Assembly (NCBI GenBank): GCA_016839815.1
Contig: JAEOTM010000160.1
Span: forward strand, 1 to 57,359
Reading direction: 5' to 3'
Length of the DNA stretch: 57,359 nucleotides
From: Candidatus Hodarchaeota archaeon
Lineage (GTDB): Archaea > Asgardarchaeota > Heimdallarchaeia > Hodarchaeales > Hodarchaeaceae
Shown: positions 1 through 57,359 of the stretch, one piece after another
How the letters are laid out: the number at the start of each line of letters is the position of its first letter
Position numbering within the stretch: the first letter of the stretch is position 1
Made by a program: the position numbers and the translations under genes
The notes under the pieces: model-generated
Database searches by the model: none
Seen by the model: the letters and a program-made list of their open reading frames with translations, nothing else
What the model was told of the DNA's origin: nothing

Positions 1-647
1 AATGTACTCATTATTAACCTCGAACCTATCTGGGAAACACTGAGAGACGTCTTTTCCTTTGATTGGCCTGAGTTTGCTATTCCTAATCTCTTTGATTGGC
101 TTAAAAATTCGCTTGTAACAATACTGGAGGAATTTATAGAGTCTCAACTTGCAGTCTTTGTATCTATCCTAGTTCCCTTATTACTACTGACAATTCCCTT
201 ATACTTCATTCTGACAACGACTTTCAAATTTATATCTATTTCCCTCTATACTTCAAGAGTGAAGAGTTTATCATCATTTACTGCACTTGTAACAACAGCT
301 CTTGTTCTAGTTCTCGTAGAAATCCTCAGTGACTTATGGAACATGCAAACAATGACTGATGTACCCCTTCGAGTTCTCAATGATACGAAAGTATTTAGTA
401 ATACGATGAGCATTGTTCAGCTGTTTGAAGCAGCCTTTTTCTTTATAGGGATCCCTTTGGGCGCGTATTTGATCATTCGTCGGTCTCCTTGGAAAGGAAC
501 TCAAGTGGTAATAAATGATACAGAAACATCAGAGTAACTGAAATCATTGTTGAAGGTAAAACCAAAGAATATCTAATTGATGGATTGAGTTTTCTTCCAT
601 CCCTCCCTTTTTCTACCTGCATTTATTGACCTAATCTCGATATGCTG

Positions 648-1616
648 CTATAAGAGATTATTAGCTAATTTAAATCCGAGTACCTCCCAATCTAGAACAT
701 CTCTGATCATGATATCAGCGGTTGATATAGGAGATTTTCTTATAATTCGCCTAACTGTGTTTATAATGCTTAACATCATACGCGTTGTGGGTTTGACTAA
801 TTTAAATTCAGGTATTGTAGGATTTATCTCATTGACAACCATATCATAAATATAGCCTTTATCATCCAATTTCTCGTTTTCTGCAGCGATCGTAAAGATT
901 TGCCACATTTGAGTAAAAACACTTTCTGCTTCATCCAAAATACTATGGGCCTCAGGACCAGTAATATACCCAAAGTGAGCTAAACTAATAGATTCATAGC
1001 TCAGCTGCCTCAGTTTTTGAATTGTTGAATAGAACTCATCTTTATTACAAAATGGAGGAAGAATAGGAGGTAAGTAGGCATTATCGCCTGCTTTCATACC
1101 AATGGCATCTCCCACAAATAAATTCTTGTTTTTTTCATCAAGGATAGAGATATGGTCAGTTATATGTCCAGGAGTATCATAAATCTTTAAAGAAATACCA
1201 CCAAGATCAAGGCTGTCTCCTTCGTTTAACGCTTGAACATCGGTAATATTTTGATACTTCTCTTTTGGGTGGAAAATCGAATTGAATGACTGATCTGCAA
1301 GGAGAGGAATCGCGTTACTAGAAGCGAATACATCAATTGTTTTTTGGTCTTTTTTGGCATATTCCAGTAATATTGGTACTCCTTGACAATGATCCCAATG
1401 AGAGTGAGTAAGTAAAATGTAATCAGGAGGAAAAGCATTTATCTCTTTTAAGTGTTTTATTATGCGTTTACCACCTGGTTTTGATCCTCCATCTATTAAA
1501 CAGGACTTTTCAGATTGAATAAGGTACACTCCTCCCGCTCCTGCGACATCTGCATAACCAAAGTCAATTAATGTCGTATCGGGGTTAATTTTTCCTGGTT
1601 CTCGTATCGAAGTCAA
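648..1616 (-). CDS. MBL-fold metallo-hydrolase
   Basis: HxHxDH motif (LLTHSHWDHCQG) plus downstream D/H ligands typical of the metallo-beta-lactamase fold. 322 aa with a C-terminal extension. Confidence 0.7.
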   Translation of the reverse strand: MTSIREPGKINPDTTLIDFGYADVAGAGGVYLIQSEKSCLIDGGSKPGGKRIIKHLKEINAFPPDYILLTHSHWDHCQGVPILLEYAKKDQKTIDVFASSNAIPLLADQSFNSIFHPKEKYQNITDVQALNEGDSLDLGGISLKIYDTPGHITDHISILDEKNKNLFVGDAIGMKAGDNAYLPPILPPFCNKDEFYSTIQKLRQLSYESISLAHFGYITGPEAHSILDEAESVFTQMWQIFTIAAENEKLDDKGYIYDMVVNEINPTIPEFKLVKPTTRMMLSIINTVRRIIRKSPISTADIMIRDVLDWEVLGFKLANNLL

Positions 1617-1811
1617 TTAAATATCTCCAGAAGATCCTTGATATTATCTAAATCAATGTAGATCCCTTTAATTTGGTTAATTCTCTTATAAAAGATTTTC
1701 GAGCTTAGACAATTAGAGGTTTCTAGTAGTTAGGAATATACATCCTACTCAAAAGGATGGAAAAACTAAAAAATAATGAGGGAGGACAATTCATTTAACA
1801 TGGGATAAATC

Positions 1812-2495
1812 TTGAATAGAGAGAAAATAGCTCAACTATTCCGAATTGAAAATAATCAAAAACTCCTCAGTTTCGCAATGATGCCGAGATCTTGTGGAGG
1901 AGGTGATGAATTCAAACTCTTAGCATTGTATGGCGATAAGATTATTGATTTAGCTCTTCTGACTAGCTTCTCAAACCAAGGAATTACCGATACGGGGGTT
2001 ATCTCCCCGGCCATCGATCGTTTTCATAATCAAGACACTTTATATGCATTAGGAAAACATCTGGAACTTAACCGATTAATGGTTCCCTTGGATTCTACAC
2101 AGCCAATCCCCCATAAAGATATAAAAGAGGGGATAGAAGCACTTTTAGGTGCAACTTATCAAACTCACGGTTTAACTGTATGTTTTGAAGTTGTTTGGGA
2201 GTTATATGAGAAAATTAAAACTCTTTTGCCTGAAATAGGGGCCAAAGAGGAGACGTTACTAAGTGAAAACGTAGTTGGTATGCTTCAAGAATGGTTTGAT
2301 ACACAGGGGTATGAAAAACCTGTATATGAAAACATAAGAGTCGGGGGAACGGACAATAATCCCCTTTGGAAGTGTCAGGTTACATTCCACTATCAAGGTG
2401 AACAGATCAAGGAATTGAGCGATAGTTTCCTCGGTACACGTAAAGCCAAGCGTGATGCAGCTCAAAAAGTGTTAACTAGATTAGGTATAAAGTAA
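1812..2495 (+). CDS. RNase III-like domain protein with C-terminal dsRBD
   Basis: KEGIEALLGATY matches the RNase III EAxxGA motif. LALYGDKIIDLAL resembles the signature box, but the N-terminal acidic catalytic residues are not clearly conserved. C-terminal ...NPLWKCQVTFHY...GTRKAKRDAAQKVLTRL matches the dsRBD consensus (GxxKKxAKxxAAxxAL). Confidence 0.55.
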   Translation: MNREKIAQLFRIENNQKLLSFAMMPRSCGGGDEFKLLALYGDKIIDLALLTSFSNQGITDTGVISPAIDRFHNQDTLYALGKHLELNRLMVPLDSTQPIPHKDIKEGIEALLGATYQTHGLTVCFEVVWELYEKIKTLLPEIGAKEETLLSENVVGMLQEWFDTQGYEKPVYENIRVGGTDNNPLWKCQVTFHYQGEQIKELSDSFLGTRKAKRDAAQKVLTRLGIK

Positions 2496-2619
2496 AAAAT
2501 AAGATCTACCCAAATTCTCTTCTAAAACTTATAAAAACTAAATTTCTAGGGACAAATTTTGAACATGGTTGAATTCTAGTATCCGAGTTGTCTGACAAAA
2601 TTAGTTATAGAGAAAAACA

Positions 2620-2994
2620 CTAGGGTAAAGATAAATTGGCTCCACACTTTATACAAAATTTTCCTTGATAGGTATTCTGGGTACCACATTCGCCGCAAAA
2701 ACTTGCTACCTGTCCTGTGGAAGACCGGGGAACAAGTCGTGCACCAGCATAGAATTGCTGTTGGGTATGTCGTTTATTACGAAATGGTTCAATCACCCAG
2801 TAATATATAGGGCCACCAACCATGATAATAAAACCAATAAAGATCATAAACATCCAAATGGGATTAACTAAGGAAGGGTCATATTCCTGATAGCTATCCT
2901 GTTCACCAATAAAAGAGAGAGCTCCAAAAATGGAAGCAACCATCCAAAAACCAAAACCCAGAGCTCCTACACCAAGACCACGTAAGAAACGCAT
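2620..2994 (-). CDS. membrane protein with C-terminal zinc ribbon
   Basis: Two predicted TM helices followed by CGECG...CIKCGANL (CxxC...CxxC). Confidence 0.4.
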   Translation of the reverse strand: MRFLRGLGVGALGFGFWMVASIFGALSFIGEQDSYQEYDPSLVNPIWMFMIFIGFIIMVGGPIYYWVIEPFRNKRHTQQQFYAGARLVPRSSTGQVASFCGECGTQNTYQGKFCIKCGANLSLP

Positions 2995-3099
2995 TTCCTC
3001 ATCAATCTCAAGTACAGACTAACAGTTCTAAAGGATTATAAAAAGATTTGGAAAAAAGACGAGAAAAATGTTTTTGAGGAAAGAGCTCCCTGAAAGTAG

Positions 3100-3174
3100 A
3101 AAAAAAAGAAAGGAGATACTGATTAAACAGTAATCTCAATACTCAGTCTGCGTACCAGCTCTTTATAGCAATTC
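3100..3174. repeat. ~85-bp tfb-3'-end repeat, copy 1
   Basis: A-rich run + GAAAGGAGATACTG-N6-CAGTAATCTCAATACT...CTCTTTATAGCAATTC. Minus-strand frame encodes NCYKELVRRLSIEITV*. Lies 15 nt downstream of the vapC stop. Confidence 0.8.
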
Positions 3175-3194
3175 TACAGCATAAAAAAACATCT

Positions 3195-3608
3195 TCATCG
3201 ATATTGTTTTATCTGTAGGTCCTGAACTCTGTTGAAATGGTTAACATTAGCAGTTAAAACTGGAAGATCTTCAACAAGAGCGATAGAGGCAATTGCAGTA
3301 TCTGCAAATCCAATATCTAAGCCTTTATCCACTAAAAATGCTCGTAGTTCTCCATATAGTTTGGAATGCTCTAAAGCGAACGGAAAAACAGTCAGTGTCG
3401 AGATAAGTGTATCTAGTTTTGTGTACCGTTTTTCCTGCCATTTTCGACGATATCGACCGTAATAGAGTTCTGAAACACTAATTGATGTCGTAACAACATA
3501 AATGTCTTCTCTAAGAAGGTGAAAGGTTGCTTGTTTTGCGGATGGAGTACCAGCAAGATAGTCGGACAGATAATCTGTATCAGCAATTATGGGGTGGGTT
3601 AATTCCAT
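3195..3608 (-). CDS. vapC: PIN-domain ribonuclease toxin (VapC-like)
   Basis: N-terminal IADTDYL acidic motif, ~137 aa, start overlaps the upstream small antitoxin-like ORF by 10 nt. Confidence 0.6.
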   Translation of the reverse strand: MELTHPIIADTDYLSDYLAGTPSAKQATFHLLREDIYVVTTSISVSELYYGRYRRKWQEKRYTKLDTLISTLTVFPFALEHSKLYGELRAFLVDKGLDIGFADTAIASIALVEDLPVLTANVNHFNRVQDLQIKQYR

Positions 3609-3811
3609 GCCTGACGAGCTTCCTTCTTAAATTCCGTCAGTTCTTTTTCATCTAGCTCGCTCTGTAGACTGCCGAACATTTCGAGGTACTTTTCAATGTT
3701 TGGTTTGGTCGTGAGTCGAATAACCGTCTCACTATACGACTCACCCTCCTTTTTAGCCTTTTTAAGAAGGTTATATGCCTTAGAATTTAAACTAATCGTT
3801 TTATAGGTCAT
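3599..3811 (-). CDS. vapB: VapB-like antitoxin (small DNA-binding protein)
   Basis: 70-aa basic/acidic protein immediately upstream of and overlapping the PIN gene, the classic TA arrangement. Confidence 0.5.
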   Translation of the reverse strand: MTYKTISLNSKAYNLLKKAKKEGESYSETVIRLTTKPNIEKYLEMFGSLQSELDEKELTEFKKEARQAWN

Positions 3812-3873
3812 TTAGATCCTCATATATTATTTCATCTATGAGCTTTATATTTCTTTTTAAAATCTAAAGTACA

Positions 3874-4428
3874 TCAGGAATGGCTATCTTCTGCAAGAGT
3901 AACGATCTCATTTTCATTAATATTCCAAGAAAATCTCTCACATGCGTCCTCAAAAACGTTTTTTGTCACTAGAATATCTAAAATTCCAGGATTATTTCCA
4001 ATCTTCAGAATTATAGCATTTTTCTGATGAACCCAATCACGAAGAACTCTTACTCTCTCGGTTAGATCTTCTAGTTTTAGTATGATTTCATCCAGTGGTT
4101 TTCTAACATCAATCGTGTATTTAAACAAGATAGAAAATACGATAGGTCCACGATACAGAGGAGAAGGGGAATCTTGGATTAAATGATTTTTAATGAAAGT
4201 TTTAACAAATTGAGAATTATGTAGAGGAATGGGATTTATCCAAGAATATGAGCCATTTTCATTCATCCGTCGTTGTACAATCACTTCTTGTACAAAATTA
4301 TGGTCAATTATAGAAGGAATTCCATCAAACAATAACTTTGGATTTATAAATTCCTTATAACTAATTTTGACATATCTTTCTTCTACCCCAGAGATAAATT
4401 CAGATAGGTTTTCATCTTGATTTTTCAT
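3874..4428 (-). CDS. hypothetical protein
   Basis: 184-aa ORF with coding-like composition and no recognisable motif. Confidence 0.3.
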   Translation of the reverse strand: MKNQDENLSEFISGVEERYVKISYKEFINPKLLFDGIPSIIDHNFVQEVIVQRRMNENGSYSWINPIPLHNSQFVKTFIKNHLIQDSPSPLYRGPIVFSILFKYTIDVRKPLDEIILKLEDLTERVRVLRDWVHQKNAIILKIGNNPGILDILVTKNVFEDACERFSWNINENEIVTLAEDSHS

Positions 4429-4553
4429 TCCTTATCCTCCATGGATTGTATCATTAATTAAGTCCTAAATTTAGACAAAAAAGTCTAGTGAGGAACAAAT
4501 ATTTAAGGAGAATGACCGCAAAGAAGAATCAACGATTAAAAACAAACGAAATA

Positions 4554-4632
4554 TAAAAAAAAGAAAGGAGCTACTGGTTAGACAATAATCTCGATACTTA
4601 GCTTGCGGACACGCTCTTTGTAGCGATTTCAC
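4554..4632. repeat. ~85-bp tfb-3'-end repeat, copy 2
   Basis: Same architecture as the other copies. Minus frame encodes *NRYKERVRKLSIEIIV*. Hairpin TACTG-N6-CAATA carries one mismatch. Confidence 0.8.
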
Positions 4633-4698
4633 GCCATTATTTCTTAAAACCTAATCCTTTAATATCATCAAAAAGCCATAAGTAATGGAAGGTTACGT

Positions 4699-5190
4699 AT
4701 GAAAAGAGCTCTTGTACTATTAATTTTGATTTTTCCTGTTTTTTTAATCACAGCCAATCCAATGACGTCAATAAATGACACTTTCTTAATTAACCCAGAT
4801 GAATATGTCTTTTATGAAGTTTTGTTGGAAAAAAATGAAACTTATTGGATTAGTATTACAGGAAACAATACATGGATCCTTATAACTGTAAATAATACTA
4901 ATTTTCAATTATTTCAACAAAAAGAGTCGTTTTATTCCCTAGAAAATAATCATTACTCCTTTTTAAATGGTAAATTTTGGATTCCAACAGGAGGGTTTGC
5001 AAATTTGACTACATTTTATGAGGAGACCAACGAAGGTGAAGCAATCTTCATACTCTATAATAGTAATGAGGATATACTAGCTGGAGAAATAGAATGGAGA
5101 AAAAAAGGAGGAAGCTCAACGTATATAGATTTACTTTCACTAGGACTGGTTGTTCCTTGTTTAGCGCTTATTAGAAAGGTTAAGCGATAA
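4699..5190 (+). CDS. small secreted/anchored protein
   Basis: N-terminal signal peptide (LVLLILIFPVFLITA), many N-x-T/S sequons, C-terminal hydrophobic segment plus basic tail. Confidence 0.4.
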   Translation: MKRALVLLILIFPVFLITANPMTSINDTFLINPDEYVFYEVLLEKNETYWISITGNNTWILITVNNTNFQLFQQKESFYSLENNHYSFLNGKFWIPTGGFANLTTFYEETNEGEAIFILYNSNEDILAGEIEWRKKGGSSTYIDLLSLGLVVPCLALIRKVKR

Positions 5191-5248
5191 ATTCAGATTC
5201 TTACCCCAAAATTCGAATGAAAATCAATGAACTCATGATAAACTCCCC

Positions 5249-5332
5249 AAAAAAGAAAAAAAGAAAGGAGATACTGGTTACACAGTAATCTCAATACTAA
5301 GCTTGCGAACAAGCTCTTTATAGCGATTTCGC
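5249..5332. repeat. ~85-bp tfb-3'-end repeat, copy 3
   Basis: Minus frame encodes ...HAKRNRYKELVRKLSIEITV*, identical to the TFB C-terminus with only synonymous differences. Perfect hairpins AGCTTG-CGAA-CAAGCT and TACTG-GTTACA-CAGTA. Confidence 0.85.
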
Positions 5333-5616
5333 TTTGCATGGTAAAAAAAAATATCATTACTACCAGTCCAAATAATTTTTAATAGTAACTAATATAGTAT
5401 CACATTCTTGATATCAGCATTTAAGTCTTATATTGCCCTCATGGAAAGTTTTATTTTGGTGATTTTTGGATTACTACATTATTATCCAAAGGGGATCTTC
5501 TAAGAAGACGTGATACGTAATAAGATTGAAAAGAGTTTTTTTTATGTTTTTAACAAATCGATACATCATTATTCCTCGAGTTCTGCCTAAAAAAATAGAT
5601 AGGGAATGAAAGGAGT

Positions 5617-7554
5617 TTGAATAATTCAAAACTACTTGGCAGAATAATCGGAGTTCTCCTCCTAACAAGTTTCTGCACTGATTCGGTTGTATCCACCATT
5701 GAGGAGGGGAACACGGCAAGATGGGCATCTGAGTTTCGTCCTCAAGGAGCTTATCTGGATGAAATACTCTTTCTGATCTATACTTCAACCGAAGAAGAGG
5801 ATGCAATGTTAGCTCTCCAATCGGGTAACTTAGATGTGAACGATCGAGATATTAGAAGTGAATTCTTGGAAGATTTATTCCCAGCTCTTACACTCCAAAC
5901 TAGTCTCGCGAACAGGTATCTAGCACTCTCACTGAATACACATCGATTCCCACTTAACATTACTGAGTTTCGACGTGCAATGGCTTTTGGCCTGGATAAA
6001 AACCCATGTAACATCCCTCCTTACTGTAGTGAGGTCCCTCTAGACACCTACATTCCCCTAGCTTCTACCGAATGGAACGTTGAAAATAGTCTTACTACTC
6101 ATTTTTATGATCAGGATATTGTTTCAGGTAACACTTCTCTTGTAGCAGCTGATTTTATCGATCTTGATGGTGATGGCTGGCGAGAATATGACAAAGATGG
6201 AAGTGGTACATGGACAGCAGGTGACTTAGATGATACCCATCCGCTAATGACAATTGAGCTGTGGTCATCAACCCAAACCATGGGATTTGTTCCTCCTCTT
6301 CAAGCAGCAACAATGATGGCGGAAGGGCTGATAAAAATGGGAATACATTCGACAGTAACAGAACATAGTTTCGACTGGATTCTTGATCAAATGATTCAAG
6401 GAACACATTGTGTGACAGCCTGGACAGAAAGTGTTCCAATCATTAACCCAACAAAGGCACTTTATGAGAAATTTAGAACAGAGACATCTTCTAATAAAGC
6501 CTATTATAAGTTTAGTAATAGCACCATTGATGAAGTTCTTGATAGAATGGTTACCGCGAATACTTTGGAGGAAGTGAAAAACCTGGTAAGGAATATTTCG
6601 ATTATGCTCGCGTATGAGCAACCACAAATTGTGTATGTGAATGACATCTATGTCAATGCCTGGCGTAATGACAAATTCATGGGCTTCGAGGAATTTGTTG
6701 GACAAGGATACACAGGTGATAATCCCTACTCAGGCACCCAGATTCGAAAATTGGATGGAACAATGGGTGGTTCAATTAAATACCGTATATCAGAGGATTT
6801 AGAAACTCCCAATGTCATGATGGTAAATGAGAAAACCACCAAGATGGTCATGGAATACATTTACGAAGGTCTCTGGCAAACTGATCCAGTCACATGGGAT
6901 CCCATTCCTCAATTAGCGTATACATGGGAGATTGAGAATGGGATCAATGATCTACTTAACAATGTTGTTGACGGGGATAAATACACCTTCTACCTGTATG
7001 AAAACGAAACTTGGCATGATGGGACACCGTTCACTTCAGCAGATGTCAAATTCTCAATTGAGGAAATCTGGCCCAAAAGTAATCATTACCCAACGACAGC
7101 TAAAGATATCTATAGAGTTACAATCCCTGATGACTATACTGTGGAGATCTGGGTTAATGGTTCTAATTATTTTCAGTGGAGTGAAGTAACAGGCATTCCT
7201 TATATTGTTCCTAAGCATATCTGGAATAATGTGCTAGATGTATCAACCTTTTTGCCATCTGATTCTCAAATCATTGGAACTGGTCCATATAAGTGGGATG
7301 AATACATCCCAGGTGAATTTATCAGCCTTATTCGTCATGAAAATTGGCGTTGGGATATTCGTGAAGTATCTGTAACAAGCACAACTCATACCACTACCCC
7401 AGATGACTCCTCTCCTACTTCAACAACAACATCTGTGACAAATCGTATACCTGGGTTCGTTGATTTCGTTCTGATTTTAGGAATAATCGGACCTATCCTA
7501 ACCAGAAAGTCAAAAAAAGAAAAAAAAAATAAAGAGATACTGCTTACACAGTAA
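5617..7554 (+). CDS. secreted surface protein (solute-binding-protein-like) with S/T-rich stalk and C-terminal membrane anchor
   Basis: Signal peptide, 645 aa, TSTTHTTTPDDSSPTSTTTS linker, then a hydrophobic helix plus KSKKEKK tail. Weak resemblance to ABC substrate-binding family 5. Confidence 0.45.
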   Translation: MNNSKLLGRIIGVLLLTSFCTDSVVSTIEEGNTARWASEFRPQGAYLDEILFLIYTSTEEEDAMLALQSGNLDVNDRDIRSEFLEDLFPALTLQTSLANRYLALSLNTHRFPLNITEFRRAMAFGLDKNPCNIPPYCSEVPLDTYIPLASTEWNVENSLTTHFYDQDIVSGNTSLVAADFIDLDGDGWREYDKDGSGTWTAGDLDDTHPLMTIELWSSTQTMGFVPPLQAATMMAEGLIKMGIHSTVTEHSFDWILDQMIQGTHCVTAWTESVPIINPTKALYEKFRTETSSNKAYYKFSNSTIDEVLDRMVTANTLEEVKNLVRNISIMLAYEQPQIVYVNDIYVNAWRNDKFMGFEEFVGQGYTGDNPYSGTQIRKLDGTMGGSIKYRISEDLETPNVMMVNEKTTKMVMEYIYEGLWQTDPVTWDPIPQLAYTWEIENGINDLLNNVVDGDKYTFYLYENETWHDGTPFTSADVKFSIEEIWPKSNHYPTTAKDIYRVTIPDDYTVEIWVNGSNYFQWSEVTGIPYIVPKHIWNNVLDVSTFLPSDSQIIGTGPYKWDEYIPGEFISLIRHENWRWDIREVSVTSTTHTTTPDDSSPTSTTTSVTNRIPGFVDFVLILGIIGPILTRKSKKEKKNKEILLTQ

Positions 7555-7597
7555 TCTCGATACTGAGCTTGCGTACAAGCTCTTTATAGCGATTTCG
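7512..7597. repeat. ~85-bp tfb-3'-end repeat, copy 4 (native tfb 3' end)
   Basis: Overlaps the last 16 codons of tfb (minus strand) and the last codons of the 645-aa ORF (plus strand). Confidence 0.85.
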
Positions 7598-8512
7598 CAC
7601 AGTTACCTCCGTAACATGTGCAACTTCACTTATCTCTCGTTGTGTTCGTCGTTCTCCGTTGATTATCCCGCTGATATAGATTGCCGCGGCGGCTAGCCCT
7701 GTCGGGTCTTTTCCTGCTGTCAATCCTCCTGCTTTTGCGCGTTTGAGGATTTCTGCCGCTTTTCGTTGACACACTCCTGAGAGTCGTAATTCTGTTCCAA
7801 AGCGTACCAGGTAATCTATGGGACTTGCTAATGGGATATTTAGATACAGTTCACGTAGTAACAGTCGGTAACATCTACCTAACTCTTTTTTCGTAATTCG
7901 TGATTCTTTTGCGATTTCATCCAGTGTTCGTGGGACTCGTCGTACTCGTGCTGATGCGTAGATTGTTGCCGCTACCATCGCTTCGATTGAGCGTCCTCGT
8001 ACTAACCGTTTTTCTATTGCTTTTCGATAGATGATTGCTGAAGTTTCTTTCACATTTCGTGGAATGCCTAGCTGTGATGCTAATCGATCCATTTCTGACA
8101 TGGCGAATGCTAGATTTCGATCCATCGAGCTATGGACTCTTGTTCTAATCTGCCATTTTCGTAAACGGTAGATTTGTGCACGTCGTGATGCAGTTAGTTT
8201 ATTCCCAAATGTATCACGGTTTTCATAACCTATGATTGTTGATAATCCTTTATCGTGAACTGAAAATGTACTTGGTGAACCTACACGACTTCGTTTATCT
8301 CGTTCTTCGCTGTTGAATGCTCGCCATTCGGGTCCTTCGTCAATTAGTCGTGTTTCCAGTACGTAACCACATTTTTCACAGATTAGTTCGCCTCGATTTT
8401 CGTCGGCCACAATATCTGTTGATCCACAGTTTTTACATTCGAGGATTTCTTCCTCGTCTTCTACCTGGCCTTTTTTCTGTGGTTTTGCTTTTGCCTCTTT
8501 CATAAGTGCCAT
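7544..8512 (-). CDS. tfb: transcription initiation factor TFB (TFIIB homolog)
   Basis: N-terminal Zn ribbon (CKNCGS...CEKCG), B-reader/linker, two cyclin-fold repeats, conserved C-terminal ...VTEVTVRNRYKEL. Confidence 0.92.
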   Translation of the reverse strand: MALMKEAKAKPQKKGQVEDEEEILECKNCGSTDIVADENRGELICEKCGYVLETRLIDEGPEWRAFNSEERDKRSRVGSPSTFSVHDKGLSTIIGYENRDTFGNKLTASRRAQIYRLRKWQIRTRVHSSMDRNLAFAMSEMDRLASQLGIPRNVKETSAIIYRKAIEKRLVRGRSIEAMVAATIYASARVRRVPRTLDEIAKESRITKKELGRCYRLLLRELYLNIPLASPIDYLVRFGTELRLSGVCQRKAAEILKRAKAGGLTAGKDPTGLAAAAIYISGIINGERRTQREISEVAHVTEVTVRNRYKELVRKLSIEITV

Positions 8513-9121
8513 TCCTGAGGGTTCCTTCTTATACTTGTGATTGTTTTATCAGGACGTTAGCGCTCCGTATTGGGATTTTCTACTATTTTCGATAGCGCGC
8601 TCTCACTTCCGTGCGACAAATAACTGCGAGAGTGTTCTCTTTCTTACTAAAAGTTTAGGTAAAATTAATTGCCACCTAGGGTGAGCGCCTGACCTCAATC
8701 ACCACTAATATCAAAGGCTTTTTCCTCCTTTATAAACCTTTTCGCAAGACTTATATATGGTTTCTGCTGTGCCGGGCTCTCTATTTTCCCCATCCCACCT
8801 TGTTTGTACTTCTCCTTCTGCCTTTTTTAAGTAAATCGATTTTCTTTGTATTTTATTGTGATTTTTGTAATTTATTACTTGTTTTACTAGAGAAATTCTT
8901 CATTAAATAAATTGTAAGGGAACTAATCATTTTCAGCATATTTCTTAGTTACAAAGCAATTCCAGTCACCATTATCCTAATATTGGATCAAGACAAGAGA
9001 GATTGATTTATGATCTATCTATAATATTTATTTGAATGTACAAATGGTTGTACGATTTTTATTCACTCCCTGTCTTCATTCTTTAAAAAAAAGAGATGAG
9101 AGAAGTTGCTGTCTTCCTTCT

Positions 9122-12100
9122 CTAATTATTTTTTCTTCTTCTTCCAATTACTCCTTTGATGCTAATTAAAGCAAAAGTAATAATTATGAACCCTGGGAAA
9201 TAACCACCTTTAGATGTAGTAGTAGTCTCATCATCTGTAGTGGTTTCTGGAATTGTTGTTGTGACAAATGTATCGATGATAAAGACAATTGTTGTATGAC
9301 CAGTATTCCCTGCTGTATCCACCGCAACGATTGTAATATTGTTTTCTCCTTCAGGAAGATTCGCAATAATACTCCCACTAGTAATCGCTGTACTATTTAC
9401 CACTCCATTAATATATACTGAAGTGGTCCCTTCTGAAACTGTATAGGTCAAAGTAACACTATCAACGCTATATGTTGTAGTTGTAGGATGAGATATTTCA
9501 ACTATTGGATTACTATCATCTGTGATAAATGTAAAAACCATTGTCTTTCCATTTCCCGCACTATCTATCGCTAGCAGATATAAAGTATGAACTCCTTCTC
9601 CAGAGGGTAAAGGTGTCTGATACGGGGGTTCTAATATTTGATATGTTCCTATATCCCAATAATATCGCAAAACATCCAGATGAATCTCTGTTACACTCAA
9701 GTCAATTAGAGTTCCGCTGTTGTGAATGGTGTTATTCATAGGGGTTTCCAGAGTGATGATTGGATCGATATCATCTGTGATGAAGCTATATGTTTCAGTT
9801 ACTAGGTGTCCTGCTGTATCATTCGCATATACATATAACCAATGTGTCCCCTCTCCTGACGGTAATGGCGTTTGATAGGGGGAATTCCATGTTTGATTTG
9901 GACTATTATCCCAATTGTACCAGACAGTATCTAGATATTCATCGGCTACAGCAATGTTCAGTACGATACCAGATGGATATATGGAGTTATTTTGGTGAGA
10001 AGCTAATGTTATTGTAGGGGCTATTTCATCGATAGTTAGTTTTGTGACAAAAACATCACTATCAAAAGCTCCACTATGTGTACTATTGAATGCCCGATAG
10101 GTAGGAAAATCTGGTGATTCGGTAAATCCGCTTATGTAACTGTTGTTATATGTATCTACAGTAATTGTTCTAGCCTCCTCATCTTCAGACCCGCCTAAAT
10201 AGGTACTAAATAATAAACCCGTACCTGTACTATTGAATTTGGCCATAAATGCATCTTTATTGTTAAGCCCTCCATTATTACTAGCATCATAGGCATTCAT
10301 AACAGGTAAATTGGATGATCTGGTAGTCCCTCCTACAAATGTATTATTGTACACATCTACACTGATATCCTCAGGGATGTCTGAAGCACTACCTCCAAAA
10401 AACGTACTAAACACAAATCCTGTACCAGTAGCATTTAATTTAGTTATAAAACCTTCAGCACCGTCAAAAATACTATCATATGCATTCACTACTGGATAAT
10501 CATCTGAAGTTGTTGTTCCACATATGTAGGTCTGATTATAGACATCAACTGCGAGAGCTGTTGGATTATCGTAATTATTACCTCCAAGATAGGTGCTAAA
10601 TATCAGCCCATCACCAGCTGCGTTCACTTTACTCACAAAGTAGTCTTTAGGTCCTGAAAGTGTGTCATTTATTGCATTTACCAGAGGAAAATTTGTAGAA
10701 CTGTAGGTGTCACCCGTGAGGTAAATATGGTTATAATCATCTATAGCCATATCCCTGATATAATCTTGCCCATCCCCTCCCAGATAGGAACTAAAAAGTA
10801 AGCCTGAACCTGTAGCATTAAGTTTGGCAACAAATGCCTCAGATCCCCCTGCAATAACATCATCAAATGCATTTACCTTGGGAAAATTTGCTGAATAAGT
10901 TGTCCCCCCAATATAGATATTAGAGGAACTATCTACGGAAATAATTATCGTATTCTCATTTGAGGAACCCCCAATGTAGGTGCTGAAAATAAGTTCATTC
11001 CCTGTACTATTGAGTTTTGTGATAAATCCATCTTCACCACCATTATGACTATTGTTTAATCCTTTATAGGTAGGAAAATTATTCGAATTAGTAGTTCCAG
11101 AAAGATAGATATTACTTTCTTCATCCACAACTAGTCCTCTTGCAGTTTCGTAACTCGTACCGCCTAAATATGTACTGAAAACTATTCCTGTACCTGTTGA
11201 GTTTAATTTCGTAATAAATGCATCACTAGATCCGTTCAGAGTATTATCATACTCATTGAAACTCGGAAAGTTTGTCGAAGATGTGCTTCCACAGATATAG
11301 GTGTTATTATCATTATCTATTGCTAAATTATAAGCAATTTCAAGATCATTCCCCCCTAAGAACGTACTATACGATAAGATAAGGGGATCGATAGTCACCG
11401 TTTGAGAAGAATCATAAGCTTCAAGATAAAAGCCATAACGACTTGTTTCTTGTACTAAAAATCGAGCTGGAATTTCTATTCCATCTGTTTGAAAAACACG
11501 AAGGGAACTATCCTGAATAAGGGGTTTATTCCTGTCACGAGACGTAAACACCATGTTATCATAGTCTAACTCAAGTTTGACTGTATTACTTGCTTCTAAA
11601 ATGATCTCATTTGGATCAGCTCCTGGATGTACTACAAATTCATATTTTAATCCATCCTCAGACATGTAGTATCTTAAATCTATTTTATCATACAGATCAT
11701 AATACCAAATCTCCTGATATGTAGGAACATTTACTAAGTGTAAATTTGGATAGAAGAAGTTAATATAATTCTTTTGTTCTTGTATTCCCTTTGGATTAAT
11801 TTTATTTGCATCTGGGAAAGTAATGGAAAAAGATTCTGAATTTGTGACAAAATCTATCTTTGAGCAACTAAATCCGATACTAATTCCGTTCATTGAGTAA
11901 TAATATCTAATTTCTTCATTATTTATTTGACCCTGGTTTTTAATAAAACCACTGAAGGGTACTTCGACTGGTTTGTTTCGTTTTTGCGCCTTAGGTGGAA
12001 AAAGAATTTCAAGAGGTTCACCCTTCGACAAAACTTGTGATAAAATCTCTTCACTATCAATTGAAGTTTTACTAATACCATGAAGTGAGATCACAAACAT

Positions 12101-12142
12101 GGAAATCAAAATAAACATTTGTATTTTCCTTTGGATAAACAT
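9122..12142 (-). CDS. large cell-surface protein with SBBP beta-propeller repeats, Ig-like domains and C-terminal TM anchor
   Basis: Signal peptide. More than eight repeats of the ...YxGGxxxDxxxxIxVDxxGNxYxxGxTxSxNFPxxNAxDxxxxG... pattern (SBBP/PF06739-like). T-rich stalk and hydrophobic C-terminus plus RRRKNN. Confidence 0.7.
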   Translation of the reverse strand: MFIQRKIQMFILISMFVISLHGISKTSIDSEEILSQVLSKGEPLEILFPPKAQKRNKPVEVPFSGFIKNQGQINNEEIRYYYSMNGISIGFSCSKIDFVTNSESFSITFPDANKINPKGIQEQKNYINFFYPNLHLVNVPTYQEIWYYDLYDKIDLRYYMSEDGLKYEFVVHPGADPNEIILEASNTVKLELDYDNMVFTSRDRNKPLIQDSSLRVFQTDGIEIPARFLVQETSRYGFYLEAYDSSQTVTIDPLILSYSTFLGGNDLEIAYNLAIDNDNNTYICGSTSSTNFPSFNEYDNTLNGSSDAFITKLNSTGTGIVFSTYLGGTSYETARGLVVDEESNIYLSGTTNSNNFPTYKGLNNSHNGGEDGFITKLNSTGNELIFSTYIGGSSNENTIIISVDSSSNIYIGGTTYSANFPKVNAFDDVIAGGSEAFVAKLNATGSGLLFSSYLGGDGQDYIRDMAIDDYNHIYLTGDTYSSTNFPLVNAINDTLSGPKDYFVSKVNAAGDGLIFSTYLGGNNYDNPTALAVDVYNQTYICGTTTSDDYPVVNAYDSIFDGAEGFITKLNATGTGFVFSTFFGGSASDIPEDISVDVYNNTFVGGTTRSSNLPVMNAYDASNNGGLNNKDAFMAKFNSTGTGLLFSTYLGGSEDEEARTITVDTYNNSYISGFTESPDFPTYRAFNSTHSGAFDSDVFVTKLTIDEIAPTITLASHQNNSIYPSGIVLNIAVADEYLDTVWYNWDNSPNQTWNSPYQTPLPSGEGTHWLYVYANDTAGHLVTETYSFITDDIDPIITLETPMNNTIHNSGTLIDLSVTEIHLDVLRYYWDIGTYQILEPPYQTPLPSGEGVHTLYLLAIDSAGNGKTMVFTFITDDSNPIVEISHPTTTTYSVDSVTLTYTVSEGTTSVYINGVVNSTAITSGSIIANLPEGENNITIVAVDTAGNTGHTTIVFIIDTFVTTTIPETTTDDETTTTSKGGYFPGFIIITFALISIKGVIGRRRKNN

Positions 12143-12378
12143 ATTTTATCATCAGCTGTTTTTTCTTCTGCTATTGACAGAATCTTTATTTCTATGAAGT
12201 CAAATTCCGTTGATAACAATATTTCAAGATTGGAATCAAGAACTAAATTATAAATCTTATTCCAACTGAGAACAGCTTATTCCTCACCAATCATTCATAA
12301 GAGTATGTATTGAACTCTCTTCCAGGTGAATTAGTAAGCTATTTCCTTTCTTGAAAATTACTTTTCTCTGGGAAGACC

Positions 12379-13728
12379 GTGACAGATACTACAATTACTC
12401 CTCCTATCGACCTTATTCCTGAGGAACCAGCGACTCTCGAGAATAAGAAGTCTACCCTCTATGGAATAGCGGTCGGAAAGGACACAGGTCACTTCATTGT
12501 AGCCACTTATTCTCAGATTTATGCGGTTTTTATTAATGCATCTCCCTTGTTTCTTTCAATAATCACCAGCATGAGAAATCTCATTCAATTAGCAGTTCAG
12601 CTTCCCTTTGGTAGGTTGAGCGATCGTTTTGGTAGAAAACCATTTTTAGTGTTCGGACTCTTTATCTCGGCATTCATGAGTTTTGCTATTCCTTTAATCA
12701 CTGAACCTATTCTTCTCCTTCTTGCCATGATAATCTATTCCCTAGCTTTCAGTATTTTTTCACCATCTTGGATCGCACTCTTAGGTGATTCTTCGCAAGA
12801 ATCGACTAGAGGGTCTTACATAGGTCGTATTACTACTATCACCGTTATTTTCACAATGTTCGTCTTTCTTGTCTCAGGATGGCTGATTCCTTTTCTCACA
12901 ACAGATTATGCCTCTCAATATCGAATAATCTATAACTTAGGAGGAATAGCATTTCTCCTAGCAGGACTGTTTTCTTTATTTTGGTTGCAGGAAACCAACC
13001 CAAATGCTTCTTCTAACGATAAGCTCCGATCTCATCTTTCCATGAATGGGCTCTCTTCTCGAATTTTCTCAAGAATTTCTTTTCGCAATATGTTATCTCC
13101 CTTCCGAGAGAACCCAACCTTCACTCGTTTTGTGATAATTAGTGCCTTTATGGATTTCAGTATGTCTACTGGGTGGCCTATTTTTGGGTTTATTCGTGAG
13201 CGATATACTACTCCCAGTCAATATAGCTTTCTTTGGGCGGTTCATATGGCATGTCAGATCTTTTCCTTATCTCTGGGTGGGAAATTAATTGATAAGTATG
13301 GAAAGAAAGTTGGATTCAATGGTCGAAAGATCATGTTTCTAATTCCATTAGTCTTATTTTTTGCACGAAATTGGGTAGAACTGGCGATTGGGAATTTTAT
13401 TGGGGGAATTGGGTATGGTCTATACTTTGTCACCACAACAGCCTATATCATTGATTCTGCTCCCGAAGAATCCAAAGGTAGATATGTTGGTCTGTATCAA
13501 CTAATTATGGGTTTATCTACGTTTCTTGGATCCTTTACCATGGGCATTGTGACGGAACTCCTTATTCCTATCCTTGGTAAATGGGATGCAATTTATACAC
13601 TTGTTCTTGTCGTAATGTTTTTACGAATTCTTGGAGGGTTAGCCTTCTATTTTGTTGAGGAACCTACCAAACCGAAAACTGGAGTAGGAAGTTCGGATAT
13701 TTCCTTTGGAGAAAGGTCAAAGAATTAA
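12379..13728 (+). CDS. MFS transporter
   Basis: About 12 TM helices and the FGRLSDRFGRKP MFS signature between TM2 and TM3. Confidence 0.75.
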   Translation: MTDTTITPPIDLIPEEPATLENKKSTLYGIAVGKDTGHFIVATYSQIYAVFINASPLFLSIITSMRNLIQLAVQLPFGRLSDRFGRKPFLVFGLFISAFMSFAIPLITEPILLLLAMIIYSLAFSIFSPSWIALLGDSSQESTRGSYIGRITTITVIFTMFVFLVSGWLIPFLTTDYASQYRIIYNLGGIAFLLAGLFSLFWLQETNPNASSNDKLRSHLSMNGLSSRIFSRISFRNMLSPFRENPTFTRFVIISAFMDFSMSTGWPIFGFIRERYTTPSQYSFLWAVHMACQIFSLSLGGKLIDKYGKKVGFNGRKIMFLIPLVLFFARNWVELAIGNFIGGIGYGLYFVTTTAYIIDSAPEESKGRYVGLYQLIMGLSTFLGSFTMGIVTELLIPILGKWDAIYTLVLVVMFLRILGGLAFYFVEEPTKPKTGVGSSDISFGERSKN

Positions 13729-13782
13729 AATAATAATTCTGCTATTAAGTCGTATTATTATTAGGATGAAGGTAAAAACACT

Positions 13783-14385
13783 ATGCTCTCTGAAGATGAT
13801 CGAAAAAAGGCCTATGATGAAGGATTAATTGTTAAAGAATCCGCTTTGGATTTACTGGGCCATTTCTCAACTGCTGCTGCTATTTTAGCTGGTTTTTTCC
13901 TAACTGCAGCAATATTTTTGGTTTCAGTTAATGCGGAACGACTGGGAACTGGTCAGTATGCTTTTTTAGATGAACCAATTGGAGATCAGTTCGGTCTGGC
14001 GGATACTATACGTGAATGGTTACCTGAGTCAATTATTACCGATTACTGGCCCAATCATTATTCTTATATGTTGATAATATTTATTATCTTATTTCTTCTT
14101 GCAATGTTCTCCTATGCCTGTTATATCCAAGCAGGTTTGTCCCACATGAAGGTTCTTGAAGGAAAAAGGAGTTCTCTTGACAGTGTTTGGTTTTGGCAAA
14201 AGTGGGGTCTTCGAATATTAATAATTGGTTTATTAGCAGCGTTTATTAGTCTTCCTTGGGCCATTCTTCGTTTTGCATTTGAACATGCTTTCTCTTGGAC
14301 AATCGTTCTGATCTCCATCGTTCTCCTCTGTGGTTTACTCCTTGGTCTTGGTATTAAACTTGTAAAGTTTCGTCGGTTAAAGTAA
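13783..14385 (+). CDS. membrane protein, unknown function
   Basis: Four hydrophobic helices, 200 aa. Confidence 0.35.
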   Translation: MLSEDDRKKAYDEGLIVKESALDLLGHFSTAAAILAGFFLTAAIFLVSVNAERLGTGQYAFLDEPIGDQFGLADTIREWLPESIITDYWPNHYSYMLIIFIILFLLAMFSYACYIQAGLSHMKVLEGKRSSLDSVWFWQKWGLRILIIGLLAAFISLPWAILRFAFEHAFSWTIVLISIVLLCGLLLGLGIKLVKFRRLK

Positions 14386-14412
14386 ACAGTCAGGCCAATA
14401 AACGTCTTTCCT

Positions 14413-15717
14413 TTGATAGATCTAGAGATTATAATAATGGTAATGAAAATTCGTCACCAATTGTTAGTTTTCATGTCAATTTCTCATTTTATACATCATG
14501 TGTTGTTATATGCCTTCCCCGCTTTATTAATTCTTATTGTCAATGACATTCCTCTTTCTTATCTTGAAATGGGTCTATTAGGCTCTCTTCCATCCTTGAT
14601 TATGGCCTTTACCTCTCCACTTATTGGTTATTGGGGAAAAAATGCCCGTTATGGATTTCTGATTGTCCTTGGGGGGATTATTCTTTTTGTTATGTCTTGT
14701 TTTTGTTTCTCAATTACTTCTGACTTCTTGGGATTATTTATTGGAAATCTAATTCTGGGTTTTGGTTGTACGACGTATCATCCTGTAGGATTAGGTGTGG
14801 CTGCAAATTCTTTCTCCGAACACAATCGTGGAAAAGCCATGGCAATTAATCATGCAGCTGGGGTAATCGGAACTGCAGTAAGCCCTTTTAGCACACTATC
14901 CTTGGCATTGTTTGTTTTTACTTGGAGGTGGACTTTCTTCATACTGGGTCTGGTGTGTGTTTTTCTTGTGAGTTTTCTAAGTATATGGCTTCTTTTCCAA
15001 AATTTGATAAGTCGTTTTGAATCATTAGTAGTAATAGCTAGAGAAAAACAGAAACCTATTAGCGAGGTATCGGAAAATTCCTCGATACTGCATTCACCTC
15101 ATCGAAACTGGATTTTAACAAGTTTAGCCATTATTATCTTGATTAGTGCACTACGAGGGGGAGTTTATCGGTCTATTAGCTATTTTACAGCAACTTTACT
15201 CAAAAATTTCTATGATCTTGATGCTTTCATGGCGGGTGCAACGACTAGTTTTATTCTCCTATTAGGATCTTTGTCTGATATCTATGGTGCTATCAATTCT
15301 GATAGACTAGGTCCACGTGGTAGAATTAGAATTGTCCTAATTTCCGCATTAATCTCAAGTTTGGCCATTGTTACTCTTATTGCGATTACTCTTGGTTTTC
15401 CAGAAATTATATTTGTTATTTTTGGATTTTCTGTCTTCGCTGTAGGTTTTTATCTTGCAGGAGGGACATTACAAGCATTGCAGGTTGATCTTGTCCCAGC
15501 TAGTGATAGAACTTTTTTCTACTCACTTGTTTTCTCTCTGGGCTTAATAGTCAGCTCTGTTTCCCCCACTATCTTCGGTGTGTTACTAGATATGTTTAAT
15601 TCCCCAGTTGGTGGATTATTCTTCATGCTAGCCTTAATGATGGCGTCTTTTGTTATTACAGAGTTTTTTCGACGTCGAATTCCCTTTGCTGAAAAAGAAA
15701 ATTTATTTTCTCATTAA
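14413..15717 (+). CDS. MFS-type transporter
   Basis: Polytopic (10-12 TM) protein with MFS-like loop motifs. Confidence 0.6.
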   Translation: MIDLEIIIMVMKIRHQLLVFMSISHFIHHVLLYAFPALLILIVNDIPLSYLEMGLLGSLPSLIMAFTSPLIGYWGKNARYGFLIVLGGIILFVMSCFCFSITSDFLGLFIGNLILGFGCTTYHPVGLGVAANSFSEHNRGKAMAINHAAGVIGTAVSPFSTLSLALFVFTWRWTFFILGLVCVFLVSFLSIWLLFQNLISRFESLVVIAREKQKPISEVSENSSILHSPHRNWILTSLAIIILISALRGGVYRSISYFTATLLKNFYDLDAFMAGATTSFILLLGSLSDIYGAINSDRLGPRGRIRIVLISALISSLAIVTLIAITLGFPEIIFVIFGFSVFAVGFYLAGGTLQALQVDLVPASDRTFFYSLVFSLGLIVSSVSPTIFGVLLDMFNSPVGGLFFMLALMMASFVITEFFRRRIPFAEKENLFSH

Positions 15718-15718
15718 A

Positions 15719-16489
15719 TTAGATGTAATAACTGGGGCCACGAGAACTATCTTCATCTGAACCACTTTCTGCTTCTTCTGCTTGGTGAAGTAGATCGTTC
15801 TTCTGAATGGCCTCCTTGATAATCCCATCCAGGTCTTCATACTTGTAATCTAGAGAGAATAGTTTAGCCAAGCGTTTTAGAAGAGCTTTACTCGCCAACG
15901 GATCAGTACCAACTAAGGTTAATTTTCCGAGTAATCCAAAACTACGTAATCCTTTTTCAGCTGCTAAAGCGGAAAAAACACCTACTGCTCCCGTTATTTC
16001 CCCACCTTTCAACGGAGTAATATCATAATCTTCGAGCCATTTCATGGTGGCTTCATTATATCCGAAGGCAGCAACTTCTGGACCTTCTTCTAAAGCTCTG
16101 AGACCGCCCAAACACACAACAGTTTTAGCGTTCATTTCGATAACAAAATCAAGAACTTCGTTTAGAACCTGAATAATTCCAATATCATGAGGTTGTGCAT
16201 CGCCTGTTAAGATCAAAAGGTTGGGAGTTGTTTTTGTGATAGCATAAATTTCCATTCGTGCTAATTGACCAACCCCTTGCTCATTATCTATTTGAACTAC
16301 AGGAGGAAAAAAAGAACTATAAATTCGTGCGATTTCAATGCCTTCGAACTGATCAATTAAGAAGTTTGCAGCAATCTTCCCAATTAGTCCCATACCGGGT
16401 AATCCTTGAATTACGACTGTATCAGGGGTTAAATCTACTTCAGCGAGCTTATGGAAGTAGCTGAACGAATTTCCATTTGATTGACTCAA
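15719..16489 (-). CDS. PAC2-family proteasome assembly chaperone-like protein
   Basis: QGLPGMGLIGKIA matches the PAC2 G-x-P-G-x-G-x-[VI]-G motif. About 250 aa, acidic C-terminus ending YYI (HbYX-like). Confidence 0.5.
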   Translation of the reverse strand: MSQSNGNSFSYFHKLAEVDLTPDTVVIQGLPGMGLIGKIAANFLIDQFEGIEIARIYSSFFPPVVQIDNEQGVGQLARMEIYAITKTTPNLLILTGDAQPHDIGIIQVLNEVLDFVIEMNAKTVVCLGGLRALEEGPEVAAFGYNEATMKWLEDYDITPLKGGEITGAVGVFSALAAEKGLRSFGLLGKLTLVGTDPLASKALLKRLAKLFSLDYKYEDLDGIIKEAIQKNDLLHQAEEAESGSDEDSSRGPSYYI

Positions 16490-16621
16490 GTTGGTACCTC
16501 AGTTACTTGTTTGTTCTTTGTATTTTATTGACTAGGTTGCGGAAAAACTATCGTTATATCCTTAGATATTGTGAGGATTTTGACAAAACATTTTATTATT
16601 AAAAAATGAGGATTAATGACT

Positions 16622-17599
16622 TCAATAATCTAGTGGAGGACCATCACGAATACCCTGAGGAGTTATATGATAAACTGCTTCCCTTTCTGCCAACTCGGGA
16701 GAATCAAATATACGTGCGATACGTGCAGTGCCTCTTGATTTCCGTAGCAATATTCTATGTGTTGGTCGATGGCCCCATGCAAATCCCAGTGCAGGTTCCA
16801 AATTATTTGCCCCCGAGAATAAATTATCAGGATTGCTGAGAATTTGATTGGTCGTTATCACTGCTAATTTGTAGGTTTCTGCGAGTCGCTGAAGTGTCTC
16901 GGCATGGGCCATTAACGTCTGCTGACGACGAGGGAGATTTTCTTTACCTGGAAATTCAGCACGAAAATGTGAGGCCATGGAATCTATAACTATCAATCGG
17001 ATATTATTTTCTTCAATAACTTTATCGGCCTTTTTCATAAGCTGGATCTGGTGGTCTGAGTTATACGCCCGGCTTACGAAGATATTATTCAGATAACTCT
17101 TTGGGTCACTTGTATAAGAGTACGCCATTTCAGCTACTCGGGCAGGAGCAAATGTATTTTCAGTATCGAGAAATAGGGCCTTTCCTTCTAACCCACCTTC
17201 TTCGACAGATCTTTGAACATTTAAACACAATTGAAAGGATATTTGGGTCTTTCCTGTAGCAAACGCCCCACTAAACTCTGTTATGGATCCTACAGCAATA
17301 CCTCCTCCTAATATGTCGTCTAGTGACTGGGAAGAAGTTGTAATTCTTGGTTTTTCCAGCTCTTGCTTTAATAATGAGGCTGCTGTGGTTGGTTGATCCA
17401 TTCCTAATAATTTTCGCGCCTGATTAACTGCTCGTTCCGCTGAAGATTTACTTACTTCACAGCGTGACATTACTTCGCTAGGAGGAGTCGCAGCTAGTGC
17501 CATCAGACTGGGAAACTCTTCCTGAAGACGGCTTCGTAGCTCTTTTGCTACATTCAGCTGAGTGAAATCGTTTGTATTACTCATCATTAATCCTTTCAC
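16622..17599 (-). CDS. radA: DNA repair and recombination protein RadA (Rad51/RecA homolog)
   Basis: N-terminal HhH, Walker A GAFATGKTQ, Walker B LIVIDS, C-terminal GFAWGHRPTHRILLRK. Confidence 0.9.
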   Translation of the reverse strand: MKGLMMSNTNDFTQLNVAKELRSRLQEEFPSLMALAATPPSEVMSRCEVSKSSAERAVNQARKLLGMDQPTTAASLLKQELEKPRITTSSQSLDDILGGGIAVGSITEFSGAFATGKTQISFQLCLNVQRSVEEGGLEGKALFLDTENTFAPARVAEMAYSYTSDPKSYLNNIFVSRAYNSDHQIQLMKKADKVIEENNIRLIVIDSMASHFRAEFPGKENLPRRQQTLMAHAETLQRLAETYKLAVITTNQILSNPDNLFSGANNLEPALGFAWGHRPTHRILLRKSRGTARIARIFDSPELAEREAVYHITPQGIRDGPPLDY

Positions 17600-17685
17600 T
17601 GGAATCAGTTATTATTTCCATAATATGTGTATTATGACTCCTGAGGATGAGGAAATTTCTCCTTAGGTTATATTAGGTTTTCTCT

Positions 17686-18597
17686 CTACTGATGGATTTT
17701 GGTTAATAAATAATCAATAATTTTCTCTGCTACATGAATCTTAGGATTAGCCATTTCAAATGCTTTCCAACCTGGACAGGCATTGACTTCAAGGACAAAA
17801 GTTCCGTTTTGGGTAGGAAAAAGATCGATTCCTGCCACTTCAATCCCAATTCTATCCGCTATCTGATGAACTAATTCTTCATCTTCAGAGGACAATGTAT
17901 ATGCTTCACATTCTGCTCCAAGGGCAAAGTTAGTTCTCCATTCTCCCTTTGGAGCGGTTCGTTTCATACTCCCAATGATCTCATTTCCAATGTAAATAAC
18001 CCGAATATCTGCTGACTGAGGAGCTTCATGTTGCGGACCAGAATAAAGATATTCTTGAATCATGATTGGTTCTGTTGATCTCATAAATAATGATTCAATT
18101 ATTTCTTCTGCGCTTTTTGGATTAAGAGCTAACATAGTTCCACTTCCCCTTGTTGCATCAGGTAGTTTGATAACTAAAGGAAATTTAAATGCCTTAAGTA
18201 TTTGATCCACCTGAAAAGGATTGTTAATTAAGATAGTTCTAGGTAATTGAATTCCCATTATCTTGGATAATGTCTGATAACAACGAAACTTATCTCGGGA
18301 GAGAAAAAGAGCTTCCGCAGAGAGAGTACTTGGAGTACCCATAAGCTCAAAGTGTTTTAGAATCAATAAGCCAAGATTAGTTTGAGATCTACCGATACGG
18401 GGTATAACTCCAAGAAGAGGAAGTAATGATTGGTTCGCAAACCGAGCATCAACCCCTGAAGAGCTTATTAAAGGAAAAATATATTGTGTGGAGAGGAAAA
18501 CCCCAGAAACATTATTTCGTCTATTGATGTCCTTAAGTAATTCCGTAGTTGGAAAATAATCCTTGTTTCGGCTTAGGACACCTATTTGCTTTGCCAT
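17686..18597 (-). CDS. ATP-grasp ligase, RimK/LysX-like
   Basis: ATP-grasp motifs (VIKLPDATRGSG, EYLYSG, GIDLFPTQNGTFVLEVNACPGW). Confidence 0.7.
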   Translation of the reverse strand: MAKQIGVLSRNKDYFPTTELLKDINRRNNVSGVFLSTQYIFPLISSSGVDARFANQSLLPLLGVIPRIGRSQTNLGLLILKHFELMGTPSTLSAEALFLSRDKFRCYQTLSKIMGIQLPRTILINNPFQVDQILKAFKFPLVIKLPDATRGSGTMLALNPKSAEEIIESLFMRSTEPIMIQEYLYSGPQHEAPQSADIRVIYIGNEIIGSMKRTAPKGEWRTNFALGAECEAYTLSSEDEELVHQIADRIGIEVAGIDLFPTQNGTFVLEVNACPGWKAFEMANPKIHVAEKIIDYLLTKIHQ

Positions 18598-18616
18598 ACA
18601 GGAATGTCTCCAGAGA

Positions 18617-18724
18617 TAGCCCCGCTCAGATTCGAACTGAGGTCAAAGAGTGTTTCTCCACGATTCATGTTTAATTAACTCGTGCAATAGAACTCTTTAT
18701 GATGGACCACTACACTACGGGGCT
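18617..18724 (-). tRNA. intron-containing tRNA, anticodon CUA by canonical parse (identity uncertain)
   Basis: Minus-strand read AGCCCCG-TA-GTGT-AGTGGTCCA-TCAT-A-AAGAG-TTCTAT[35-nt intron]A-CTCTT-TGAC-CTCAG-TTCGAAT-CTGAG-CGGGGCT-A. Acceptor, D-loop (A14, GG, A21), T-loop TTCGAAT and a BHB-like intron at 37/38 all fit. The anticodon loop reads U-U-C-U-A-U-A. Confidence 0.6.
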
Positions 18725-18728
18725 GAGT

Positions 18729-18932
18729 TTAACGAACTGGACTCGAAAAAGTAAGAATATCGTCAATAAGTTCTACATGTGTTATTAACATTCTTCTGCA
18801 GCAATATCGTTTCAATTCAAATGAATCGAGTAATTCTGATGCTTCCTTACCTGCTTTCAAGCCATCCAAAAAATCATCATAGTAATGAGCAATAACTTTA
18901 CCGCAGGTATAACATCGGATTGGAATCATCAT
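18729..18932 (-). CDS. rpoN: DNA-directed RNA polymerase subunit N (Rpb10 homolog)
   Basis: MIPIRCYTCGKVI...RYCCRRMLITHVELID matches the RpoN zinc-bundle signature. Confidence 0.85.
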   Translation of the reverse strand: MMIPIRCYTCGKVIAHYYDDFLDGLKAGKEASELLDSFELKRYCCRRMLITHVELIDDILTFSSPVR

Positions 18933-18948
18933 AGTTAATGGTCACCTT

Positions 18949-19602
18949 CTAGAATCCATCATCACTCATAGGACGTCTGCCGCGTGGTGCTCTGAAAAGT
19001 TCAACTCTCAATTGAGCATCTTTTTCTGGTGTTAACTCGCCGCGTTCACGGAGAATTTCTTTAGTTAACAACCAAAATATCATGGCTAATGAATTGCGCC
19101 CTTTGTTATTGCATGGAATTGCTAGATCGATATTCTTGATTGTATTATCAGTATCAACCAAGGAAATTACGGGTATTCCCATTCGATAAGCTTCTTTTAG
19201 GGCCTGATGGTCGAAATGAGGATCAGTAATCAAGATACTTGTGGGTTCAACAAAATTATAGCGCCCCTTGATATTTGGATTGGTGAAGATTCCAGGAATA
19301 AATCTTCCAGTTATCGGAACGGCTCCTGTCACTTTACAGAACATTTCTACAGGATAGATACCATAAGCTCTTACGCTACATGCCGCTACTCGTGACATAT
19401 CTTGTCGTGCGAGGAATTTTGCTGCGGTGCGTATACGATCATCAGTCTTATGGACATCAAGCACATATAGTCCATCGCTTCTTGTACGATAGATAGCCCA
19501 ATCCATGCTTTTCATTCCGCTGGACGTTCCTATATGAACACCAGCCTTTAAATAATCCTCTAGAGGCGTGAGCAATTCTTCTTCTTGTATAGGGGTTGTC
19601 AT
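18949..19602 (-). CDS. rps2: 30S ribosomal protein S2 (uS2)
   Basis: LKAGVHIGT...RVAACSV...ITDPHFDHQALKEAYRMGIPVISLVDTDN is the uS2 fold, archaeal length. Confidence 0.85.
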   Translation of the reverse strand: MTTPIQEEELLTPLEDYLKAGVHIGTSSGMKSMDWAIYRTRSDGLYVLDVHKTDDRIRTAAKFLARQDMSRVAACSVRAYGIYPVEMFCKVTGAVPITGRFIPGIFTNPNIKGRYNFVEPTSILITDPHFDHQALKEAYRMGIPVISLVDTDNTIKNIDLAIPCNNKGRNSLAMIFWLLTKEILRERGELTPEKDAQLRVELFRAPRGRRPMSDDGF

Positions 19603-19710
19603 TTGAAGAAACTCCTTATGTTAGCAATCCTTTCTGCATTTAAGTGACAGTTACCCTAGTAAAAAACGATGTTAAGAAGTTTTGTAGAAGTCTATAGAAA
19701 GTGAAATGGA

Positions 19711-20487
19711 TTAGGAGAAAAAATTGAATTCAATTGTTTTTTGTTCTGAGTCGGCCCACGAAGCTTTCTTCGATTTTACCATTAATTTCATTATAATAGC
19801 CAAATCTTTGGGAGGGAGGGATGACCACGATTGATTCATTTTAACCATATCGTATAATGTGATCATTTCAAATCCATTTTGAAAAGAATAATTGAAAATC
19901 TCTTCAGCAAAGGAGCTGAGTGTTTTCCAGTACACACGTAGACGTGTTTCATCACTATCCCACCAAGAGGCTTTTTCCTGTTCTATTAAATATTCTGAAA
20001 TCGTCTTTAATTGTGGGAGTGATAGTTTTTTATGCAATATTCCGTTTTGAAAAGGATAGACTAGACTAACTTCCTGTAGATCGAGAATATGCTGATTTAA
20101 CACTCGTGCAAAAGCGAGTATAAAATCTCCCCAAGTAATTAACCACTGTTGTTTCAATTCAGGATCTTCTGGAATCATCCATCGCCATGGTTTCGATACC
20201 CACCCAGGTAAGATCGGTTTTACATTCGGATGAACAGTACCAGGCTTCAACTCGGAGAGAGAAATCTTCTCTATGGATTTGGATAATGGTTTGTCGACAG
20301 TAGAGGATAGTTTAGGGACCTGTGATTGTGGTAAAGAACTAGTTAAAGGTTTTTCTTGGGTTTTTGGGATCTCTATTTTGGTTGGTTGTGATGTTTTCGC
20401 TGTTACTTCCTGAAGTACATCTTCGAGTACATCAATATTTGTTTTCTTTTTTTCGCCCTTTTCTTTCTTCCGTTGCATTTCTGCCAT
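19711..20487 (-). CDS. ESCRT-II subunit Vps25/EAP20-like (tandem winged helix)
   Basis: Aligns with human VPS25 (W-W...PED...KQQWL..W..IL.F.R...LDL.E, C-terminal ...IEFNFFS vs GVKFF). Lys-rich N-terminal extension. Confidence 0.65.
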   Translation of the reverse strand: MAEMQRKKEKGEKKKTNIDVLEDVLQEVTAKTSQPTKIEIPKTQEKPLTSSLPQSQVPKLSSTVDKPLSKSIEKISLSELKPGTVHPNVKPILPGWVSKPWRWMIPEDPELKQQWLITWGDFILAFARVLNQHILDLQEVSLVYPFQNGILHKKLSLPQLKTISEYLIEQEKASWWDSDETRLRVYWKTLSSFAEEIFNYSFQNGFEMITLYDMVKMNQSWSSLPPKDLAIIMKLMVKSKKASWADSEQKTIEFNFFS

Positions 20488-20529
20488 TAATTAGCAACTC
20501 AAAACTAGGTGAAAACAGATGAGTCCTTG

Positions 20530-21675
20530 TTACCCTCCGAATTTATCACACCACTCATCATATCGGGCTAGCTCACTTGGAGCAACTGAAGGACGAATAT
20601 GCATCATAGCATTATGAAAATCTGCAGCATTTGGGGCTCGTACTTGAACACTCATATCAGTGAGAGCTCCTTCTGCGTCCAGTTCCCTTATTGGCTGCAT
20701 TAGAGATTCACGACATAATAGAGCTATATCAGCGGCTGTATATCCTCCTGTTATTTCGGCTAAGGAGCTGAAATCTACATCTGCTCCCATTTTAATCCCT
20801 TTTGTGTGAATAGAAAACATTACCTCTCTCGCATCTCTTTCTGGTAGGGTAACATATACACGACGTTCAAAACGTCTACGCATTGCGGCATCAATATCCC
20901 AAGGTGTATTCGTTGCACCAACAGTAACAAGTAATTCGTCCCCTGTGGCAAAACCTTCTACAGCCTGCAGTAATTGAGTTTTTACCCTTCTCATGGCTTC
21001 CCCTTCTGAGCTTCCACCACGTGTTCCCGCGAGGGCATCGATTTCATCAAAGAAAATTATGGAGGGAGCTTCTTCAACCGCACGCTCATAAAGTTCATTG
21101 ACGAGTTTCTCTGACTCACCAAGCCATTTACTTATTAAATTCGCCGCACTTACTGAAAAGAAGGTTGAATCCACTTCAGAAGCAACGGCCTTACACAAGT
21201 AAGTCTTCCCACAACCAGGTGGACCATACATAAGGATACCCTTCCATGGACGACGAGCACCCTTAAATAAATCAGGACGAGACATGGGTAGAATAACTGC
21301 TTCTCTTAGTGCTCGTTTTGCTTCCTCCATCCCTGCAACATCTTCCCATTTAACATTAGGCTTTTCTCTGACAATAACACTAGAAATTGCATCGGAAATT
21401 TCATCGCTGGCTTGAGTTGTGGAAGAAGAGGAGGGAGTAGGGGATTCAGAAGGTTCAATGATGCCTCTAATTTCCTTCACTCGCAAGATGTACTCCATTG
21501 CCTTATGATAGTAGAGATTTTTCATATTTGGATCATCAGTAAAATTGATTAGTTTCTGTAATTGTTCAGCTGCAGAGACATAGTATTTTACTGCCTGCTG
21601 GGTTTGTCCGCTTTGATCCAGTTTGTATGCTAGGCTAGCATTCTTTTTAGCTGCTTCGAATAATGGAGAACCCAT
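20530..21675 (-). CDS. vps4: Vps4-like AAA+ ATPase (MIT domain + AAA)
   Basis: N-terminal MIT three-helix bundle, Walker A GPPGCGKT, Walker B IIFFDEIDAL, second region of homology. Confidence 0.9.
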   Translation of the reverse strand: MGSPLFEAAKKNASLAYKLDQSGQTQQAVKYYVSAAEQLQKLINFTDDPNMKNLYYHKAMEYILRVKEIRGIIEPSESPTPSSSSTTQASDEISDAISSVIVREKPNVKWEDVAGMEEAKRALREAVILPMSRPDLFKGARRPWKGILMYGPPGCGKTYLCKAVASEVDSTFFSVSAANLISKWLGESEKLVNELYERAVEEAPSIIFFDEIDALAGTRGGSSEGEAMRRVKTQLLQAVEGFATGDELLVTVGATNTPWDIDAAMRRRFERRVYVTLPERDAREVMFSIHTKGIKMGADVDFSSLAEITGGYTAADIALLCRESLMQPIRELDAEGALTDMSVQVRAPNAADFHNAMMHIRPSVAPSELARYDEWCDKFGG

Positions 21676-21728
21676 GATTTCATCACATATATTTACTTAC
21701 AGACGTCGGAGAAAAAGTATCCCAGACT

Positions 21729-22340
21729 CTAACTCTTTTTAATTTTTTCAAGTTCCTTCTGTAGTTCCTGGGATCGAATATCAGGAGAGGGAAGTCCAAA
21801 ATCAGCAGTTGCAGCTTTCGAGGCACTGATTTCTCCAAGGATTTTTTCTACTAATTCATCTTCTTCAACATCAGATGTCATCATTTCAAATCCTTCATCC
21901 ATTGCTTCTGTTGCTACATCTACACGTTCTGTTTCGATTTCCATCTGTTGTAAAACCCCTTCAAGCTGTGGAATTTTCAATTGAGCATTCATTTGATGTA
22001 ATGTACGGACAAGACCCTTCAAATCTTTACCAATCGCTTGCGTAGCAGCTGCCTGTTCAAGCTTGAATTTAATAGCTTTAACACGGCTTGCCATCTGTTG
22101 ACAAGCGCGGGCCATATTTCGGTTTTTAGCAACATCTTTGGCCAAAAGACGAGCCGTGGACATGTCACCATCTTCGATAGCTTTTTCGACCTCTTTTAAC
22201 ATGCTTCTTTCTTCTTTTTGCAGTTTCTTTCGTTGCCGAAGCATGCGTTTTTCAACCATACGAAGCCGAACAATCCACTTTCGGGTTGAACCTGATCCAC
22301 TTCCACCCTTTAACCATTGACCAAATTTATCAAAAACCAC
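21729..22340 (-). CDS. ESCRT-III (Snf7/CHMP family, Vps2/24-like)
   Basis: About 200-aa all-helical protein with basic N-terminal and acidic C-terminal halves and an MIM-like tail. Adjacent to Vps4. Confidence 0.8.
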   Translation of the reverse strand: MVFDKFGQWLKGGSGSGSTRKWIVRLRMVEKRMLRQRKKLQKEERSMLKEVEKAIEDGDMSTARLLAKDVAKNRNMARACQQMASRVKAIKFKLEQAAATQAIGKDLKGLVRTLHQMNAQLKIPQLEGVLQQMEIETERVDVATEAMDEGFEMMTSDVEEDELVEKILGEISASKAATADFGLPSPDIRSQELQKELEKIKKS

Positions 22341-22342
22341 GT

Positions 22343-23011
22343 TTATGACCTCAATCCTTCTTCAATTTGTTTTCGCATCTCGTCTAATTTCTTTTTGTCA
22401 GCCTCACGTTTTGTTCCGTCAGCAGGCTCTGAAATAGGAGAAGTAGGTGAAGTTGAGACGCTCGCATCACCAGTCGAAACGGTTCCTGTAGATAATTCAG
22501 CTTCTAATTCTGCCATCTGCATGGATATCCTATCATCAGCTTCCACATCCATTCCTATTTCTGTAATTGACGTATCGGTTAATGATTCTTCCATATCAGA
22601 CACCATTTCAATAGAATCTTCAAGGGCCATCATTACTTCTTCTGTCTTCTCAGGAGAGGCCGCCTCTATATTACCGTCAATTGCGGTCTGAGCTTGTGCA
22701 AGAGTTTCAGTCAGAGTAACGTTATCGGCTGAAATATCCAATGTTTCAATGGTTCTCTGTAAATTTGCAATTTTACTATGGGTGTTCGTTATCTGAGTCA
22801 GATATAGCTCACGTCGTTTTAATGCCTGATGAGCCCCAGGCTTGTTACCAGACTTTAGTAATTGCCGTGCTAACTCATACTGCTCATCAGATTGCCTTTG
22901 ATAATTTTTAACTTTAACTTCCATTTGATTAATGGTTCGTTTTAACTTAGCTTTTGTCTCAGTTGATGAAGATGGTTTTGATCCCGTTAAGAACCCTTTA
23001 AGTCGTTTCAA
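22343..23011 (-). CDS. ESCRT-III (Snf7/Vps20/32-like)
   Basis: Second Snf7-like coiled-coil protein with basic N-terminus and acidic C-terminus. Confidence 0.75.
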   Translation of the reverse strand: MKRLKGFLTGSKPSSSTETKAKLKRTINQMEVKVKNYQRQSDEQYELARQLLKSGNKPGAHQALKRRELYLTQITNTHSKIANLQRTIETLDISADNVTLTETLAQAQTAIDGNIEAASPEKTEEVMMALEDSIEMVSDMEESLTDTSITEIGMDVEADDRISMQMAELEAELSTGTVSTGDASVSTSPTSPISEPADGTKREADKKKLDEMRKQIEEGLRS

Positions 23012-23220
23012 TTGATTTTCAACTCTTATTTCGCTTATCTGAAATGAGTAATTTCTTTCAGTTAAATATCTTAAGCTAGGTAAACAGGGAGTTCTTCTTA
23101 AGACTTACCATAGAGCTCCTCTAAATGTTATTAGAATCTTTTCCAAAGAAAATAGAGAATAGATTCAAGTCCATTAATTTCTAAAATTAAAAAAAATAGA
23201 CCTCATCATATATCCAAAGG

Positions 23221-23943
23221 TTAACCTACCCCTGGAAATGAAATTACTACCCCGTCTAAGGTATTTGATTTAATCGCAATTTTTTTATCCGTCAAGACAT
23301 CTATGGAACGTTCTACTCGTTCTATAGTCCATGCTGTTTTTTGAACCAATTCTGTCATTGAAAGTTGCCCATTAGCTTGTGCGGCGATTTCTAGTATTCG
23401 TTGATGATCTTGTGTTAATTCCGGATCAGTAAACTCAATTATTTTCATTCCTGCAAGTGTACGTATTTGATGAAGGAGTCCATTCGAGCTTAATAACTTT
23501 AGTGCATTATTTGCATCTTCTATGGATACTACGATTCCTTTACTTTCATCATTAAGCTGTAAAATTAAATCTGAAACACTTAATATCCCTCCCGTTTTAT
23601 TCCGAGTCATTTTTCCTATTTCTAGAATTCTTAATCCCAAGTAGTTAACGTACTCATCTTTGCCCTTGAGTCTATCCTTAAATGACGTTTTACTGCCAAC
23701 ATCATAAATACCAATGGCAAGAGGAAGACCAAGCTCCTCACGTAGGGTCAAAACCTTCTGGGCTAGGTCGGGATTCTTTTTAATATCCGATTTATATTGT
23801 GCTTCGAGTTTCTGTAATTCTTTGTGCAGGTTCCGTATTCTCTTACTCATTTCATCTAGAGATTTCAGAGCCAGTTGACTTCCTTTCACTTTCATTGCTG
23901 CTTCTTGAGTAATTTTCTCTTCAATACGTCTAAGGCCCATCAT
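23221..23943 (-). CDS. ESCRT-II subunit Vps22/EAP30-like
   Basis: Aligns to SNF8/EAP30 (LGLPLAIG...LGLRILEIG..TRNKTGGILSVSDL vs IGVDPLAS...LGVQIIEVC..HRNGGLITLEEL). Tandem WH domains. Confidence 0.7.
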   Translation of the reverse strand: MMGLRRIEEKITQEAAMKVKGSQLALKSLDEMSKRIRNLHKELQKLEAQYKSDIKKNPDLAQKVLTLREELGLPLAIGIYDVGSKTSFKDRLKGKDEYVNYLGLRILEIGKMTRNKTGGILSVSDLILQLNDESKGIVVSIEDANNALKLLSSNGLLHQIRTLAGMKIIEFTDPELTQDHQRILEIAAQANGQLSMTELVQKTAWTIERVERSIDVLTDKKIAIKSNTLDGVVISFPGVG

Positions 23944-24283
23944 TCTACTCCTCGAAATGTGATTTCCACAGGCTTATTTTAACAAAGTATATGTTTATTT
24001 ATAATTTTTTACAAAACGATACAAGAAAATATAGTAGACGACTCTAGATTATATTTCAATATCATATTTTCCACGAAAGACTGAAAGAAGGTAAAACAAC
24101 GGATTCATAATATGGTTCAGTCTATGAGGATTTACACATACGATTTTAATTGTCTTAGGGGTGGTAAATAGAGATTAAAGTCTGAAATTATTCCCTATAC
24201 ATTGAATTAAATTCGTCATCTTACTGTAGTGTTATATTCACTTAAATATCAACATCCTGTATAAGCTAGGTAGGGAACGTGTA

Positions 24284-25627
24284 TTGATCGGTTCGTCTTC
24301 TTCTGACTCGACGGGTTACTGTTCTTTCTGTGGCGCTACTCTCGTTTCTTCAGAAGTTCACAAATGTCTTGATTGTCGTGCTACTTTCTGTCAAACCTGT
24401 GCAACCCGATCTCTTATGAATGGTTCCCGACTCAAGTGTTCCTGTGGATCACCCAATATTGAAGCGTTCGATCATAACAAGAACGGAAAGGCTGATCTCT
24501 TAGAAGAAATTTTTAACCTGAAACGTTCCCTTAAACATGTAGGCTATCGTCCAGTTATTTTACTAAAGAGAACTGGGCAATTAGAGACCCGATTACGCTC
24601 TTTTCGTAAACAATTCCTAGTTCCGGGAAATTTAGTCGATAAGATTTTTCTTGAAACAAAGAAAATTGAGAATTTTACTCTGAATGAATTTCAAGAATAC
24701 GCTTCAAAACTCCAAAGAATCTATCATAATATAGTTCGTCATCCAATATCAGAAAATTCATTTCGGAATTCGGCTTTACAAATCTCTCTTTTTCAAAAAC
24801 ATATAGAAAGTTTTGATCAAACCGTATTATCAAAACTTGAAAGTATTTCCAAGCTTATAGAGCAAGTAGAAAAGCAATGCGATTTGTTCGATGAAATGCG
24901 GAAGCGTTTAGCCCGGTGTATTGATATTTTCGTATTAATTCCCGGTGAACTGGGGATTGGATATTTTCCCAACTTGGATCTTCATAATGATAGCTTCAGA
25001 AAATCTATGATTGATTTAATAATAACTACGGATAGAATTGCTCTACTTCAAAGGAAGAGAATTAATTTTCTAAGCCATAAGACTATAATTTTTGATGAAT
25101 TTACGCCTAAAGCATTATTGGATGTACAAAAAAAGAATTCTGGATTTTTAAAAAGAGATAAACTATTGATTACGGCAATAAAAAGAGATTTTGTAATTCA
25201 ATCTGATTCTCCAACTCTACTTCGGATATTCAACTCATTAAAGCTTAGTTATTTAGGTCGTCCTAGTGACCTTTACATTAATGAACCCTTCCGTGACTGG
25301 TCTTCCGAGATTTATCAAGAAAAGCTTCTCTCAGCATTAAACTTCCAAAACCAAAAGAGTTCTTCCTCTTCCTCGCTCACTGCTAAGAAAAAAAGTCCCG
25401 AAAACCTTCCTGATTTTGTCAATGGGTTTTTAGAAGAAAGATTACGTGATTTAAGGATTCATGAGCTTGCTGCGAAAAGGGCTCTTCAGGAACTAAAGGA
25501 AGGCCGTAAAAAGGTAGCTGGCCGAGAGTACTTTGAACTCTTGAAACAATTCGAATTTGAACTGGCAAAGATTGCAGAGGAACGAACGGAATTACTGTTG
25601 AAGACAGGAAAAACTAATCTCTTATGA
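24284..25627 (+). CDS. zinc-finger/coiled-coil protein, unknown function
   Basis: N-terminal Cys cluster (CSFCG...CLDC...CQTC...CSCG), remainder helical. Sits inside the ESCRT cluster. Confidence 0.35.
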   Translation: MIGSSSSDSTGYCSFCGATLVSSEVHKCLDCRATFCQTCATRSLMNGSRLKCSCGSPNIEAFDHNKNGKADLLEEIFNLKRSLKHVGYRPVILLKRTGQLETRLRSFRKQFLVPGNLVDKIFLETKKIENFTLNEFQEYASKLQRIYHNIVRHPISENSFRNSALQISLFQKHIESFDQTVLSKLESISKLIEQVEKQCDLFDEMRKRLARCIDIFVLIPGELGIGYFPNLDLHNDSFRKSMIDLIITTDRIALLQRKRINFLSHKTIIFDEFTPKALLDVQKKNSGFLKRDKLLITAIKRDFVIQSDSPTLLRIFNSLKLSYLGRPSDLYINEPFRDWSSEIYQEKLLSALNFQNQKSSSSSSLTAKKKSPENLPDFVNGFLEERLRDLRIHELAAKRALQELKEGRKKVAGREYFELLKQFEFELAKIAEERTELLLKTGKTNLL

Positions 25628-25634
25628 TCTATTC

Positions 25635-26255
25635 CTATAAGTTCTTTAATTCTCTTCTAAAGTCAGAAAGCCAACGGGAAGCTTGAAGCTCTAATTTTTT
25701 CAGTTCATCGGATTTTAATAATTGTCCTGGTTTTTGTTTATCCATCCAGCTTATCCACTGATTTATATCCTGAGTAACCCAGTGGTTATTCCCATACATT
25801 GGCGCTCTAACTAAAATATCATGAATTTCATCCAAGTAAGGTAATACTCGATCAACAGTGGCTATTGATTCTAGATGGAGAAGATCAAGAAGTTCAATGG
25901 CATTAGCAACAAATTCTGCAGCTATAGTGGGGAGCTTTTTTATGTGTGAATAATCAATTTGATTGTAGGCATTATCATCCGAGCCCTCGGTCAATTTTAG
26001 TTTAGCAAGGCCAGATGGAAATAGCTCAGCAATTCCTTCTTCTTCGATAAATTGATCAACATCAAAATTATACTGATCTAATTGCGCGCGTGTCTCAATT
26101 ATACTAGTTAGAAGGGTTCTATGTTGTTTATGATATGTACTCGAATCAATTTCCCCGCGATCATATGTTCGCGAAATTAAATCAAGTGTACCAATATTCG
26201 CAAATAATCGGGCTTCTAGATCCCATCTGTGTGATAAGTTCTGGGGGAATGACAT
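25635..26255 (-). CDS. ESCRT-I subunit Vps28-like
   Basis: N-terminal L..IGTLDLISRTYDRGEI...Y resembles the Vps28 core. C-terminal QWISWMDK...SDELKKLELQASRWLSDF resembles the Vps28 C-domain (W..L......L.E.Q...L.DL..AY..F). Confidence 0.55.
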   Translation of the reverse strand: MSFPQNLSHRWDLEARLFANIGTLDLISRTYDRGEIDSSTYHKQHRTLLTSIIETRAQLDQYNFDVDQFIEEEGIAELFPSGLAKLKLTEGSDDNAYNQIDYSHIKKLPTIAAEFVANAIELLDLLHLESIATVDRVLPYLDEIHDILVRAPMYGNNHWVTQDINQWISWMDKQKPGQLLKSDELKKLELQASRWLSDFRRELKNL

Positions 26256-26264
26256 TGTTTTAAC

Positions 26265-27008
26265 CTAACTCAAATATTGAAGCTGTTTACGGAGTAAATA
26301 CAACTCTTTGGTGTATTTCTTGTAGAGACGTGAATATTCAAAGATTGAAATCTCACCTGCAGCATACCTGTCTTCAAGAGAGGACAAGAGATCGGAAATT
26401 GCTATTCGTTCAGATTCTAATTCCTCTTGATCTGTTACCTTCATTTTCACTGATCTCGACGATTCCTCAGTTTTCATCATAGATCGGGCTCTAAATCTTG
26501 CCAATTCTTCATCCTTTGCAGTTAACCTAGCATTCAATGAAGATAATTCTGTTCGTAATGCTTTTGTTTCTACAGTTGATCTAGAACCTGGTTTTTCAGA
26601 AGTTGGTTCAGTTAATCTTACCATTGTATCACGTACAGATCTAGCGGTCTCACCACGGGGAGCTGGTGGTACTCGTGACATGAGGTTCTTTAATGCAATT
26701 ATTACCTGATATAGATGAAATTCCGCTCTCCAATTATCCAATATTCTTAATTGAATAAAACCATCTTTATCAATATTAGGATGATCCATCCACCCAATTG
26801 CTGTTACAACAGGAGGTACATTTGGAAAATATTCTGGAAGGAAAAGTTCAAATGTGAACATATTCCTTCCCCTATTTGTTGTATATGTTAATGTTCCTTG
26901 CCAACGAGCAAGAGATTCTCCTACTGGATTAAATCCTGATGCAGCATTATTTGAATATGTTAATTGGGCCTCTCTCGCTAATATAAAGTCTCTATCCATT
27001 AATTTCAC
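26265..27008 (-). CDS. ESCRT-I Vps23/Tsg101-like UEV-domain protein
   Basis: UBC-fold HPNIDKDGFIQLRIL with Gln in place of the catalytic Cys (E2 variant), followed by a coiled-coil stalk and C-terminal box. Confidence 0.6.
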   Translation of the reverse strand: MKLMDRDFILAREAQLTYSNNAASGFNPVGESLARWQGTLTYTTNRGRNMFTFELFLPEYFPNVPPVVTAIGWMDHPNIDKDGFIQLRILDNWRAEFHLYQVIIALKNLMSRVPPAPRGETARSVRDTMVRLTEPTSEKPGSRSTVETKALRTELSSLNARLTAKDEELARFRARSMMKTEESSRSVKMKVTDQEELESERIAISDLLSSLEDRYAAGEISIFEYSRLYKKYTKELYLLRKQLQYLS

Positions 27009-27200
27009 CTAAAACTATGGAAATAGGGAGGAAGATTACTTTTCTTCAAGAACACTCCGCTATTGTTTTTTCTCTTAGTCAGGGTAACATTACTTAGAAT
27101 GCTTAAAAAATCCTCACAATTAGGAAGAGAAAAAGCCCTTACTTAAGAGTAAATTCCAATCAATAACGTAATCTCTTATAATGAGCTTAATCAGTACTTA

Positions 27201-28433
27201 TTATTTATTTACTGATTCAAAAAAGTCTAATATGGCTTCTCCTAATAACTCAAATGCCAAATTAATGTTTAAACCTGTTTTAGCACTCGTAGGAAGATAA
27301 TGGATATCAAACCCTCTATATTCCTTTGCTACATGAGAAAGAGTTTGAGCAAATTTTCTCGCTTTTGCATCAGAAACACCAATAATACCCTCATCACGTA
27401 AATCTGCTTTGTTTCCGAGAATAATGATAGGTACTGGTCCTCTACCATTAAGCTTCCAGAATTCGTTCATCCATCCAACTATATTTTGAAAACTCTCTAC
27501 ACGAGTAGTATCAAACACAACGATAGCACCCATGGCGGACATATAATAGGCTTTTCGAACTCCTTCAAATCGAGGTTGCCCAGCAAGATCCCATATTAAA
27601 TATTTAACTTGTCTTCCACCAGAATAGAGAACTGGGGATTCTTTACTAGCTAGATCCGCTCCGATAGTCATCTGATAATCATTTCTAAATCCTTCTCCCA
27701 GATATTGCCTTCTAATTGATGTTTTTCCAACTGCTCCATCACCAATCAGAATAATTTTTAATGTGTGATGCTCTTGTACAAAAGAAGCCTGAAACGCTGA
27801 AATTTGATTGAGTACCTCTTGTCTGAATTCAGAGCTATTTCGTAATGAATCTTCAGAGTATTTCTCCATAATTGATACGATTTGTATCGTAAGAGGTTCA
27901 ACTCTGTCTCGTGTAATTTGCTTAGTAGTCACAATTGCAAAAATATATTTTTCAGCAATGACAAAAAAATGAATTGTCTGAGATTCAAGCGATAATTCTT
28001 CAATAAGTTCCCCAAGTTTATGACGAACATAGTTCTTCATTGCATTTAAGATAAAACTTACTGATGTTTGACAACTGGCTTTATCTGAAAGGCAAATTTC
28101 AAACAATGGTAAACCAGAGTCTCTAAAGCAATTCACCATTACAATTTCTTCAGTCTTTTCAGAGTGAAATAATCCAAATTGCTCTAGTTTCTTCTTTTCT
28201 TCCTCCTCTGTCGGTAGAGAATGGGAATACACATCTTCTAGAATGTGAAGAAAATCACCACCGTCAGTTAAAGCATCTTCCAGATCCACTTGTACCTTTA
28301 AATAGAATTCTTCCATTTCCATGGCAGCAATATCTGATTCTATTTGTTTTTCAAGCATGGTAGTGTAATCTGGGCTATCAGGAGGTGAAGATTTCTTATC
28401 ATCTTCATCCGACATAATATACCTCCATTTCAA
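27201..28433 (-). CDS. Ras/Rab-like small GTPase with N-terminal roadblock/longin-like extension
   Basis: C-terminal G1 GDGAVGKTS, G3 WDLAGQ, G4 GNKADL. N-terminal ~200 aa alpha/beta region with a roadblock-like pattern. Confidence 0.8.
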   Translation of the reverse strand: MKWRYIMSDEDDKKSSPPDSPDYTTMLEKQIESDIAAMEMEEFYLKVQVDLEDALTDGGDFLHILEDVYSHSLPTEEEEKKKLEQFGLFHSEKTEEIVMVNCFRDSGLPLFEICLSDKASCQTSVSFILNAMKNYVRHKLGELIEELSLESQTIHFFVIAEKYIFAIVTTKQITRDRVEPLTIQIVSIMEKYSEDSLRNSSEFRQEVLNQISAFQASFVQEHHTLKIILIGDGAVGKTSIRRQYLGEGFRNDYQMTIGADLASKESPVLYSGGRQVKYLIWDLAGQPRFEGVRKAYYMSAMGAIVVFDTTRVESFQNIVGWMNEFWKLNGRGPVPIIILGNKADLRDEGIIGVSDAKARKFAQTLSHVAKEYRGFDIHYLPTSAKTGLNINLAFELLGEAILDFFESVNK

Positions 28434-28615
28434 TTTGGGGTTAACTCTAATAACGCCTCTTTTCCTTAAATAGGGTACTATATTCCTATTGAGATGAGCG
28501 TGAATTTTATAAGGAAAACGGTCTTGTGGTCTCTACAAAGAAATAAGTTGCGCATATATCAGAATTCGGGGAAGATAGAGTAATCGTTACGCTTTGTTAA
28601 ATGTACATTCCACGT

Positions 28616-29620
28616 TTACTCAAATTTGGAGAACAACCAAGGTATTAAATAAGCGAGACAAAAAGCAATTACAAAATACGATAAAAAATTGGTTGCTTGA
28701 GTTATCCATAAGAGATCAGACTGAAATTCCAGAACCAAATCCTCTATCCACTTTGCAGTAAAATATAAAATTGATATTGAAACAATACCAATAACAATGC
28801 GAACTGATAAGGATTTCTTATCAATATTTTCTGTAGAAAAGTTCACATATTTTAATTCAAACACTCGACCAACTACAATACCCGCAAATAATCCAGGATA
28901 TGTCCCAATATCTGCTTCAACCCAAACAACTGGATCAGATATTGAAATAGCTTCATTAAATGGGAATAAGCTTCCAATAATAAAGGCTATAACTCCTAGA
29001 AAGAATAGAAACAAACTAAATCCGAGTCCATACAGAATTTTCTCAGAATCAGTCCACTTCTTTGCTCTCATTTCTAACCATGGTTCGACTCGAATAAACA
29101 TCCAAGACAAAAATAGTCCGAATAAGACTCCTACTAGGATATCACCAGGCCAATGCACACCTAAGTACGACCTACTAAGGGGAATCGATATCAGAAGTAC
29201 TATACCTAAAACAAATAAGGGTAGATATTTAATTTTTTTTAGAATATAACCCCAGATTGCACCTTGAGTTTGTGAATGTCCCGAAGGGAAAGAATATCCA
29301 GCTGCGCCCCAAATTGTTTCTTGGTTTAACACATTAGTAGTTACCTGAAATTTTTCAGCGTTGTGTACGAATGGACGAGGATTATGAAAAAAGATTTTTG
29401 CTACATAGTTTAAATGAGCCGAGAAAACAAGTAAATAGATCAAATTTGTCATAAATTCTCTATCTAAAGTATAGTAAAGTAGTACAAGGATTATCAGAAT
29501 TGGAAGTGTGTTACCAAAAGTTGTTACTACTCCGAAGTATATATCTAGTAATATATTGGAAGTACTTTGTATTAAATCTAAGATAGTTTCCCCCAACGGG
29601 CCTAACAGTAGATCGGACAC
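28616..29620 (-). CDS. PAP2-family membrane phosphatase
   Basis: KIFFHNPRPF (KxxxxxxRP), FPSGHSQ (PSGH), SRSYLGVHWPGD (SRxxxxxHxxxD), multiple TM helices. Confidence 0.75.
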   Translation of the reverse strand: MSDLLLGPLGETILDLIQSTSNILLDIYFGVVTTFGNTLPILIILVLLYYTLDREFMTNLIYLLVFSAHLNYVAKIFFHNPRPFVHNAEKFQVTTNVLNQETIWGAAGYSFPSGHSQTQGAIWGYILKKIKYLPLFVLGIVLLISIPLSRSYLGVHWPGDILVGVLFGLFLSWMFIRVEPWLEMRAKKWTDSEKILYGLGFSLFLFFLGVIAFIIGSLFPFNEAISISDPVVWVEADIGTYPGLFAGIVVGRVFELKYVNFSTENIDKKSLSVRIVIGIVSISILYFTAKWIEDLVLEFQSDLLWITQATNFLSYFVIAFCLAYLIPWLFSKFE

Positions 29621-29805
29621 TTCTTAACACCAGTTTCCATAAAGCGCGAAAGATTACATTTAAACTTTCTTCTGAAATACTAGAAGAAATGGATAAGTTA
29701 TCCTACCTAGTATAAGTAAGATATGAAAATGATTATCAATAAGTGAATTTGATAAATCATTATTAAGGAATTAGTGGATTACCCATCCTTTTGATGTGAT
29801 CTCTC

Positions 29806-30555
29806 GTGAGTGAATCTGAATCAATAGTATGTCCAAATTGTAGTGAAAGAAGCCCAGCTGGGTATATTCTATGTCCTTACTGTGGATTTGATCTTACTAA
29901 AATTTTACGTCAAAGACAAAAAATAGGAATTACATTCAAAGAACGATTTTCGCGTATATGGAGAAGTCTTTCAGATCCCCGTGATAGTAAAATTCTGTTT
30001 AACGAGATTGGTGTCAACCCTGACCGTCTGGGTGTTATTATCTTATTGTACCTAGTTTCAGTTTCATATGCAACCGCTACAGTTGGAACACTCGTTATAA
30101 AGGGAAGCAGTTCAACTTGGCATGATTTCCATTTCTTCTACTTTTTGATTCAACCCTGGTTAACTGGAATAGCATTTTTCATTTTAGCAGTTTTTGGATG
30201 GATAGTCTCAACAATCATTATATGGCTAGTTGCTAAGACCCTTGGGGGAAAGGCAAGTTTGCGAGATACATACAGTATTGTAGGCTATTCGTTGGGCCCA
30301 CTGATTACTGCATGCTTGATTATTTCATTGGTTACGATTTTACTAGGTAAACCTCTTGATGTTACGGATACTCGTCTCTCCTCTGGTTATGCGATTTTTG
30401 ATATTATCTATTTACCGTTTTTAGCAATATGTGCTTATCATTGCGGGAATGGTCTTCAATCTGGTCATTTACTCAACCCTACATATTCTTATATACTTTC
30501 AGGCTCAGTAGCAGGAGGTTATGCCTTACTCTACCTTATCCCTGCTCTAGTTTGA
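29806..30555 (+). CDS. zinc-ribbon + polytopic membrane protein (Yip1-like)
   Basis: CPNCS...CPYCG N-terminal ribbon followed by five hydrophobic helices. Confidence 0.4.
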   Translation: MSESESIVCPNCSERSPAGYILCPYCGFDLTKILRQRQKIGITFKERFSRIWRSLSDPRDSKILFNEIGVNPDRLGVIILLYLVSVSYATATVGTLVIKGSSSTWHDFHFFYFLIQPWLTGIAFFILAVFGWIVSTIIIWLVAKTLGGKASLRDTYSIVGYSLGPLITACLIISLVTILLGKPLDVTDTRLSSGYAIFDIIYLPFLAICAYHCGNGLQSGHLLNPTYSYILSGSVAGGYALLYLIPALV

Positions 30556-30572
30556 GAATATATATTACAATC

Positions 30573-31694
30573 TCACGAATCAAATGATATTTCAAACTTT
30601 AAGGGTTTAGACAAAGAGGGATCTATAACACGAATAATATCTGCAGAACTAAGCAAATTTGAAAGTTTTTCCTTTGAAGAATCAATTGTTATTGTCCCAT
30701 GAATAATTATCATTTCCTTTCCGAGATTGAAGGAATAACGTAATTGATCTATAAAATCATCTATTTGTTGATCAATGGCTGATCTAACGGGAATAGCATT
30801 CAGTTGATATTCACTAGAACAGACAAAACAGTCTTCGCGGCGTGAGAGTTCGATAGCTGTAAATACACCTGCAGATCCATCCCAAAATAAGTATTCCTTA
30901 AGGGAAGGTAATTTTAAAAGAATTTTTAATGTTTCCTGCGCCATTAATCCACCTATCACGAATGAAACACTCGATACTGATGGAATAACTTCATCAACGG
31001 ACTCTTCTTGGCGACTTTCTTTCCTTTGCTCTCCAAAAGGTGTACAAGCCTTTTGTAATTCTTCTTCAGGAATTAAGGATTGACATTCCAAACAGGCATT
31101 CTTACGAGGAATAATGACCTGTAGATTTCCTAAGAATCCAAACATTCCTCCAGAAATTAAGGGAATGTTATGTTCAACTATGAAGGAATTTACCCATCTT
31201 CTATCTACGAATGTATCTAGCCCTTCTACAATAACTTCTGCTGTTTCTAGATCAGATGTTGGTACTACTTGAATTTTCATGTTCAAAGCTGTAACTTTTA
31301 AGTCTGAATTGATTTTCAACAACTCTCGAGCTGCTACTTCAACTTTGGATTTTCCAATATCTTCCATACGGAATAATAATTGACGATTCAAATTACTAAT
31401 TTCAATTGTATCAAAATCTACTAATATTAATTCTCCTACTCCAGCCATTGCTAGTGAAACAGCAGCTACTGAGCCCAATGCCCCCATACCTACAATTATA
31501 ACCTTACCGTCCCGAATTTTCTCTTGATCCCAGTTTTCGATAAGTGTTTGCCTATCATATCGAATTTTTTGAGATTCTTGAGTAAAATTGTCCATTTTTT
31601 TCCCCAGATTGAAGTAGGTAATAATCTTATAATTTCTCCAGCCTGTTTTATTTATATCTATAGAGATTTTATAATGTCTTGGAAACTGAAACAA
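30573..31694 (-). CDS. ubiquitin-activating E1-like enzyme (ThiF/MoeB/UBA fold)
   Basis: Nucleotide-binding GMGALGSVAAVSLAMAGVGELILVDFDTIEISNLNRQ, and a Cys-rich CxxC...CxxC insert. Confidence 0.85.
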   Translation of the reverse strand: MFQFPRHYKISIDINKTGWRNYKIITYFNLGKKMDNFTQESQKIRYDRQTLIENWDQEKIRDGKVIIVGMGALGSVAAVSLAMAGVGELILVDFDTIEISNLNRQLLFRMEDIGKSKVEVAARELLKINSDLKVTALNMKIQVVPTSDLETAEVIVEGLDTFVDRRWVNSFIVEHNIPLISGGMFGFLGNLQVIIPRKNACLECQSLIPEEELQKACTPFGEQRKESRQEESVDEVIPSVSSVSFVIGGLMAQETLKILLKLPSLKEYLFWDGSAGVFTAIELSRREDCFVCSSEYQLNAIPVRSAIDQQIDDFIDQLRYSFNLGKEMIIIHGTITIDSSKEKLSNLLSSADIIRVIDPSLSKPLKFEISFDS

Positions 31695-31819
31695 AAGAAC
31701 AATTTCGAGTTTGGATGAGTGTAAAAGAAAACTGGGAGTTTCATCAATATAAACTCCCCCTGAAATACAAAAAAGAAATGAAAGAAAGAGTCAAAAAAAG
31801 AGGGATGATAAGAGGACGA

Positions 31820-32062
31820 TTAACGATTTGTACCGCCAGTTGTTCTCGTAATCATGTATAATTTATCTAAATCTTCAATTCCTGCGGATTTTAGCGTTTC
31901 GCTCTCATCAAGTTGTTTTCCCTGAAACACGAGAATAACTGAACGAGCAGGAATTCGTTTTTGTTGAGCAACACGCTCTTTGATTGATGCTAAAGATTCA
32001 GTTTTCTCACAGGTAAGTGTAATTTGTCCTCCTCCAATTGCTTGAACTATGTTTATCTGCAT
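31820..32062 (-). CDS. ubiquitin-like protein with GG motif and C-terminal propeptide
   Basis: MQINIV...ITL...SIKERVAQQKRIP...ILVFQGKQLDESETLKSAGIED...LYMITRTTGG-TNR is the ubiquitin beta-grasp pattern, with GG followed by a 3-aa tail. Confidence 0.75.
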   Translation of the reverse strand: MQINIVQAIGGGQITLTCEKTESLASIKERVAQQKRIPARSVILVFQGKQLDESETLKSAGIEDLDKLYMITRTTGGTNR

Positions 32063-32242
32063 TTTTTGGTCCCAGCGGTTTGTTGTTTATCTAACTAGAC
32101 GACATATCCCATGTCGCTTATTGAAATTAACTTGGTATATCTCAAATTTATAATATGAATCTGATTTTATAAACGATACGAAAGGGGATATTGATACTTG
32201 GGAGAATTGTATTCTTGGTCTGAATTACAACCTAAGATACCT

Positions 32243-33034
32243 CTATTTATCTTTATCAATTTCGAGAAATATTATCCCATCATTAGTGATCTGAAACGTT
32301 AATGTTTTCGTTGTATGCTTAGTTCCCCTCATCTTTGTGATTCTAAGGATTCGCATCATTTCTCCTCGTACAGATAGCATATCCAAATGGATAATTGAAT
32401 CGGCAATATACTCTTCTCCAAAGATTGAGGCTCCTGTATTGCTAGGTAACTCTGATATTGCGATTGTGGTAACATTTAATGAGGCTATATTCGCTAAAAA
32501 TCCTGTAGTTATTTTCCTCAGAAAGCCTTCATCATTACCATAATCATAAAAACGAAAAGCAGCAAGGGGATCTATTACAATCCTCTCGATCTTCTTTTCC
32601 TCCACTACTTGGCTAATATGATAGAATACACGATGCAAAAACGTTGGTAGGGAAGTCTCATCATAGGGTACACCTTCTGCTTCAATAATGAACGGAGAAT
32701 CTTCACCAATATTTAGACTATCAGGATCCCATAATTCCCAACCTGATGGGGTAAAATCGAGCATAACTATTTTTTCTGGTTCTACATAGTGATTATGATC
32801 AAAAAACGAAAAATTACTAGCATCACGACGAATAGCCCACGGAGGTTCCTGCATAGCTATAAGTAGACCATTTTCATTCTTCAACGCACCTTCTGACAAA
32901 AAATGCAAACCGAAGATGGTTTTTCCAGCTCCAGCTGGTCCAATTACTAAATTTGTTGAACCTTTGATAAATCCACCTTGAGTGAGTTCATCTAGATAGG
33001 GAATACCACTGGTTACACGAACTTTTTCGAACAA
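32243..33034 (-). CDS. KaiC/RadA-like RecA-superfamily ATPase
   Basis: IPYLDELTQGGFIKGSTNLVIGPAGAGKT Walker A in a KaiC-like single-domain context. Confidence 0.65.
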   Translation of the reverse strand: MFEKVRVTSGIPYLDELTQGGFIKGSTNLVIGPAGAGKTIFGLHFLSEGALKNENGLLIAMQEPPWAIRRDASNFSFFDHNHYVEPEKIVMLDFTPSGWELWDPDSLNIGEDSPFIIEAEGVPYDETSLPTFLHRVFYHISQVVEEKKIERIVIDPLAAFRFYDYGNDEGFLRKITTGFLANIASLNVTTIAISELPSNTGASIFGEEYIADSIIHLDMLSVRGEMMRILRITKMRGTKHTTKTLTFQITNDGIIFLEIDKDK

Positions 33035-33153
33035 ATGAAGGCCACATATCCTCTAAGGGTTTCTAGTGGAAAATTGGATTTCATTCCTTATTAGTTGAAC
33101 TTAATTCGATTGTCCAATAATAAAGCTAAATACGACTAAGGATCAGCTGAAAT

Positions 33154-33723
33154 TCAAACTTGGGTTTGTTCAACCACTACTCTTCGATATTTTATCATTT
33201 CTTTGACCAAATATTTGAAAGCTGCTTCAAGATTCTCCCCACTACGAATCCCACCAGGATCTGTTGCTACAGTCCCAAAAATTTGATATGCATACTCCTT
33301 AAGATGTGCTTCAACAAATGCTTTGTGAATGAAATCAGGTGATAAAGCTATAGGCAAGTCTTGTTTATTAGCGATTACTAAAATTGGTATTTTTCCAGGG
33401 ATTAATCGTAATGCCTCATCTAACCATTGTTCGTCGTATCTGAAATTTCTTTGGGAGCTATCCACAACAAATACGATGCCATCAGCAGTTCGTACAAACC
33501 GTTCATGATACCGCATATCTAAGAAACGCTTTTGCCCACCAACATCAATTAACCCAATTACAGCAGAATCGATTTCAACATGGGATACTCCAAAGGCAAT
33601 CGTTGGTTTTATATTACTTGGTGCAGGATATCCATGTTCTAAGTAAAAAGCGATGGAGGATTTTCCTACTCCACTCGTACCAAGCAGTATTACCGAAAAA
33701 ATGTTCTCAGATGAGGTTTGCAT
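33154..33723 (-). CDS. Arf/Sar-family small GTPase
   Basis: G1 GTSGVGKSS, Arf-type G3 DVGGQ, G4 NKQD. Confidence 0.8.
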   Translation of the reverse strand: MQTSSENIFSVILLGTSGVGKSSIAFYLEHGYPAPSNIKPTIAFGVSHVEIDSAVIGLIDVGGQKRFLDMRYHERFVRTADGIVFVVDSSQRNFRYDEQWLDEALRLIPGKIPILVIANKQDLPIALSPDFIHKAFVEAHLKEYAYQIFGTVATDPGGIRSGENLEAAFKYLVKEMIKYRRVVVEQTQV

Positions 33724-33959
33724 ATGGAAATTAATCCTTTCTTTATTACAAACGTCTGATAAATGGCTCAGACATTAAAGATACACGTGTAAATTAAATC
33801 TCCGACACACGGATTAAAAATGGAATAGAAACTTTAAAAGAGATTCCAAACTAAAAATTAGTTCAGGGATGTATAAAATTTATCAGGTATTTCAATAGAA
33901 ATTTATGTTTAGAATCCTGAATTAGATTAATTAATACTTACTCCTTTCAGGTAATTATA

Positions 33960-34343
33960 ATGAGTCAAAGACCTCGCGAATTCAATATTGAGTCGTTAAA
34001 AACTCCGAAAGGAGACGTACCAACCGTAAAAGGACTAGAAACGCTAATTGAGCTTATTTTCTCTGAAAATCACAAAATCGATCAAAATTTTACTATTCTT
34101 AATCAGAAAATTGAAGATTTCAGCGCTATGATTTCCCATCAAACAAAGCAGATCTCAGATCTAGCAAAGAATTTCTCTGATCTAGTTGTCATATTAGGAG
34201 GTTTGGAACGAAAATTTGAACAGCAACAATCTGCTTCAACAAATAATCGTTTCATTGAAACTATCGATTTATTAACATTAAAGAAGGATATATCACAAAT
34301 TCTAAATAAAATAGAATCCCTCTTTGTAGTTAATGAGAGGTAG
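33960..34343 (+). CDS. hypothetical coiled-coil protein
   Basis: 127-aa helical ORF with no motif. Confidence 0.25.
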   Translation: MSQRPREFNIESLKTPKGDVPTVKGLETLIELIFSENHKIDQNFTILNQKIEDFSAMISHQTKQISDLAKNFSDLVVILGGLERKFEQQQSASTNNRFIETIDLLTLKKDISQILNKIESLFVVNER

Positions 34344-34352
34344 AAGTTCTCT

Positions 34353-34565
34353 ATGAACAAAAACAGAATAAAACTAATTTCTCGTCCAATTGGATCTTGG
34401 GATCCGTTTCAAGCTCCCTCACGATGCATAATATGCTGGAAACCAATGAAGGAAGGTGATGCATTAATGGAATGTCCCCATTGTCATAGCAGGGGGCATC
34501 AGGAGCATATGTTACGCTGGTTGTCAAAAAAGGATTATTGTCCTTACTGCAATAACAAGTGGTAA
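34353..34565 (+). CDS. small RING-like zinc-finger protein
   Basis: C-x2-C-x13-C-x3-H-x3-H-x2-H-x10-C-x2-C spacing approximates a RING-H2 cross-brace (ligand 6 is His). Confidence 0.4.
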   Translation: MNKNRIKLISRPIGSWDPFQAPSRCIICWKPMKEGDALMECPHCHSRGHQEHMLRWLSKKDYCPYCNNKW

Positions 34566-34566
34566 T

Positions 34567-35019
34567 ATGAAAAAGATATTAGATTTACCTAAAGTCCTTC
34601 AAGACTTGGTACGGGCACTAGAGGAATATTTAGATCAAATTCTTTCTACCCGTGAAAGAACTCTGCCTGTTAAAATCAAATCTCTTAACCAAAATACCAT
34701 TTTAACTTGGAATATATATCCAGAACCTCAAAGCGAAATTAAAAAGATTTTCACACAACTAAAAGAGATAATCTCACATATTTTGGAACAGCCTCTGGAC
34801 GGTGAGTTGATTCATTCTGAACTAAGGAAAGGACGAATTCTTGATGGCGGAATCAACGCTTTTTCGATTATCCAGGGATTTTCTTGGGATTTATATCTGT
34901 ATCAACCTGAAACTTTTGTATATTTCCGTTTATTACACGAATCCACTCTTGATATCACAAATGAATGGATTTCAATTGATATCGATTTGATAGAAAACTC
35001 AGCATGGTTTGTTGAATAG
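34567..35019 (+). CDS. hypothetical protein
   Basis: 150-aa ORF with a 2-nt gap to the upstream ORF and no motif. Confidence 0.25.
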   Translation: MKKILDLPKVLQDLVRALEEYLDQILSTRERTLPVKIKSLNQNTILTWNIYPEPQSEIKKIFTQLKEIISHILEQPLDGELIHSELRKGRILDGGINAFSIIQGFSWDLYLYQPETFVYFRLLHESTLDITNEWISIDIDLIENSAWFVE

Positions 35020-35030
35020 GTTTTTTTTCC

Positions 35031-35975
35031 TCAAATAGTCTTCCATCTTTTTGAATAACTTTCGTATTCGGTACGTCCCTCACTCTCTATCTCTTTAAGA
35101 AACGCTGTTGCAGTAGTTGATGCAACCCCCAAATCACTGAATGGGGATTCCCATGAAATCCCAATAGTATTTATGTATTCTTCTGCGATATATTGTACTT
35201 TTGCTTCTCCTTTGCTTACAAGTACATCATATATAGTATCTTTTGTGTGATTATGCTCAAAAATTAAATTGTGTAAATAGAGCTCAAAAGGATGAGGAAT
35301 AGGACTCTGGTGGGCTGGACAGATTATTTCAGTTGAAAGATTGGTTAACATTTTTAATAATTTCAATCGCTTTTTAGCGCTTCCTGTACCGTCTATATAG
35401 AATGACGCAGGCTGTTCTGGTGCAATATTCCCCTCATCACCAATAAATGTGCATTTAGCAGAATAAGCTTGAATTAGGATTGAATCTTGTGAATGTCCTC
35501 CCGTCGATTGTAAAATGAGTTCTTCTGAACCTAAATCTATAGTTTCACTATCTCCAACACACGTAATCAGTTCTTCTTTCACTTTACTAATCTTCGAAAA
35601 TAAAGATGACTTCATTGCCAAACTAAATTTTGACGGATTTGGAAATTGTTCCTCTAGAATGTATTTCTGCCCTTCAGTCAGTGCTCTTTTACCCGATTCG
35701 TGTACAACAATTTGGGGTTTGACTTTTGATAATGCACTTATTCCAGCCCAATGGTCAGGATGAGTATGTGTTAGAATTAAATATTTGATTTCAGACGTAT
35801 TTCTACCTGATTTTTTTACAAATGAAAGGATATCCTTCCCGACTGATCTGGAGGGTAAATCGATTATGGCTATTTTTTCCCCCATGACTAAATAGCTTGC
35901 AAACTCTTCTTTTTGTTTACCAGTTTTCCCTACAATCCGAAATACTCCAGGTGCCCATTCTACAAAGTTCCCCAT
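35031..35975 (-). CDS. MBL-fold metallo-hydrolase
   Basis: LILTHTHPDHWAG HxHxDH motif, 314 aa. Confidence 0.7.
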   Translation of the reverse strand: MGNFVEWAPGVFRIVGKTGKQKEEFASYLVMGEKIAIIDLPSRSVGKDILSFVKKSGRNTSEIKYLILTHTHPDHWAGISALSKVKPQIVVHESGKRALTEGQKYILEEQFPNPSKFSLAMKSSLFSKISKVKEELITCVGDSETIDLGSEELILQSTGGHSQDSILIQAYSAKCTFIGDEGNIAPEQPASFYIDGTGSAKKRLKLLKMLTNLSTEIICPAHQSPIPHPFELYLHNLIFEHNHTKDTIYDVLVSKGEAKVQYIAEEYINTIGISWESPFSDLGVASTTATAFLKEIESEGRTEYESYSKRWKTI

Positions 35976-36148
35976 GATTTTTCACAACTGTCACTTAAAA
36001 ATGATTTTTTTCGCTTATTAATCTCACAATTTCTTTATTAATGCCTTTTGGTGGAGGAGGTAAGATTTCTGTTAAAGATTTTCCCTGCACTAATAAAGGA
36101 TAATTTTTAAAAAGAATCTCTAGAATCAAGATCGTATACGAGAGTCCT

Positions 36149-37180
36149 TTGAGGGATACCATATTGAACTTAGACGAATTAATCGAACATGGTTTTATTC
36201 CTGTAATTGATCCTACAACACCTGATTCACTAGCAGGCCAAGGAGCAAACGCATTTCTTGCTGAATATGGAGGGGTGGTTGAAGAAGTAGCACTCGTTTG
36301 CAAGAAAGAGGACGGATTAGTTACTTTTCGAAGTGGGGCAGCACCTAGTGATCGGAATTATGAAAACTTTTTTACAGATTTTACAGAATTAGCAAATGAT
36401 CTTGGAATGAAAACACACGCCTTTTCCTATGCTTTTGGCGACTCTTATCTTGGATCAGATCCAAACTATTCAATTGGTCGTTCAGATGGCACATTAATGA
36501 CTACCTATGTGGATCCAAGCATGGATGGATACTGGAAACACCTAAGTCAGATTTCTCGTGAGGTTGCTCGTAAACCTATTAGATCAATGATTTTACAAGA
36601 ATTTCTCTTCCCACGTCAGGAGTTTTCATTTTCAAAACGAGCAGTACGAAAATTTGCAGAATTGTCTGGTGTAAGCTTGGATACTAGTTATCTCGATATA
36701 CAAAAAGATCCATCTATTCAACGAATGTTTGAAGACTGGCGAGCTGATTTAATAAGTAGAGCGTTCCGTCAGACTGTTGAAGATGCTAGGAGTGAACGTC
36801 CAAGTTTGGATATTGGTATGGTTGTTCCCGTTGATCCTGAAACCGAGTGGCACGATGGTTTCAACCGTCATTATGGAATCAATCTCGATAGAATTATAGA
36901 AATTTGTGGATATGTCATTTACCATATTATGCCTTATTCTCCAATGTACCCTGAACCTGGTTCTCCAAGCTGGGATATATTAACTCAAGCCCTTCGTAGT
37001 TCAACCCTCTATGAGGAAAGTGGATATAAGAAAGCACTATTTGTCTGGGGATTGGATGCAGAAGATGATGTCAGCTGGATTGAAAATCTAAAACAGGAAG
37101 TTAATGCGGATAAAATTTTCGCCCGACTTGAATATCCTGATAAATATTCTATTAAACGTGAAATCCATCGTGGAGTTTGA
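36149..37180 (+). CDS. hypothetical protein
   Basis: 343-aa ORF with coding composition and no recognisable domain. Start uncertain. Confidence 0.3.
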   Translation: MRDTILNLDELIEHGFIPVIDPTTPDSLAGQGANAFLAEYGGVVEEVALVCKKEDGLVTFRSGAAPSDRNYENFFTDFTELANDLGMKTHAFSYAFGDSYLGSDPNYSIGRSDGTLMTTYVDPSMDGYWKHLSQISREVARKPIRSMILQEFLFPRQEFSFSKRAVRKFAELSGVSLDTSYLDIQKDPSIQRMFEDWRADLISRAFRQTVEDARSERPSLDIGMVVPVDPETEWHDGFNRHYGINLDRIIEICGYVIYHIMPYSPMYPEPGSPSWDILTQALRSSTLYEESGYKKALFVWGLDAEDDVSWIENLKQEVNADKIFARLEYPDKYSIKREIHRGV

Positions 37181-37187
37181 ACTTCCC

Positions 37188-37640
37188 CTATTTTTGGTTC
37201 CAGTGTGCATAACGTCGGATATAATCCACCACTTGATTCTGAAATAAACTACGATTCCGTTTCCACTGACGTGCTGCAGTCGCATTTAGAGGATCATCTG
37301 GATTTGGACTTGTTAAGAGAAATCGAATTGTTTCAACAACTTGAACCAAGCTATATGCAGGACTCCAATCCTTCCCGAGAATACCCACACATACCTTTTC
37401 TCTAAATATATTTACATGCCAAATAGGAGTCTTGAATCGAACCTTTGGTGGTTCAAATGGATAACTACGAGGGATTTTTATTTCTATTACAAACACCCCT
37501 CCTTCATATAACCCCGAACCAAGAATCTCGCCTTTCCAAAATGTTAAATCATTTCCCACAGATCGGAAGGTAGGTTGTTCCCGAGTTAGCTCTTGAGCTT
37601 CAATTGCCAGTCGATCCAACCATTCTTCTTCCGTTAACAA
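37188..37640 (-). CDS. ubiquitin-conjugating enzyme E2 (UBC fold)
   Basis: PPKVRFKTPIWHVNIFREKVCVGILGKDWSPAYSL is the UBC core with the active-site Cys, then the SPNPDDPLN helix. Confidence 0.8.
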   Translation of the reverse strand: MLTEEEWLDRLAIEAQELTREQPTFRSVGNDLTFWKGEILGSGLYEGGVFVIEIKIPRSYPFEPPKVRFKTPIWHVNIFREKVCVGILGKDWSPAYSLVQVVETIRFLLTSPNPDDPLNATAARQWKRNRSLFQNQVVDYIRRYAHWNQK

Positions 37641-38896
37641 CCTAGTTTCACCGCTCTTTTTGTCTATATCAGTGAACTGCCACTTAGTTAATAAATATAA
37701 GTGAATAGGACTCTGGTGAAACTACGTTCTATAAGGGTAAAAAATTAGGTTTATAGGAAAGGTGATTTCTGCTAGAAACATAATCTGACAGTAACACTTT
37801 TATTTATTTTAGAAGTGAAAAACATTCAAGCATACTCCCTAAGTTCTTAACATTTTAAGCAAATTACTGGTAAGGTGGCTCTGTTATTTGAGTGAAGCAT
37901 ACTTAGATATTCTTGATCGATTTACAAAGATCCAAGAAATAATGATTCTCGATGACAAGGAATATCGGAAGAATCCGAAAAAGACGGCCAGAATCGCTAG
38001 TATGCTTGTGATGGCTAGCTTATATTCAAGATTTTCTTTGGATCGCCAATATGCAGTGTTCAAAGCTATGAAACAATCAATGCGTGAAAAACTTGATAGC
38101 TATAAAGCTCTAGGTGATTCAGTTGATGATATTGCAGCTACGTTGATCTACGCATCTGAAGTCAACAAGAGTAAAACAGGTTAACGCAGAAACATCCCAT
38201 TTTCTTTGTAGCCCCTCCTCTACGTGAGGAAGACCATTAAAGAATTTCTCCGTTCTTTCAATGTTTAATTTTGAAATCGAATTAATAACTTCAGCAGTTC
38301 AATGTTTAGTCCAAAAAATGAATATACTTGTTAAATTAAAACCGATTTTATATTCAAATAACCCATTGCAGCATTTAAGAAAAATAAAATACAGAAACAG
38401 TAAGAGGGGGGAGGGAGGGGATCCAGCGCTAATAAAAAACAAAGTTTTTTGGCACGCTGAATCCCAAAACATCTTAGTTTTTGAACCACTTTGACCTTAA
38501 GGGTCTAACTGGTTATGCAAGCTTCCTTTGCACAACTTTATAATATTTTTTATAAGTTACACCAAAAAAGCCTTGCTTCTCTTCGTAGACAAATTAACTA
38601 CTTCGTAGTACTCTATTTTTATCCAATTCTATCTTTGAAAGACAATGCGTTTAGAAGTATATCTGCTAAAGTCTTTTTAACCTCGAAAGAATTTTAAATT
38701 CTCATTTTTCTGCTTTTGTAGAGGCGATAAAACATGTGGGATTGCCAAATGCTTGAATTACTATGAATTCTTTTTTGGTTTTTTTCAAGATATAGTTCTA
38801 GGTCGCCTTAGTAGATTTGAATATCATATTTCTCTTTATCTCTCAATTTCTTTCACAATTATACTTATTGTTTATTTTAAAATTAATTATTAGGAT

Positions 38897-40987
38897 GTGT
38901 TACTTCTGGAAGACTTAACTGATAAGAAATTTGTTGTGTGTCCAGCGTGGCCGTATATGAACGCCGTTCCTCACCTTGGAACTGTTCTGCATCTTCTCAG
39001 TGCAGATATTTACGTCCGTTACCTAAAACTCCGAGGAGCAAATGTTATTTCAGCTACAGGATCCGACTGTCACGGAACGCCGATTGAAGTCGCGGCCCTA
39101 GCCGAGGGGATTTCACCTGAAGAGTTGGTCAATCGTAATCATTCTCAAATTACACAACTACTTCGGGAATGGAATATCGACCTTAATTACTCAAAAACTG
39201 CCAATCCATTCCATTATCAATGGGTTCAGGATTTCTACAGGAAATGCTTTGAAAATGGTTACATTTTCAGTAAGGAAATCGATCAGCTTTATTGTAAGAC
39301 AGATAAACGATTTTTACCCGATAGATTTGTAGAAGGTACCTGTCCTTATTGTGAGACTCCAGGAGCACGTGGAGATCAATGTGATTCCCCAACCTGTGGG
39401 AAACCTCTCAGTCCTGTCGAATTGATCAATCCTGTTTGTAAAATTTGTGGGAAACCACCTGTGAAAAAAACCACAACTCAATGGTATTATGATTTTAGTG
39501 CATTTCAAGAGGAATTATCAGATTACATAAAACGAAATCAAACTCTTCCAGATAATGCCCGAAAGTTCTCAAATCATATTCTTGAAGAAGGATTACAAGC
39601 ACGAACACTTACCCGAGATTTAGCATGGGGTATTCCAGCTGGTCCCTCTATTCCTGGAGCTGATGCAAAAGTGATTTATGTTTGGCTAGAGGCAGTCTTG
39701 GGATATGTTTCCGCATCAGCTGAACTAGGATTACGTTTATACAAAGATCCTGACTATTGGAAGCAATTTTGGCTTGATCAAGATACTCAAACAATTTTTT
39801 TCATCGGAAAGGATAATATATTCTTTCATACTCTACTCTTTCCTGCACTCCTATTGGGGACAAAAGAGAGCTATGGAAAGCCATTTGTTCTTCCCTACAA
39901 TGTTAGCACAACCGAATTTTTGATATTCGATGATGATAAGTTTAGTAAATCTAGAGGTATTGGAGTGTGGATTGATGAAGCAGCACAGCTTCTTCCAACT
40001 GATTATTGGCGGTACTTTTTAGCGGCTACACGCCCAGAAATTAAGGATACTTCATTTACTTGGTCGGAATTTGAACAACGGATTAATAATGATCTTAATG
40101 ATGTCCTAGGCAACTATATCCATCGTGTTTTTGTGTTGATTCATAAATATTTTGAAGGAAAGATTCCAGAGTGCCACAGATTAGATGCTACGGACAGAGA
40201 ATTTGTTTCCGCAATCCACAATGTTCCCGAGTCTGTAGCTGATTATTTTGATAACTTTGAGTTTAAAAAAGCTGTAGCTGCGATAATTGATTTTGCTCGT
40301 ACAGCAAATGGCTATTTGAGCACAAAAGAGCCATGGAAATTAATTAAATCTGATCCTACCACCGTTGAAACTACTTTATATCTTTGCGCTCAATCAGTTG
40401 CCACTTTGAGTGTTCTTTTAGGACCAATCATTCCTGATTCTGCAGCAAAGATATGGCAAATACTAAAACAGGAAGGTAGTATCCATATTCAGCTTTTTCA
40501 GGAAGCAGGAAAGCTCAAATTAAATCCTGGTTCACTCATCTTAGAATCAAAACCTCTATTTGAAAAAATAGAGAGTGAGGACCTGCAGAAAAAACTTGAT
40601 GTAATTCAAAAGAAAGCAAATAAGAAACCAAAAAAGGTGAAAAAAGTGCCAGATAGGGACATAATTCCATTTAAAGATTTTGAAAGGCTGGATATTCGCA
40701 TAGGAACAATAACCAAGGCTGAAAAGATACCTAAAGCTAAGAATCTTCTTAAACTAAGGGTTGATCTGGGGGAAGATCTTGGAGAGAGACAATTAGTGGC
40801 TGGACTAGCATCATTCCGTGACCCTAAAGAGTTAATTGACCAAAGAATTACTGTAATAGTAAATCTTGAACCAGCGACAATTAGAGGTGTAAGATCAGAA
40901 GGAATGCTTCTCGCGGCAGTTGAAGGCAAAGATTTAGGCTTATTAATTCCTGACAAAGACATTCCTAACGGTACAAAAGTAAGCTAA
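38897..40987 (+). CDS. metG: methionyl-tRNA synthetase with C-terminal tRNA-binding (EMAP/Trbp111-like) domain
   Basis: P-YMN..PHLGT HIGH region, Zn knuckle CPYC...CDSPTCG, KFSKSRG KMSKS motif, C-terminal DIRIGTITKAEKIPKAKNLLKLRVDLGE OB fold. Annotated start is a non-ATG start. Confidence 0.9.
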   Translation: MLLLEDLTDKKFVVCPAWPYMNAVPHLGTVLHLLSADIYVRYLKLRGANVISATGSDCHGTPIEVAALAEGISPEELVNRNHSQITQLLREWNIDLNYSKTANPFHYQWVQDFYRKCFENGYIFSKEIDQLYCKTDKRFLPDRFVEGTCPYCETPGARGDQCDSPTCGKPLSPVELINPVCKICGKPPVKKTTTQWYYDFSAFQEELSDYIKRNQTLPDNARKFSNHILEEGLQARTLTRDLAWGIPAGPSIPGADAKVIYVWLEAVLGYVSASAELGLRLYKDPDYWKQFWLDQDTQTIFFIGKDNIFFHTLLFPALLLGTKESYGKPFVLPYNVSTTEFLIFDDDKFSKSRGIGVWIDEAAQLLPTDYWRYFLAATRPEIKDTSFTWSEFEQRINNDLNDVLGNYIHRVFVLIHKYFEGKIPECHRLDATDREFVSAIHNVPESVADYFDNFEFKKAVAAIIDFARTANGYLSTKEPWKLIKSDPTTVETTLYLCAQSVATLSVLLGPIIPDSAAKIWQILKQEGSIHIQLFQEAGKLKLNPGSLILESKPLFEKIESEDLQKKLDVIQKKANKKPKKVKKVPDRDIIPFKDFERLDIRIGTITKAEKIPKAKNLLKLRVDLGEDLGERQLVAGLASFRDPKELIDQRITVIVNLEPATIRGVRSEGMLLAAVEGKDLGLLIPDKDIPNGTKVS

Positions 40988-41031
40988 AGTTTTTTAGAAA
41001 CCATTCCCATTCGAGATTTAGGGATGACCTA

Positions 41032-42165
41032 ATGTCTGAATGGGATTTAATTCTTTACACAGATGATAAGCAGAAAAATGTCAAGAATAAGCTAAAGCTT
41101 TCCGATAAAACCTTGTCTGCTGCAGGACAACACGGAAAAGCCACGATTTTGATTGATAATAAAGGGAAAGAATGGCTTCTTAAAGTCTTTTCAAAGATTC
41201 TTGACCTAGATGTGAAAAAAGTATCTGACCTAGACATCGATATCAAAGATACACCTGAACGTAGTCGTGATCGACTTCATTTATGGAGAGTACTAAACGA
41301 AATCACTGCTTCACGACTTGGCAGGCGGTTATACTTAAATGTACCAGAAACACATCTTATTTGTTCTGGGAAAATTGCTAAACTCGCACTTACACCCTCC
41401 ACTATCCTGAAAGAGGAAGATGTCGTTGTTTTGGATGAGGAAGAGGAAGAGGGAGAGACAGCCGAGGAATTCTATTTGTACTCGGAACGAGAAGTTGGAT
41501 CTTTAAAAACTTCAACTCGTTTTGAAAATCTTCTTGCTAAAAAAAGTAGTCGTGAAGATTCCACCGATGTACTGGCATTACTCCAAGAAAAAATTCCGAA
41601 TAGTCAAAATATTGATGAATACTTGGAAACTCAAAAAGCGGACTTAGATGGAGCTTTTGCTACAATACAAAGTATTGATGATGCTTTTCTACTTTTACCG
41701 TTTGATATCTGGTTAAATGACCCTGATCGTAATGCTGGAAACTATTTAATTCAGTTGAACCAAAAGAACGTAGCTTCAAAAATATGGGGCATTGATTACG
41801 AAATGTGGTCCTTTGGAAGTGATATTTGGATGGAAGAAGATAATATAACTCAAGGTAGAAGTTATCTCACTGCTATCATTCATCCTAAAAGCCATATATT
41901 TGATTCACGAGTTAATCAAACTTTTTATCGAATACGAATGCTTTCTGATGAGGAAGTTATTAAAATGACGAAGGCTCCACAGTTAGCCTGTAAATTTTTT
42001 GAATATCATGTAAATAAAGAAAATTTATCTTCTGATGAAAGAGAAAAATTGAAACAGGTGGAAGTTAACTTAGAAGATTTTCTTATTGAGTCACGACCAC
42101 GATCAGATAAACTTAGCGAAATCATAGCGAGGCAAATTGGATTACCAAAGGATTTTAAAACGTGA
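41032..42165 (+). CDS. hypothetical protein, possible HipA-like/atypical kinase fold
   Basis: LPFDIWLNDPDRNAGNYLIQ resembles a HipA-type catalytic loop (DxxxxN). Weak. Confidence 0.3.
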   Translation: MSEWDLILYTDDKQKNVKNKLKLSDKTLSAAGQHGKATILIDNKGKEWLLKVFSKILDLDVKKVSDLDIDIKDTPERSRDRLHLWRVLNEITASRLGRRLYLNVPETHLICSGKIAKLALTPSTILKEEDVVVLDEEEEEGETAEEFYLYSEREVGSLKTSTRFENLLAKKSSREDSTDVLALLQEKIPNSQNIDEYLETQKADLDGAFATIQSIDDAFLLLPFDIWLNDPDRNAGNYLIQLNQKNVASKIWGIDYEMWSFGSDIWMEEDNITQGRSYLTAIIHPKSHIFDSRVNQTFYRIRMLSDEEVIKMTKAPQLACKFFEYHVNKENLSSDEREKLKQVEVNLEDFLIESRPRSDKLSEIIARQIGLPKDFKT

Positions 42166-42172
42166 GAGGTCC

Positions 42173-43348
42173 CTATCCATTTAGTTCCAGTAGTTTCTGA
42201 GATTTTAACGCCATCAGGTATTCTTCATTAGTTGGTATTACTAGAACTTGAACTTGAGAATTATTGGCTGAAATTGTTGTTTCTTCTTCCCCAATTGCTT
42301 CTTTATTACTAGAAGAGTCTAGAATTACGCCTAAACTTCCTAATCCATCCATGATTAATTCTCGGAAATACGGGGATCTTTCACCTATTCCACCCGTAAA
42401 TATAATTACATCTAATCCTCCCAATACAACAGAGTAGGCTCCTATATATTTCTGAATCCGATAAACAGCCATTTGGATAGCTAACTGCTCTTTTGAGTGT
42501 CCGCTCTGAGCACGGCTCTGGATATCACGCATATCTCTAAATCGGCCTGTAATTCCTAAGAAACCACTTTGAGAATTCAGTTCATAATCAATTTGATCTA
42601 TTGACAAGTTTTCAGATCGCATCATGGCAAGCATTATTCCTGGGTCAAGATCCCCAGAGCGAGTACCCATTATCAGTCCTTCAAGAGGAGTTAATCCCAT
42701 ACTTGTATCGACAGATTTTCCATCGTAGATAGCTGTTACTGATGCTCCATTACCGAGATGTAAAACGATAATTCTCTTACAATTTTCTGATTCCAATTTA
42801 TCTATAGCTCTATTGGTTACATATTCAACAGATGTACCATGAAAACCATATCTTCGATAAGAGTATTTTTCATACCATTTTCTTGAGATCGCATACTGAA
42901 AGGCATATTCTGGAATAGTATTATGAAATGAGGTGTCAAAAACAGCAATATGAGGAATTTTTGGGAGTTTCTTCTTACTAGCACGAATTCCCATGAGATT
43001 TGCAGGATTATGAAGCGGAGCAAGCTCAGAAAGATTTTTTATTTGGTTTTCAATCTCATTATCAATGACCACTTCTTTCCGGAACTCTTCACCACCATGT
43101 ACAACTCTATGGGCTACCGCGGCAATATCCTCTAAATTGAAAAATTTTAAAACATAATCAAGAGCATCTTCATGGTTCTTACAGCTTATTTCCTTTTTAA
43201 GCTCTTTATCTTCACCATTATGGACAATTTGAGAATTGGATAAACCAATCCTTTCTACTAATCCTTTAGCTAATAGCTGTTCAGATTCCATATTGTAAAT
43301 CGAATATTTGAGAGAAGATGAACCAGAATTTATGGTTAGGATAATCAA
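42173..43348 (-). CDS. ackA: acetate kinase
   Basis: MIILTINSGSSSLKY N-terminal ASKHA motif, VHGG, HLGNG, IFTGGIGE signature motifs. 391 aa. Confidence 0.9.
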   Translation of the reverse strand: MIILTINSGSSSLKYSIYNMESEQLLAKGLVERIGLSNSQIVHNGEDKELKKEISCKNHEDALDYVLKFFNLEDIAAVAHRVVHGGEEFRKEVVIDNEIENQIKNLSELAPLHNPANLMGIRASKKKLPKIPHIAVFDTSFHNTIPEYAFQYAISRKWYEKYSYRRYGFHGTSVEYVTNRAIDKLESENCKRIIVLHLGNGASVTAIYDGKSVDTSMGLTPLEGLIMGTRSGDLDPGIMLAMMRSENLSIDQIDYELNSQSGFLGITGRFRDMRDIQSRAQSGHSKEQLAIQMAVYRIQKYIGAYSVVLGGLDVIIFTGGIGERSPYFRELIMDGLGSLGVILDSSSNKEAIGEEETTISANNSQVQVLVIPTNEEYLMALKSQKLLELNG

Positions 43349-43358
43349 CCAAAACCCT

Positions 43359-44807
43359 CTAATAAGTACCTGACTTCGAATCGGTTCCTTTTACGATAGC
43401 TATTGAGGCAGAAGCTCCAATTCTAGTTGCACCCGCGTTGATCATTTGTTCTGCAATTTCATGAGTTCTAATTCCACCTGCAGCCTTTACTCCCATTTCT
43501 GGACCTACTGTTTTGCGCATGAGTGCGATATCCTCAACTAATGCTCCTGCGGTGCTAAAACCAGTGGAAGTTTTCACAAAATCTGCACCACTTAATTTTG
43601 TTAAAAGGCTACCTTTCACAATTTGCTCCTTGGTTAGTAGAGCAGTTTCAAGAATAACTTTAACAATAGCTTTTCCAGCCGCAGCATTTACAACAGCTTG
43701 GATATCTTCCCTAACTAGATCGTCATTTCCTGATTTTAAAGCACCAACGTTAATCACCATATCTACTTCTTCTGCACCATTTGCTATAGCATCACGTGTC
43801 TCAATGGCTTTTACTGTTGGAGTTGTGGCTCCTAAAGGAAAACCAATTACGGTACACACTTTTACAGAACTACCTTTCAGATATTTTGCTGCTTTTGAGA
43901 CGTTTGTTGGATTAATACACACTGTGGCAAATTTATACGTAGCTGCTTCTTCACAAAGCTGTTTAATCTCTTCATCCGTCGCATCTGCACGTAAATTCGT
44001 GTGATCGATGTATTGAGCCAACCCCATATCATAACCGTTAATTCCCGTTTCAGAGGTTATCCTTGTGGCTCCTCCATTAACTAATGCTTTGACTGCAACT
44101 TGAGATTTTCCATCTAAGCCAATATCTTTTCCTGCAGTCCCAACTGTGTAGGTACGACTAGAGGGGGATGGAATATAAGAAGAAGGATCCTGATCGGTAA
44201 GATTTTGTACCTCTACAATTTTTATTCCCATAGATCTTAATTGATCTACAATCCCTTCAATTCTTCTATTCATAGCTGGTGGCACTTGATCTTTTTCAAT
44301 TTGACAACAATATATTGAATCATAAGCAGCAATCACAGGTTTTCCATACATCAATCCGAAAACAAGTGTAATTGTACCAAGAGTATCTGCATTTAACGCA
44401 GCCACCTTAGCTGCTGTATTTAAAGAAAGAATAGGCACATAGATAACATCAATTTTTCCTAAGATGTTTTCAAAATACTCTTCGGAATAATCTGTGATAA
44501 TCATAGCTCCTTCAGAGACTTTTCTAATATCAGGCATTCCGATGATTTTGATAGCTGCACGAGTCATAACGATGTACGTATTTGTATAGGATTTAGTTAT
44601 TAGTTCTATTTGATGCATTACTTCATTGATTTCTTTATTTCCACCGCATAGGAGAATCAAAGCAGAGGTTCCTGAGGAAATACTGTAATTTACTTTCTTA
44701 TTAGAAGTCTGTAACCTTGGGTTTGACTGTGTTGGAGGAGTAAGTGAATCCTGATCAAGCTTTCTCATAACCTCCTCTGTAATTTTTTGTATCATTTCAT
44801 TACTCAT
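43359..44807 (-). CDS. deoC: deoxyribose-phosphate aldolase (DeoC) with N-terminal encapsulation-peptide-like helix and ~200-aa extra domain
   Basis: C-terminal ~230 aa align with DeoC, including Schiff-base Lys in FVKTSTGF. N-terminal [17 protein letters not shown] amphipathic helix plus linker. Middle alpha/beta domain unassigned. Confidence 0.8.
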
Positions 44808-44826
44808 TTAGTATACCTTCTTGACC

Positions 44827-45117
44827 TTAACTTAATTCTATTTGTTTTCCGTTGACTTCGACGTAGTCCACGACACCTATTATTAATGCATCAACCGCTG
44901 CTTTATCATTTTGCATTATCCCTCGTATAGAGTTACCTTCGCGAATCACAAGAACACAATCTCCAATTCCGGCTTTTGCTGTATCCAACGCGATAATTGA
45001 TGGATCAGTAAACTCTCCTTTCAAATCTATCGGACGTACTACTAGTATCTTTCCATTTTCATGACTTTCCGTCTTGATTGGAGCTACTACATTCCCAATA
45101 ACTTTAGCAAGAATCAT
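44827..45117 (-). CDS. BMC vertex protein (BMC-P, EutN/PduN/CcmL family)
   Basis: 96 aa, MILAKVIGNVVAPIK...GIGDCVLVIREG...IIGVVDYVEV is the EutN fold. Confidence 0.85.
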   Translation of the reverse strand: MILAKVIGNVVAPIKTESHENGKILVVRPIDLKGEFTDPSIIALDTAKAGIGDCVLVIREGNSIRGIMQNDKAAVDALIIGVVDYVEVNGKQIELS

Positions 45118-45656
45118 TCTGACTCACTCACTACAGGTTCAGGCTCAATTTCTTGAATTTTTTTTGGTATTTTCTTTCTAACTGATTTTTTCCTAGGTTT
45201 TTTCTTAGGAATAGGTTTCGTTTCTTCATCTACTTCCGCAGGAGGAACTTTAGATTTAGGGATCGATTCTAGAGCTGTTTTTTCTGTAATTTCCCTGATT
45301 TCTTCCTCAGGTTCTTCCTCAAGTGGTTTCAGTGTGGGTGGTGGTGCTTTCTTCTTCCGTTTTCTCTGAGGTTTTCGTTTTGCACTTTTAGTTACATAAT
45401 ACTCCTCTACATAACCTACAATACACTCATCAATTGGAACAAGCTCTTTCGGAAATACAATAGCTGCTTCTTTTTTACTGACAACATATACAATATCTCC
45501 AGGTCCTGCCGTCTCGATTCCATCAGCAGCAACATAAGGGGTTCCTAAGGGCTGAAGATTATCGTCTAATCCTTGGACTATTAGAAGTCGTAATGAATTC
45601 AAACCTGGATCTTTTGTCGAGGCAACAACATTTCCTATTACTTTACCAAGTTTCAT
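45114..45656 (-). CDS. BMC-P vertex protein with ~90-aa Lys/Glu/Pro-rich C-terminal tail
   Basis: N-terminal 90 aa EutN-like (MKLGKVIGNVVAST...). C-terminal KRKPQRKRKKKAPPPTLKPLEEEPEEE...KKKPRKKSVRKKIPKK is low-complexity. ATGA overlap with the downstream gene. Confidence 0.8.
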   Translation of the reverse strand: MKLGKVIGNVVASTKDPGLNSLRLLIVQGLDDNLQPLGTPYVAADGIETAGPGDIVYVVSKKEAAIVFPKELVPIDECIVGYVEEYYVTKSAKRKPQRKRKKKAPPPTLKPLEEEPEEEIREITEKTALESIPKSKVPPAEVDEETKPIPKKKPRKKSVRKKIPKKIQEIEPEPVVSESE

Positions 45657-45660
45657 ATAA

Positions 45661-46119
45661 TCACGCTGACTTCAGATATTTTAATTCAATTTCAGTAATT
45701 TTATTCACTCTCGTTTCATGCCTTCCTCCACCAACTGGAGTAGTCAACCAGATTTTAACAATATTTTGAGCAATACCAGGTCCGATAACTCTTGCACCTA
45801 AAGTTAGGACATTTGAGTTATTGTGTTCTCGTGCAGAATTAGCAGTAAATTCATCAGTACATGGAGTAGCTCTGATTCCTTTTATCTTGTTGGCAATAAT
45901 TGCACTAGCAACTCCTGTTCCATCGATTATAATTCCTACGGATTCTAAGGACACAGCTACTGTCTGAGCCACTAATAAAGCGATATCAGGATAATCCACA
46001 GGATCAGTAGAATAACATCCATAATCTGTAACGTCATATCCTAATCCTTTAAGGAATTTAATCAAATCTTTCTTCAGATGATATCCTCCATGATCGGATC
46101 CAATTATTATTTTCTTCAT
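45661..46119 (-). CDS. rpiB: ribose-5-phosphate isomerase B / sugar-phosphate isomerase (RpiB/LacAB)
   Basis: MKKIIIGSDHGGYHLK...GCYSTDPVDYPD...GTGVASAIIANK...VLTLGARVIG is the RpiB family, 152 aa. Confidence 0.85.
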   Translation of the reverse strand: MKKIIIGSDHGGYHLKKDLIKFLKGLGYDVTDYGCYSTDPVDYPDIALLVAQTVAVSLESVGIIIDGTGVASAIIANKIKGIRATPCTDEFTANSAREHNNSNVLTLGARVIGPGIAQNIVKIWLTTPVGGGRHETRVNKITEIELKYLKSA

Positions 46120-46144
46120 TTGAATTCAACATGTTAAATAGACT

Positions 46145-46690
46145 TTAAAGTAGAGTTTTCACTAAATCGGGGTGAGGAGCAGGAATTATTGCTATAGAGA
46201 GTATTAATCCTTCGCCCTTTACGCGATTAACCCCTGCTTCCACAGCTGCTCTTACAGCACCAACTTCTCCTGTTAAGACTACGAAAGCTTTTCCACCAAT
46301 TGCACGACTCATCCGAATTTCGACTAGCCGCACCTGTGCACTTTTCACAGCCTCATCACCAACCATTATGGCCGTTGGAGCAGAATATGTTTCGACGACT
46401 CCGATTGCACCAACTTCATCGATATTTGTTGAACCTGCAATTGCGGGGAATACCTCAGGGTGAATGTTTGGTATCACTGTATAATTTACTAGGGTTTCAC
46501 CAGCGATTTCACTTCCAGCAATCAAGGAGCTTTGAACAGCTGCAACTGCTCCTTGAATTATTATCAAATACTTCCCAGGGCATACTGGTGATGCGAATAG
46601 CAGCTCTACGTCAGCTGTTTTTACAATCGTATCCGCACTTAATATACCTCGAGCAATTACATTCGTCTCAAGAACTCCGATTGCGCGCAT
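46145..46690 (-). CDS. BMC-T tandem-domain shell protein, PduT-like with conserved Fe-S cysteine
   Basis: Two BMC domains in 181 aa. SPVCPGKYLII matches PduT ICPGKFLL (the Cys that ligates the trimer 4Fe-4S). Second domain AIGVVETYS... Confidence 0.8.
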   Translation of the reverse strand: MRAIGVLETNVIARGILSADTIVKTADVELLFASPVCPGKYLIIIQGAVAAVQSSLIAGSEIAGETLVNYTVIPNIHPEVFPAIAGSTNIDEVGAIGVVETYSAPTAIMVGDEAVKSAQVRLVEIRMSRAIGGKAFVVLTGEVGAVRAAVEAGVNRVKGEGLILSIAIIPAPHPDLVKTLL

Positions 46691-46766
46691 TTATCTTACC
46701 TCTTTGACCGTAAATAAAGATGAAAGTAGTGAATATTAGCTGCTTTATCCACAGCTAATCGTTCAT

Positions 46767-47045
46767 TCAACCTTTCTTTGGAAGTATACTCTCAACTTCA
46801 TCATGAGGTCGTGGAATCACATGAGCTGAAGTTAATTCACCAACTTTTCGCGCAGCAACTGCACCAGCTTCAACAGAAGCTTTGACAGCACCTACATCAC
46901 CTCTAACCATTACAGTGACGAATCCACCGCCAATAACTTCGCGTCCCATTAGATGAACGTTCGCTGCTTTCACCATAGCGTCAGCCGCTTCAATAGATGC
47001 AACTAACCCTTTTGTTTCTATTAATCCAAGTGCTTCTTTAGCCAT
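46767..47045 (-). CDS. BMC-H hexameric shell protein (PduA/EutM-like)
   Basis: [27 protein letters not shown]...[23 protein letters not shown] is the canonical Pfam00936 sequence. Confidence 0.9.
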
Positions 47046-47071
47046 TTTTTATTTCACCAATTTTTCTTGTT

Positions 47072-48397
47072 TTATTTTGTCTTTTCAATGACAATTTCTT
47101 GTCCAATATGCCGGATAATCCCGCTGATACTCGCGTGAATTACCGCACCTAGTGACCCATCAGGAATTTTCCCAATGAGTGCACCTTTTTCTACCGTTTC
47201 TCCTACTTTCACAATGGGAATAGCAGGGTCACCGATATGTTGTTTGAGAGGTATTGAGACTTGTCGAACCTGCATCTTCCGTTTTTGAATTGGACAATCG
47301 TGATTATAACTAATTAAATCCAATCGAGAAATTAGTCGTTTTACAGGTAGTTTTCGGTATTCCCTCTCAGGATGAATCGATAGTACTTTTCGATTATGAG
47401 AATTTTTTAATCCTTCCGCTCTCAACTGTTCTTTAACTTCTGTCATCATTTTACAGGGATCTAAACCCATAGGACATCCATAATAAGTACAGGCTCCACA
47501 TTCTACACAAAGGAATGTTCCAGTCATATATTCAGGTCTTTCGGGTGCTCCCCAAGCTATACCTCGCATGACTTTATCAGGGTATAATTCATGACCTAAC
47601 AAAAACCTAGGACACACTTCTGTGCATAATTGGCATCTTATACAGGCCGCTTTGGTAACTATAACTTTAGAGGAAATCCTTTCATTTTTCATTTTTAAAA
47701 CGAAATGATCCTTAGGTAAGACTATAATTCCAGAAGTTAATTTTGTAATAGCTTCTTTAGGATCAATAGCTTTACCCATCATTGGACCATTAATTAATAT
47801 ACCATAATTATCGATTGTAGCTCCTCCTGCGGCTTTGATTGCATCTTTTATGGAGGTGCCTATTGGAAAATCCATAGTAGTGGGATTTTTTACTGCACCT
47901 GTAATAGTAACGTATCGAGAGACAATCGATTTGCCTTCAGAAGCTTCAGAAAGGTTTATTAACGTGTATACATTATTAACTACCACCCCTATATCAAGAG
48001 GAAGCCCACTTTCCGGAATTATTTTCCCTAAGGCCTCATACACTAGAACATGCTCATCTCCAGCAGGATAAACATCATCTAGTAGGAGAATTTCAAGTCG
48101 TGAATCTGTTTTTATTACCTGTTTTAGCTTCTTAATTGCAGCTTTATATTTTCTTTTTACTGCAATAATCCCTCTTTTTGCCCCAGTTGCTTTCATCCCT
48201 AATTGTAGTCCATTCACTAATTTTTCTGGGAAAGCTACCATTAATTGTTGATCTACTCGTAAAAGAGGTTCACATTCTGCTGCATTCACAATGTAGGTAT
48301 CCACTTTTGCAGATAGCTTTATATGAGTAGGAAAGCCAGCTCCTCCTGCTCCTACTATACCAGAATTGCGAGCCATTTCTACAATATCGGAACTCAA
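47072..48397 (-). CDS. PduS/RnfC-like Fe-S flavoprotein oxidoreductase
   Basis: GAGGAGFPT NAD(H)-binding motif and two 4Fe-4S motifs (CIRCQLCTEVCP, CVECGACTYYGCP). 441 aa. Confidence 0.75.
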   Translation of the reverse strand: MSSDIVEMARNSGIVGAGGAGFPTHIKLSAKVDTYIVNAAECEPLLRVDQQLMVAFPEKLVNGLQLGMKATGAKRGIIAVKRKYKAAIKKLKQVIKTDSRLEILLLDDVYPAGDEHVLVYEALGKIIPESGLPLDIGVVVNNVYTLINLSEASEGKSIVSRYVTITGAVKNPTTMDFPIGTSIKDAIKAAGGATIDNYGILINGPMMGKAIDPKEAITKLTSGIIVLPKDHFVLKMKNERISSKVIVTKAACIRCQLCTEVCPRFLLGHELYPDKVMRGIAWGAPERPEYMTGTFLCVECGACTYYGCPMGLDPCKMMTEVKEQLRAEGLKNSHNRKVLSIHPEREYRKLPVKRLISRLDLISYNHDCPIQKRKMQVRQVSIPLKQHIGDPAIPIVKVGETVEKGALIGKIPDGSLGAVIHASISGIIRHIGQEIVIEKTK

Positions 48398-48423
48398 CTA
48401 ATTTTGCCTCTTTTATGATAATA

Positions 48424-49851
48424 TCATATTATTCTGAAAGCATCTACAAGAGTACATCGTCTTTGTCTTGTAAAGGTTCTTGCAGAGGTAAGTCCTTCTC
48501 CTGTTGGACCTGCTATCGTCATGGTAGTGTACCCCTCTCCTCCGAAACCTATTCCAGCCAATGATGGTGCATTTTTAACGAAGATGGTTGTTTCTATATT
48601 TTTTGCTACTAAACTCATATTCCCTACTGAATCACTCCACATCATTGCTGTATGCTTAAATCCATGTTCTGCTTTCTTAGCCTTTCGTAACGCTTCCTCT
48701 ATTGTCTTAACCCGAACTATTGGGAGAACAGGCATTAACATCTCAGAAATCACAAATGGGTGTTCATCATCAGGCACCTCAGCAATTATTAAGCGAATAT
48801 TATCGCTAACTTGGATACCTATTCCCTCAAGAATTACTTTAGCATCTTTCCCAATGAAATCTCTATTGACGATAGGAAATCTTCCCTTCTTCCCTGTAAA
48901 CACAAGATTCTCCAATTGAATGATTTGGTCTCCAGTAAGTTCATATGCCCCATAATTCTTCATTTCTGCCTTTAATCGGTTCGTAATTGCGTCAAATGCA
49001 AAGACTTCCTTTTCAACAATGCAAACAATATTATTATCAAAACTTGCACCTTCCACAATCCCCCTCGCTGCTTTTTGAATATCAGCTGTATCATCCACAA
49101 TGACAGGAGGATTTCCTGGACCAGCACAGACTGCTTTCTTTCCAGATTGCATAGCCGCTTTAACAACCGCACTACCCCCAGTTACTACCAAGCATCTTAT
49201 TTTCTTGTGGGTCATTAGAGTCTGTGCTGACTTGATTGTGGGGGATATTGTTGACGTAAGCACATTCTCTGGACCTCCAGCTTCTAAAATTGCCCTATTC
49301 AATAATCTGACTGCTTCATTACTTGCTCTTTTAGCTGAGGGATGAGGATTAAAAACTACTGAATTTCCTGCAGTAACCATTGAAATTCCGTTGTTAATAA
49401 CGGTTGCAGTTGGATTGGTCGAGGGCGTAATAGATCCAATTACACCGTATGGGGCCATTTCAACTAATGTTAATCCTTTATCTCCTGTCCATGTATTTGG
49501 TACTAAATCTTCTAGCCCAGGAGTCTTACGGGCACATAATAAGTTTTTTGCAACCTTATCCTCTAATCGTCCTAAATTAGTCTCTTGAATTGCTAATTCA
49601 GCAAGATATCGGGAATGTTTGATGGCTGTATCACGCATTGATTGGATAATTTCTTTACGCTTTTCAAGTGAAAGATCCATTAATGCAGTTTGACTTTTTT
49701 CTGCAGCTTCAATGGCCTGCTCAATGTTCTGAAATATACCCCCTCCTGCAACGGCGGGGAGATTTTCTAAACCCGAATAAACCTGATAAGCACGTATTTT
49801 TTGTACAACAGTATTGACGATTTTGGCAATTTGTTGTTCATCATATGTCAT
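48424..49851 (-). CDS. CoA-acylating aldehyde dehydrogenase (EutE/PduP family) with N-terminal encapsulation-peptide-like helix
   Basis: Strong EutE-like blocks (GPGNPPVIVDDTADI, catalytic Cys in DNNIVCIVEKEVF, C-terminal TSARTFTRQRRC). N-terminal EQQIAKIVNTVVQKI amphipathic helix. Confidence 0.85.
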   Translation of the reverse strand: MTYDEQQIAKIVNTVVQKIRAYQVYSGLENLPAVAGGGIFQNIEQAIEAAEKSQTALMDLSLEKRKEIIQSMRDTAIKHSRYLAELAIQETNLGRLEDKVAKNLLCARKTPGLEDLVPNTWTGDKGLTLVEMAPYGVIGSITPSTNPTATVINNGISMVTAGNSVVFNPHPSAKRASNEAVRLLNRAILEAGGPENVLTSTISPTIKSAQTLMTHKKIRCLVVTGGSAVVKAAMQSGKKAVCAGPGNPPVIVDDTADIQKAARGIVEGASFDNNIVCIVEKEVFAFDAITNRLKAEMKNYGAYELTGDQIIQLENLVFTGKKGRFPIVNRDFIGKDAKVILEGIGIQVSDNIRLIIAEVPDDEHPFVISEMLMPVLPIVRVKTIEEALRKAKKAEHGFKHTAMMWSDSVGNMSLVAKNIETTIFVKNAPSLAGIGFGGEGYTTMTIAGPTGEGLTSARTFTRQRRCTLVDAFRII

Positions 49852-49899
49852 TTAATTACCTTCACTTAAATGTAATTTCTATGTTGAATGAGGGAATCA

Positions 49900-50190
49900 T
49901 CACTTTCTATAGCTTTCTTTTCCATTTATCTGTATGAAATCAATTATTGCTTGAATTGTTGCATCAGTTGGTCGATCTTTAGTCATTGCAGTCAGACGAG
50001 AGGAGCTACCTGTTACAACTAACACTAATTCATCTTCTCCTGCTCCAACTGCATCAATAGCTACAAAGGGAGAGCTCTCTGGTTTTAGGTCAGTCATGTC
50101 CACTGGTTGAACAATTAAGAGTTTAAAACCTTTAATACCGGCATCCTTCTCAGTACTTACTACATTTCCGATAACCTTACATACTTTCAT
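49900..50190 (-). CDS. BMC vertex protein (BMC-P)
   Basis: MKVCKVIGNVVSTEK...GAGEDELVLVVTGSS is the EutN/CcmL fold, 96 aa. Confidence 0.85.
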   Translation of the reverse strand: MKVCKVIGNVVSTEKDAGIKGFKLLIVQPVDMTDLKPESSPFVAIDAVGAGEDELVLVVTGSSSRLTAMTKDRPTDATIQAIIDFIQINGKESYRK

Positions 50191-50201
50191 GTATTTTTCA
50201 C

Positions 50202-50921
50202 CTAAATCTTAATGATTTTTATATCTAGCATTTTGGCCTTTTCGTGAGCTAGAGGCGTTATAATAGTTGAATGTGGTACAAATATTTCATGAGTTTTACC
50301 TTGTAAATTCTCTAAATAATCTTCAGTTATTAAATCTGGAATAGCGGGAGTATGTTTGACAAATTGGTCAGCTAAATCGTCAACATTTACTAATCTAAAT
50401 CCCATTTCAATCAAAGTGGAAAGGTGTTTGCTCAATTGATTGGTCAATATCCCAGACGGCCCATAAGCAAACGTTAGTTCTGTTGGAGGAAATGGAGTAA
50501 CTATATAAACTGGAATTTGAGATAACAAGCCTTGAAGTAATAAATTAACTGTTGAATTAGAATCTTCTAAATGGGTGATTTTGTTAGCAAGCTCAAAACT
50601 AAAAGCACCATACATTACTGATTCAAGGTCGTTGTAAAACTGTAAACAAAAATCTCCGCTCGATTTAATTATAATATCCATAGTTGGAATTGATGCAGCT
50701 CGTGATGTGAATTTGAGGGCATCATTAATATCTTTCTTAGTCCAAATTAGAATCTTCGCCTGTTTTTGAGCTAGTCTGACAAGAGCATTGAACAAATCAT
50801 CCAGTCCTTGCCCCATATGTGTTAAGATGCCTAGTATTTCATATGGTCCAAGTTTTTGGTCAGGTGTGAGAACACTTCTTACTTGCTGAGTTACAAGTGA
50901 TTCAAGCTCTTTCTCATTCAA
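50202..50921 (-). CDS. BMC-associated protein of unknown function with N-terminal encapsulation-peptide-like helix
   Basis: KELESLVTQQVRSVL amphipathic N-terminus plus linker, then a 200-aa alpha/beta domain with no recognised motif. Embedded between shell genes. Confidence 0.4.
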   Translation of the reverse strand: MNEKELESLVTQQVRSVLTPDQKLGPYEILGILTHMGQGLDDLFNALVRLAQKQAKILIWTKKDINDALKFTSRAASIPTMDIIIKSSGDFCLQFYNDLESVMYGAFSFELANKITHLEDSNSTVNLLLQGLLSQIPVYIVTPFPPTELTFAYGPSGILTNQLSKHLSTLIEMGFRLVNVDDLADQFVKHTPAIPDLITEDYLENLQGKTHEIFVPHSTIITPLAHEKAKMLDIKIIKI

Positions 50922-50938
50922 GATGATAACCTTCTTCC

Positions 50939-51259
50939 TTAATCTCTACCAGGATCTTCTTCTACACTTGAGGTCCGCTTTCTGACTTTCTCAATTAGCT
51001 CGATTGTCACCTTATCTGGCCGTGGAATCACATTGGTAAGTAACCCACAGGAAATCTTACGAAGTTGCTGTTTTGCAGCTTCAATTGCTTCATGAACTGC
51101 TGCAACCTCACCCTCAATGATCACTATCACAAGACCACCAGAAACACGTCTTAATGAAATTAGATTCACATCAGCAGCTTTCATAGCTGTATCTGTGGCT
51201 ACAATAGCACCGATGCGTCCACAAGTCTCCATGAATCCAATTGCGTCCATAATTTTCAC
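50939..51259 (-). CDS. BMC-H hexameric shell protein
   Basis: DAIGFMETCGRIGAIVATDTAMKAADVNLI...GGLVIVIIEGEVAAVHEAIEAA. 106 aa. Confidence 0.85.
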   Translation of the reverse strand: MKIMDAIGFMETCGRIGAIVATDTAMKAADVNLISLRRVSGGLVIVIIEGEVAAVHEAIEAAKQQLRKISCGLLTNVIPRPDKVTIELIEKVRKRTSSVEEDPGRD

Positions 51260-53112
51260 CTGAATGGAGAAAAAGCCTCTTTATCTAAATCCGTGATTAA
51301 TGTCCCCATTTCTCCATTATTCAGTGCTAAGGCATTACCCTCATCAAGGTCCAGATGCAACTCCAGACTATAATCAGGATGAACTCTAATCATGACCTCA
51401 TCTAATATTCCTGCTCGTGTTCCTGGAAATTTAACCGCTACTACCTGTTTATCATTTACACTTAGTCTTTGTGCATCTTTGGGTGACATGTGAATGTGTC
51501 GTGCAGCAAATATAACTCCTTTTTCTAGTGTGATTGCTCCTTTGGGGCCAAGAAGATGTACCCCAGGAGTACCTGCTAAATTTCCTGATTGACGTGTAGG
51601 TGGATTTATCCCTAAAACATACCCATCACTACGAGAAATTTCTACTTGGGTCTCTTTTCTAAAAGGACCAAGAATTCGTACCCCATAGATTGCTCGTTTA
51701 GGACCAATTAAATCAACTACTTCTTCACATGCATATTCTTTCGGCTGGGAAAGGGAATTTAGAGGAGTTAGAGATGCATCTTCTCCAAAAAGTTTATGGA
51801 AATCACTCTTTTCCAAATGAATATGCCGTGCAGAGAGAGAGACTGGAATCTGGTTATCGCTAATAACTTTGGACAACTCTTGAGTAATAATCCTTCTTAC
51901 TAAGTTTTTATTACTTGGAGAACTATTTCGGTGAGTAATCGGTTGATACTCACACCCTAGAGGACCACAATATCTACCTACATACTCCGCAGATGGTCGA
52001 TAAATTACAGGCTTAACTGAAGGTGTTTCTGGATATTTTTCTTCCAATACATGAGCTGTCCACCCTGCTACTCTTGATGTTGTAAAGATTGGTGTAAATA
52101 AATCTACAGGTATGTTAAGACTCGTATAAACTGTAGCTCCATATAAATCTACGTTGGGATAGATCCCCCGATTCTTTCTCCGCTTAAATTCAGCCTGCGT
52201 AATCTCAACCATTTTATTTGTAGTTTCGTACATCCACTTAGCAATTCCCCCCTTCTGTTTAACAAGATCACCTGCCATTTCCTTGAGTATTTTGGCCCTT
52301 GGATCAATTGTTCGATAAACAGCATGACCCATTCCCATAACTCGTTTACCAGCATTAAAACGATTCTTTACCCATTCTTCAATACTTGGGGCTTTTTTGA
52401 TTTCCATTAAACTCTCATAGACAAGATAATTCGCTCCTCCATGATATTGTCCTGATAATGATCCGATTGCTCCAGAAATAGCTGCATAGAGATCTGCTCC
52501 TGTTGAGGCGATGACTCTTGCAGTAAATGTGGATGCATTAAAGGAATGTTCAGCATGCAAAATTAATGAGACATCAAAGATTCTTGTTTCTTCCTTTGGG
52601 GGGATTTTTCCATGAAGCATAAAAAGAAAATTAGCTGCATAGTTTAATTTGGGATTCGGCGATATAGGATCCTTATTATTTCTTATTCGTTCCCATGCAG
52701 TCACTATTATAGGGAGAAGCGCAATGATTTTTACTGCAATATTTCGATCTGACTCTTTTGTCCCTCTCCCTATCTCAGTATCATATCCTGCTAATAAGGC
52801 TAAAGACGATTGAAGAACACTCATGGAAGGAGTTGCTTTTGTAGTTTTTTGTAAATGAGTTATCAACTCTGAAGGGAGCTTTTGGTTTGATCGAATTGAA
52901 GTCTTGAATGATTTCAATTTGTCTAAAGAGGGGAGTTTTCCAAACAAAAGTAAATATACTACTTCTTCGTACGTTGAATTTCTCGCTAAATCCTTTATGT
53001 CATATCCACGAATAAAAAGATTCCCCTTATCTCCTTCAATCAAGCAAATATTAGTATCTGCAACTTCGACTCCACGGAGACCAGTTGATTTGTGGCTATG
53101 TTCTTCAATCAT
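51256..53112 (-). CDS. fusion protein: citrate-synthase-like domain (N) + PduL-type phosphotransacylase (C)
   Basis: Residues 1-~390 carry citrate-synthase-family blocks (LILHAEHSFNASTF, GMGHAVYRTIDPRA, RVAGWTAHVLEE). Residues ~400-618 carry two PduL (PF06130) repeats (ARHIHL, ARHIHM). ATGA overlap with the downstream BMC-H. Confidence 0.75.
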   Translation of the reverse strand: MIEEHSHKSTGLRGVEVADTNICLIEGDKGNLFIRGYDIKDLARNSTYEEVVYLLLFGKLPSLDKLKSFKTSIRSNQKLPSELITHLQKTTKATPSMSVLQSSLALLAGYDTEIGRGTKESDRNIAVKIIALLPIIVTAWERIRNNKDPISPNPKLNYAANFLFMLHGKIPPKEETRIFDVSLILHAEHSFNASTFTARVIASTGADLYAAISGAIGSLSGQYHGGANYLVYESLMEIKKAPSIEEWVKNRFNAGKRVMGMGHAVYRTIDPRAKILKEMAGDLVKQKGGIAKWMYETTNKMVEITQAEFKRRKNRGIYPNVDLYGATVYTSLNIPVDLFTPIFTTSRVAGWTAHVLEEKYPETPSVKPVIYRPSAEYVGRYCGPLGCEYQPITHRNSSPSNKNLVRRIITQELSKVISDNQIPVSLSARHIHLEKSDFHKLFGEDASLTPLNSLSQPKEYACEEVVDLIGPKRAIYGVRILGPFRKETQVEISRSDGYVLGINPPTRQSGNLAGTPGVHLLGPKGAITLEKGVIFAARHIHMSPKDAQRLSVNDKQVVAVKFPGTRAGILDEVMIRVHPDYSLELHLDLDEGNALALNNGEMGTLITDLDKEAFSPFR

Positions 53113-53346
53113 TGGTAGGCCTTTTTTTGTCAGCTATTATTTCTGTATCAGAAGGAAAAATCTGCTTTCCTTAAAACAGTTTTTTGTGAATCGTCTGACG
53201 ATTCAAAATTAGGAATCTCTCACAAACTTCTTGAATGCTACTCTGGTTAAATTATGAGACTTGTTTTGCAAACTAGAAAACCAATATTACTATATAATAG
53301 TGAGTAGCTTTCTCTAGAAGATTGTACATTACAGAAGGTTCAATTA

Positions 53347-54291
53347 GTGTTAATTAGAGGTTTTTCACTTGACACATCTTACCATTGTTCTGATTGTCAT
53401 TTGAAATGTTGTGCAACTGAATTCAATCTACCCCTGTGTGGATCAGAAAAATCGATTCTGAGTCAATATTACCCCGAATATCAGTTTTACCTTCAATCAA
53501 CTACAGATGGAGATTATATCCTTCGTGGGAATTCATGTCCGTTTTTAACAAACAATGGTTTGTGTCAGCTTCATTCTAAACATTTGAAACCACTCACATG
53601 TCAAATTTACCCGTTATTGTTTTGGCGATATTCCACCACCGATACTTTAGTCTCAATTCATCCTTGTCGGGGAAATGGGTTCAGTTGGTACTCAAGAAGT
53701 AATTCGCAGATCAGCAATCCTCAGCTTGAAGAACTTTTAACCAAGGCAAACATGCATTTTGAATCCTATTGGGGAGAAAATATAGACAAAAATAATCCCT
53801 ACGCAGGTATTTCCCCTACAAGGATTGAATCCCAAATAGATTACTATAATACCATTCCAGAAGACCAGTTATTGGTAAAAATAACAAGTGATTCTAATCT
53901 ACCTTCTCGATTTCTGGATTCTCAATCATCCTCTGAAAAAACCCTTATTATGATTAAAGATGGTATAGTAGGGAGATATCTAAATTCTGTACTTAATTGG
54001 CTGATTTGGAGTCCCGTAGGACTTCAGCTATCAATAAAAAACGCTCAAATGATATTTTCTGTAGCAGCTTTCTGGTTGATTAAACAGACAGAATTGAATC
54101 CTAAAATCAAAACCACTATCTTAAACAGTACTGACTATACCGAGCAAGTGGCTTCATATTATGCGAGTTCCATCCTTCCAACGTTCTGGCTTAAGATCGT
54201 CTCTGAGAGAGAAAATAAGGCTCTAAGTTCTTTCGCTAAAAAAGTATACTTAATTCTCATGGGAAAACTCTCTCAGGAGGATTTACTATAA
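53347..54291 (+). CDS. YkgJ/UPF0153-family Cys-rich (putative Fe-S/Zn) protein
   Basis: CSDCHLKCC (CxxCxxxCC) plus later Cys pairs. 314 aa. Confidence 0.45.
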   Translation: MLIRGFSLDTSYHCSDCHLKCCATEFNLPLCGSEKSILSQYYPEYQFYLQSTTDGDYILRGNSCPFLTNNGLCQLHSKHLKPLTCQIYPLLFWRYSTTDTLVSIHPCRGNGFSWYSRSNSQISNPQLEELLTKANMHFESYWGENIDKNNPYAGISPTRIESQIDYYNTIPEDQLLVKITSDSNLPSRFLDSQSSSEKTLIMIKDGIVGRYLNSVLNWLIWSPVGLQLSIKNAQMIFSVAAFWLIKQTELNPKIKTTILNSTDYTEQVASYYASSILPTFWLKIVSERENKALSSFAKKVYLILMGKLSQEDLL

Positions 54292-54394
54292 CTAATCAAG
54301 TCTCAGAAAACAGTGAGACCGAGAAAGTAAAACATTAAGAACCAATTTAAAAAGAGAATAGAATAACGAAGAATCGTTATATGAGTGAATTATT

Positions 54395-54577
54395 ATGGCA
54401 GGAAGTCACGGAAGCCTTACAAAAGCTGGCAAAGTCCGAAATCAAACTCCTAAAGTTGAAGGACGTAAAAGGAAAGGATTAACACCTATATTACGCAATA
54501 AAAAGAACTTTTACAAAAGAATCGTCAAAGAGATGCCAGTTGGCCAACCTGAATATCGTCAAGAAAGACGAAGATAA
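54395..54577 (+). CDS. rps30e: ribosomal protein S30e (eS30)
   Basis: SHGSLTKAGKVRNQTPKV is the conserved eS30 N-terminal block. Basic, 60 aa. Confidence 0.75.
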   Translation: MAGSHGSLTKAGKVRNQTPKVEGRKRKGLTPILRNKKNFYKRIVKEMPVGQPEYRQERRR

Positions 54578-54643
54578 GTATTATTATTTCTTATCATTAT
54601 AGGGAGTTTTAACATAAGCTTTACTGAAAGTAGAGCTCATTTC

Positions 54644-55231
54644 TCAGATTTTGTTTCTGTCTATATTTCTTACTACTCCATACTTTCCTCTAGAGTAAGT
54701 TAGCATTCCAGGATATCCATCTGTTTTCCACTGATCGTCAAGATGTAGTGCAACAATTCTTCCAAGGAATAAATCATGTGTACCCAGACTGATGATTTGG
54801 TCTACCTTACATTCCATACTAGCTGGGCATTCTTTAATTTGAGGAACATCAACAATTTTACTTTTCACTCTAGTAAAATTACATACTGACCACTTATCAA
54901 TCTCTCGTCCAGATTTAGTTCCACAGAGTTCCACTTCTTTAAGTATTAATTCTGTAGGAAAGTTGATTACAAATTCTTCTGTCTCCTTAATTATATCGTA
55001 AGTATATCTTTCAGGTCTTACGCCTATTGAGACTATTGGAGGATTTGAACAACTCGTTCCTGCCCAAGATAGTGTTATTATTGATTCTTTTGTATTGTGT
55101 TTTGCTGATACTAAGATCACAGGATTAGGATAAAAGAACGTACTTATACTTACCTCATTCTTCATAGATAAACTCTTCCTATACTTCCTTTTATGGAATA
55201 ACTTGAAATTGATTGTCTTATCAATTCCCAT
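54644..55231 (-). CDS. flavin reductase-like FMN-binding protein
   Basis: NPVILVSAK...SIITLSWAG...PPIVSIGV...TEEFVINFP...CGTKSGREIDKW is the flavin_reduct split-barrel pattern. Confidence 0.7.
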   Translation of the reverse strand: MGIDKTINFKLFHKRKYRKSLSMKNEVSISTFFYPNPVILVSAKHNTKESIITLSWAGTSCSNPPIVSIGVRPERYTYDIIKETEEFVINFPTELILKEVELCGTKSGREIDKWSVCNFTRVKSKIVDVPQIKECPASMECKVDQIISLGTHDLFLGRIVALHLDDQWKTDGYPGMLTYSRGKYGVVRNIDRNKI

Positions 55232-55316
55232 AAGTCAGAATAAAAACCTATGGAGGTGAAAACACCTCCTTTCAAAATAAGATTTTGCTTTACTTTGAGT
55301 ACAATCTTATCTGAAT

Positions 55317-55577
55317 TTATTTTCTGATATGATTTCCACATCGTTCACAAAAACGTGACTGTGGAGTGATCTGAGCTCCACACTGAGTACAGAAACGGAG
55401 GGAGGTGTTTTTTTCTACTTTTTCTTCATCTGGACGTTTTTTATTTGCATAGTCAGCCCAAACTGACTTATGAGGATCTAATCCTTTATCTTCTGCAAAT
55501 TTAAACCATACAGATTTTTCTGTTCTCTTTTTTTTCAAATCAGCACCTCTAGATGCCACGAGATCTGTTACCACCAT
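55317..55577 (-). CDS. small zinc-ribbon protein
   Basis: C-terminal CTQCG...CERCG. Basic, 86 aa. Confidence 0.35.
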   Translation of the reverse strand: MVVTDLVASRGADLKKKRTEKSVWFKFAEDKGLDPHKSVWADYANKKRPDEEKVEKNTSLRFCTQCGAQITPQSRFCERCGNHIRK

Positions 55578-55808
55578 TTACAATTATACAATTATTAAAT
55601 GCCCAAAGCACTAAAAAAGATTTATCATTACGGAAATCAAATCCGATTTTCGAGAGAAGATGAAAGACTTGAAGGAGATTTTTTTAAATGCCTATAATTT
55701 TGGCCTAGTAGAGAAATATAGCGAATGTTCTCTTGTACACCGAATAAATCCTCCACAACTAGATTTAAAGTCTCATAAACAGTATTTGAATAGAAAAAAA
55801 TTAGGTGA

Positions 55809-55903
55809 TAGCGGCTGGAGGATTTGAACCATCCGATCTCGGGGTTTCGCAAGAATTCCTTCTTTATGAGCCCCGCGGGATAACCTAGCTACCCTAAGCC
55901 GCT
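55809..55903 (-). tRNA. initiator tRNA-Met (CAT) with 19-nt intron
   Basis: Minus read AGCGGCT-TA-GGGT-AGCTAGGTTA-TCCC-G-CGGGG-CTCATA[AAGAAGGAATTCTTGCGAA]A-CCCCG-AGATC-GGA(T)GG-TTCAAAT-CCTCC-AGCCGCT-A. A1:U72, three G:C pairs closing the anticodon stem, A73. The T-stem needs one bulged T. Confidence 0.8.
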
Positions 55904-56214
55904 CTCCAAATCAAGCAAGGAAATTGACTCGTATACAAGGAAAAGAACGTTACTTTCGTTAGATGCTTGTTATGAGCGTTTCCGAGCAATAAAATATTGC
56001 TAACAGTTTAAATTTAACCTTTTCTAACAATCATTTCAACCAACTTAGGTGCAAGAAAGATCGTAAAATGTCAGTTGGTAAGTGGGTTAGGTCATTTTCT
56101 AGTCTTTCAATTAGCGAATTTTATATTAAGCCTGAAATGTCGTTTAATGTTGGTTATATTAAGAAATGGTGGACGACCACTTTTCATTTTCTGGATATTT
56201 GCGTGGGCGTTAGA

Positions 56215-57105
56215 TTAGAGGTAGGTTTCAGGTTCCTTTCTGTCTGAGTAACCTTTATTCAGATCACTTTGTGATTTGAGGACGCGGTGGCTCATAACGC
56301 GTGCACCAGTGGGACAGTTTTTGACGCAGGCACAACACCAGATACATGCATTGTGGTCGGTAGAAATCAACCGAAGATTATAACCAATCATTGGTGAGGG
56401 ATTGGATGATACATGTTGGATTCGAATCGCGGCCGTAGGGCATACATCAACACATGTTCCGCATTTCGTACATTGGTCCTCGCTGGTGGAAGGAGTGGCT
56501 AATTCGCCGTAGTCGTACCAGGTGAGATTAGCCCGCATCGACAACGAGTATGGGCTTGTGCCAGGGGGAGTTACGGGGGAGAGGTTCTCAATCGTATCAG
56601 CTTTCGCATATTTGGCTCGGATCTGTTTTCCAAAGGCTTCTGCTTTGGCGAGATCCTTTGCGTCTGGTCGTCCATGCGCGGTTGGCACCTCTGGGAGGCT
56701 AAACGAGTGTTCACATAAGAAGACGCCCGCAGCGATGGGTTGGAATCCTACTTCCGAGACGATGTCACCTAATTCATATAATGCATCCTCATAGGCTCGG
56801 TTGCCGTAGGTAACCACAATGACGGCGGGGATTTTGTGTGGACGTTTGGTACCGTAGGGTTCTCGGTTGCTTGTTAGCCTGCGTATCCGATAGGCAGCTT
56901 CAGTAGGTACACGCCCTGCATAGACTGGTACAGAGATGATGGTGAGCTCATCGGTGAATTCTGAAAATTTCTGAGTTCGTGCACTCGGTGGGGTCAAATC
57001 AACATATTCTATGGGGGCTTGGATGCCTTTGGCGATAGTTTCAGCCACTTTTCTTGAGCCCCCCGTTGGGGAGAAACTGATAACTTGTACTGCCTTAATT
57101 TTCAA
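56215..57105 (-). CDS. flavodoxin-like domain + 2x[4Fe-4S] ferredoxin-domain protein
   Basis: N-terminal flavodoxin-like fold, C-terminal CTKCGTCVDVCP and CIWCCACVKNCP. Gene GC markedly higher than its surroundings. Confidence 0.7.
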   Translation of the reverse strand: MKIKAVQVISFSPTGGSRKVAETIAKGIQAPIEYVDLTPPSARTQKFSEFTDELTIISVPVYAGRVPTEAAYRIRRLTSNREPYGTKRPHKIPAVIVVTYGNRAYEDALYELGDIVSEVGFQPIAAGVFLCEHSFSLPEVPTAHGRPDAKDLAKAEAFGKQIRAKYAKADTIENLSPVTPPGTSPYSLSMRANLTWYDYGELATPSTSEDQCTKCGTCVDVCPTAAIRIQHVSSNPSPMIGYNLRLISTDHNACIWCCACVKNCPTGARVMSHRVLKSQSDLNKGYSDRKEPETYL

Positions 57106-57359
57106 TCGAAATTACCTCAGGCGGGTTTGATTTCCTCAAAGATATATAAATCTACTATGAGATATGAGGAACCTGCCATTTGATTACATCCAACTTTCGC
57201 AAATTTTCTTATTCAAAATGTCGTAAAATATCTGTTTGAAGACATAAAAGGAATATCAATAACTGACTACAGATTCTTTAGGAAATTCTTTTAATTGTCC
57301 CATTTTCGAAGTTTGATAGCAACCCTTGAACAGACCTTTAAACATGCCCCACAAGCCAG

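Follow-up and report, generated by a model that had tools for sequence, protein, structure and literature searches.

Serial copies of the tfb 3' end separate gene cassettes downstream of tfb in a Hodarchaeales-like archaeon

RESULTS

Analysis of contig JAEOTM010000160.1 from Candidatus Hodarchaeota archaeon (Heimdall group, Hodarchaeales-like), whose 57,359 nt are called the window here, revealed the essential gene for transcription initiation factor B (TFB/TFIIB) on the minus strand (tfb, positions 7544 to 8512), which served as the anchor gene. The deduced protein of 322 amino acids matched the Pfam families TFIIB (4.1e-43) and Zn_Ribbon_TF (6.7e-20). It is 100% identical to PWI48718.1 from Heimdallarchaeota B3_Heim, whereas the DNA is only 86% identical. 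A repeat search of the window detected a single family of four direct repeats of 93 nt, with 76 to 86% identity to copy 3, and the coordinates of the four copies in the preliminary description fall within these units. In each copy of about 90 nt, the final 17 codons and the stop codon of tfb are combined with a bulged 10-bp hairpin and an oligo-T run. All four lie on the minus strand. Copy 4 (7506 to 7598), previously proposed to be the true tfb 3' end, is the functional end of the Pfam-supported gene, with the 17 codons at 7547 to 7597, TAA at 7544 to 7546, the hairpin at 7534 to 7558, and the oligo-T run. The other three are orphan tfb ends. Copy 3 (5240 to 5332; hairpin, 5268 to 5292) has an intact coding part (RNRYKELVRKLSIEITV*), copy 2 (4540 to 4632) is decaying, with one G.U pair and one mismatch in its hairpin (4568 to 4592), and copy 1 (3085 to 3177), the oldest and most decayed, retains an intact hairpin (3113 to 3137). 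As described before, the RNR codons mark the start of the homology. This start lies at -51 nt relative to the stop codon, and the homology extends about 35 to 45 nt beyond the stop codon into the T-run.

Two core motifs were counted in the 57 kb. An 18-mer with up to 3 mismatches gave four matches (0.08 expected), all in the copies; a 16-mer with the same tolerance gave eight matches (1.33 expected), including the four copies. No further copy was found in the window, and elsewhere the motif was detected only at the tfb loci of relatives. The view that the element is not a simple terminator repeat was thereby borne out.

The copies delimit three cassettes, whose contents agreed with the earlier description when compared with Pfam matches and the list of open reading frames (ORFs). 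Cassette 3 (5617 to 7554, plus strand) encodes a 645-amino-acid surface protein resembling SBP_bac_5 (8.6e-35), with a PGF-type C-terminal anchor. This gene and tfb converge, with an overlap of 11 nt. The protein belongs to an Asgard family with multiple paralogs, its best matches are 49% identical, and the gene is absent from the related contig L001 (relatives are designated by L numbers). This cassette, closest to tfb, is probably the youngest. Cassette 2 (4699 to 5190, plus strand) encodes a 163-amino-acid protein with a signal peptide and a C-terminal transmembrane segment, without a family match and forming a singleton cluster; its GC content is about 31%, compared to a background of about 37%. 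Between copies 2 and 1 lie, on the minus strand, a 184-amino-acid ORF (3874 to 4428) and a vapBC toxin-antitoxin operon (3195 to 3811), the latter composed of vapB (3599 to 3811; VAPB_antitox, 1.5e-13) and vapC (3195 to 3608; PIN, 1.5e-8). The 184-amino-acid ORF gave no Pfam or PADLOC match. It belongs to a family whose members are found, as a conserved feature, immediately downstream of tfb in other Hodarchaeales, and BLASTP revealed 49% identity to L003 (590 to 1120) and 26 to 28% identity to proteins in L095 (199 amino acids) and L097 (201 amino acids). The vapBC operon together with its orphan is orthologous to that in L002 (75% nucleotide and 74 to 77% amino acid identity), and vapBC is absent from L001. 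The outer flank of the array carries a gene for a 124-amino-acid membrane protein with a C-terminal zinc ribbon (2620 to 2994, minus strand; weak Pfam DZR and Zn_Ribbon_1 matches), which shows 69.5% nucleotide identity to L106 (11652 to 12038). The zinc ribbon gene is probably the former direct downstream neighbor of tfb.

Translation of the orphans gave the peptides KRNRYKELVRKLSIEITV* for copy 3, YKELVRRLSIEITV* for copy 1, and YKERVRKLSIEIIV* for copy 2, as reported before. The accompanying claim that all copies encode the same peptide holds for copy 3, which differs from copy 4 by three synonymous and no nonsynonymous codon changes. It does not hold for copy 1 (TAG at the first codon, R to C, K to R) and copy 2 (in-frame TGA at the first codon, L to R, T to I), each of which combines a first-codon stop with two to three amino acid changes. 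Compared to copy 4, nonsynonymous codons number none in copy 3, three in copy 2, and three in copy 1; copy 1 has more nucleotide changes and is the most divergent overall (15 of 78 positions, against 13 of 78 for copy 2). The respective counts in L098 are zero for copy 2 and two for copy 3. This decay with distance from tfb shows an age gradient among the orphans.

The codon-phased divergence noted previously was real but marginal among the four window copies: in the YKEL...TV part, 7 of the 10 variable columns were third positions (P = 0.02), and across the full set of 17 codons, 8 of the 14 were (P = 0.058). Its cause is another than the one proposed. Comparison of four young orphans with the resident end gave 11 synonymous and no nonsynonymous codon differences (P of about 1e-7 under neutrality), and their 3' untranslated regions (UTRs) diverge to a similar extent (4 to 6 of 24 positions in full-length pairs). 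These results show that the differences stem from distinct functional tfb alleles and not from decay; young orphans and the resident end are such alleles, joined by recombination. Changes specific to the orphans showed no codon phase (4, 5, and 9 by codon position; P = 0.31).

The stop-codon hairpin kept its pairing as claimed, with 93.8% of cells paired over 13 copies and compensatory changes; pairing-restoring double changes occurred in two orphans (L099 copy 2 and L098 copy 3). The second proposed hairpin, AGCTTG/CAAGCT, judged by eye from the printed sequences, is broken in copy 1 and mismatched in copy 2. Conserved hairpins raise the question of whether the orphans are kept for a function, either as terminators of cassette genes or as sources of RNAs that match the 3' end of tfb, or are antisense to it, and adjust TFB expression. 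All orphans have a hairpin and a U-tract, with predicted energies of -5.9 to -14.3 kcal/mol, the vapBC operon ends 18 nt ahead of copy 1, and the 645-amino-acid gene converges on tfb. However, the coding part is conserved equally to the hairpin though useless for termination, older orphans gather stop codons and the unphased changes described above, the close relatives L001 and L100 have no orphans, and the repeat gave no Rfam match. The origin of the copies would also be left unexplained. We consider this explanation improbable.

Comparison with relatives revealed that six related contigs carry one to three orphan tfb ends each, with differing and unrelated cassettes. Two sites are empty. In L001, tfb is followed by 214 bp and MBL, where the corresponding window span is about 5.9 kb, and homology to the window ends at 7514, the end of the T-run. 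In L100, the zinc ribbon gene directly follows tfb. Sites occupied by other cassettes were found in L002, L098, L099, L106, and L006. L002 corresponds to L001 with an 884-nt vapBC insert bounded by a 93-nt duplication, the flanks being 92% identical. An identical TFB protein is common to L098, L099, and L100; upstream identity is 97.8% between L098 and L099 and 99.9% between L099 and L100, and the downstream contents differ.

Genes 3' of orphans are direct tfb neighbors in some other genome. Copy 2 is followed by the 184-amino-acid gene, homologs of which lie directly 3' of intact tfb in L098, L095, L097, and L089. The zinc ribbon gene follows copy 1 here and an orphan in L106, and it adjoins tfb in L100; the L106 orphan with its downstream sequence is 89.9% identical to the tfb end and downstream sequence of L100. 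The sequence downstream of copy 3 (GGGGAG...TCATGAG) resembles that after intact tfb in L001 and L106. The earlier suggestion that insertions followed one another at the 3' end of tfb, each regenerating the gene end, is supported by these empty and occupied sites. The compared contigs identify the tfb 3' end as a strain-variable insertion hot spot, with the orphans as scars of serial insertions.

These comparisons also bear on whether the copies arose by local tandem duplication, or as remnants of a decayed tfb paralog, without horizontal input. Copies within one genome do share lineage-specific states (ACT/TAA/CAG in 4/4 window copies; ACC/TAG/CGG in 6/6 copies of L001, L002, and L003), as such an origin would predict. 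The cassettes are mutually unrelated, however, each orphan is joined to a different former tfb neighbor, and the purely synonymous differences of young orphans, with equal UTR divergence, are impossible by in situ decay. An origin of either kind is already contradicted by these observations, and we regard it as extremely unlikely.

Integrase or recombinase domains were not found in the cassette ORFs tested in four contigs, in the 40 window ORFs scanned, or in the precomputed annotation of relatives up to 10 kb from tfb; for the cassette genes of L099 and L106, the check relied on precomputed Pfam lists or PADLOC only. Neither an integrase nor a fragment of one was found in nine cassettes or their flanks, and no element carrying the tfb-end site (a free attP) was found in viral contigs. 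Site-specific integration, the mechanism first suggested, is therefore not supported by the tested cassettes, the window ORFs, or the 10-kb flanks of relatives.

The suggested integron-like array fared worse. According to this idea, the repeats are attC-type sites and the tfb end is an attI for a dedicated integron integrase. The cassettes are indeed small, often single-gene, and bounded by a structured repeat of about 90 nt, and there is a report of integrons from Asgard archaea (PMC9668308). However, intI is missing beside the array and among the window ORFs scanned, conserved GTTRRRY-type attC cores are absent (the one core-like motif read from the sequence, in copy 2, occurs by chance), cassette genes lie in both orientations, and the sites are homologous in sequence to a gene end, unlike attC sites, which share structure only. 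An integron-like platform is already close to refuted and, in our estimate, hardly credible.

Signatures of recombination were found in tfb itself. L099 and L100 show 5 mismatches in 8 kb upstream; within tfb, 100% identity gives way to 86%, and the mismatches occur at a spacing of three. Such mosaic tfb genes in nearly identical strains indicate homologous recombination. In L002, copy 1 contains a near-identical patch with sharp borders (-27 to +66) within an older orphan, which we interpret as gene conversion. The states shared by all window copies, as opposed to those of L001, L002, and L003 (see above), are a further signature of this kind.

DISCUSSION

We favor, at about even confidence, recombination-driven accretion of cassettes on the ultraconserved tfb end. 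The engine is most likely host homologous recombination, for which tfb, whose sequence is extremely conserved, would be the landing pad. The locus would be an additive recombination hot spot in which 7506 to 7598 is the working end and terminator and the three other copies are former tfb ends. Each foreign addition, from a related lineage, would carry its own tfb end and push the old end of the recipient, starting at about codon R306, outward with all downstream DNA. Starting from tfb followed by the zinc ribbon gene, insertion of the 184-amino-acid gene with vapBC, then of the 163-amino-acid gene, and then of the 645-amino-acid gene would yield the present order. Orphans would afterwards decay or be patched by gene conversion, and recombination between copies could remove cassettes. 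Cassettes might enter by a double crossover, with a first exchange within the body of tfb and a second between donor orphan and recipient tfb end, or as circles with one copy of about 90 nt, inserted and excised by a single crossover. Both routes could do without an integrase encoded at the locus. The first orphan of each boundary type would be a rare illegitimate join, and only short repeats would persist.

Several observations count against this reading. Homologous recombination works poorly on about 90 nt of 85 to 90% identity, and by itself it leaves the origin of the first orphan unexplained. The 5' limits of the orphans are clustered, at -51 +/- 3 in the three window orphans and L098 copy 2 and at -60 to -70 in four others; L002 copy 1 probably shares the -51 boundary, after decay. 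These tight limits speak against homologous recombination: a wider scatter would be expected of free joins, homologous or illegitimate, except where boundaries are inherited or purging removes long repeats.

The main rival is a site-specific recombinase acting in trans. In this case, a tyrosine recombinase encoded elsewhere (on an unlinked integrative element, on a plasmid, or as host XerA) would recognize as attB the dyad located at the stop codon and terminator of tfb (GAGAT-TACYG...CRGTA-TCTC), and circular cassettes would bear an attP mimicking the tfb end. The cassettes would be cis-mobilizable passengers or decayed elements, and the tandem copies attL/attR duplications. The sharp 5' limit recurs at -51 in five orphans of three genomes, and the imperfect 10-bp dyad, with pairing restored even in orphans, has a spacer of 4 to 6 nt, similar to a tyrosine recombinase core. 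Between L098 and L099, the last 105 nt of tfb are identical and divergence begins exactly after the stop codon, in the dyad spacer. Precedents exist in thaumarchaeal elements (PMC6563490) and Prochlorococcus islands (10.1101/2020.12.28.424599). Against it stand the failure to find an integrase in the nine cassettes and their flanks or an attP-bearing element in viral contigs, repeat limits that vary by event (5', -27 to -70; 3', +35 to +66), recombination tracts that end within tfb well upstream of the repeat, and cassette genes that are ordinary chromosomal tfb neighbors in other genomes. We regard such a recombinase as possible but doubtful.

Among thaumarchaeal integrated elements, 14 of 68 lie in 3'-distal parts of protein genes, and arrays reusing a single site are known (PMC6563490). 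The tfb locus resembles them in the regenerated frame and stop codon of a protein gene, in the empty sites of relatives, and in the arrays. In contrast, their att sites are short (median, 17 bp), they are proviruses, casposons, or ICE-like elements with integrases, and tfb is not among the reported targets, whereas the cassettes here are 0.7 to 7 kb of ordinary genes. Tycheposon islands of Prochlorococcus, where partial tRNA copies lie between stacked elements (10.1101/2020.12.28.424599), likewise reuse a conserved gene end, push older inserts outward, and separate strain-variable niche, surface, and defense cargo by partial target copies. They differ in targeting tRNA genes and in that elements with integrases, and fragments of integrases, are found there; tfb is a protein gene, its repeat is about 90 nt, and neither an integrase nor a remnant was seen in the nine cassettes. 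Integrons, reported in Archaea (PMC9668308), share the arrays of small cassettes, each with a repeat resembling a structured recombination site, and differ in the features given above (intI, attC core motifs, gene orientation, and repeats unrelated to a gene end).

Composite SCC islands of staphylococci, located at the rlmH/orfX 3' end, and cis-mobilizable elements (CIMEs) adjoining streptococcal ICEs also grow by tandem accretion at the 3' end of a conserved housekeeping gene. As at tfb, direct repeats that restore the gene end flank each unit, and many units carry no recombinase of their own. Unlike the archaeal locus, they are bacterial, their repeats measure 15 to 30 bp, and they have known, dedicated recombinases (Ccr or Int), often within the array. 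Replacement or additive flexible genomic islands of Alteromonas and others are exchanged by homologous recombination in conserved flanking genes. They match the tfb locus in strain-specific surface protein cargo beside a conserved core gene and in raised mosaic divergence of the flanking gene between near-identical strains. To our knowledge, pure replacement leaves no duplicated gene ends, whereas at tfb an orphan end is left per event, so that the island grows additively.

Four copies of the tfb 3' end are present in the window

A repeat search of the window revealed a single family of four direct repeats of 93 nt (3085-3177, 4540-4632, 5240-5332, and 7506-7598; copies 1 to 4), which are homologous to the tfb end at 76 to 86% identity. 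The tfb gene (7544-8512, minus strand) encodes a bona fide TFB (Pfam TFIIB, 4e-43; TFIIB zinc ribbon, 7e-20). Copy 4 comprises the final 17 codons of this gene, its stop codon (TAA), and 38 nt of the 3' flank. In the tfb frame, copy 3 encodes KRNRYKELVRKLSIEITV followed by a stop, and copies 2 and 1 encode NRYKERVRKLSIEIIV and NCYKELVRRLSIEITV, respectively, each with a stop on either side. Repeat search and translation thus bear out the preliminary description, which had reported four copies of the tfb end encoding same-frame peptides. The end of the target gene is duplicated by direct repeats around the inserts, and tfb itself is intact, since copy 4 completes the gene. In the following, copy 4 is referred to as the resident end, copies left away from tfb as orphans (putative former tfb ends), and the genes between neighboring copies as cassettes.

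With up to three mismatches, an 18-mer core motif gave four matches in the 57-kb window (0.08 expected), all in the copies, and a 16-mer core motif gave eight (1.33 expected), four of which lie in the copies. Many copies at unrelated gene ends, the feature of dispersed terminator or REP-like repeats, were not found in the 57 kb. When 185,579 species-representative genomes were scanned with a pattern, three matches were obtained, every one at a tfb locus, including L002 and L003/L098 (see below). The absence of further copies in the window and the restriction of matches elsewhere to tfb loci rule out a generic terminator repeat, in agreement with the preliminary description.

Every copy contains a bulged 10-bp hairpin across the stop codon (GAGAU-UACUG...CAGUA-UCUC), followed by CUUUCUUUUUUU, with a predicted stability of -5.9 to -14.3 kcal/mol. 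Over 13 copies from six contigs, 93.8% of the hairpin cells are paired, and compensatory changes occur at two positions; for the main one, the four window copies count as one event only. Double changes in two orphans restore or shift the pairing. Two hairpins had been thought to keep pairing. This holds for the hairpin at the stop codon; the second one (AGCTTG/CAAGCT), as read from the sequence, is lost in copy 1 and carries a mismatch in copy 2. A simple terminator scan missed the stop codon hairpin because it has fewer than three G-C pairs. An Rfam search gave only a sub-threshold CyaR match, which we take as chance.

No recombinase gene was found in the cassettes tested

The cassette between copies 1 and 2 (minus strand) comprises a 184-aa ORF (3874-4428), vapB, and vapC. 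The PIN-domain toxin gene (PF01850, 1.5e-8) is preceded and overlapped by the VapB gene (PF02697, 1.5e-13) by 10 nt, as in a VapBC type II toxin-antitoxin system. The cassette between copies 2 and 3 encodes a 163-aa secreted or membrane protein (plus strand), and that between copies 3 and 4 encodes a 645-aa SBP_bac_5-type surface protein (plus strand), the gene of which overlaps tfb by its last 11 nt. The Lys-rich tail of this protein (KSKKEKKNKEILLTQ, up to the stop) is encoded by the antisense of the tfb oligo-T terminator and hairpin (7506-7543, overlap 7544-7554), so that the repeat supplies the ends of two genes at once. A large-database search for cassette mobility matched the 184-aa protein to itself only; for the 645-aa protein, which belongs to a large paralogous family, the same homologue search found no close relative.

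Pfam analysis revealed no recombinase among 10 ORFs surrounding the array, another 30 ORFs of the window, or 24 ORFs of the related tfb contigs L002, L003, and L006, and neither did PADLOC analysis of 10 cassette proteins. Precomputed Pfam lists covering 10 kb on either side of tfb in the relatives contained no integrase or recombinase; the cassette genes of contigs L099 and L106 were covered by such lists or PADLOC only. The 40 window ORFs scanned represent core chromosome (ESCRT, ubiquitin system, GTPases, and a microcompartment locus). Thus, an integrase or recombinase near the array or tfb, which the preliminary description had suggested looking for, was found neither in the window ORFs scanned nor in the cassette ORFs tested or the 10-kb flanks of the relatives, and no tyrosine or serine recombinase gene or remnant, the mark of an integrase-mediated element array, was detected in or beside the inserts. 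Searches of IMG/VR viral contigs for a site-bearing element with two IUPAC patterns, one coding pattern, and a TFB query returned nothing. Metagenome contigs scanned for a free element likewise gave no match, the pattern used for them being probably too strict.

The alternative that had been offered, an integron-like cassette array, was rejected on four criteria. Unlike in integrons, no intI was found among the window ORFs scanned, the genes at the head of the array being tfb and those for a 1006-aa SBBP protein and MFS transporters, and the copies have no attC cores, a GTTRRRY-like string being present in copy 2 only. The cassettes are of mixed orientation, with vapBC and the 184-aa ORF on the minus strand and the 163-aa and 645-aa ORFs on the plus strand, and the sites are homologues of a gene end.

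Related genomes contain occupied and empty sites

The Heimdallarchaeota B3_Heim contig NJBF01000010.1 (L001/L004) encodes the same TFB as the window (322/322 aa) in DNA that is 86% identical. In L001, tfb is followed after 214 bp by a metallo-beta-lactamase (MBL) gene, which is located at 648-1616 in the window. The homology between the window and L001 ends at 7514, the end of the T-run. This homology and synteny indicate that the window holds about 5.9 kb that B3_Heim is without. L002 (DXJL01000056.1) has the order MBL gene, orphan copy, vapBC, and tfb. Compared to L001, its flanks are 92% identical on both sides, it has an extra 884 nt (vapBC), and the 93-nt segment 10943-11035 of L001 occurs twice. 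The L106 orphan and the next 1.5 kb are 89.9% identical to the tfb end of L100 and its downstream region, which contains a small Zn-ribbon gene and a gene for a BNR protein. Comparison with tfb 3' ends lacking cassettes, an approach named in the preliminary description, therefore revealed empty target sites in L001 (versus L002 and versus the window) and in L100 (versus L106).

Other relatives carry different inserts. L003/L098 (JAEOTQ010000168.1) contains tfb and two orphans bounding a 5.9-kb cassette, with genes for a 171-aa protein, a 713-aa protein, a KaiC-like protein, and a DinG-like helicase, and a 1-kb cassette. L099 has one orphan and a cassette with a 218-aa gene, L106 has one orphan and a cassette encoding a 233-aa CBM96 protein, and L006 has a single degenerate orphan 7.2 kb downstream. 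L098, L099, and L100 encode the same TFB protein and differ in downstream content; their upstream regions are 97.8% (L098-L099) and 99.9% (L099-L100, downstream unrelated) identical. No orphans were detected in L095, L096, and L108 (10 kb downstream each), in L102, L103, L086, and L088, or in any of the more distant TFB loci.

The genes that follow the orphans resemble neighbors of intact tfb genes. The 184-aa gene after copy 2 belongs to a family whose members in L098, L095, L096, L097, and L089-L094 immediately follow an intact, co-oriented tfb gene, and its product shares 49% aa identity with the L098 member. The Zn-ribbon gene located next to copy 1 in the window (2620-2994) immediately adjoins tfb in L100 and comes after the orphan in L106 (69.5% nt identity). 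In L002, the intergenic region and MBL gene beyond copy 1 are those found beyond tfb in L001. The protein encoded after the L006 orphan could not be shown to be homologous to the Zn-ribbon protein of the window. This arrangement is most simply read as a stepwise process in which each insertion separated tfb from the end it had at that time, with the newest cassette adjoining tfb.

Several further observations concern these loci. The 184-aa family (window, 3874-4428; L098, 11148-11663; L095, 5462-6061; L097, 5768-6373; L089, 11159-11554) consists of 130- to 200-aa proteins encoded by the conserved co-oriented next neighbor of tfb across Hodarchaeales, usually followed by a convergent gene for an uncharacterized 500- to 740-aa protein. 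It has no Pfam or PADLOC match and may be functionally linked to TFB. In L098 (14146-16793), the gene for the KaiC-like ATPase (weak mad8 match) lies beside that for the DinG-type helicase (PADLOC typeIV_DinG, 1.9e-33), a pair that is possibly a defense module carried as cargo of the tfb array. The independent assemblies of L085, L005, L010, L089-L094, and L100 break 0.1 to 2.5 kb downstream of tfb, which may result from strain heterogeneity or repeated tfb ends. A 31-nt tandem duplication within tfb truncates the called gene in L085. Four contigs (L110-L113) share one identical 323-aa TFB (P0127) and differ in upstream and/or downstream genes, which suggests variability of the tfb flanks in a second Hodarchaeales lineage with no detectable orphan copies. 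TFB is 100% identical (300/300 C-terminal residues compared) in the window, L001, L002, L098-L100, and L106, and in these genomes the tfb DNA is only 80 to 90% identical and the flanks are 74 to 85% identical. Such protein identity amid divergent DNA is indicative of unusually extreme purifying selection on archaeal TFB.

Codon differences point to an allelic origin of the copies

Non-synonymous changes relative to the resident end become more numerous farther away from tfb. In the window, they affect no codon in copy 3 (nearest to tfb), three codons in copy 2, and three in copy 1 (farthest), in which more nucleotides are changed; in L098, they affect none in c2 (nearest) and two in c3. The copies had been described as diverging in a codon-phased manner. 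An excess of third-position changes is indeed present, but among the four window copies it is only marginal (7/10 columns, P = 0.02; 8/14 over all 17 codons, P = 0.058). Orphan-only changes, defined as absent from all four functional tfb ends compared, are distributed over the codon positions as 4/5/9 (P = 0.31) and are unphased, and therefore the orphans are not under coding selection. This distribution and the stops in older orphans rule out coding selection on orphans as the source of the phasing.

Four young orphans (window copy 3, L098 c2, the L106 orphan, and L002 c1) differ from their resident ends at 11 synonymous and 0 non-synonymous codons, and a silent outcome would be expected for only 23.5% of random changes to this sequence (P ~ 1e-7). 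In the three full-length pairs, the 3' untranslated regions differ at about 5 to 6 of 24 positions; for L002 c1, the difference is 1. Silent drift of the resident tfb alone after a local duplication is ruled out for young orphans, as 0 of 11 changes are non-synonymous despite the equal decay expected of the orphan. Given this lack of neutral decay, the paired copies must, as judged from their codons, be different functional tfb alleles from separate lineages that were recently joined. The insertions would accordingly have brought in DNA of related lineages.

Homologous recombination is a candidate engine of insertion

The copies are very probably scars of serial insertion. Of the serial site-specific integration proposed earlier, in which each event regenerates the tfb end, the serial insertion is supported by the pairs of occupied and empty sites; the integrase was not found. 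All comparisons are between MAG or metagenome contigs and cover about nine orphans and few independent events, and it is from such comparative genomics that we infer the account as a whole.

For the engine of insertion, we give homologous recombination about an even chance. The locus shows differing content beside near-identical flanks and mosaic divergence in the flanking core gene, as flexible islands do. L099 and L100 have five mismatches in the 8 kb upstream, and mismatches begin at the tfb promoter region; along tfb, identity declines from 100% (5' end) to 86% (3' end), with all changes silent. L098 and L099 differ in a divergent patch inside tfb. Both mosaics represent recombination tracts ending within the gene. 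Copy 1 of L002 is an orthologue of copy 1 of the window (same vapBC, same spacing from the vapC stop, 75% identity) and contains a sharply bounded stretch from -27 to +66, relative to the tfb stop codon, that is near-identical to L002's own tfb end; we read this stretch as a probable gene-conversion patch. Sequence states are shared by the copies of a genome: all four window copies have ACT...TAA..CAG, whereas all six copies of L001, L002, and L003 have ACC...TAG..CGG.

Given one existing orphan, a cassette could enter a naive genome, and thereby duplicate the tfb end in it, through a double crossover, one exchange occurring in the body of tfb and a second one involving the donor orphan and the recipient tfb end. 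The limits of the repeat would be inherited by this route, and no illegitimate joining would be needed. Alternatively, circles arising from recombination between copies could insert by a single crossover. We infer both the direction of each step, that is, the immigrant allele, and the enzyme.

A trans-acting site-specific recombinase, encoded by an unlinked integrase gene or represented by XerA, is the less probable engine, although a credible one. In the cassette ORFs tested, no recombinase was found, and Xer/dif-exploiting modules (IMEX, pdif) likewise have none of their own. The 5' limits of window copies 1 to 3 and L098 c2 cluster at -51 ± 3, and L002 c1, in which detectable homology starts at -27, presumably shared this boundary before decay of its 5' part. 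Other 5' limits are located at about -60 (L099 c2), -62 to -66 (L106 orphan and L006 c2), and -70 (L098 c3), and the 3' limits range from +35 to +66. The hairpin doubles as a dyad (10 pairs, one bulge, and a 4- to 6-nt loop or spacer) similar to tyrosine-recombinase core sites; in dif sites, the arms are 11 nt long and the spacer has 6 nt (PMC8371274). L098 and L099 share an identical tfb sequence over its final 105 nt and diverge right after the stop codon, in the spacer, and the double changes in two orphans restore or shift the pairing of the dyad. The remaining weight falls to other explanations.

It is conceivable, though less likely than not, that the last ~90 nt of tfb, an essential and ultra-conserved gene (100% protein identity at 80 to 87% DNA identity), form with the terminator hairpin a universal, integrase-free homology "socket" by which cassettes bearing one copy are captured, stacked, excised, and passed between species through host recombination, or that an unlinked recombinase uses the tfb terminator dyad. 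If true, the socket would in effect be integron-like gene capture run by homologous recombination in Hodarchaeales-like archaea.

Comparison with known integration systems

Archaeal integrated elements are known to target the 3'-distal portions of protein genes, whose ends they regenerate, and to form arrays by reuse of the site (PMC6563490). In Prochlorococcus islands, stacked elements are parted by partial tRNA copies, and newer elements displace older ones inward (10.1101/2020.12.28.424599). The Asgard mobile elements described to date encode integrases and use tRNA genes or short AT-rich motifs as their integration sites (PMC8813620, PMC11529989); TFIIB is named as a target in neither study, and a text search of the literature gave no description of arrays linked to tfb. 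Classical integrative elements would be expected to encode an integrase, and none was found among the ORFs scanned at the tfb locus. The locus is similar to flexible islands that are exchanged through homologous recombination at conserved flanks and differs from them in being additive and leaving gene-end scars.

The tfb end appears to serve as a site of recurrent, strain-variable gene capture, beside an ESCRT/ubiquitin gene cluster, in the group of archaea that is closest to eukaryotes. Its cargo includes surface proteins and a toxin-antitoxin pair; DinG-like helicase modules are carried in relatives. The anchor of such a site can be an essential protein gene rather than a tRNA gene. Arrays of att-like scars would be possible with no integrase nearby, which bears on gene acquisition in Asgard archaea, and island finders that rely on integrases would miss them. 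The repeats may also account for several assemblies breaking just past tfb.

Genes surrounding the array

Upstream of tfb, a gene for a 1006-aa secreted beta-propeller protein (9122-12142; six SBBP repeats, DUF7948, Ig-like domain, and a PGF-type C-terminal anchor) is positioned between tfb and an MFS transporter gene. This spot contains nothing in B3_Heim and a gene for a 501-aa Kelch protein in L098, and in L099 and L100 even the MFS genes are absent upstream of tfb; the upstream side is therefore variable too. On the other side of the array, a 227-aa ORF (1812-2495) has weak matches to RNase III (E = 1e-3) and a dsRNA-binding motif (E = 7e-5), and the gene is missing at the syntenic position of L001 and L002. 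To our knowledge, RNase III and dsRBD proteins are rare in archaea.

The cassette array lies directly beside a core eukaryote-signature cluster. This dense block (16600-37700) encodes RadA, PAC2, Vps4, two Snf7 proteins, ESCRT-II/EAP30, Vps28, a UEV-like E2, a ThiF-type E1, another E2, Ras/Arf/Rag-type GTPases, and Yip1. A microcompartment-like metabolic locus at 42173-53112 encodes an EutN/CcmL shell protein, an aldehyde dehydrogenase, an RnfC/Nuo51-like Fe-S protein, an acetate kinase, a DeoC-type aldolase, and a 618-aa citrate synthase-phosphate propanoyltransferase (PTAC) fusion.

Follow-up and report, generated by a model that had tools for sequence, protein, structure and literature searches.

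The Escherichia coli suppressor supE (glnV44) carries a G36A substitution in tRNA-Gln(CUG). The CAG-reading function of the mutated gene is apparently redundant, and TAG remains a stop codon of the host. This allele is a laboratory or strain-level bacterial mutation. Its product is charged directly by GlnRS, has a purine at position 37 and comes from a gene without an intron. In ciliates, other eukaryotes and TAG-recoded phages that read UAG or UAR as Gln, suppressor tRNAs arose from canonical tRNA-Gln, and TAG is a frequent sense codon that serves as no terminator or only as a contextual one. The change of UAR to Gln is the most frequent code change in eukaryotes. For archaea, the accepted view, to our knowledge, is that the Pyl and Sec systems are the only departures from standard stop-codon use.

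In the amber-reading tRNA-Pyl, a single nucleotide joins the acceptor stem to the D stem, the D-loop has 5 nt and is devoid of G18G19, the T-psi-C consensus is absent and the variable loop has 3 nt (PMC9499178). In class B tRNA-Pyl, C37 naturally stands beside the CUA anticodon, and the change C37A raises suppression (PMC9499178). Among Asgard archaea, orphan 'tRNA-Pyl' (CUA) genes without Pyl genes were reported for Thorarchaeia and Lokiarchaeia, together with high TAG stop use, and their role was left open (Sun et al. 2021, PMC9723677). That survey used Prokka/ARAGORN without intron detection, read the orphans as remnants of a lost Pyl system and reported none for Heimdallarchaeia (PMC9723677). 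With such an intron-blind pipeline, intron-containing CUA genes would go unseen. When 2,309 archaeal species were surveyed with Codetta, none of the new codes that were validated was an archaeal reassignment, and 9 archaeal stop-codon inferences were flagged as candidates (PMC8629427). In a full-text search of the literature, we met no tRNA-Gln(CUA) described for Hodarchaeales or Heimdallarchaeia.

Here we describe a CUA-bearing tRNA gene of Hodarchaeales, which are Asgard archaea and thus close relatives of eukaryotes. It lies in a contig of 57,359 nt, the whole of which is called the window below. By analogy, its nearest counterpart in mechanism would be E. coli supE, and in evolution the tRNA-Gln(CUA) of eukaryotes and phages in which TAG means Gln. 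The substitution at position 36 is that of supE, but the Hodarchaeales allele is fixed across species-level divergence, recurrent, intron-bearing and accompanied by U37, and its charging is predicted to follow the GluRS/GatDE route. With the tRNA-Gln(CUA/UUA) of organisms and phages that read UAG or UAR as Gln it shares the type of origin, an anticodon-mutated tRNA-Gln. In contrast to those systems, TAG ends about 25% of ORFs in Hodarchaeales, sense TAG was not seen in the loci examined, and a search of viral contigs gave no match. As a natural amber decoder that works although attenuated, class B tRNA-Pyl sets a precedent; it differs in tRNA family, synthetase and its dedicated amino acid. 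The orphan genes of Thorarchaeia and Lokiarchaeia, compared by description only, are also Asgard CUA tRNAs, whereas the present gene is an intron-bearing tRNA-Gln derivative. What is new is a putative suppressor tRNA that is archaeal, chromosomal, intron-containing, conserved, recurrent and equipped with U37.

Structure of the tRNA gene

The pre-tRNA gene occupies positions 18617..18724 on the minus strand (108 nt) and yields a 73-nt mature tRNA without an encoded CCA, as delimited by ARAGORN in intron mode (-i), by orthologues and by counts of cloverleaf pairs. ARAGORN -i returned c[18617,18724] with a score of 108.9, a 35-nt intron at the canonical position 37/38 and the anticodon CTA. A preliminary description of the window had proposed an intron-containing tRNA with a CUA anticodon over exactly this interval, and the predictor likewise placed the intron so that CUA resulted rather than a sense anticodon. 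Default ARAGORN without intron mode did not detect the tRNA at 18617..18724. Rfam also failed to detect it, both at the gathering threshold and with E-values up to 10 on 18400-18950, where the matches were chance ones to snoRNAs.

Read from 18724 to 18617 on the minus strand, the gene is AGCCCCG-UA-GUGU-AGUGGUCCA-UCAU-A-AAGAG-UUCUAU-(35-nt intron)-A-CUCUU-UGAC-CUCAG-UUCGAAU-CUGAG-CGGGGCU-A. The 5' exon (18687..18724, minus strand; tRNA positions 1-37) comprises the acceptor strand AGCCCCG, the D-arm with G18G19, the stem strand AAGAG and the loop UUCUAU. The anticodon C34-U35-A36 lies at 18688..18690, with C34 at 18690, U35 at 18689 and A36 at 18688, and reads TAG on the plus strand; U37 is at 18687. 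The 3' exon (18617..18651, minus strand; positions 38-73) carries A38, CUCUU, UGAC, CUCAG-UUCGAAU-CUGAG, CGGGGCU and the discriminator A73. The landmarks listed in the preliminary description are all present, namely A14, G18G19, A21, the 5-bp anticodon stem AAGAG/CTCTT, a 4-nt variable loop (TGAC) and the T-arm CTCAG-TTCGAAT-CTGAG.

Between the exons, the intron (18652..18686, minus strand; 35 nt) pairs the AGAA in its 3' part with U32-U35 and forms an inner helix, CACGA/UCGUG. What had been called a BHB-like intron after position 37 with a TTCT:AGAA helix is a canonical archaeal bulge-helix-bulge (BHB), with 3-nt bulges (AU^U and AC^A) around the 4-bp helix UUCU:AGAA. This motif fixes the cleavage sites and thereby the anticodon CUA, and the mature loop becomes U32 U33 C34 U35 A36 U37 A38, as first read. 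Other splice registers, checked by hand, gave only CUA, CAA or AAA loops with a pyrimidine at 37, and the BHB supports none of them. Another intron-containing tRNA, at c[55809..55903] of the window, was detected by Rfam.

Orthologous loci and derivation from tRNA-Gln(CUG)

Orthologous loci were fetched with ribosomal protein S2 (18949..19602, minus strand) as the probe, and more were reached via UEV and RimK homologues. An S2 scan of the genome collection gave YT1_021, YT2_065, B3_Heim and MAG_8 (Hodarchaeota or 'Heimdallarchaeota B3' MAGs) at 96-99% identity, and other Hodarchaeales at 80-84%. Fourteen other assemblies carry the same gene at this locus. The feature is far beyond chance. The order S2-rpoN-tRNA-rimK-radA is strict between rpoN and rimK across Hodarchaeales. 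RNA polymerase subunit N (rpoN, 18729..18932, minus strand; Pfam PF01194) is the conserved upstream neighbour, with its stop codon 5 nt upstream of tRNA position 1. The conserved downstream neighbour, a RimK-type ATP-grasp ligase (rimK, 17686..18597, minus strand), starts 20 nt downstream of the tRNA and ends with TAG.

At the same rpoN-rimK position, seven loci (L005, L006, L007, L010, L011, L029 and L147) carry a tRNA-Gln with the loop YUCUGG, which is CUG followed by G37, and an intron at 37/38. The window and L001-L004 have the tRNA body of these CUG relatives, and their loop is UUCUAU, with A36 U37 where the relatives have G36 G37. We used the 26-nt 5' body of the window tRNA as a query in metagenome contigs, and it recovered at least 120 tRNAs, which were marine archaeal tRNA-Gln genes. 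Among the matches listed (at least 120), the anticodon was CTG in 80 and TTG in 40, with a purine at position 37 in all. No CTA anticodon occurred among these matches, and a pyrimidine at 37 was found in 0/120 of those listed.

The pair A1:U72 and A73 mark archaeal tRNA-Gln, and GatDE recognises A1:U72 and the D-loop (PMC9499178). The acceptor stem of the window tRNA, AGCCCCG/CGGGGCU followed by A73, has both marks. C72 occurs in two sub-lineages, L139/L151-153 and the CUG-bearing L007. The window gene thus has the cloverleaf, the acceptor marks and the orthology of an archaeal tRNA-Gln, and it departs from one in its anticodon, which is CUA instead of a YUG that reads CAR. To judge from synteny and the shared tRNA body, it is the syntenic orthologue and a derivative of a tRNA-Gln(CUG), altered by the adjacent substitutions G36A and G37U. 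The preliminary description was right about the CUA anticodon and the structure; the tRNA-Gln(CUG) ancestry and its recurrence were absent from it and were found by synteny.

Eight genomes have no tRNA at the locus. Five of them form three tree groups (L143/145, L135/146 and L008), while L150, L154 and L144 are unplaced in the tree. The rpoN-rimK arrangement was retained where the tRNA is absent, and CAG usage was not lower in CUA genomes than in the others. The genomes without the tRNA and this level of CAG use imply that this gene copy is not required to read CAG, and the CAG-reading function of the rpoN-rimK tRNA-Gln(CUG) copy appears to be redundant. Redundancy is the usual precondition for the origin of a suppressor tRNA.

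Recurrent origin of the CUA anticodon

A neighbour-joining bootstrap tree was built from eight syntenic proteins (about 1,950 aligned residues) of this single genomic neighbourhood. The core clade, consisting of the window, YT1_021, YT2_065, B3_Heim and MAG_8, all CUA-U37, was sister to L143 and L145, both without the tRNA, with 100% bootstrap. A second clade, ((L147, L149), (L139, L151)), also had 100% bootstrap, and was sister to the CUG-bearing L007/L011/L029 with 88%. This second lineage is marked by a D-loop variant of its own, GUGGACC, and includes three states of the anticodon loop. L147 and L148 have CUG-G37, L149, a single contig, has the intermediate CUA-G37, and L139 and L151-L153, which are four assemblies or samples, have CUA-U37. 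Once spliced, the tRNAs of L147 and L149 are identical except at position 36, an exact one-base match to the supE change, and their introns are 82% identical. U37 is present in the window and 9 other sequences, while G37 stands next to CUA in L149 only.

Since CUA occurs in two separate clades, the CUA change arose at least twice, with G37U following it twice. Mapped on the neighbour-joining tree, position 36 changed at least three times in the sampled genomes, and the G37U transversion twice, each time on a CUA background. Chance recurrence of G37U is unlikely given the handful of exon substitutions per lineage (about 1% by a rough estimate). The recurrence suggests that position 37 comes under selection after the anticodon has become CUA.

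Conservation of the CUA form

When the window is compared with each of the four other core genomes, the tRNA exons differ at 3-4 of their 73 positions. Over the same comparisons, the divergence is 51-55% at 4-fold degenerate sites in eight neighbouring genes, and the intron differs at 10-17 of its roughly 35 positions (28-49%). One exon change, A27-U43 to G27-C43 or the reverse, is a compensatory pair, and the five core genomes have the same bases at loop positions 32-37. Across 13 distinct orthologue sequences, the cloverleaf was 99.2% paired, with 3 covarying pairs, while slid controls were 36-51% paired. The 3-4-3 BHB was intact in 15/15 orthologues. The inner intron helix covaries, appearing as CACGA/UCGUG, ACAU/AUGU, AAACGG/CCGUUU and ACGUGU/ACACGU.

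Exon divergence about 10-fold below the neutral level, together with a BHB kept by covariation, indicates that the CUA form is under purifying selection and does not represent a pseudogene. Such preservation of the splice motif and the anticodon loop would not be seen in a pseudogene, nor in a sequence that served simply as a processing signal.

TAG as a stop codon

Under the standard code, 88% of the window is coding, with 65 ORFs that end in TAA (31), TGA (19) or TAG (15). The acetate kinase gene (42173..43348, minus strand; identified by Pfam), which had been cited earlier as an example of TAG as a nearby stop, does end in TAG. At CUA-bearing loci TAG terminates 32/129 ORFs (25%), compared with 11/63 (17%) at CUG-bearing loci and 20/87 (23%) at loci without the tRNA. 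In 14 orthologous genes, the protein ends coincide between genomes and the stop switches freely among TAA, TGA and TAG, in CUA and non-CUA genomes alike. The S2 gene, for instance, ends with TAG in the window genome and with TAA in its four closest relatives. Neither a depletion of TAG nor shorter extensions after TAG were seen in CUA genomes. A constitutive suppressor would be expected to disfavour TAG stops, so this lack of depletion counts against the suppressor reading.

No translated or conserved in-frame TAG was found in the 57-kb window and about 100 kb of related loci. Wherever TAG bounds a long ORF in this material, the C-terminus coincides with that of relatives whose stop is TAA or TGA. 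In the coding direction, the window has only three places at which a TAG is flanked on either side by a long open frame, and each was rejected as a read-through candidate. In a possible UEV(Vps23-like)-TAG-Vps28 fusion (27008..25635), the two parts correspond to separate proteins in every relative, with homologues of about 250 aa and 206 aa, and the two genes lie in different frames in L134 and L139. In a 127-aa protein-TAG-RING arrangement (33960..34565), the two genes overlap in different frames in L135-L138. The third place has 70 codons and a TAG ahead of MetRS, and the Pfam MetRS profile begins at residue 13 of the ORF, so no N-terminus is missing. In-frame TAG in conserved genes and rarity of TAG as a terminator, the signs of a TAG = Gln code, were both lacking in these loci. 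A general reassignment of TAG to Gln is excluded. A few TAG-dependent genes may exist elsewhere in the genome.

We also considered whether a TAG stop in rimK, the downstream gene, goes with the presence of the tRNA, and found no support for this. The rimK gene ends with TAG in the core clade and L139 (6/7 CUA genomes examined), and does not do so in L149. It also ends with TAG in L143, L145 and L150, all of which have no tRNA.

Proposed function and alternatives

Taken together, these features make it probable, though by no means certain, that the gene encodes a natural supE-like suppressor, presumably weak, which would insert Gln at amber codons and be maintained by selection. As in supE, CUA arose from a sense tRNA by point mutation, both between L147 and L149 and between the core clade and its outgroup; the purine at position 37 of supE is replaced here by U. 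The ancestor is the Hodarchaeales tRNA-Gln(CUG) gene between rpoN and rimK, in which a change of G36 to A gave CUA and a change of G37 to U followed. The pre-tRNA is probably co-transcribed with the S2-rpoN unit or transcribed immediately after it. It would then be cut at the BHB by the splicing endonuclease, ligated and given its CCA. Charging is predicted to proceed by attachment of Glu through a non-discriminating GluRS and amidation by GatDE, and the GatDE determinants A1:U72 and the D-loop are unchanged in the window tRNA. The charged tRNA would insert Gln at UAG in competition with aRF1. A pyrimidine at 37 should weaken the pair of A36 with the first U of the codon, so weak decoding is expected, and about a quarter of the genes would still normally terminate at UAG, with low-level read-through. 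By analogy with class B tRNA-Pyl, G37U may be read as the attenuation of an otherwise costly suppressor. A U at position 37 is, however, extremely rare among tRNAs that decode, and it could also abolish decoding and not merely weaken it. A benefit might come from the rescue of, or dependence on, particular TAG codons, or from useful C-terminal extensions.

The preliminary description had left the choice among a suppressor, a selfish or mobile tRNA and a pseudo-tRNA. The first of these is the one that our results favour. A mobile element is contradicted by the rpoN-rimK synteny and by a search of IMG/VR viral contigs for a viral origin, which gave no match, and a pseudo-tRNA is contradicted by the exon constraint and the covarying BHB.

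A maintained and recurrent chromosomal tRNA-Gln(CUA) would mean that suppression of the supE type can persist for long periods in nature despite heavy use of TAG stops. It would offer a natural test case for the 'ambiguous intermediate' route of stop reassignment and for the tolerance of read-through, and the repeated G37U resembles a tuning of suppressor strength. The suppressor reading also predicts C-terminally extended proteins in close relatives of eukaryotes. In addition, the gene poses an annotation problem. Intron-blind finders miss it and others label it tRNA-Pyl or tRNA-Sup, so that inferences about Pyl in Asgard archaea may be misled.

The main rival, which we consider unlikely, is that the cloverleaf is kept for a role outside decoding, with the CUA-U37 loop serving to remove the tRNA from translation. 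It might separate the rpoN and rimK transcripts as an RNase P/Z processing signal, donate an amino acid, or act on GluRS/GatDE as a regulator or decoy. The location agrees with this, as the tRNA is inserted closely between the rpoN stop and the rimK start within an apparent operon. The expectation that U37 cripples decoding, the absence of any avoidance of TAG stops or of sense TAG in the window and related loci, and the loss of the gene in several lineages are all in its favour. However, a processing signal has no need of an intact intron, BHB and anticodon loop, and positions 32-37 are invariant where 4-fold sites have diverged by about 52%. Drift in a loop released from decoding would yield assorted anticodons, while only G36A and then G37U occurs, repeatedly. 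The operon arrangement also persists without the tRNA in some lineages, and is therefore independent of it.

A different extension of the suppressor reading is that UAG has two meanings. It is doubtful, yet conceivable, that some Hodarchaeales are in an ambiguous intermediate state in which UAG is both a terminator and a low-level or gene-specific Gln codon, read by the U37-weakened tRNA-Gln(CUA), with the dependent genes elsewhere in the genome. If true, this would be the first natural system of stop suppression with a canonical amino acid in Archaea, and one near the eukaryotic stem. We regard it as quite improbable that the tRNA owes its retention to such an intermediate of TAG-to-Gln reassignment, a few genes elsewhere needing in-frame TAG as Gln. 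Purifying selection on the CUA form does call for a benefit, and the gene has originated repeatedly and been retained. UAG/UAA-to-Gln is also the commonest stop reassignment in eukaryotes and phages. Read-through by near-cognate tRNA-Gln is documented (PMC13192750), and Sifarchaeia tolerate 21% TAG stops beside Pyl decoding (PMC9723677). Against this, in-frame TAG is absent from the 65 ORFs of the window and from the syntenic loci.

It is very improbable that the gene is a pseudo-tRNA, a redundant tRNA-Gln(CUG) copy that is decaying or neutral and acquired its anticodon by a chance mutation. In favour of this reading, several lineages do without the locus, and G-to-A transitions are common in AT-rich genomes. 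In contrast, the low exon divergence, the compensatory stem changes and the intact BHB reflect constraint, the same G37U transversion occurred twice, and the five core assemblies are not near-identical strains, given their divergence at 4-fold sites.

A tRNA-Pyl or other non-Gln identity, for example with PylRS-like charging, can be practically dismissed, and the preliminary description had already noted the lack of tRNA-Pyl features: ARAGORN labels any CTA tRNA 'tRNA-Pyl', and a possible 26:44 A-U pair would give a 6-bp anticodon stem and a 3-nt variable loop, but the acceptor and D stems of the tRNA are separated by two nucleotides (UA), its 9-nt D-loop contains G18G19, its T-loop is the canonical TTCGAAT (criteria of PMC9499178), its body is identical to that of tRNA-Gln, a Pfam scan found no pylS or pylBCD among the window ORFs, and Pyl is reported lost in Heimdallarchaeia (PMC9723677).

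Adjacent genes

Upstream of the tRNA neighbourhood, the window carries genes for ESCRT-II, Vps4, two Snf7 proteins, EAP30, Vps28, a UEV/Vps23-like protein, ubiquitin, and E1, E2 and RING proteins. These upstream genes are the Asgard ESCRT/ubiquitin cluster.

Sequence features of the tRNA-Gln family

The tRNA genes with a CUA anticodon and U37 at L139 (8754-8860) and at L151 to L153, together with the tRNA-Gln(CUG) gene at L007 (6887-6994), carry C72, which leaves an A1-C72 mismatch at the top of the acceptor stem. Pair 1:72 is a reported recognition site of GatDE, the amidotransferase of the archaeal tRNA-Gln route. C72 is seen in all four assemblies of one CUA lineage and again in a single CUG gene, so it is neither a sequencing error nor confined to the suppressor form. 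At a second position, all Hodarchaeales tRNA-Gln orthologues in alignment A1 have the pair G12:C23, which the review PMC9499178 lists as the eukaryotic state, with C12:G23 listed for archaeal tRNA-Gln.

Introns and position 37 also varied elsewhere in the family. An intron-less tRNA-Gln(CUG) with A37 was found on the minus strand of metagenome contig L070 (Ga0255058_10148270), from nucleotide 283 onward in the reverse-complemented sequence. Its exons are otherwise identical to those of the L010 gene, which contains an intron and has G37. The comparison shows that an intron was lost or gained together with a change at position 37 within the same tRNA family. The tRNA-Gln(CUG) of L074 (3876-4000; Ga0209211_10001572) has an apparent long insertion within the T-loop (TTCGAA...AATCCGAG), a candidate non-canonical intron.

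TAG codons in the neighborhood of the tRNA

The rimK-like gene lies directly 3' of the tRNA (17686..18597, minus strand) and ends with TAG. Of the 7 CUA-bearing genomes compared, 6 have this stop, namely the core clade (the window, YT1_021, YT2_065, B3_Heim and MAG_8) and L139; the remaining one, L149 (CUA with G37), has TAA. All 8 CUG-bearing loci that were compared, which include L147 and L148 with their one shared allele, use a stop other than TAG. The stop is likewise TAG at L143, L145 and L150, where no tRNA is present between rpoN and rimK. The TAG at this position is probably a matter of phylogenetic inertia. Translation in frame past the stop gives a conserved "(L)ENLI(N)" in most loci (about 17600..17685 in the window), and this stretch is common to CUA, CUG and tRNA-less genomes. 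Most likely it is conserved as a DNA motif, perhaps the radA promoter, and not as coding sequence.

In two places of the window, neighboring genes share a frame, with just one TAG plus 3 codons between them: a UEV/Vps23-like gene followed by Vps28 (25635..27008, minus strand), and a gene for a 127-aa protein (X) followed by a RING finger gene (33960..34565, plus strand). We consider the shared frame coincidental, because both pairs occur in relatives as separate genes in other frames. If the suppressor works, however, the window's genome would yield Vps23-Vps28 and X-RING fusions at a low level.

At the tRNA-less L150 locus, an IS605 OrfB/TnpB (Cas12f-like) gene (3356-4648) adjoins rimK, and the rpoN-rimK spacer is widened to about 450 nt. 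Loss of the tRNA in this lineage may be connected with transposon activity.

Other features of the window

The window contains a second intron-containing tRNA, a tRNA-Met(CAT) on the minus strand (55809..55903; Rfam, 46 bits). Because A1:U72 is present and the bottom of the anticodon stem consists of three consecutive G-C pairs, it looks like an archaeal initiator tRNA with a 19-21-nt intron.

Gene content identified a microcompartment-type locus at 42173..53112 (minus strand). It contains genes for BMC shell proteins and two EutN/CcmL genes. The enzymes encoded alongside are an aldehyde dehydrogenase, a DeoC-type aldolase, RpiB, acetate kinase, an RnfC/Nuo51-like flavoprotein and a citrate-synthase-PTAC fusion of 618 aa. 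Archaeal microcompartments are already known from Hodarchaeales (bioRxiv 10.1101/2025.11.08.687404).

Follow-up and report, generated by a model that had tools for sequence, protein, structure and literature searches.

The 57,359-nt stretch of Hodarchaeales DNA analyzed here (contig JAEOTM010000160.1, hereafter the window) carries a 13-gene operon that is a type I archaeal microcompartment (AMC), the class described for Hodarchaeales by Du et al. (bioRxiv, Nov 2025; PMC12747264). We are confident in reading it as a vertically inherited metabolosome of the SPU class, which came from bacteria (probably a Myxococcota-like source) and was remodeled in the archaeal lineage. That preprint reported operons of this type and tested them in part by experiment, so the operon is confirmed and important biology that is already known, not new. 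The novelty implied by the original prediction, which was made from the sequence alone, therefore does not hold, as Hodarchaeales SPU microcompartments with the exact gene set had been described.

Exactly 13 co-directional genes from the open reading frame list fill positions 42173 to 53112 on the minus strand, as had been predicted (Table 1). The tight packing was also borne out, with intergenic gaps of -4 to 76 nt, but the "several ATGA overlaps" were reduced to two 4-nt overlaps, one GTGA and one ATGA. Pfam matches for the shell and enzyme genes were all well over the gathering scores. Purifying selection acts on each of the 13 genes (dN/dS 0.00-0.13), with similar values for MetRS and E2. 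Four features were overlooked in the first reading: a fusion of citrate synthase with PduL (CS-PduL), a Flav-DeoC fusion, the 92-aa K/R tail of P2, and DUF as the thirteenth gene.

Table 1. Positions of the microcompartment genes, their promoter region, and the two flanking genes in the window.
Feature	Position	Strand	Evidence
Cys-rich protein, operon neighbor	53347-54291	opposite to operon	
Divergent intergenic (promoter) region	53113-53346	.	TTATATA box and palindrome
Citrate synthase (residues 1-~395) + PduL/PTAC (residues ~420-605) fusion, 618 aa	51256-53112	-	PF00285 3.4e-119; PF06130 3.8e-71
BMC-H shell hexamer H1	50939-51259	-	PF00936 5.4e-22; dN/dS 0.06-0.07
"DUF" cargo protein	50202-50921	-	Amphipathic helix, flavoprotein-like fold, C-terminal BMC-associated motif
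BMC-P vertex pentamer P1	49900-50190	-	PF03319 2.9e-29
CoA-acylating aldehyde dehydrogenase, EutE/PduP type (AldDH)	48424-49851	-	PF00171; PRK15398
MNdh, PduS-like metabolosome NADH dehydrogenase	47072-48397	-	PF01512; PF10531 (SLBB); PF13534 (Fer4_17); PF13375 (RnfC_N)
BMC-H shell hexamer H2	46767-47045	-	PF00936 7.2e-29; 96-100% aa identity to relatives
BMC-T(S), PduT-like tandem-domain trimer, CPGK	46145-46690	-	Two PF00936 domains, 3.7e-43
RpiB, ribose-5-phosphate isomerase B (RpiB/LacAB family)	45661-46119	-	PF02502 7.5e-51; TIGR01120
BMC-P pentamer P2 with 92-residue tail	45114-45656	-	PF03319 at residues 1-83
BMC-P pentamer P3	44827-45117	-	PF03319 4.4e-21; ATGA overlap with P2
Flav-DERA fusion, 482 aa	43359-44807	-	PF01791; TIGR00126 deoC
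Acetate kinase, final operon gene	42173-43348	-	PF00871 2.9e-134
Kinase-like orphan, operon neighbor	41032-42165	opposite to operon	

The shell complement is the predicted one of two BMC-H, three BMC-P, and one PduT-like BMC-T, and profile searches, a check named with the original prediction, support each assignment. PF00936 occurs once in each of the H1 and H2 genes and twice in the BMC-T gene, and PF03319 in each of the three BMC-P genes, so that three genes of each kind lie with enzymes within less than 11 kb, as in the definition of a BMC locus (Axen 2014; Sutter 2021). The start of H1 is ambiguous between a GTG, which gives the 4-nt overlap with the upstream stop, and an ATG 9 nt downstream. 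H2 is the most conserved of the operon's genes. The BMC-T protein matches PDB 3nwg (7.6e-48) and PduT itself (3n79, 1.3e-38), with its VCPGKY aligned to the pore cysteine of PduT, and from this CPGK motif it is predicted to be an electron-transfer tile (BMC-T^SE). The C-terminal tail of P2 is disordered and holds 27 K/R and 18 D/E residues. A K/R-rich tail was found on P2 in every type I locus examined (49-92 aa, the longest being the one here) and was absent from the Myxococcota BMC-P orthologue of P2.

The enzymes likewise agree with the predicted SPU core of DeoC, RpiB, aldehyde dehydrogenase, PduL, acetate kinase, and a PduS-like oxidoreductase in Pfam and, for DeoC, RpiB, AldDH, and PduL, also in NCBIfam. 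An acylating AldDH, PduL, and MNdh as the NAD+-recycling enzyme make up the core of a metabolosome, and no alcohol dehydrogenase was found in the operon by Pfam. SPU loci are defined by PF01791 (DeoC aldolase) together with PF02502 (RpiB) (PMC8217296); the operon has both, and their products pass the deoC (TIGR00126, 288.7 vs. a cut-off of 117.3) and rpiB (TIGR01120, 157.5 vs. 138.65) equivalog models. DeoC is the C-terminal half (residues ~260-480) of its protein, where it matches PDB 8qps (1.7e-82), conserves the Schiff-base lysine motif VKTSTGF, and is ~60-65% identical to characterized DERAs. The flavoprotein-like domain ahead of it (Flav, residues ~50-210) gave a weak PF02441 match (18.3 bits, E 0.0018). 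AldDH scores 656 bits with PRK15398 (cut-off 403), matches PDB 4c3s from residue 38 onward (5e-137), and conserves the catalytic FDNNxxC. MNdh aligns with RnfC homologues (E 4e-56) over GxGGAGFPT and two CxxCxxC...CP motifs and is predicted from these to carry two 4Fe-4S motifs along with a site for FMN/NADH. In the CS-PduL fusion, the PduL part (PF06130 at residues 423-597) scores 247.7 against an NCBIfam cut-off of 209 and matches PDB 5cuo (3e-50), while the other part matches archaeal/Thermus-type citrate synthases in the PDB (E 1e-80 to 1e-82); the motifs HAEH, GHAVY, NVD, and both copies of RHIH are intact. The citrate synthase falls slightly under all NCBIfam equivalog cut-offs (404.9 vs. 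421.3), and its substrate may be acetyl- or propionyl-CoA.

The three cargo proteins predicted to bear encapsulation-peptide-like helices do so at their N-termini. AldDH has an extension of ~30 residues with an amphipathic helix at ~4-20 (hydrophobic moment 0.68 at 6-19), Flav-DERA has one at ~3-18 (0.72 at 6-19), and that of DUF, at 3-17, is helical in the AF2 model. Between the two halves of CS-PduL runs an amphipathic linker, NLVRRIITQELSKVIS, which aligns with the N-termini of unfused PTAC in two other loci (L008 and L011) and, by this alignment, would be the counterpart of the encapsulation peptide that unfused PduL has at its N-terminus. The central part of DUF is a divergent flavoprotein (HFCD/PF02441-like) Rossmann-type fold, and its C-terminus ends in a BMC-associated motif, LITE...IITPLAxEKA.

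Upstream of the operon, four genomes share 83% identity in the intergenic region, compared with ~77% in coding regions. Its TTATATA box is conserved, and a 9-1-9 palindrome, TGAATCGTCAGACGATTCA, lies at 53187-53205 (chance expectation 0.02). This palindrome was not found in distant loci, and any regulatory role is therefore putative. The two genes that flank the operon on the opposite strand, which the same-strand rule of the published survey left out (PMC12747264), could be accessory parts in this window's lineage, for example by providing a cytosolic electron acceptor or by supplying substrate.

By sequence comparison, the closest bacterial loci to the operon are Myxococcota SPU BMCs. The best named non-Asgard matches of AldDH are from Myxococcota (57-58% identity), and in a crude, unsupported NJ tree a clade labeled Myxococcota/Deltaproteobacteria adjoins the Hodarchaeales sequences. 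The locus JAHJNO010000153.1, from an uncultured Myxococcota, is ordered PTAC-DUF-P-AldDH-MNdh-T-...-RpiB-...-(Flav)DeoC. It has in common with the operon PF01791 and PF02502, AldDH, PduL, the MNdh/BMC-T pair, the BMC-P triplet, the core order PTAC-DUF-P-AldDH-MNdh, a DUF homologue, and the Flav-DERA fusion. It lacks a citrate synthase and the K/R tail of BMC-P, has no acetate kinase next to it, and carries TIM, and protein identity between the two is only 45-58%. The best hits, the unsupported tree, and the shared core order support the original suggestion of horizontal transfer from bacteria, probably from a Myxococcota-like donor.

Observed here are the operon's genes and motifs, its synteny, selection, and composition, and its likeness to the Myxococcota locus; to these we add a model whose substrate, flux direction, and electron acceptor we infer, as we do the parts played in it by RpiB, Flav, and DUF. 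The substrate is probably a DNA-derived sugar phosphate. The two BMC-H proteins and the BMC-T tile would form the facets of a polyhedral shell whose vertices are closed by the three BMC-P pentamers, and cargo would be brought in by the amphipathic helices of AldDH, Flav-DERA, and DUF and by the CS-PduL linker. Inside, DERA would split 2-deoxyribose-5-phosphate into glyceraldehyde-3-phosphate and acetaldehyde, and AldDH would convert the latter to acetyl-CoA with formation of NADH. Two routes would recycle CoA, one through PduL, which makes acetyl-phosphate, and one through the fused citrate synthase, which makes citrate. MNdh, not an alcohol dehydrogenase, would restore NAD+, with electrons passing from its FMN through two 4Fe-4S clusters to a 4Fe-4S cluster at the CPGK cysteines of the BMC-T pore and on to a cytosolic acceptor. 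Acetate kinase, probably outside the shell, would make ATP from acetyl-phosphate, and the Lys/Arg-rich tail of P2 would point out from the vertices and bind nucleic acid. In a pathway for deoxyribose-phosphate alone, it is not obvious what RpiB would do. Nucleoside phosphorylase and phosphopentomutase, which supply deoxyribose-5-phosphate, were not found in the window.

BMC loci had been catalogued in bacteria only, up to 2021 (PMC8217296), and the nearest non-archaeal homologues of the operon are bacterial, both of which could point to a bacterial BMC contig misjoined to Asgard sequence or contaminating the bin. The surroundings make such a chimera extremely unlikely. The window carries the ESCRT genes Vps4, Vps25, EAP30, Vps28, UEV, and two Snf7, as well as ubiquitin, E1, E2, RING, Arf/Ras GTPases, TFB, and RadA. 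MetRS (1.2 kb from the operon) and E2 (4.5 kb) are within the 10 kb originally claimed for such archaeal markers, but ubiquitin (~10.1 kb), E1 (~10.5 kb), the ESCRT genes (15-22 kb), and TFB (34 kb) are farther away. The region from 37 to 56 kb, including both junctions, is collinear at ~77-78% nucleotide identity with contigs of three independently assembled MAGs, which are the closest GTDB genomes (Heimdallarchaeota B3_Heim and Hodarchaeota YT1_021 and YT2_065); MNdh is 88-89% identical to those of the closest GTDB relatives, B3_Heim among the three, and homologues carry the names Hodarchaeales or Kariarchaeaceae. The operon is also present in two closed Heimdall-group chromosomes, CP070695.1 (L005, 4.94 Mb) and CP070760.1 (L008, 3.16 Mb). 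The flanking genes in L008 match those here, MetRS included; L005 shares the Cys-rich protein and the 377-aa orphan, with MetRS not adjacent; and L012, a 40-kb ENA contig, shares both immediate neighbors, with MetRS adjacent. The tetranucleotide profile of the operon, a check suggested with the original prediction, stays inside the spread that the window itself shows (r 0.956, L1 0.128) and is not distinguishable from the rest, and sigma-70-like promoter matches were not enriched (31 found vs. 34.3 expected). The Asgard chromosomal context is thus genuine and the composition ameliorated, in line with the earlier view that this is not obviously a stray bacterial contig.

Two other explanations accept the chromosomal setting and concern what the operon does. 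The compartment could be real but serve another job, drawing on a different sugar phosphate or aldehyde source or acting mainly as an acetaldehyde-detoxifying, electron-exporting, or citrate-producing module. The substrates assigned to SPU compartments are predictions in all organisms (PMC11626177), RpiB and two flavoprotein-fold modules fall outside the proposed steps, citrate synthase is an addition of the archaeal lineage, and the TIM and class II aldolase of type II relatives point to wider sugar-phosphate chemistry. However, the DERA domain passes its equivalog model strongly and is close to characterized enzymes, and all SPU loci have in common, as a conserved signature, DERA together with an AldDH of the acetaldehyde type (PMC8217296); we consider a different job unlikely. 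A decaying or domesticated remnant, with cytosolic enzymes and no shell built in vivo, would fit the loss of the operon from 41% of Hodarchaeales genomes (PMC12747264), and the compartment here is predicted from its genes. Such a remnant is nonetheless very unlikely, as all six shell genes are intact, purifying selection on them is strong (dN/dS 0.00-0.13), and the cargo proteins have kept their encapsulation helices. Moreover, the orthologues from B3_Heim, 80-96% identical to the proteins encoded here, assembled shells in vitro (50-220 nm particles), recruited cargo in a peptide-dependent manner, and bound nucleic acid through the P2 tail, and strain SC1 transcribes the locus (PMC12747264). 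By this identity, shell assembly, cargo recruitment, and tail binding would apply to the proteins here as well.

We also put forward a combined reading that, taken whole, is rather unlikely: citrate synthase and the P2 tail were added after the transfer, DUF is a paralogue of Flav, and the opposite-strand neighbors are accessory parts. Citrate synthase would enter the shell here through its fusion, by means of PduL's own encapsulation peptide; in other loci it has as its tag a C-terminal helix of its own and an ITPLARD motif that is also on DUF. If DUF is related to the Flav domain of DERA as a cryptic paralogue with a flavoprotein fold, the lumen would contain two peptide-tagged flavodoxin-like modules, which may take part in the electron path from NADH to MNdh to BMC-T or in nucleation of the cargo core.

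A metabolic organelle with a protein boundary, present in the archaea most closely related to eukaryotes, is relevant to compartmentalization in the archaeal host of eukaryogenesis and to bacterial gene flow into that host. Credit for extending microcompartments beyond Bacteria belongs to the published discovery (PMC12747264). The window adds independent confirmation, from another genome, of an operon that is chromosomal, ameliorated, and under selection. It also adds refinements: the flavoprotein fold of DUF, the presence of both DUF and the Flav-DERA fusion already in the Myxococcota locus, the reading of both citrate synthase and the tail of P2 as additions made on the archaeal side, and two alternative encapsulation tags for citrate synthase.

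Among known systems, the enteric Eut and Pdu metabolosomes resemble the operon in trapping aldehyde with an acylating AldDH, recycling CoA with PduL, recruiting cargo by encapsulation peptides, and having PduT-like, PduA-like, and EutN-like shell proteins. Their signature enzyme, however, is a B12-dependent lyase or dehydratase where the operon has an aldolase, and the operon has no alcohol dehydrogenase, B12 machinery, or EutL/PduB-type BMC-T. The operon also resembles the bacterial MNdh/BMC-T^SE module, in which MNdh is defined by four domains (PF01512, PF10531, 4Fe-4S, and PF13375) and its gene is directly adjacent to that of BMC-T^SE in 97% of loci, with one gene between them in 1.8% (PMC11626177). 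The MNdh encoded here has all four domains and both Fe-S motifs, its BMC-T partner has the CP(G/S)K pore motif, and AldDH is present and alcohol dehydrogenase absent; unlike in most bacterial loci, the H2 gene intervenes between MNdh and its CPGK partner.

The closest system is the type I AMC, whose reference locus is CEE45_053xx of B3_Heim (GCA_003144275) and in which AMC-P2 is extended by fusion with a disordered, K/R-rich stretch of 36-137 aa (PMC12747264). The operon, in a Hodarchaeales genome, has two AMC-H, one AMC-T^S, and three AMC-P, with a P2 tail of 92 aa, and holds the complete enzyme set (CS(+PTAC), DUF, AldDH, MNdh, RPI, Flav+DERA, and AK). A third H, TPI, and class II aldolase are absent from it, as type I demands, in contrast to the type II loci (L009, L010), where TIM and class II aldolase are added. 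B3_Heim has the same 13 genes, order, flanks, shell set, CPGK motif, P2 K/R tail, CS+PTAC and Flav+DERA fusions, DUF, MNdh, RPI, and AK. Protein identity between the two is 72-96%, and nucleotide identity over 19 kb of collinear sequence is ~78%. The window comes from a separate species-level genome (~22% nucleotide divergence) whose operon has the architecture of B3_Heim without any difference.

The operon consists of 13 genes that all lie on the minus strand, with gaps of -4 to 76 nt. Every Pfam match within it was well over its gathering threshold, and deoC, rpiB, the EutE/PduP-type AldDH, and PduL reached the cut-offs of the corresponding NCBIfam equivalog or subfamily models, while the citrate synthase was slightly under the cut-off of its closest NCBIfam model. 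Because these thresholds were passed, the gene inventory of the original prediction, which had been drawn up without database searches, is correct, although two protein halves (the citrate synthase in the 618-aa protein and the N-terminal one in the DeoC protein) and the BMC-P2 tail escaped it, and it did not recognise what the 13th gene is. The several ATGA overlaps it reported were overstated: genes overlap by 4 nt at two places, and at one of these the sequence is GTGA.

Features of the window, with the operon genes numbered in transcription order
Feature	Position	Strand	Description
Operon	42173-53112	minus	13 genes
Gene 1	53112-51256	minus	citrate synthase fused to PduL, 618 aa
Gene 2	51259-50939	minus	BMC-H1
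Gene 3	50921-50202	minus	239-aa protein without Pfam match (DUF)
Gene 4	50190-49900	minus	BMC-P1
Gene 5	49851-48424	minus	CoA-acylating AldDH
Gene 6	48397-47072	minus	PduS-like MNdh
Gene 7	47045-46767	minus	BMC-H2
Gene 8	46690-46145	minus	BMC-T, tandem-domain
Gene 9	46119-45661	minus	RpiB
Gene 10	45656-45114	minus	BMC-P2, long tail
Gene 11	45117-44827	minus	BMC-P3
Gene 12	44807-43359	minus	flavoprotein-like domain fused to DeoC (Flav-DERA)
Gene 13	43348-42173	minus	acetate kinase
Orphan	41032-42165	plus	377 aa
Cys-rich protein	53347-54291	plus	314 aa
Divergent intergenic region	53113-53346		contains a TTATATA box
Palindrome	53187-53205		TGAATCGTCAGACGATTCA
Flavin-reductase-like protein	54644-55231	minus	PF01613
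Ferredoxin-domain protein	56215-57105	minus	4Fe-4S
Protein with marginal dsRBD match	1812-2495	plus	227 aa
Eukaryotic signature genes	19711-37640		Asgard type
Ubiquitin	31820-32062		ends in ...TTGGTNR
RING-H2 finger	34353-34565

Characteristic motifs are kept in both the shell and the enzymes. The whole of the BMC-T protein can be aligned to PduT-type trimers, and its pore motif VCPGKY is intact. In an alignment to RnfC, MNdh retains two cluster motifs of the form CxxCxxC...CP as well as its flavin/NADH loop, GxGGAGFPT. The HAEH, GHAVY, and NVD motifs are kept in the citrate synthase half of the fusion, as are both RHxH motifs in the PduL half. The DERA domain is near solved DERAs and has the Schiff-base lysine motif VKTSTGF, and AldDH has the catalytic FDNNxxC. 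The homology of AldDH to solved enzymes begins only at residue ~30-38, which indicates an N-terminal extension. N-terminal amphipathic helices were found in AldDH, Flav-DERA, and the DUF cargo protein, and the N-terminal peptide that unfused PduL carries in related loci has its counterpart in the citrate synthase-PduL linker NLVRRIITQELSKVIS. Against two related genomes, dN/dS was 0.00-0.13 in all 13 genes, with synonymous sites close to saturation, and the flanking MetRS and E2 genes fell in the same range.

The C-terminus of DUF carries a motif (LITE...IITPLAxEKA...I) that is similar to the end of TIGR02536. In other archaeal loci it recurs at the C-terminus of the citrate synthase where this enzyme is unfused, behind a helix resembling an encapsulation peptide (EP). 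This motif looks like a portable compartment-association module. The unfused citrate synthases of a type I locus (L011:7424-8914) and a type II locus (L010:6863-8503) have their own C-terminal extension, composed of an EP-like helix and '...ITPLARDRARE..I', the latter being the motif of the DUF C-terminus. The citrate synthases thus suggest targeting of this enzyme to the compartment by two alternative routes. The relationship between DUF and the Flav domain is drawn from fold and from a distant relative that has PF02441; direct BLASTP gave short patches only (E 0.001).

The remainder of the window encodes an ESCRT set (Vps4, two Snf7, Vps25, EAP30/Vps36, Vps28, and a UEV/E2-like protein), a ubiquitin system (ubiquitin, a ThiF-type E1, E2, and a RING finger), Arf- and Ras-family GTPases, TFB, RadA, and MetRS. 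Asgard eukaryotic signature genes are packed in a single stretch that includes the ESCRT set, a Ras/Roc GTPase, Yip1, E1, ubiquitin, a KaiC-like protein, an Arf-like GTPase, the RING-H2 finger, and E2. A separate observation concerns the 227-aa protein, which matches dsRBD marginally (23.7 bits, cut-off 23) and RNase III below threshold. RNase III-like proteins are not known to be common among archaea.

A mis-join of the operon to these archaeal flanks during assembly is rejected on the grounds of synteny, closed chromosomes, and composition. A GTDB-wide scan with MNdh found three close relatives, all of them Asgard (Heimdallarchaeota B3_Heim, Hodarchaeota YT2_065, and YT1_021; 88-89% identity), and BLASTN aligned window 37-56 kb collinearly to each of the three (~77-78% identity), unbroken across both operon boundaries. 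The operon is also present in two closed chromosomes: in CP070695.1 (4.94 Mb) it adjoins genes for ribosomal proteins L28e, L44e, and S30e, and in CP070760.1 (3.16 Mb) MetRS and both immediate neighbours are placed as in the window. The tetranucleotide composition of the operon relative to the rest of the window (r = 0.956, L1 = 0.128) is inside the range of the other 11-kb windows (r 0.956-0.978, L1 0.100-0.134). The archaeal chromosome context that had been claimed is borne out. A scan for bacterial promoters and terminators gave nothing over chance.

The published pipeline for archaeal microcompartments (AMCs) took same-strand genes only (Du et al., bioRxiv, November 2025; PMC12747264), and two opposite-strand genes border the operon in the window. 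The 377-aa orphan, convergent with acetate kinase, is found at the same position with 61-85% identity by the type I operons of the three close relatives, CP070695.1, and CP070760.1; in L012, a 40-kb ENA contig, a 376-aa gene without Pfam match occupies this position, an assignment made by position, from gene length and the lack of a Pfam match. The Cys-rich 314-aa protein, divergent from the operon, is at the same position in the same set of loci with 40-60% identity, L012 again being positional. The orphan gave no NCBIfam match and no PDB match by sequence or by profile, its single-sequence AF2 model was unusable (pLDDT 30.5), and its only Pfam match was a weak one to HipA_C (E 0.063). Together with this weak match, its DRNxGN...IDYE motif, LNDPDRNAGNYL...GIDYEMW, hints at an atypical kinase. 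The Cys-rich protein, which could not be assigned to any family, has an N-terminal CxxCxxxCC-type motif and could be a metal or Fe-S protein. On the evidence of synteny, a functional tie of these two genes to the operon is possible. Since both are missing next to the L011 type I operon and next to the type II and Myxococcota loci, the link may be plain synteny.

The intergenic region between the Cys-rich gene and the operon is 83% identical across four genomes, which is above coding DNA. Its perfect 9-1-9 palindrome (19 bp), a candidate operator, is kept in close relatives only and was not found in the distant loci. Further out on this side are a flavin-reductase-like protein, whose conservation at this place is limited to close relatives, and a protein with a 4Fe-4S ferredoxin domain; it is conceivable that they are redox partners for exported electrons. 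L011 itself comes from an Odinarchaeota-labelled MAG (GCA_048885365.1, JBHLPY010000010.1). Its AldDH is 74% identical, and its flanks differ: upstream are genes of the radical SAM and Sdh/Hdr-like kinds, and downstream there is an Arf GTPase. Either this genome is mislabelled or mis-binned, or the operon was relocated or transferred.

Down to about 60% identity, the named AldDH matches are Hodarchaeales or Heimdall-group only, and the first named bacterial matches are Myxococcota (57-58%), followed by Firmicutes and 'Deltaproteobacteria'. In a neighbour-joining tree, which was rough and carried no support values, the type I archaeal AldDH sequences cluster, type II sequences are basal, and the nearest named bacterial clade is Myxococcota/Delta-labelled. 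The Myxococcota locus JAHJNO010000153.1 has the order PTAC, 251-aa protein, BMC-P, AldDH, MNdh, BMC-T, BMC-P, TIM, RpiB, BMC-H, BMC-P, BMC-H, DeoC, and the 251-aa protein is homologous to DUF (hhalign 97.6%, E 4e-12). While the gene calls contain the DeoC part alone (240 aa), TBLASTN recovered the whole Flav-DERA fusion there (L006:16404-17834; 45% identity over residues 3-482), so the fusion is older than the transfer and is under-annotated. Gene order and homologies agree with the horizontal transfer from Myxococcota inferred by Du et al. (PMC12747264). Unlike the window operon, the Myxococcota locus lacks a citrate synthase, and its BMC-P proteins end without a K/R tail; we suggest that this enzyme and the tail are archaeal-side additions. 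The closest non-compartment homologues of the citrate synthase (~56% identity) are in TCA or respiratory contexts.

SPU loci have been defined by PF01791 plus PF02502, and about 280 were reported from 26 bacterial phyla with archaea unmentioned (Sutter et al., 2021; PMC8217296). AMCs have since been described in 66 of 111 Hodarchaeales genomes, the type I shell having two H, one T^S with CPGK, and three P proteins with a disordered K/R-rich tail on P2, and the type I enzymes being Flav+DERA, AldDH, MNdh, RPI, AK, DUF, CS, and PTAC, with a CS/PTAC fusion 'in some lineages' (PMC12747264). The reference genome of that study, GCA_003144275 (B3_Heim), is among the three closest matches of our MNdh scan; its proteins assembled into 50-220 nm shells and its P2 tail binds DNA/RNA (PMC12747264). 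The predicted BMC metabolosome is confirmed and its interpretation supported. The mechanism, including electron export through MNdh/BMC-T^SE (PMC11626177), is well grounded in homology and in experiments that others have published on orthologues nearly identical to these proteins; the substrate and electron sink of the compartment we infer. Because the composition of the window operon is exactly that of the type I operon of Du et al., the finding is correct but rediscovers a system of which a detailed description recently appeared.

Follow-up and report, generated by a model that had tools for sequence, protein, structure and literature searches.

What does a long, highly charged C-terminal tail do on a protein that is expected to close the vertices of a microcompartment shell? 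The question is raised by AMC-P2, a BMC-P protein encoded on contig JAEOTM010000160.1 (assembly GCA_016839815.1) of Candidatus Hodarchaeota archaeon, of which positions 1 to 57,359 (forward strand) were analysed and are referred to below as the window. An earlier note on this DNA described the tail; here we ask whether it is real, how widely it occurs, and which of several proposed functions it may serve.

The AMC-P2 gene and its operon

Judged from its gene content, the locus is a complete type I sugar-phosphate-utilisation (SPU) microcompartment operon of the Hodarchaeales (Asgard), in the order CS+PTAC, H1, DUF, P1, AldDH, MNdh, H2, Ts, RPI, P2, P3, Flav-DERA and AK (Table 1). It encodes DERA (PF01791), RpiB (PF02502), AldDH, PTAC and three BMC-P paralogues, the set of genes by which SPU loci are defined (Dwyer, Sutter & Kerfeld 2024, PMC11585597), and two BMC-H genes and one BMC-T gene (all PF00936) are situated on the same strand within 6 kb of AMC-P2. 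AMC-P2 is encoded on the minus strand, which the earlier note left unstated. The ATG of AMC-P3 and the stop codon of AMC-P2 overlap by 4 nt (ATGA). Bacterial SPU metabolosomes (Sutter et al. 2021; PMC11585597) have DERA, RpiB, AldDH, PTAC and the BMC-P triplet in common with the locus, which differs from them in its archaeal host, the CS-PTAC fusion, the flavoprotein-DERA fusion and the long intrinsically disordered region (IDR) on one pentamer. An Asgard host, as the earlier note implied, is indicated both by the closest homologues of AMC-P2, which come from Hodarchaeales, Hodarchaeota and Heimdallarchaeota, and by an ESCRT-I/II/III-Vps4-ubiquitin cluster on the same contig, which also encodes TFIIB and RadA.

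Table 1. Positions of the AMC-P2 gene, the parts of its product and the other genes of the operon, numbered along the window
Feature	Position	Strand	Remarks
AMC-P2, BMC-P vertex protein (predicted) with C-terminal disordered tail	45114..45656	minus	complete ORF, 180 aa + stop
EutN/CcmL (PF03319) beta-barrel domain of predicted pentamer, AMC-P2 residues 1-88	45393..45656	minus	Pfam, AF2, Foldseek, phmmer, dN/dS
K/E/P-rich disordered tail, residues 89-180	45117..45392	minus	FCR 0.49, net +9, kappa 0.48
Basic cluster 1, residues 93-103, KRKPQRKRKKK	45348..45380	minus	net +9; begins 5 residues past domain
Proline hinge APPPT, residues 104-108	45333..45347	minus	(A/L)PP(P)T kept in closest ~30 homologues
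Acidic block 1, residues 109-131, LKPLEEEPEEEIREITEKTALES	45264..45332	minus	net -6; charge count
Acidic block 2, residues 140-146, AEVDEET	45219..45239	minus	net -4; charge count
Basic cluster 2, residues 147-167, KPIPKKKPRKKSVRKKIPKKI	45156..45218	minus	net +12; charge count
12-nt tandem duplication, coding strand CCTAGGAAAAAA x2	45186..45209	minus	inside basic cluster 2
Acidic C-terminus, residues 168-180, QEIEPEPVVSESE	45117..45155	minus	net -5; ES(E/T)E end kept in closest 8 homologues
Citrate synthase-phosphotransacylase fusion (PTAC/PduL)	51256..53112	minus	first gene of operon
BMC-H shell hexamer, AMC-H1	50939..51259	minus	
Conserved operon protein ('DUF' in preprint)	50202..50921	minus	no Pfam match
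AMC-P1, tail-less BMC-P paralogue, 96 aa	49900..50190	minus	
Acylating aldehyde dehydrogenase (AldDH)	48424..49851	minus	Pfam
RnfC/PduS-like flavin Fe-S NADH dehydrogenase (MNdh)	47072..48397	minus	Pfam
BMC-H shell hexamer, AMC-H2	46767..47045	minus	Pfam
BMC-T, tandem BMC domains, AMC-Ts shell trimer	46145..46690	minus	Pfam
RpiB-type ribose-5-phosphate isomerase (RPI)	45661..46119	minus	Pfam; SPU signature enzyme
AMC-P3, tail-less BMC-P paralogue, 96 aa	44827..45117	minus	Pfam
DeoC deoxyribose-phosphate aldolase (DERA) with N-terminal flavoprotein-like extension	43359..44807	minus	SPU signature enzyme
Acetate kinase (AK)	42173..43348	minus	Pfam; last gene of operon

Residues 1–88 of AMC-P2 form a canonical BMC-P domain, from whose sequence and modelled fold a role as a vertex pentamer is predicted. 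The match to PF03319 (EutN_CcmL) covers residues 1–83 at 72.3 bits, against a gathering cutoff of 25, and residues 84–180 have no Pfam match. The AF2 model was built on a 78-sequence alignment (with 25 sequences the mean pLDDT was 51 and the domain unfolded) and has a confident beta-barrel at residues 1–88, with pLDDT of 82–95 over most blocks. Foldseek matches this domain to GrpN (4i7a; TM 0.82–0.86) as well as to CcmL, EutN and the 5v74 shell pentamer, and phmmer ranks the Haliangium shell BMC-P (5v74) first among PDB sequences. The dN/dS of the domain is 0.02–0.04. Pfam, the modelled fold, the PDB sequence match and Foldseek therefore all bear out the original reading of a BMC-P vertex protein. 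The domain, the fold and the association with BMC-H and BMC-T genes are common to AMC-P2 and the bacterial BMC-P/EutN/CcmL/GrpN pentamers (PF03319; Haliangium ochraceum 5v74), but solved chains of the latter are 95–111 aa, and AMC-P2 adds a tail of 92 residues. The usual length of about 90 aa quoted for BMC-P in the earlier note also agrees with that of 73 bacterial or Thermoplasmatota relatives (87–122 aa).

Frame, composition and conservation of the tail

We found no evidence that the tail is a product of read-through, frameshift or misassembled fusion with a downstream ORF, the last of which the earlier note named as the finding that would refute it; its coding sequence is rich in A, with runs of A6–A8. 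Against such an artefact, the frame is continuous, as the note had stated, and a 92-codon stop-free stretch past the domain has a probability of about 0.001 at the local base composition, the other two frames across the region being full of stops. The domain and tail occur together in 78 homologues from independent assemblies, complete chromosomes among them; in seven of the eight closest the tail is exactly 92 aa, notwithstanding substitution of about 40%, and its dN/dS of 0.17–0.24 indicates purifying selection. In addition P3, the next gene, starts at the stop codon of the tail. The open frame, the rarity of such a stop-free run, the recurrence in 78 homologues and a dN/dS of about 0.2 together identify a translated and selected extension, and an artefact is almost certainly not the explanation. 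Chance low complexity of an AT-rich genome was also considered and rejected, as no segment of the window is more extreme in composition than the tail, which is also under selection.

The 92 residues include 21 K, 6 R, 17 E, 1 D and 15 P (29% K+R) and contain no aromatic residue, Cys or Gly; the three peptides quoted in the earlier note, KRKPQRKRKKKAPPP, EEEPEEE and KKKPRKKSVRKKIPKK, are all present in the translation. In a six-frame comparison with open segments of 100 aa or more across the window, the tail has both the highest K/R density and the highest charge. Its description as a disordered polybasic and acidic tail holds up, in that the composition is of the disordered type and falls within the disordered half of the Uversky plot, and the AF2 model shows the region without secondary structure; the pLDDT of 54–71 in that model (78-sequence alignment) is only soft evidence for disorder. 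Neither the sequence nor the model contains an amphipathic helix or a lipidation motif, and a motif scan of the tail gave no match to [ST]PKK, PAKKA, AKKA or RGRP.

The tail is laid out as two polybasic clusters with acidic blocks between them and after the second, and its charges are strongly segregated (kappa 0.48, compared with 0.15 ± 0.05 for shuffled sequences, none of 200 shuffles being as segregated). The 12-nt duplication in the second basic cluster falls on the KKPRKK part of a PKKKPRKK stretch and points to growth of the tail by slippage, a detail that adds to the published description of these proteins (Du et al., see below). The APPPT hinge was considered as a profilin or SH3 ligand and rejected, because three prolines are too short and the motif is confined to one subclade.

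The earlier note suggested looking for the tail in related Asgard bins and for extensions on other BMC-P proteins. All 78 Asgard homologues examined are tailed (31–138 aa, median K+R 33%, median net charge +17), and the 73 bacterial or Thermoplasmatota relatives have 0–34 residues beyond the domain, so that long tails are restricted to Asgard among the relatives sampled, which were the nearest 150 and the nearest 80. A syntenic bacterial-type counterpart in a 74%-GC locus has a non-basic tail of 20 aa. Short Arg/Lys-rich low-complexity ends are present on a few bacterial or metagenomic BMC-P proteins (L045 from Acidobacteria, P0122, P0182 and P0174), and the Asgard tail is thus extreme but not absolutely unique; the short Arg-rich tails of some bacterial BMC-P proteins are a new detail. 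A protein search with the tail alone matched nothing and missed even the orthologues, and is uninformative on the tails of other proteins.

Within the family, the proximal basic cluster is the one tail element common to all homologues, with 4–10 K/R (median 8) in the first 16 residues of each of the 75 tails tested. Tail sequence, length and internal repeats otherwise vary freely, from which it follows that selection retains composition and not sequence. The tail in the window is among the least positive (NCPR +0.10, seventh lowest of 75) and is the most charge-segregated of the 75 (z 6.3), its closest homologues having z of 4–6, compared with a family-wide median z of 1.6; many tails in the family have less than 8% acidic residues. 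The extreme charge blockiness of this subclade is new with respect to Du et al.

Nucleic-acid binding and a proposed tether at the vertices

The AMC-P2 tail is already known, having been described and partly tested in a preprint of November 2025 (Du et al., bioRxiv 2025.11.08.687404; PMC12747264), which reports AMC-P2 with a K/R-rich IDR of 36–137 aa in 58 of 66 Hodarchaeales operons. In that study DNA and RNA from E. coli came along with both the full-length AMC-P2 of GCA_003144275 and its IDR alone, but not with the protein lacking the IDR, making the IDR necessary and sufficient for co-purification of nucleic acid (PMC12747264). The binding of nucleic acid or another polyanion foreseen in the earlier note thus has experimental backing in this relative. 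For GCA_003144275, MS also identified P2 among the proteins of purified shell particles, and shells formed in vitro from H2, Ts and P1 alone, with P2 omitted (PMC12747264).

The protein in the window belongs to the same group: its gene lies between RPI and P3, its 92-aa tail is K/R-rich and its host is of the Hodarchaeales/Heimdall group. It shares with the AMC-P2 of Du et al. the protein family, the type I operon, the gene position and the class of tail, and differs in nothing categorical, although its tail is at the acidic, low-net-charge and highly segregated end of a family whose tails Du et al. describe simply as positively charged. The locus tags in their methods (H1 05300, P1 05310, H2 05325, Ts 05330, P2 05340, P3 05345) have a spacing that fits the gene order of NJBF01000010.1 (B3_Heim, L006). 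With this contig the window operon is collinear, the neighbours being 80–96% identical, AK 72% and P2 73%. We take B3_Heim (NJBF01) to be GCA_003144275, the genome used in the published experiments, in which case the tested AMC-P2 is presumably the 73%-identical orthologue of ours. The tail recognised in the earlier note from sequence alone is a main result of the 2025 preprint, and our analysis has confirmatory value.

We consider it likely that the AMC-P2 tail is an outward, multivalent and sequence-nonspecific tether for polyanions (DNA/RNA) at shell vertices. In such a model AMC-P2, the second of three BMC-P paralogues, would pentamerise through its domain and cap vertices, and the disordered tail would exit from the outer face of the pentamer to give five tails per vertex. 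The working parts would be the two polybasic clusters (+9 and +12), spaced by proline-rich and glutamate-rich stretches, and the tails together would make a multivalent electrostatic binder of polyanions, DNA and RNA above all. If the tails bind DNA or RNA at a P2 vertex, it follows that each vertex bearing P2 would tether the compartment to nucleic acid. The acidic blocks of the subclade to which the window belongs would probably render such binding weak, salt-sensitive and reversible; they could also mask the basic clusters.

The outward orientation is suggested by analogy with tags on other pentamers. Closed HO shells can be pulled down by way of a Strep tag at the C-terminus of BMC-P, and a Strep tag at the C-terminus of AMC-P1 likewise recovered AMC shell particles containing P2 (PMC12747264). 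A phrase search of the literature, with Sutter 2017 and the Hagen Nano Letters papers outside its scope, found no direct statement of an outward BMC-P C-terminus in 5v74. The multivalency of the tails at a vertex, their tuning by the acidic blocks and the physiological ligand are likewise what we infer. As to the ligand, co-purification from an E. coli lysate is an outcome that almost any polybasic peptide would give.

Possible roles for the tail

The purposes under discussion for the tail are DNA scavenging, nucleoid tethering and colloidal control. The first is the proposal of Du et al., that imported foreign DNA is caught from the cytosol and held at the shell by the tails so that deoxyribose-5-phosphate (Dr5P) is released beside the compartment that consumes it. 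We regard this as possible but, on balance, doubtful. It suits an SPU compartment, whose entry substrate comes from DNA breakdown, the reported lack of de novo purine synthesis in Hodarchaeales, and the binding of DNA by the tail of an AMC-P2 (PMC12747264), although RNA is bound as well (PMC12747264). However, the shell is impassable to DNA, and four soluble steps (nuclease, nucleotidase, phosphorylase and mutase) separate DNA from Dr5P; the operon encodes none of these enzymes, nor is any known to be recruited, and the model in the preprint itself has the conversion occur free in the cytosol. Moreover, a nonspecific polybasic tail would encounter the cell's own chromosome and rRNA much more frequently than imported DNA, which is rare, and long tails are absent from bacterial SPU compartments that run the same chemistry.

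In a second role, which we hold to be quite doubtful in its specific form, the tails would fasten compartments to the chromosome of the cell itself (or to ribosomes or RNA) for spacing, immobilisation and inheritance. The lysine-rich tails of the histone H1 C-terminal domain and of PhaM from Ralstonia bind DNA, and that of PhaM fixes PHB granules to the nucleoid. Like these, the AMC-P2 tail is K/P-rich, predicted to be disordered and of a kind that binds nucleic acid without sequence specificity, but the analogy is one of mechanism only: the AMC-P2 tail is without the S/TPKK, PAKKA and AKKA repeats, it has large acidic blocks, and a search with the tail alone detected no sequence relationship. 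Anchoring of this type is consistent with the tail-dependent and nonspecific binding of DNA and RNA (PMC12747264) and with selection on composition rather than sequence, as would be expected of a generic anchor. Vertices are in addition the only shell positions without contacts between like neighbours, so that appendages would be tolerated there. No ParA/McdA-type partition gene is present in or adjoining the operon, which also favours an anchor; bacterial metabolosomes, on the other hand, do without such tails. ParA/CbiA genes in a relative (L001) were considered as partition ATPases and set aside, since they carry Fe-S domains and look unrelated.

A broader and decidedly speculative version makes the tail an organelle-positioning device instead of one for catching food, in which the block-charged tails would link vertices reversibly to chromatin or RNA of the same cell, or would join them to one another within a condensate, and the acidic blocks would act as a salt- or pH-sensitive release switch. 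Were this reading true, the spacing and inheritance of a metabolic organelle would be controlled in the archaea most closely related to eukaryotes. Microcompartments were long held to be purely bacterial, and their presence in Hodarchaeales together with a lineage-specific charged vertex tail bears on the internal organisation of the archaeal ancestor of eukaryotes.

Control of colloidal behaviour or assembly seems unlikely. Here the tails would be bristles against aggregation, or would cluster or condense shells, or would determine which pentamer paralogue closes a vertex. The extreme charge segregation in the subclade (z 4–6 relative to shuffled tails) would fit, as would the constant presence of three BMC-P paralogues in SPU loci (PMC11585597) and the translational coupling of P2 and P3 via the ATGA overlap. 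Blockiness is not conserved family-wide, however, and cannot therefore be the ancestral function, and P2 is dispensable for shells made in vitro (PMC12747264).

Two further roles are, in our estimation, highly improbable. In one, the polybasic clusters would dock the compartment on anionic lipids, allowing electrons from MNdh and Ts to reach electron-transport chains in the membrane; the earlier note had named membrane and cytoskeleton as possible points of tethering. Polybasic stretches are able to bind acidic lipids, and the operon encodes an electron-exporting MNdh and an Fe-S BMC-T, but aromatic residues, an amphipathic helix and a lipidation motif are all lacking from the tail, and nucleic acids such as those that co-purified would compete for the basic clusters. 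In the other, equally improbable, the tail would face the lumen and condense cargo enzymes or nucleate the core, the shell-cargo condensation of the earlier note. The interiors of carboxysomes are organised by disordered scaffolds, of which CsoS2 is one, and several cargo enzymes have encapsulation peptides (PMC12747264). The 12 vertices of an icosahedral shell would nevertheless supply at most 60 tails, an unfavourable ratio for scaffolding a core, and C-terminal tags on BMC-P proteins, that on AMC-P1 included, are accessible outside assembled shells, which speaks against condensation of this kind. For those who engineer microcompartments, the AMC-P2 tail is of interest as a natural case of vertex functionalisation.

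The tailed pentamer and its operon

The gene at 45114..45656 encodes P2, a pentamer vertex protein with an appended tail, as the earlier note had proposed, and the open reading frame includes all of the peptides quoted there. EutN_CcmL (PF03319) occupies residues 1–83 (72.3 bits, cutoff 25; Pfam), and the residues beyond it have no Pfam match. In an AlphaFold2 model built from a 78-sequence alignment, residues 1–88 are modelled as a beta-barrel, with pLDDT of 82–95 in most blocks, and this domain matches GrpN 4i7a (TM 0.82–0.86) as well as CcmL, EutN and the Haliangium 5v74 shell pentamer over ~87–93 columns at most. The closest solved structure by sequence is the 5v74 BMC-P, a 96-aa chain.

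The tail (residues 89–180) contains 21 K, 6 R, 17 E, 1 D and 15 P, lacks aromatics, Cys and Gly, and has a fraction of charged residues of 0.49 and a net charge of +9. This disorder-type composition, which falls on the disordered side in a charge-hydropathy plot, together with no modelled secondary structure in residues 83–180 (pLDDT 54–71), supports the disorder suspected earlier. Charge is strongly segregated along the tail (kappa 0.48 versus 0.15 +/- 0.05 for shuffled sequences, reached by 0 of 200 shuffles). Among the window's six-frame open segments the tail ranks first for K/R density and charge; a methionyl-tRNA synthetase with a C-terminal tRNA-binding domain (38897–40987) and a stretch in the Snf7 gene 21729–22340 come second and third.

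Features of the P2 tail, the microcompartment operon (rows 1–13, in order of transcription) and the eukaryotic-signature cluster
Feature	Position	Strand	Remarks
Basic cluster 1	residues 93–103		KRKPQRKRKKK; net +9
Proline hinge	residues 104–108		APPPT; net 0
Acidic block 1	residues 109–131		LKPLEEEPEEEIREITEKTALES; net -6
Middle segment	residues 132–139		IPKSKVPP; net +2
Acidic block 2	residues 140–146		AEVDEET; net -4
Basic cluster 2	residues 147–167		KPIPKKKPRKKSVRKKIPKKI; net +12
Acidic end	residues 168–180		QEIEPEPVVSESE; net -5
1: citrate synthase-PTAC fusion	51256–53112	minus	
2: BMC-H1	50939–51259	minus	
3: conserved operon protein	50202–50921	minus	no Pfam match
4: BMC-P1	49900–50190	minus	
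5: aldehyde dehydrogenase	48424–49851	minus	
6: RnfC/PduS-like NADH dehydrogenase	47072–48397	minus	
7: BMC-H2	46767–47045	minus	
8: BMC-T	46145–46690	minus	
9: RpiB	45661–46119	minus	
10: P2, tailed pentamer	45114–45656	minus	180 codons; start MKLGKVIGNVV
11: BMC-P3	44827–45117	minus	ATG overlaps P2 stop by 4 nt (ATGA), 45114–45117
12: flavoprotein-DeoC fusion	43359–44807	minus	
13: acetate kinase	42173–43348	minus	
ESCRT-II subunit	19711–20487		
Vps4	20530–21675		MIT domain
Two Snf7/ESCRT-III genes	21729–23011		
EAP30/Vps22-36	23221–23943		
Vps28	25635–26255		
UEV/E2-like	26265–27008		
Ras/Roc GTPase	27201–28433		~215-aa N-terminal extension
Yip1	29806–30555		
ThiF/E1	30573–31694		
Arf-like GTPase	33154–33723		
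E2	37188–37640		

P2 belongs to a 13-gene operon that contains the whole signature of the sugar-phosphate-utilisation (SPU) metabolosome, namely DERA, RpiB and a BMC-P paralogue triplet. The ATGA overlap suggests that P2 and P3 are translationally coupled; the two may form mixed pentamers or be regulated together. Du et al. (bioRxiv 2025.11.08.687404, PMC12747264) note that neither enzyme fusion, CS-PTAC or flavoprotein-DeoC, is usual at BMC loci; the ~260-aa N-terminal flavoprotein-like region of the latter matches PF02441 weakly (E 0.0047). Pfam-less ORFs of 239–447 aa lie at 53347–54291 (+), 41032–42165 (+), 50202–50921 (-), 24284–25627 (+) and 36149–37180 (+); two of them flank the operon, and that at 53347–54291, with a Cys-rich N-terminus, is divergent from the operon start.

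The remainder of the contig is unmistakably Asgard, with TFIIB, RadA, Vps28, EAP30, an ESCRT-II subunit, Vps4, two Snf7, E1, E2, Ras/Arf GTPases and Yip1. A classic Asgard eukaryotic-signature cluster spans 19711–37640, its nearest end ~4.5 kb from the operon. A 1006-aa protein at 9122–12142, with DUF7948, SBBP beta-propeller repeats and Ig-like/cadherin-like domains, is probably a large surface protein.

Conservation and growth of the tail

A run of 92 stop-free codons has a chance of ~0.001 at the local base composition, and stops are abundant in both other frames of the tail region. A search of 5.8 billion proteins found 79 relatives of P2 (119–227 aa), all the named ones being from Hodarchaeales, Hodarchaeota, Heimdallarchaeota or Promethearchaeota MAGs. 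When tails were delimited at the conserved PIDECIVG motif, the 78 relatives that could be split had tails of 31–138 aa (median 77), with medians of 33% K+R, 14% proline and a net charge of +17; the tail is thus retained in related Asgard bins. Tail sequences vary freely among these homologues. A juxta-domain basic cluster, with 4–10 K/R within the first 16 residues, is present in 75/75 tails tested, and a distal basic cluster is usual among them.

Gapless 180-aa alignments with two species-level relatives give an amino acid identity of 94–97% for the domain (residues 1–88) and 58–60% for the tail (residues 89–180), with dN/dS of 0.02–0.04 and 0.17–0.24 respectively, ratios that are rough as dS is near saturation. 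By this estimate the tail evolves ~6–12 times faster than the domain, yet is constrained, and selection appears to act on its composition and length and not on its sequence. That the tail is an artefact was considered and rejected in view of the tailed relatives in Asgard MAGs and the tail dN/dS.

The DNA encoding PKKKPRKK of cluster 2 holds a perfect-frame 12-nt tandem duplication (CCTAGGAAAAAA x2; 45186–45209), a sign that slippage lengthened part of the tail. The tail-coding strand also carries A6–A8 runs, and homologue tails contain far larger in-frame, lineage-specific tandem repeats (SSTRI x8, PPPES x7, and repeats of KPKPSSVPKT and EIPSEEIET). Replication slippage appears to be a route of tail growth.

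Relation to earlier work and possible roles of the tail

Archaeal microcompartments (AMCs) occur in 66/111 Hodarchaeales genomes, were acquired from Myxococcota, and in 58/66 operons have AMC-P2 fused to a K/R-rich intrinsically disordered region (IDR) of 36–137 aa (Du et al., PMC12747264). The window operon is collinear with NJBF01000010.1 (B3_Heim), with identities of 80–96% for the shell and enzyme genes from AldDH to Flav-DERA, 72% for acetate kinase and 73% for P2. B3_Heim is probably GCA_003144275, the genome of the published experiments; the locus-tag spacing given by Du et al. fits a B3_Heim-type gene order. The tailed P2 has thus been described before, the window's copy being an orthologue. 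What the present analysis adds is the tail-versus-domain contrast in selection, the universality of the juxta-domain cluster in the tails tested, block-polyampholyte character with low net charge in the window's subclade, the apparent slippage signature, the putative P2–P3 coupling and the finding that some bacterial pentamers end in short Arg-rich tails. The earlier observation is confirmed and its interpretation supported, at moderate interest.

Shells of GCA_003144275 form both in vitro and in E. coli, and the purified particles contain P2 (Du et al., PMC12747264). DNA and RNA co-purify from E. coli with full-length P2 and with the isolated IDR, but not with IDR-less P2 (Du et al., PMC12747264), which supports the nucleic-acid or polyanion binding proposed in the earlier note. 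Closed Haliangium shells were pulled down via a C-terminal Strep tag on BMC-P, and archaeal shells likewise via a C-terminal AMC-P1 tag (Du et al., PMC12747264), so that by analogy the C-terminus, and hence the P2 tail, should face outward. With five tails per pentamer, a single vertex would carry ~135 basic residues and ten polybasic clusters. We think it probable that the tail ties the compartment to nucleic acid by binding polyanions multivalently and without specificity.

What such a tether would be for has two about equally plausible answers. Du et al. propose that the tails hold DNA as a food source, which matches the pathway, although DNA cannot pass the shell, none of the four soluble enzymatic steps from DNA to substrate is encoded in the operon, their own model puts conversion in the cytosol, and a nonspecific tail would chiefly encounter endogenous DNA and RNA. 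The other is anchoring to the nucleoid for compartment positioning and inheritance. The extreme charge blockiness of the window's P2 tail hints at colloidal or assembly control by the charged tails, but such blockiness is subclade-specific (family median z 1.6), and shells assemble without P2 (Du et al., PMC12747264). Membrane docking, or a lumenal scaffold role for a tail that should project outward, is unlikely.

Distribution of long and short tails

When each GTDB species is represented by one genome, tails at the seven Asgard loci are 47–96 aa long with 14–30 K/R, and the next 73 relatives (Acidobacteriota, Latescibacterota, Myxococcota, Bacillota, one Thermoplasmatota archaeon and others) have 0–34 extra residues. 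The best 150 hits among 1.84 billion cluster representatives scanned with HMMER agree with this distribution, and include two more long K/P-rich tails, P0082 from a divergent Hodarchaeales clade and P0083 from an archaeal contig (GCA_016840025.1). Counterparts in the same RPI-P2-P3-DeoC position have a 20-aa non-basic tail at a 74%-GC locus, whose operon adjoins a PAS-histidine kinase gene, and are tail-less (99 aa) in an almost complete SPU operon on a 41%-GC contig (L002:681-9878 / L003). These short or absent tails outside Asgard argue that the long tail originated within the Asgard lineage, as judged from the nearest relatives sampled. A homocitrate synthase gene beside the 41%-GC locus is closest to Methanomassiliicoccales and Thermoplasmatota, so that a second archaeal lineage may possess the compartment but lack the tail.

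A divergent archaeal locus (L001:6742-10182; GCA_016840025.1, JAEOTF010000506.1) retains only tailed P2, P3 and DeoC, which immediately follow a LAGLIDADG homing-endonuclease gene. It has no BMC-H/T genes within 8 kb upstream or in the ~8 kb covered downstream of DeoC, and the operon here seems to have been split or to be decaying.

Some bacterial or metagenomic BMC-P homologues (L045 at 4001–4321, P0122, P0182, P0174 and P0110) also have short low-complexity ends (18–45 aa) with clustered Arg/Lys, examples being PPRRSPRRRAPRR, GTPPKRRRR and GGGGKRRRR; those of L045, P0122, P0182 and P0174 terminate in RRRR or KRRRR. The Asgard tail is thus extreme but not wholly unprecedented, and these ends qualify the claim that bacterial microcompartment pentamers are tail-less.
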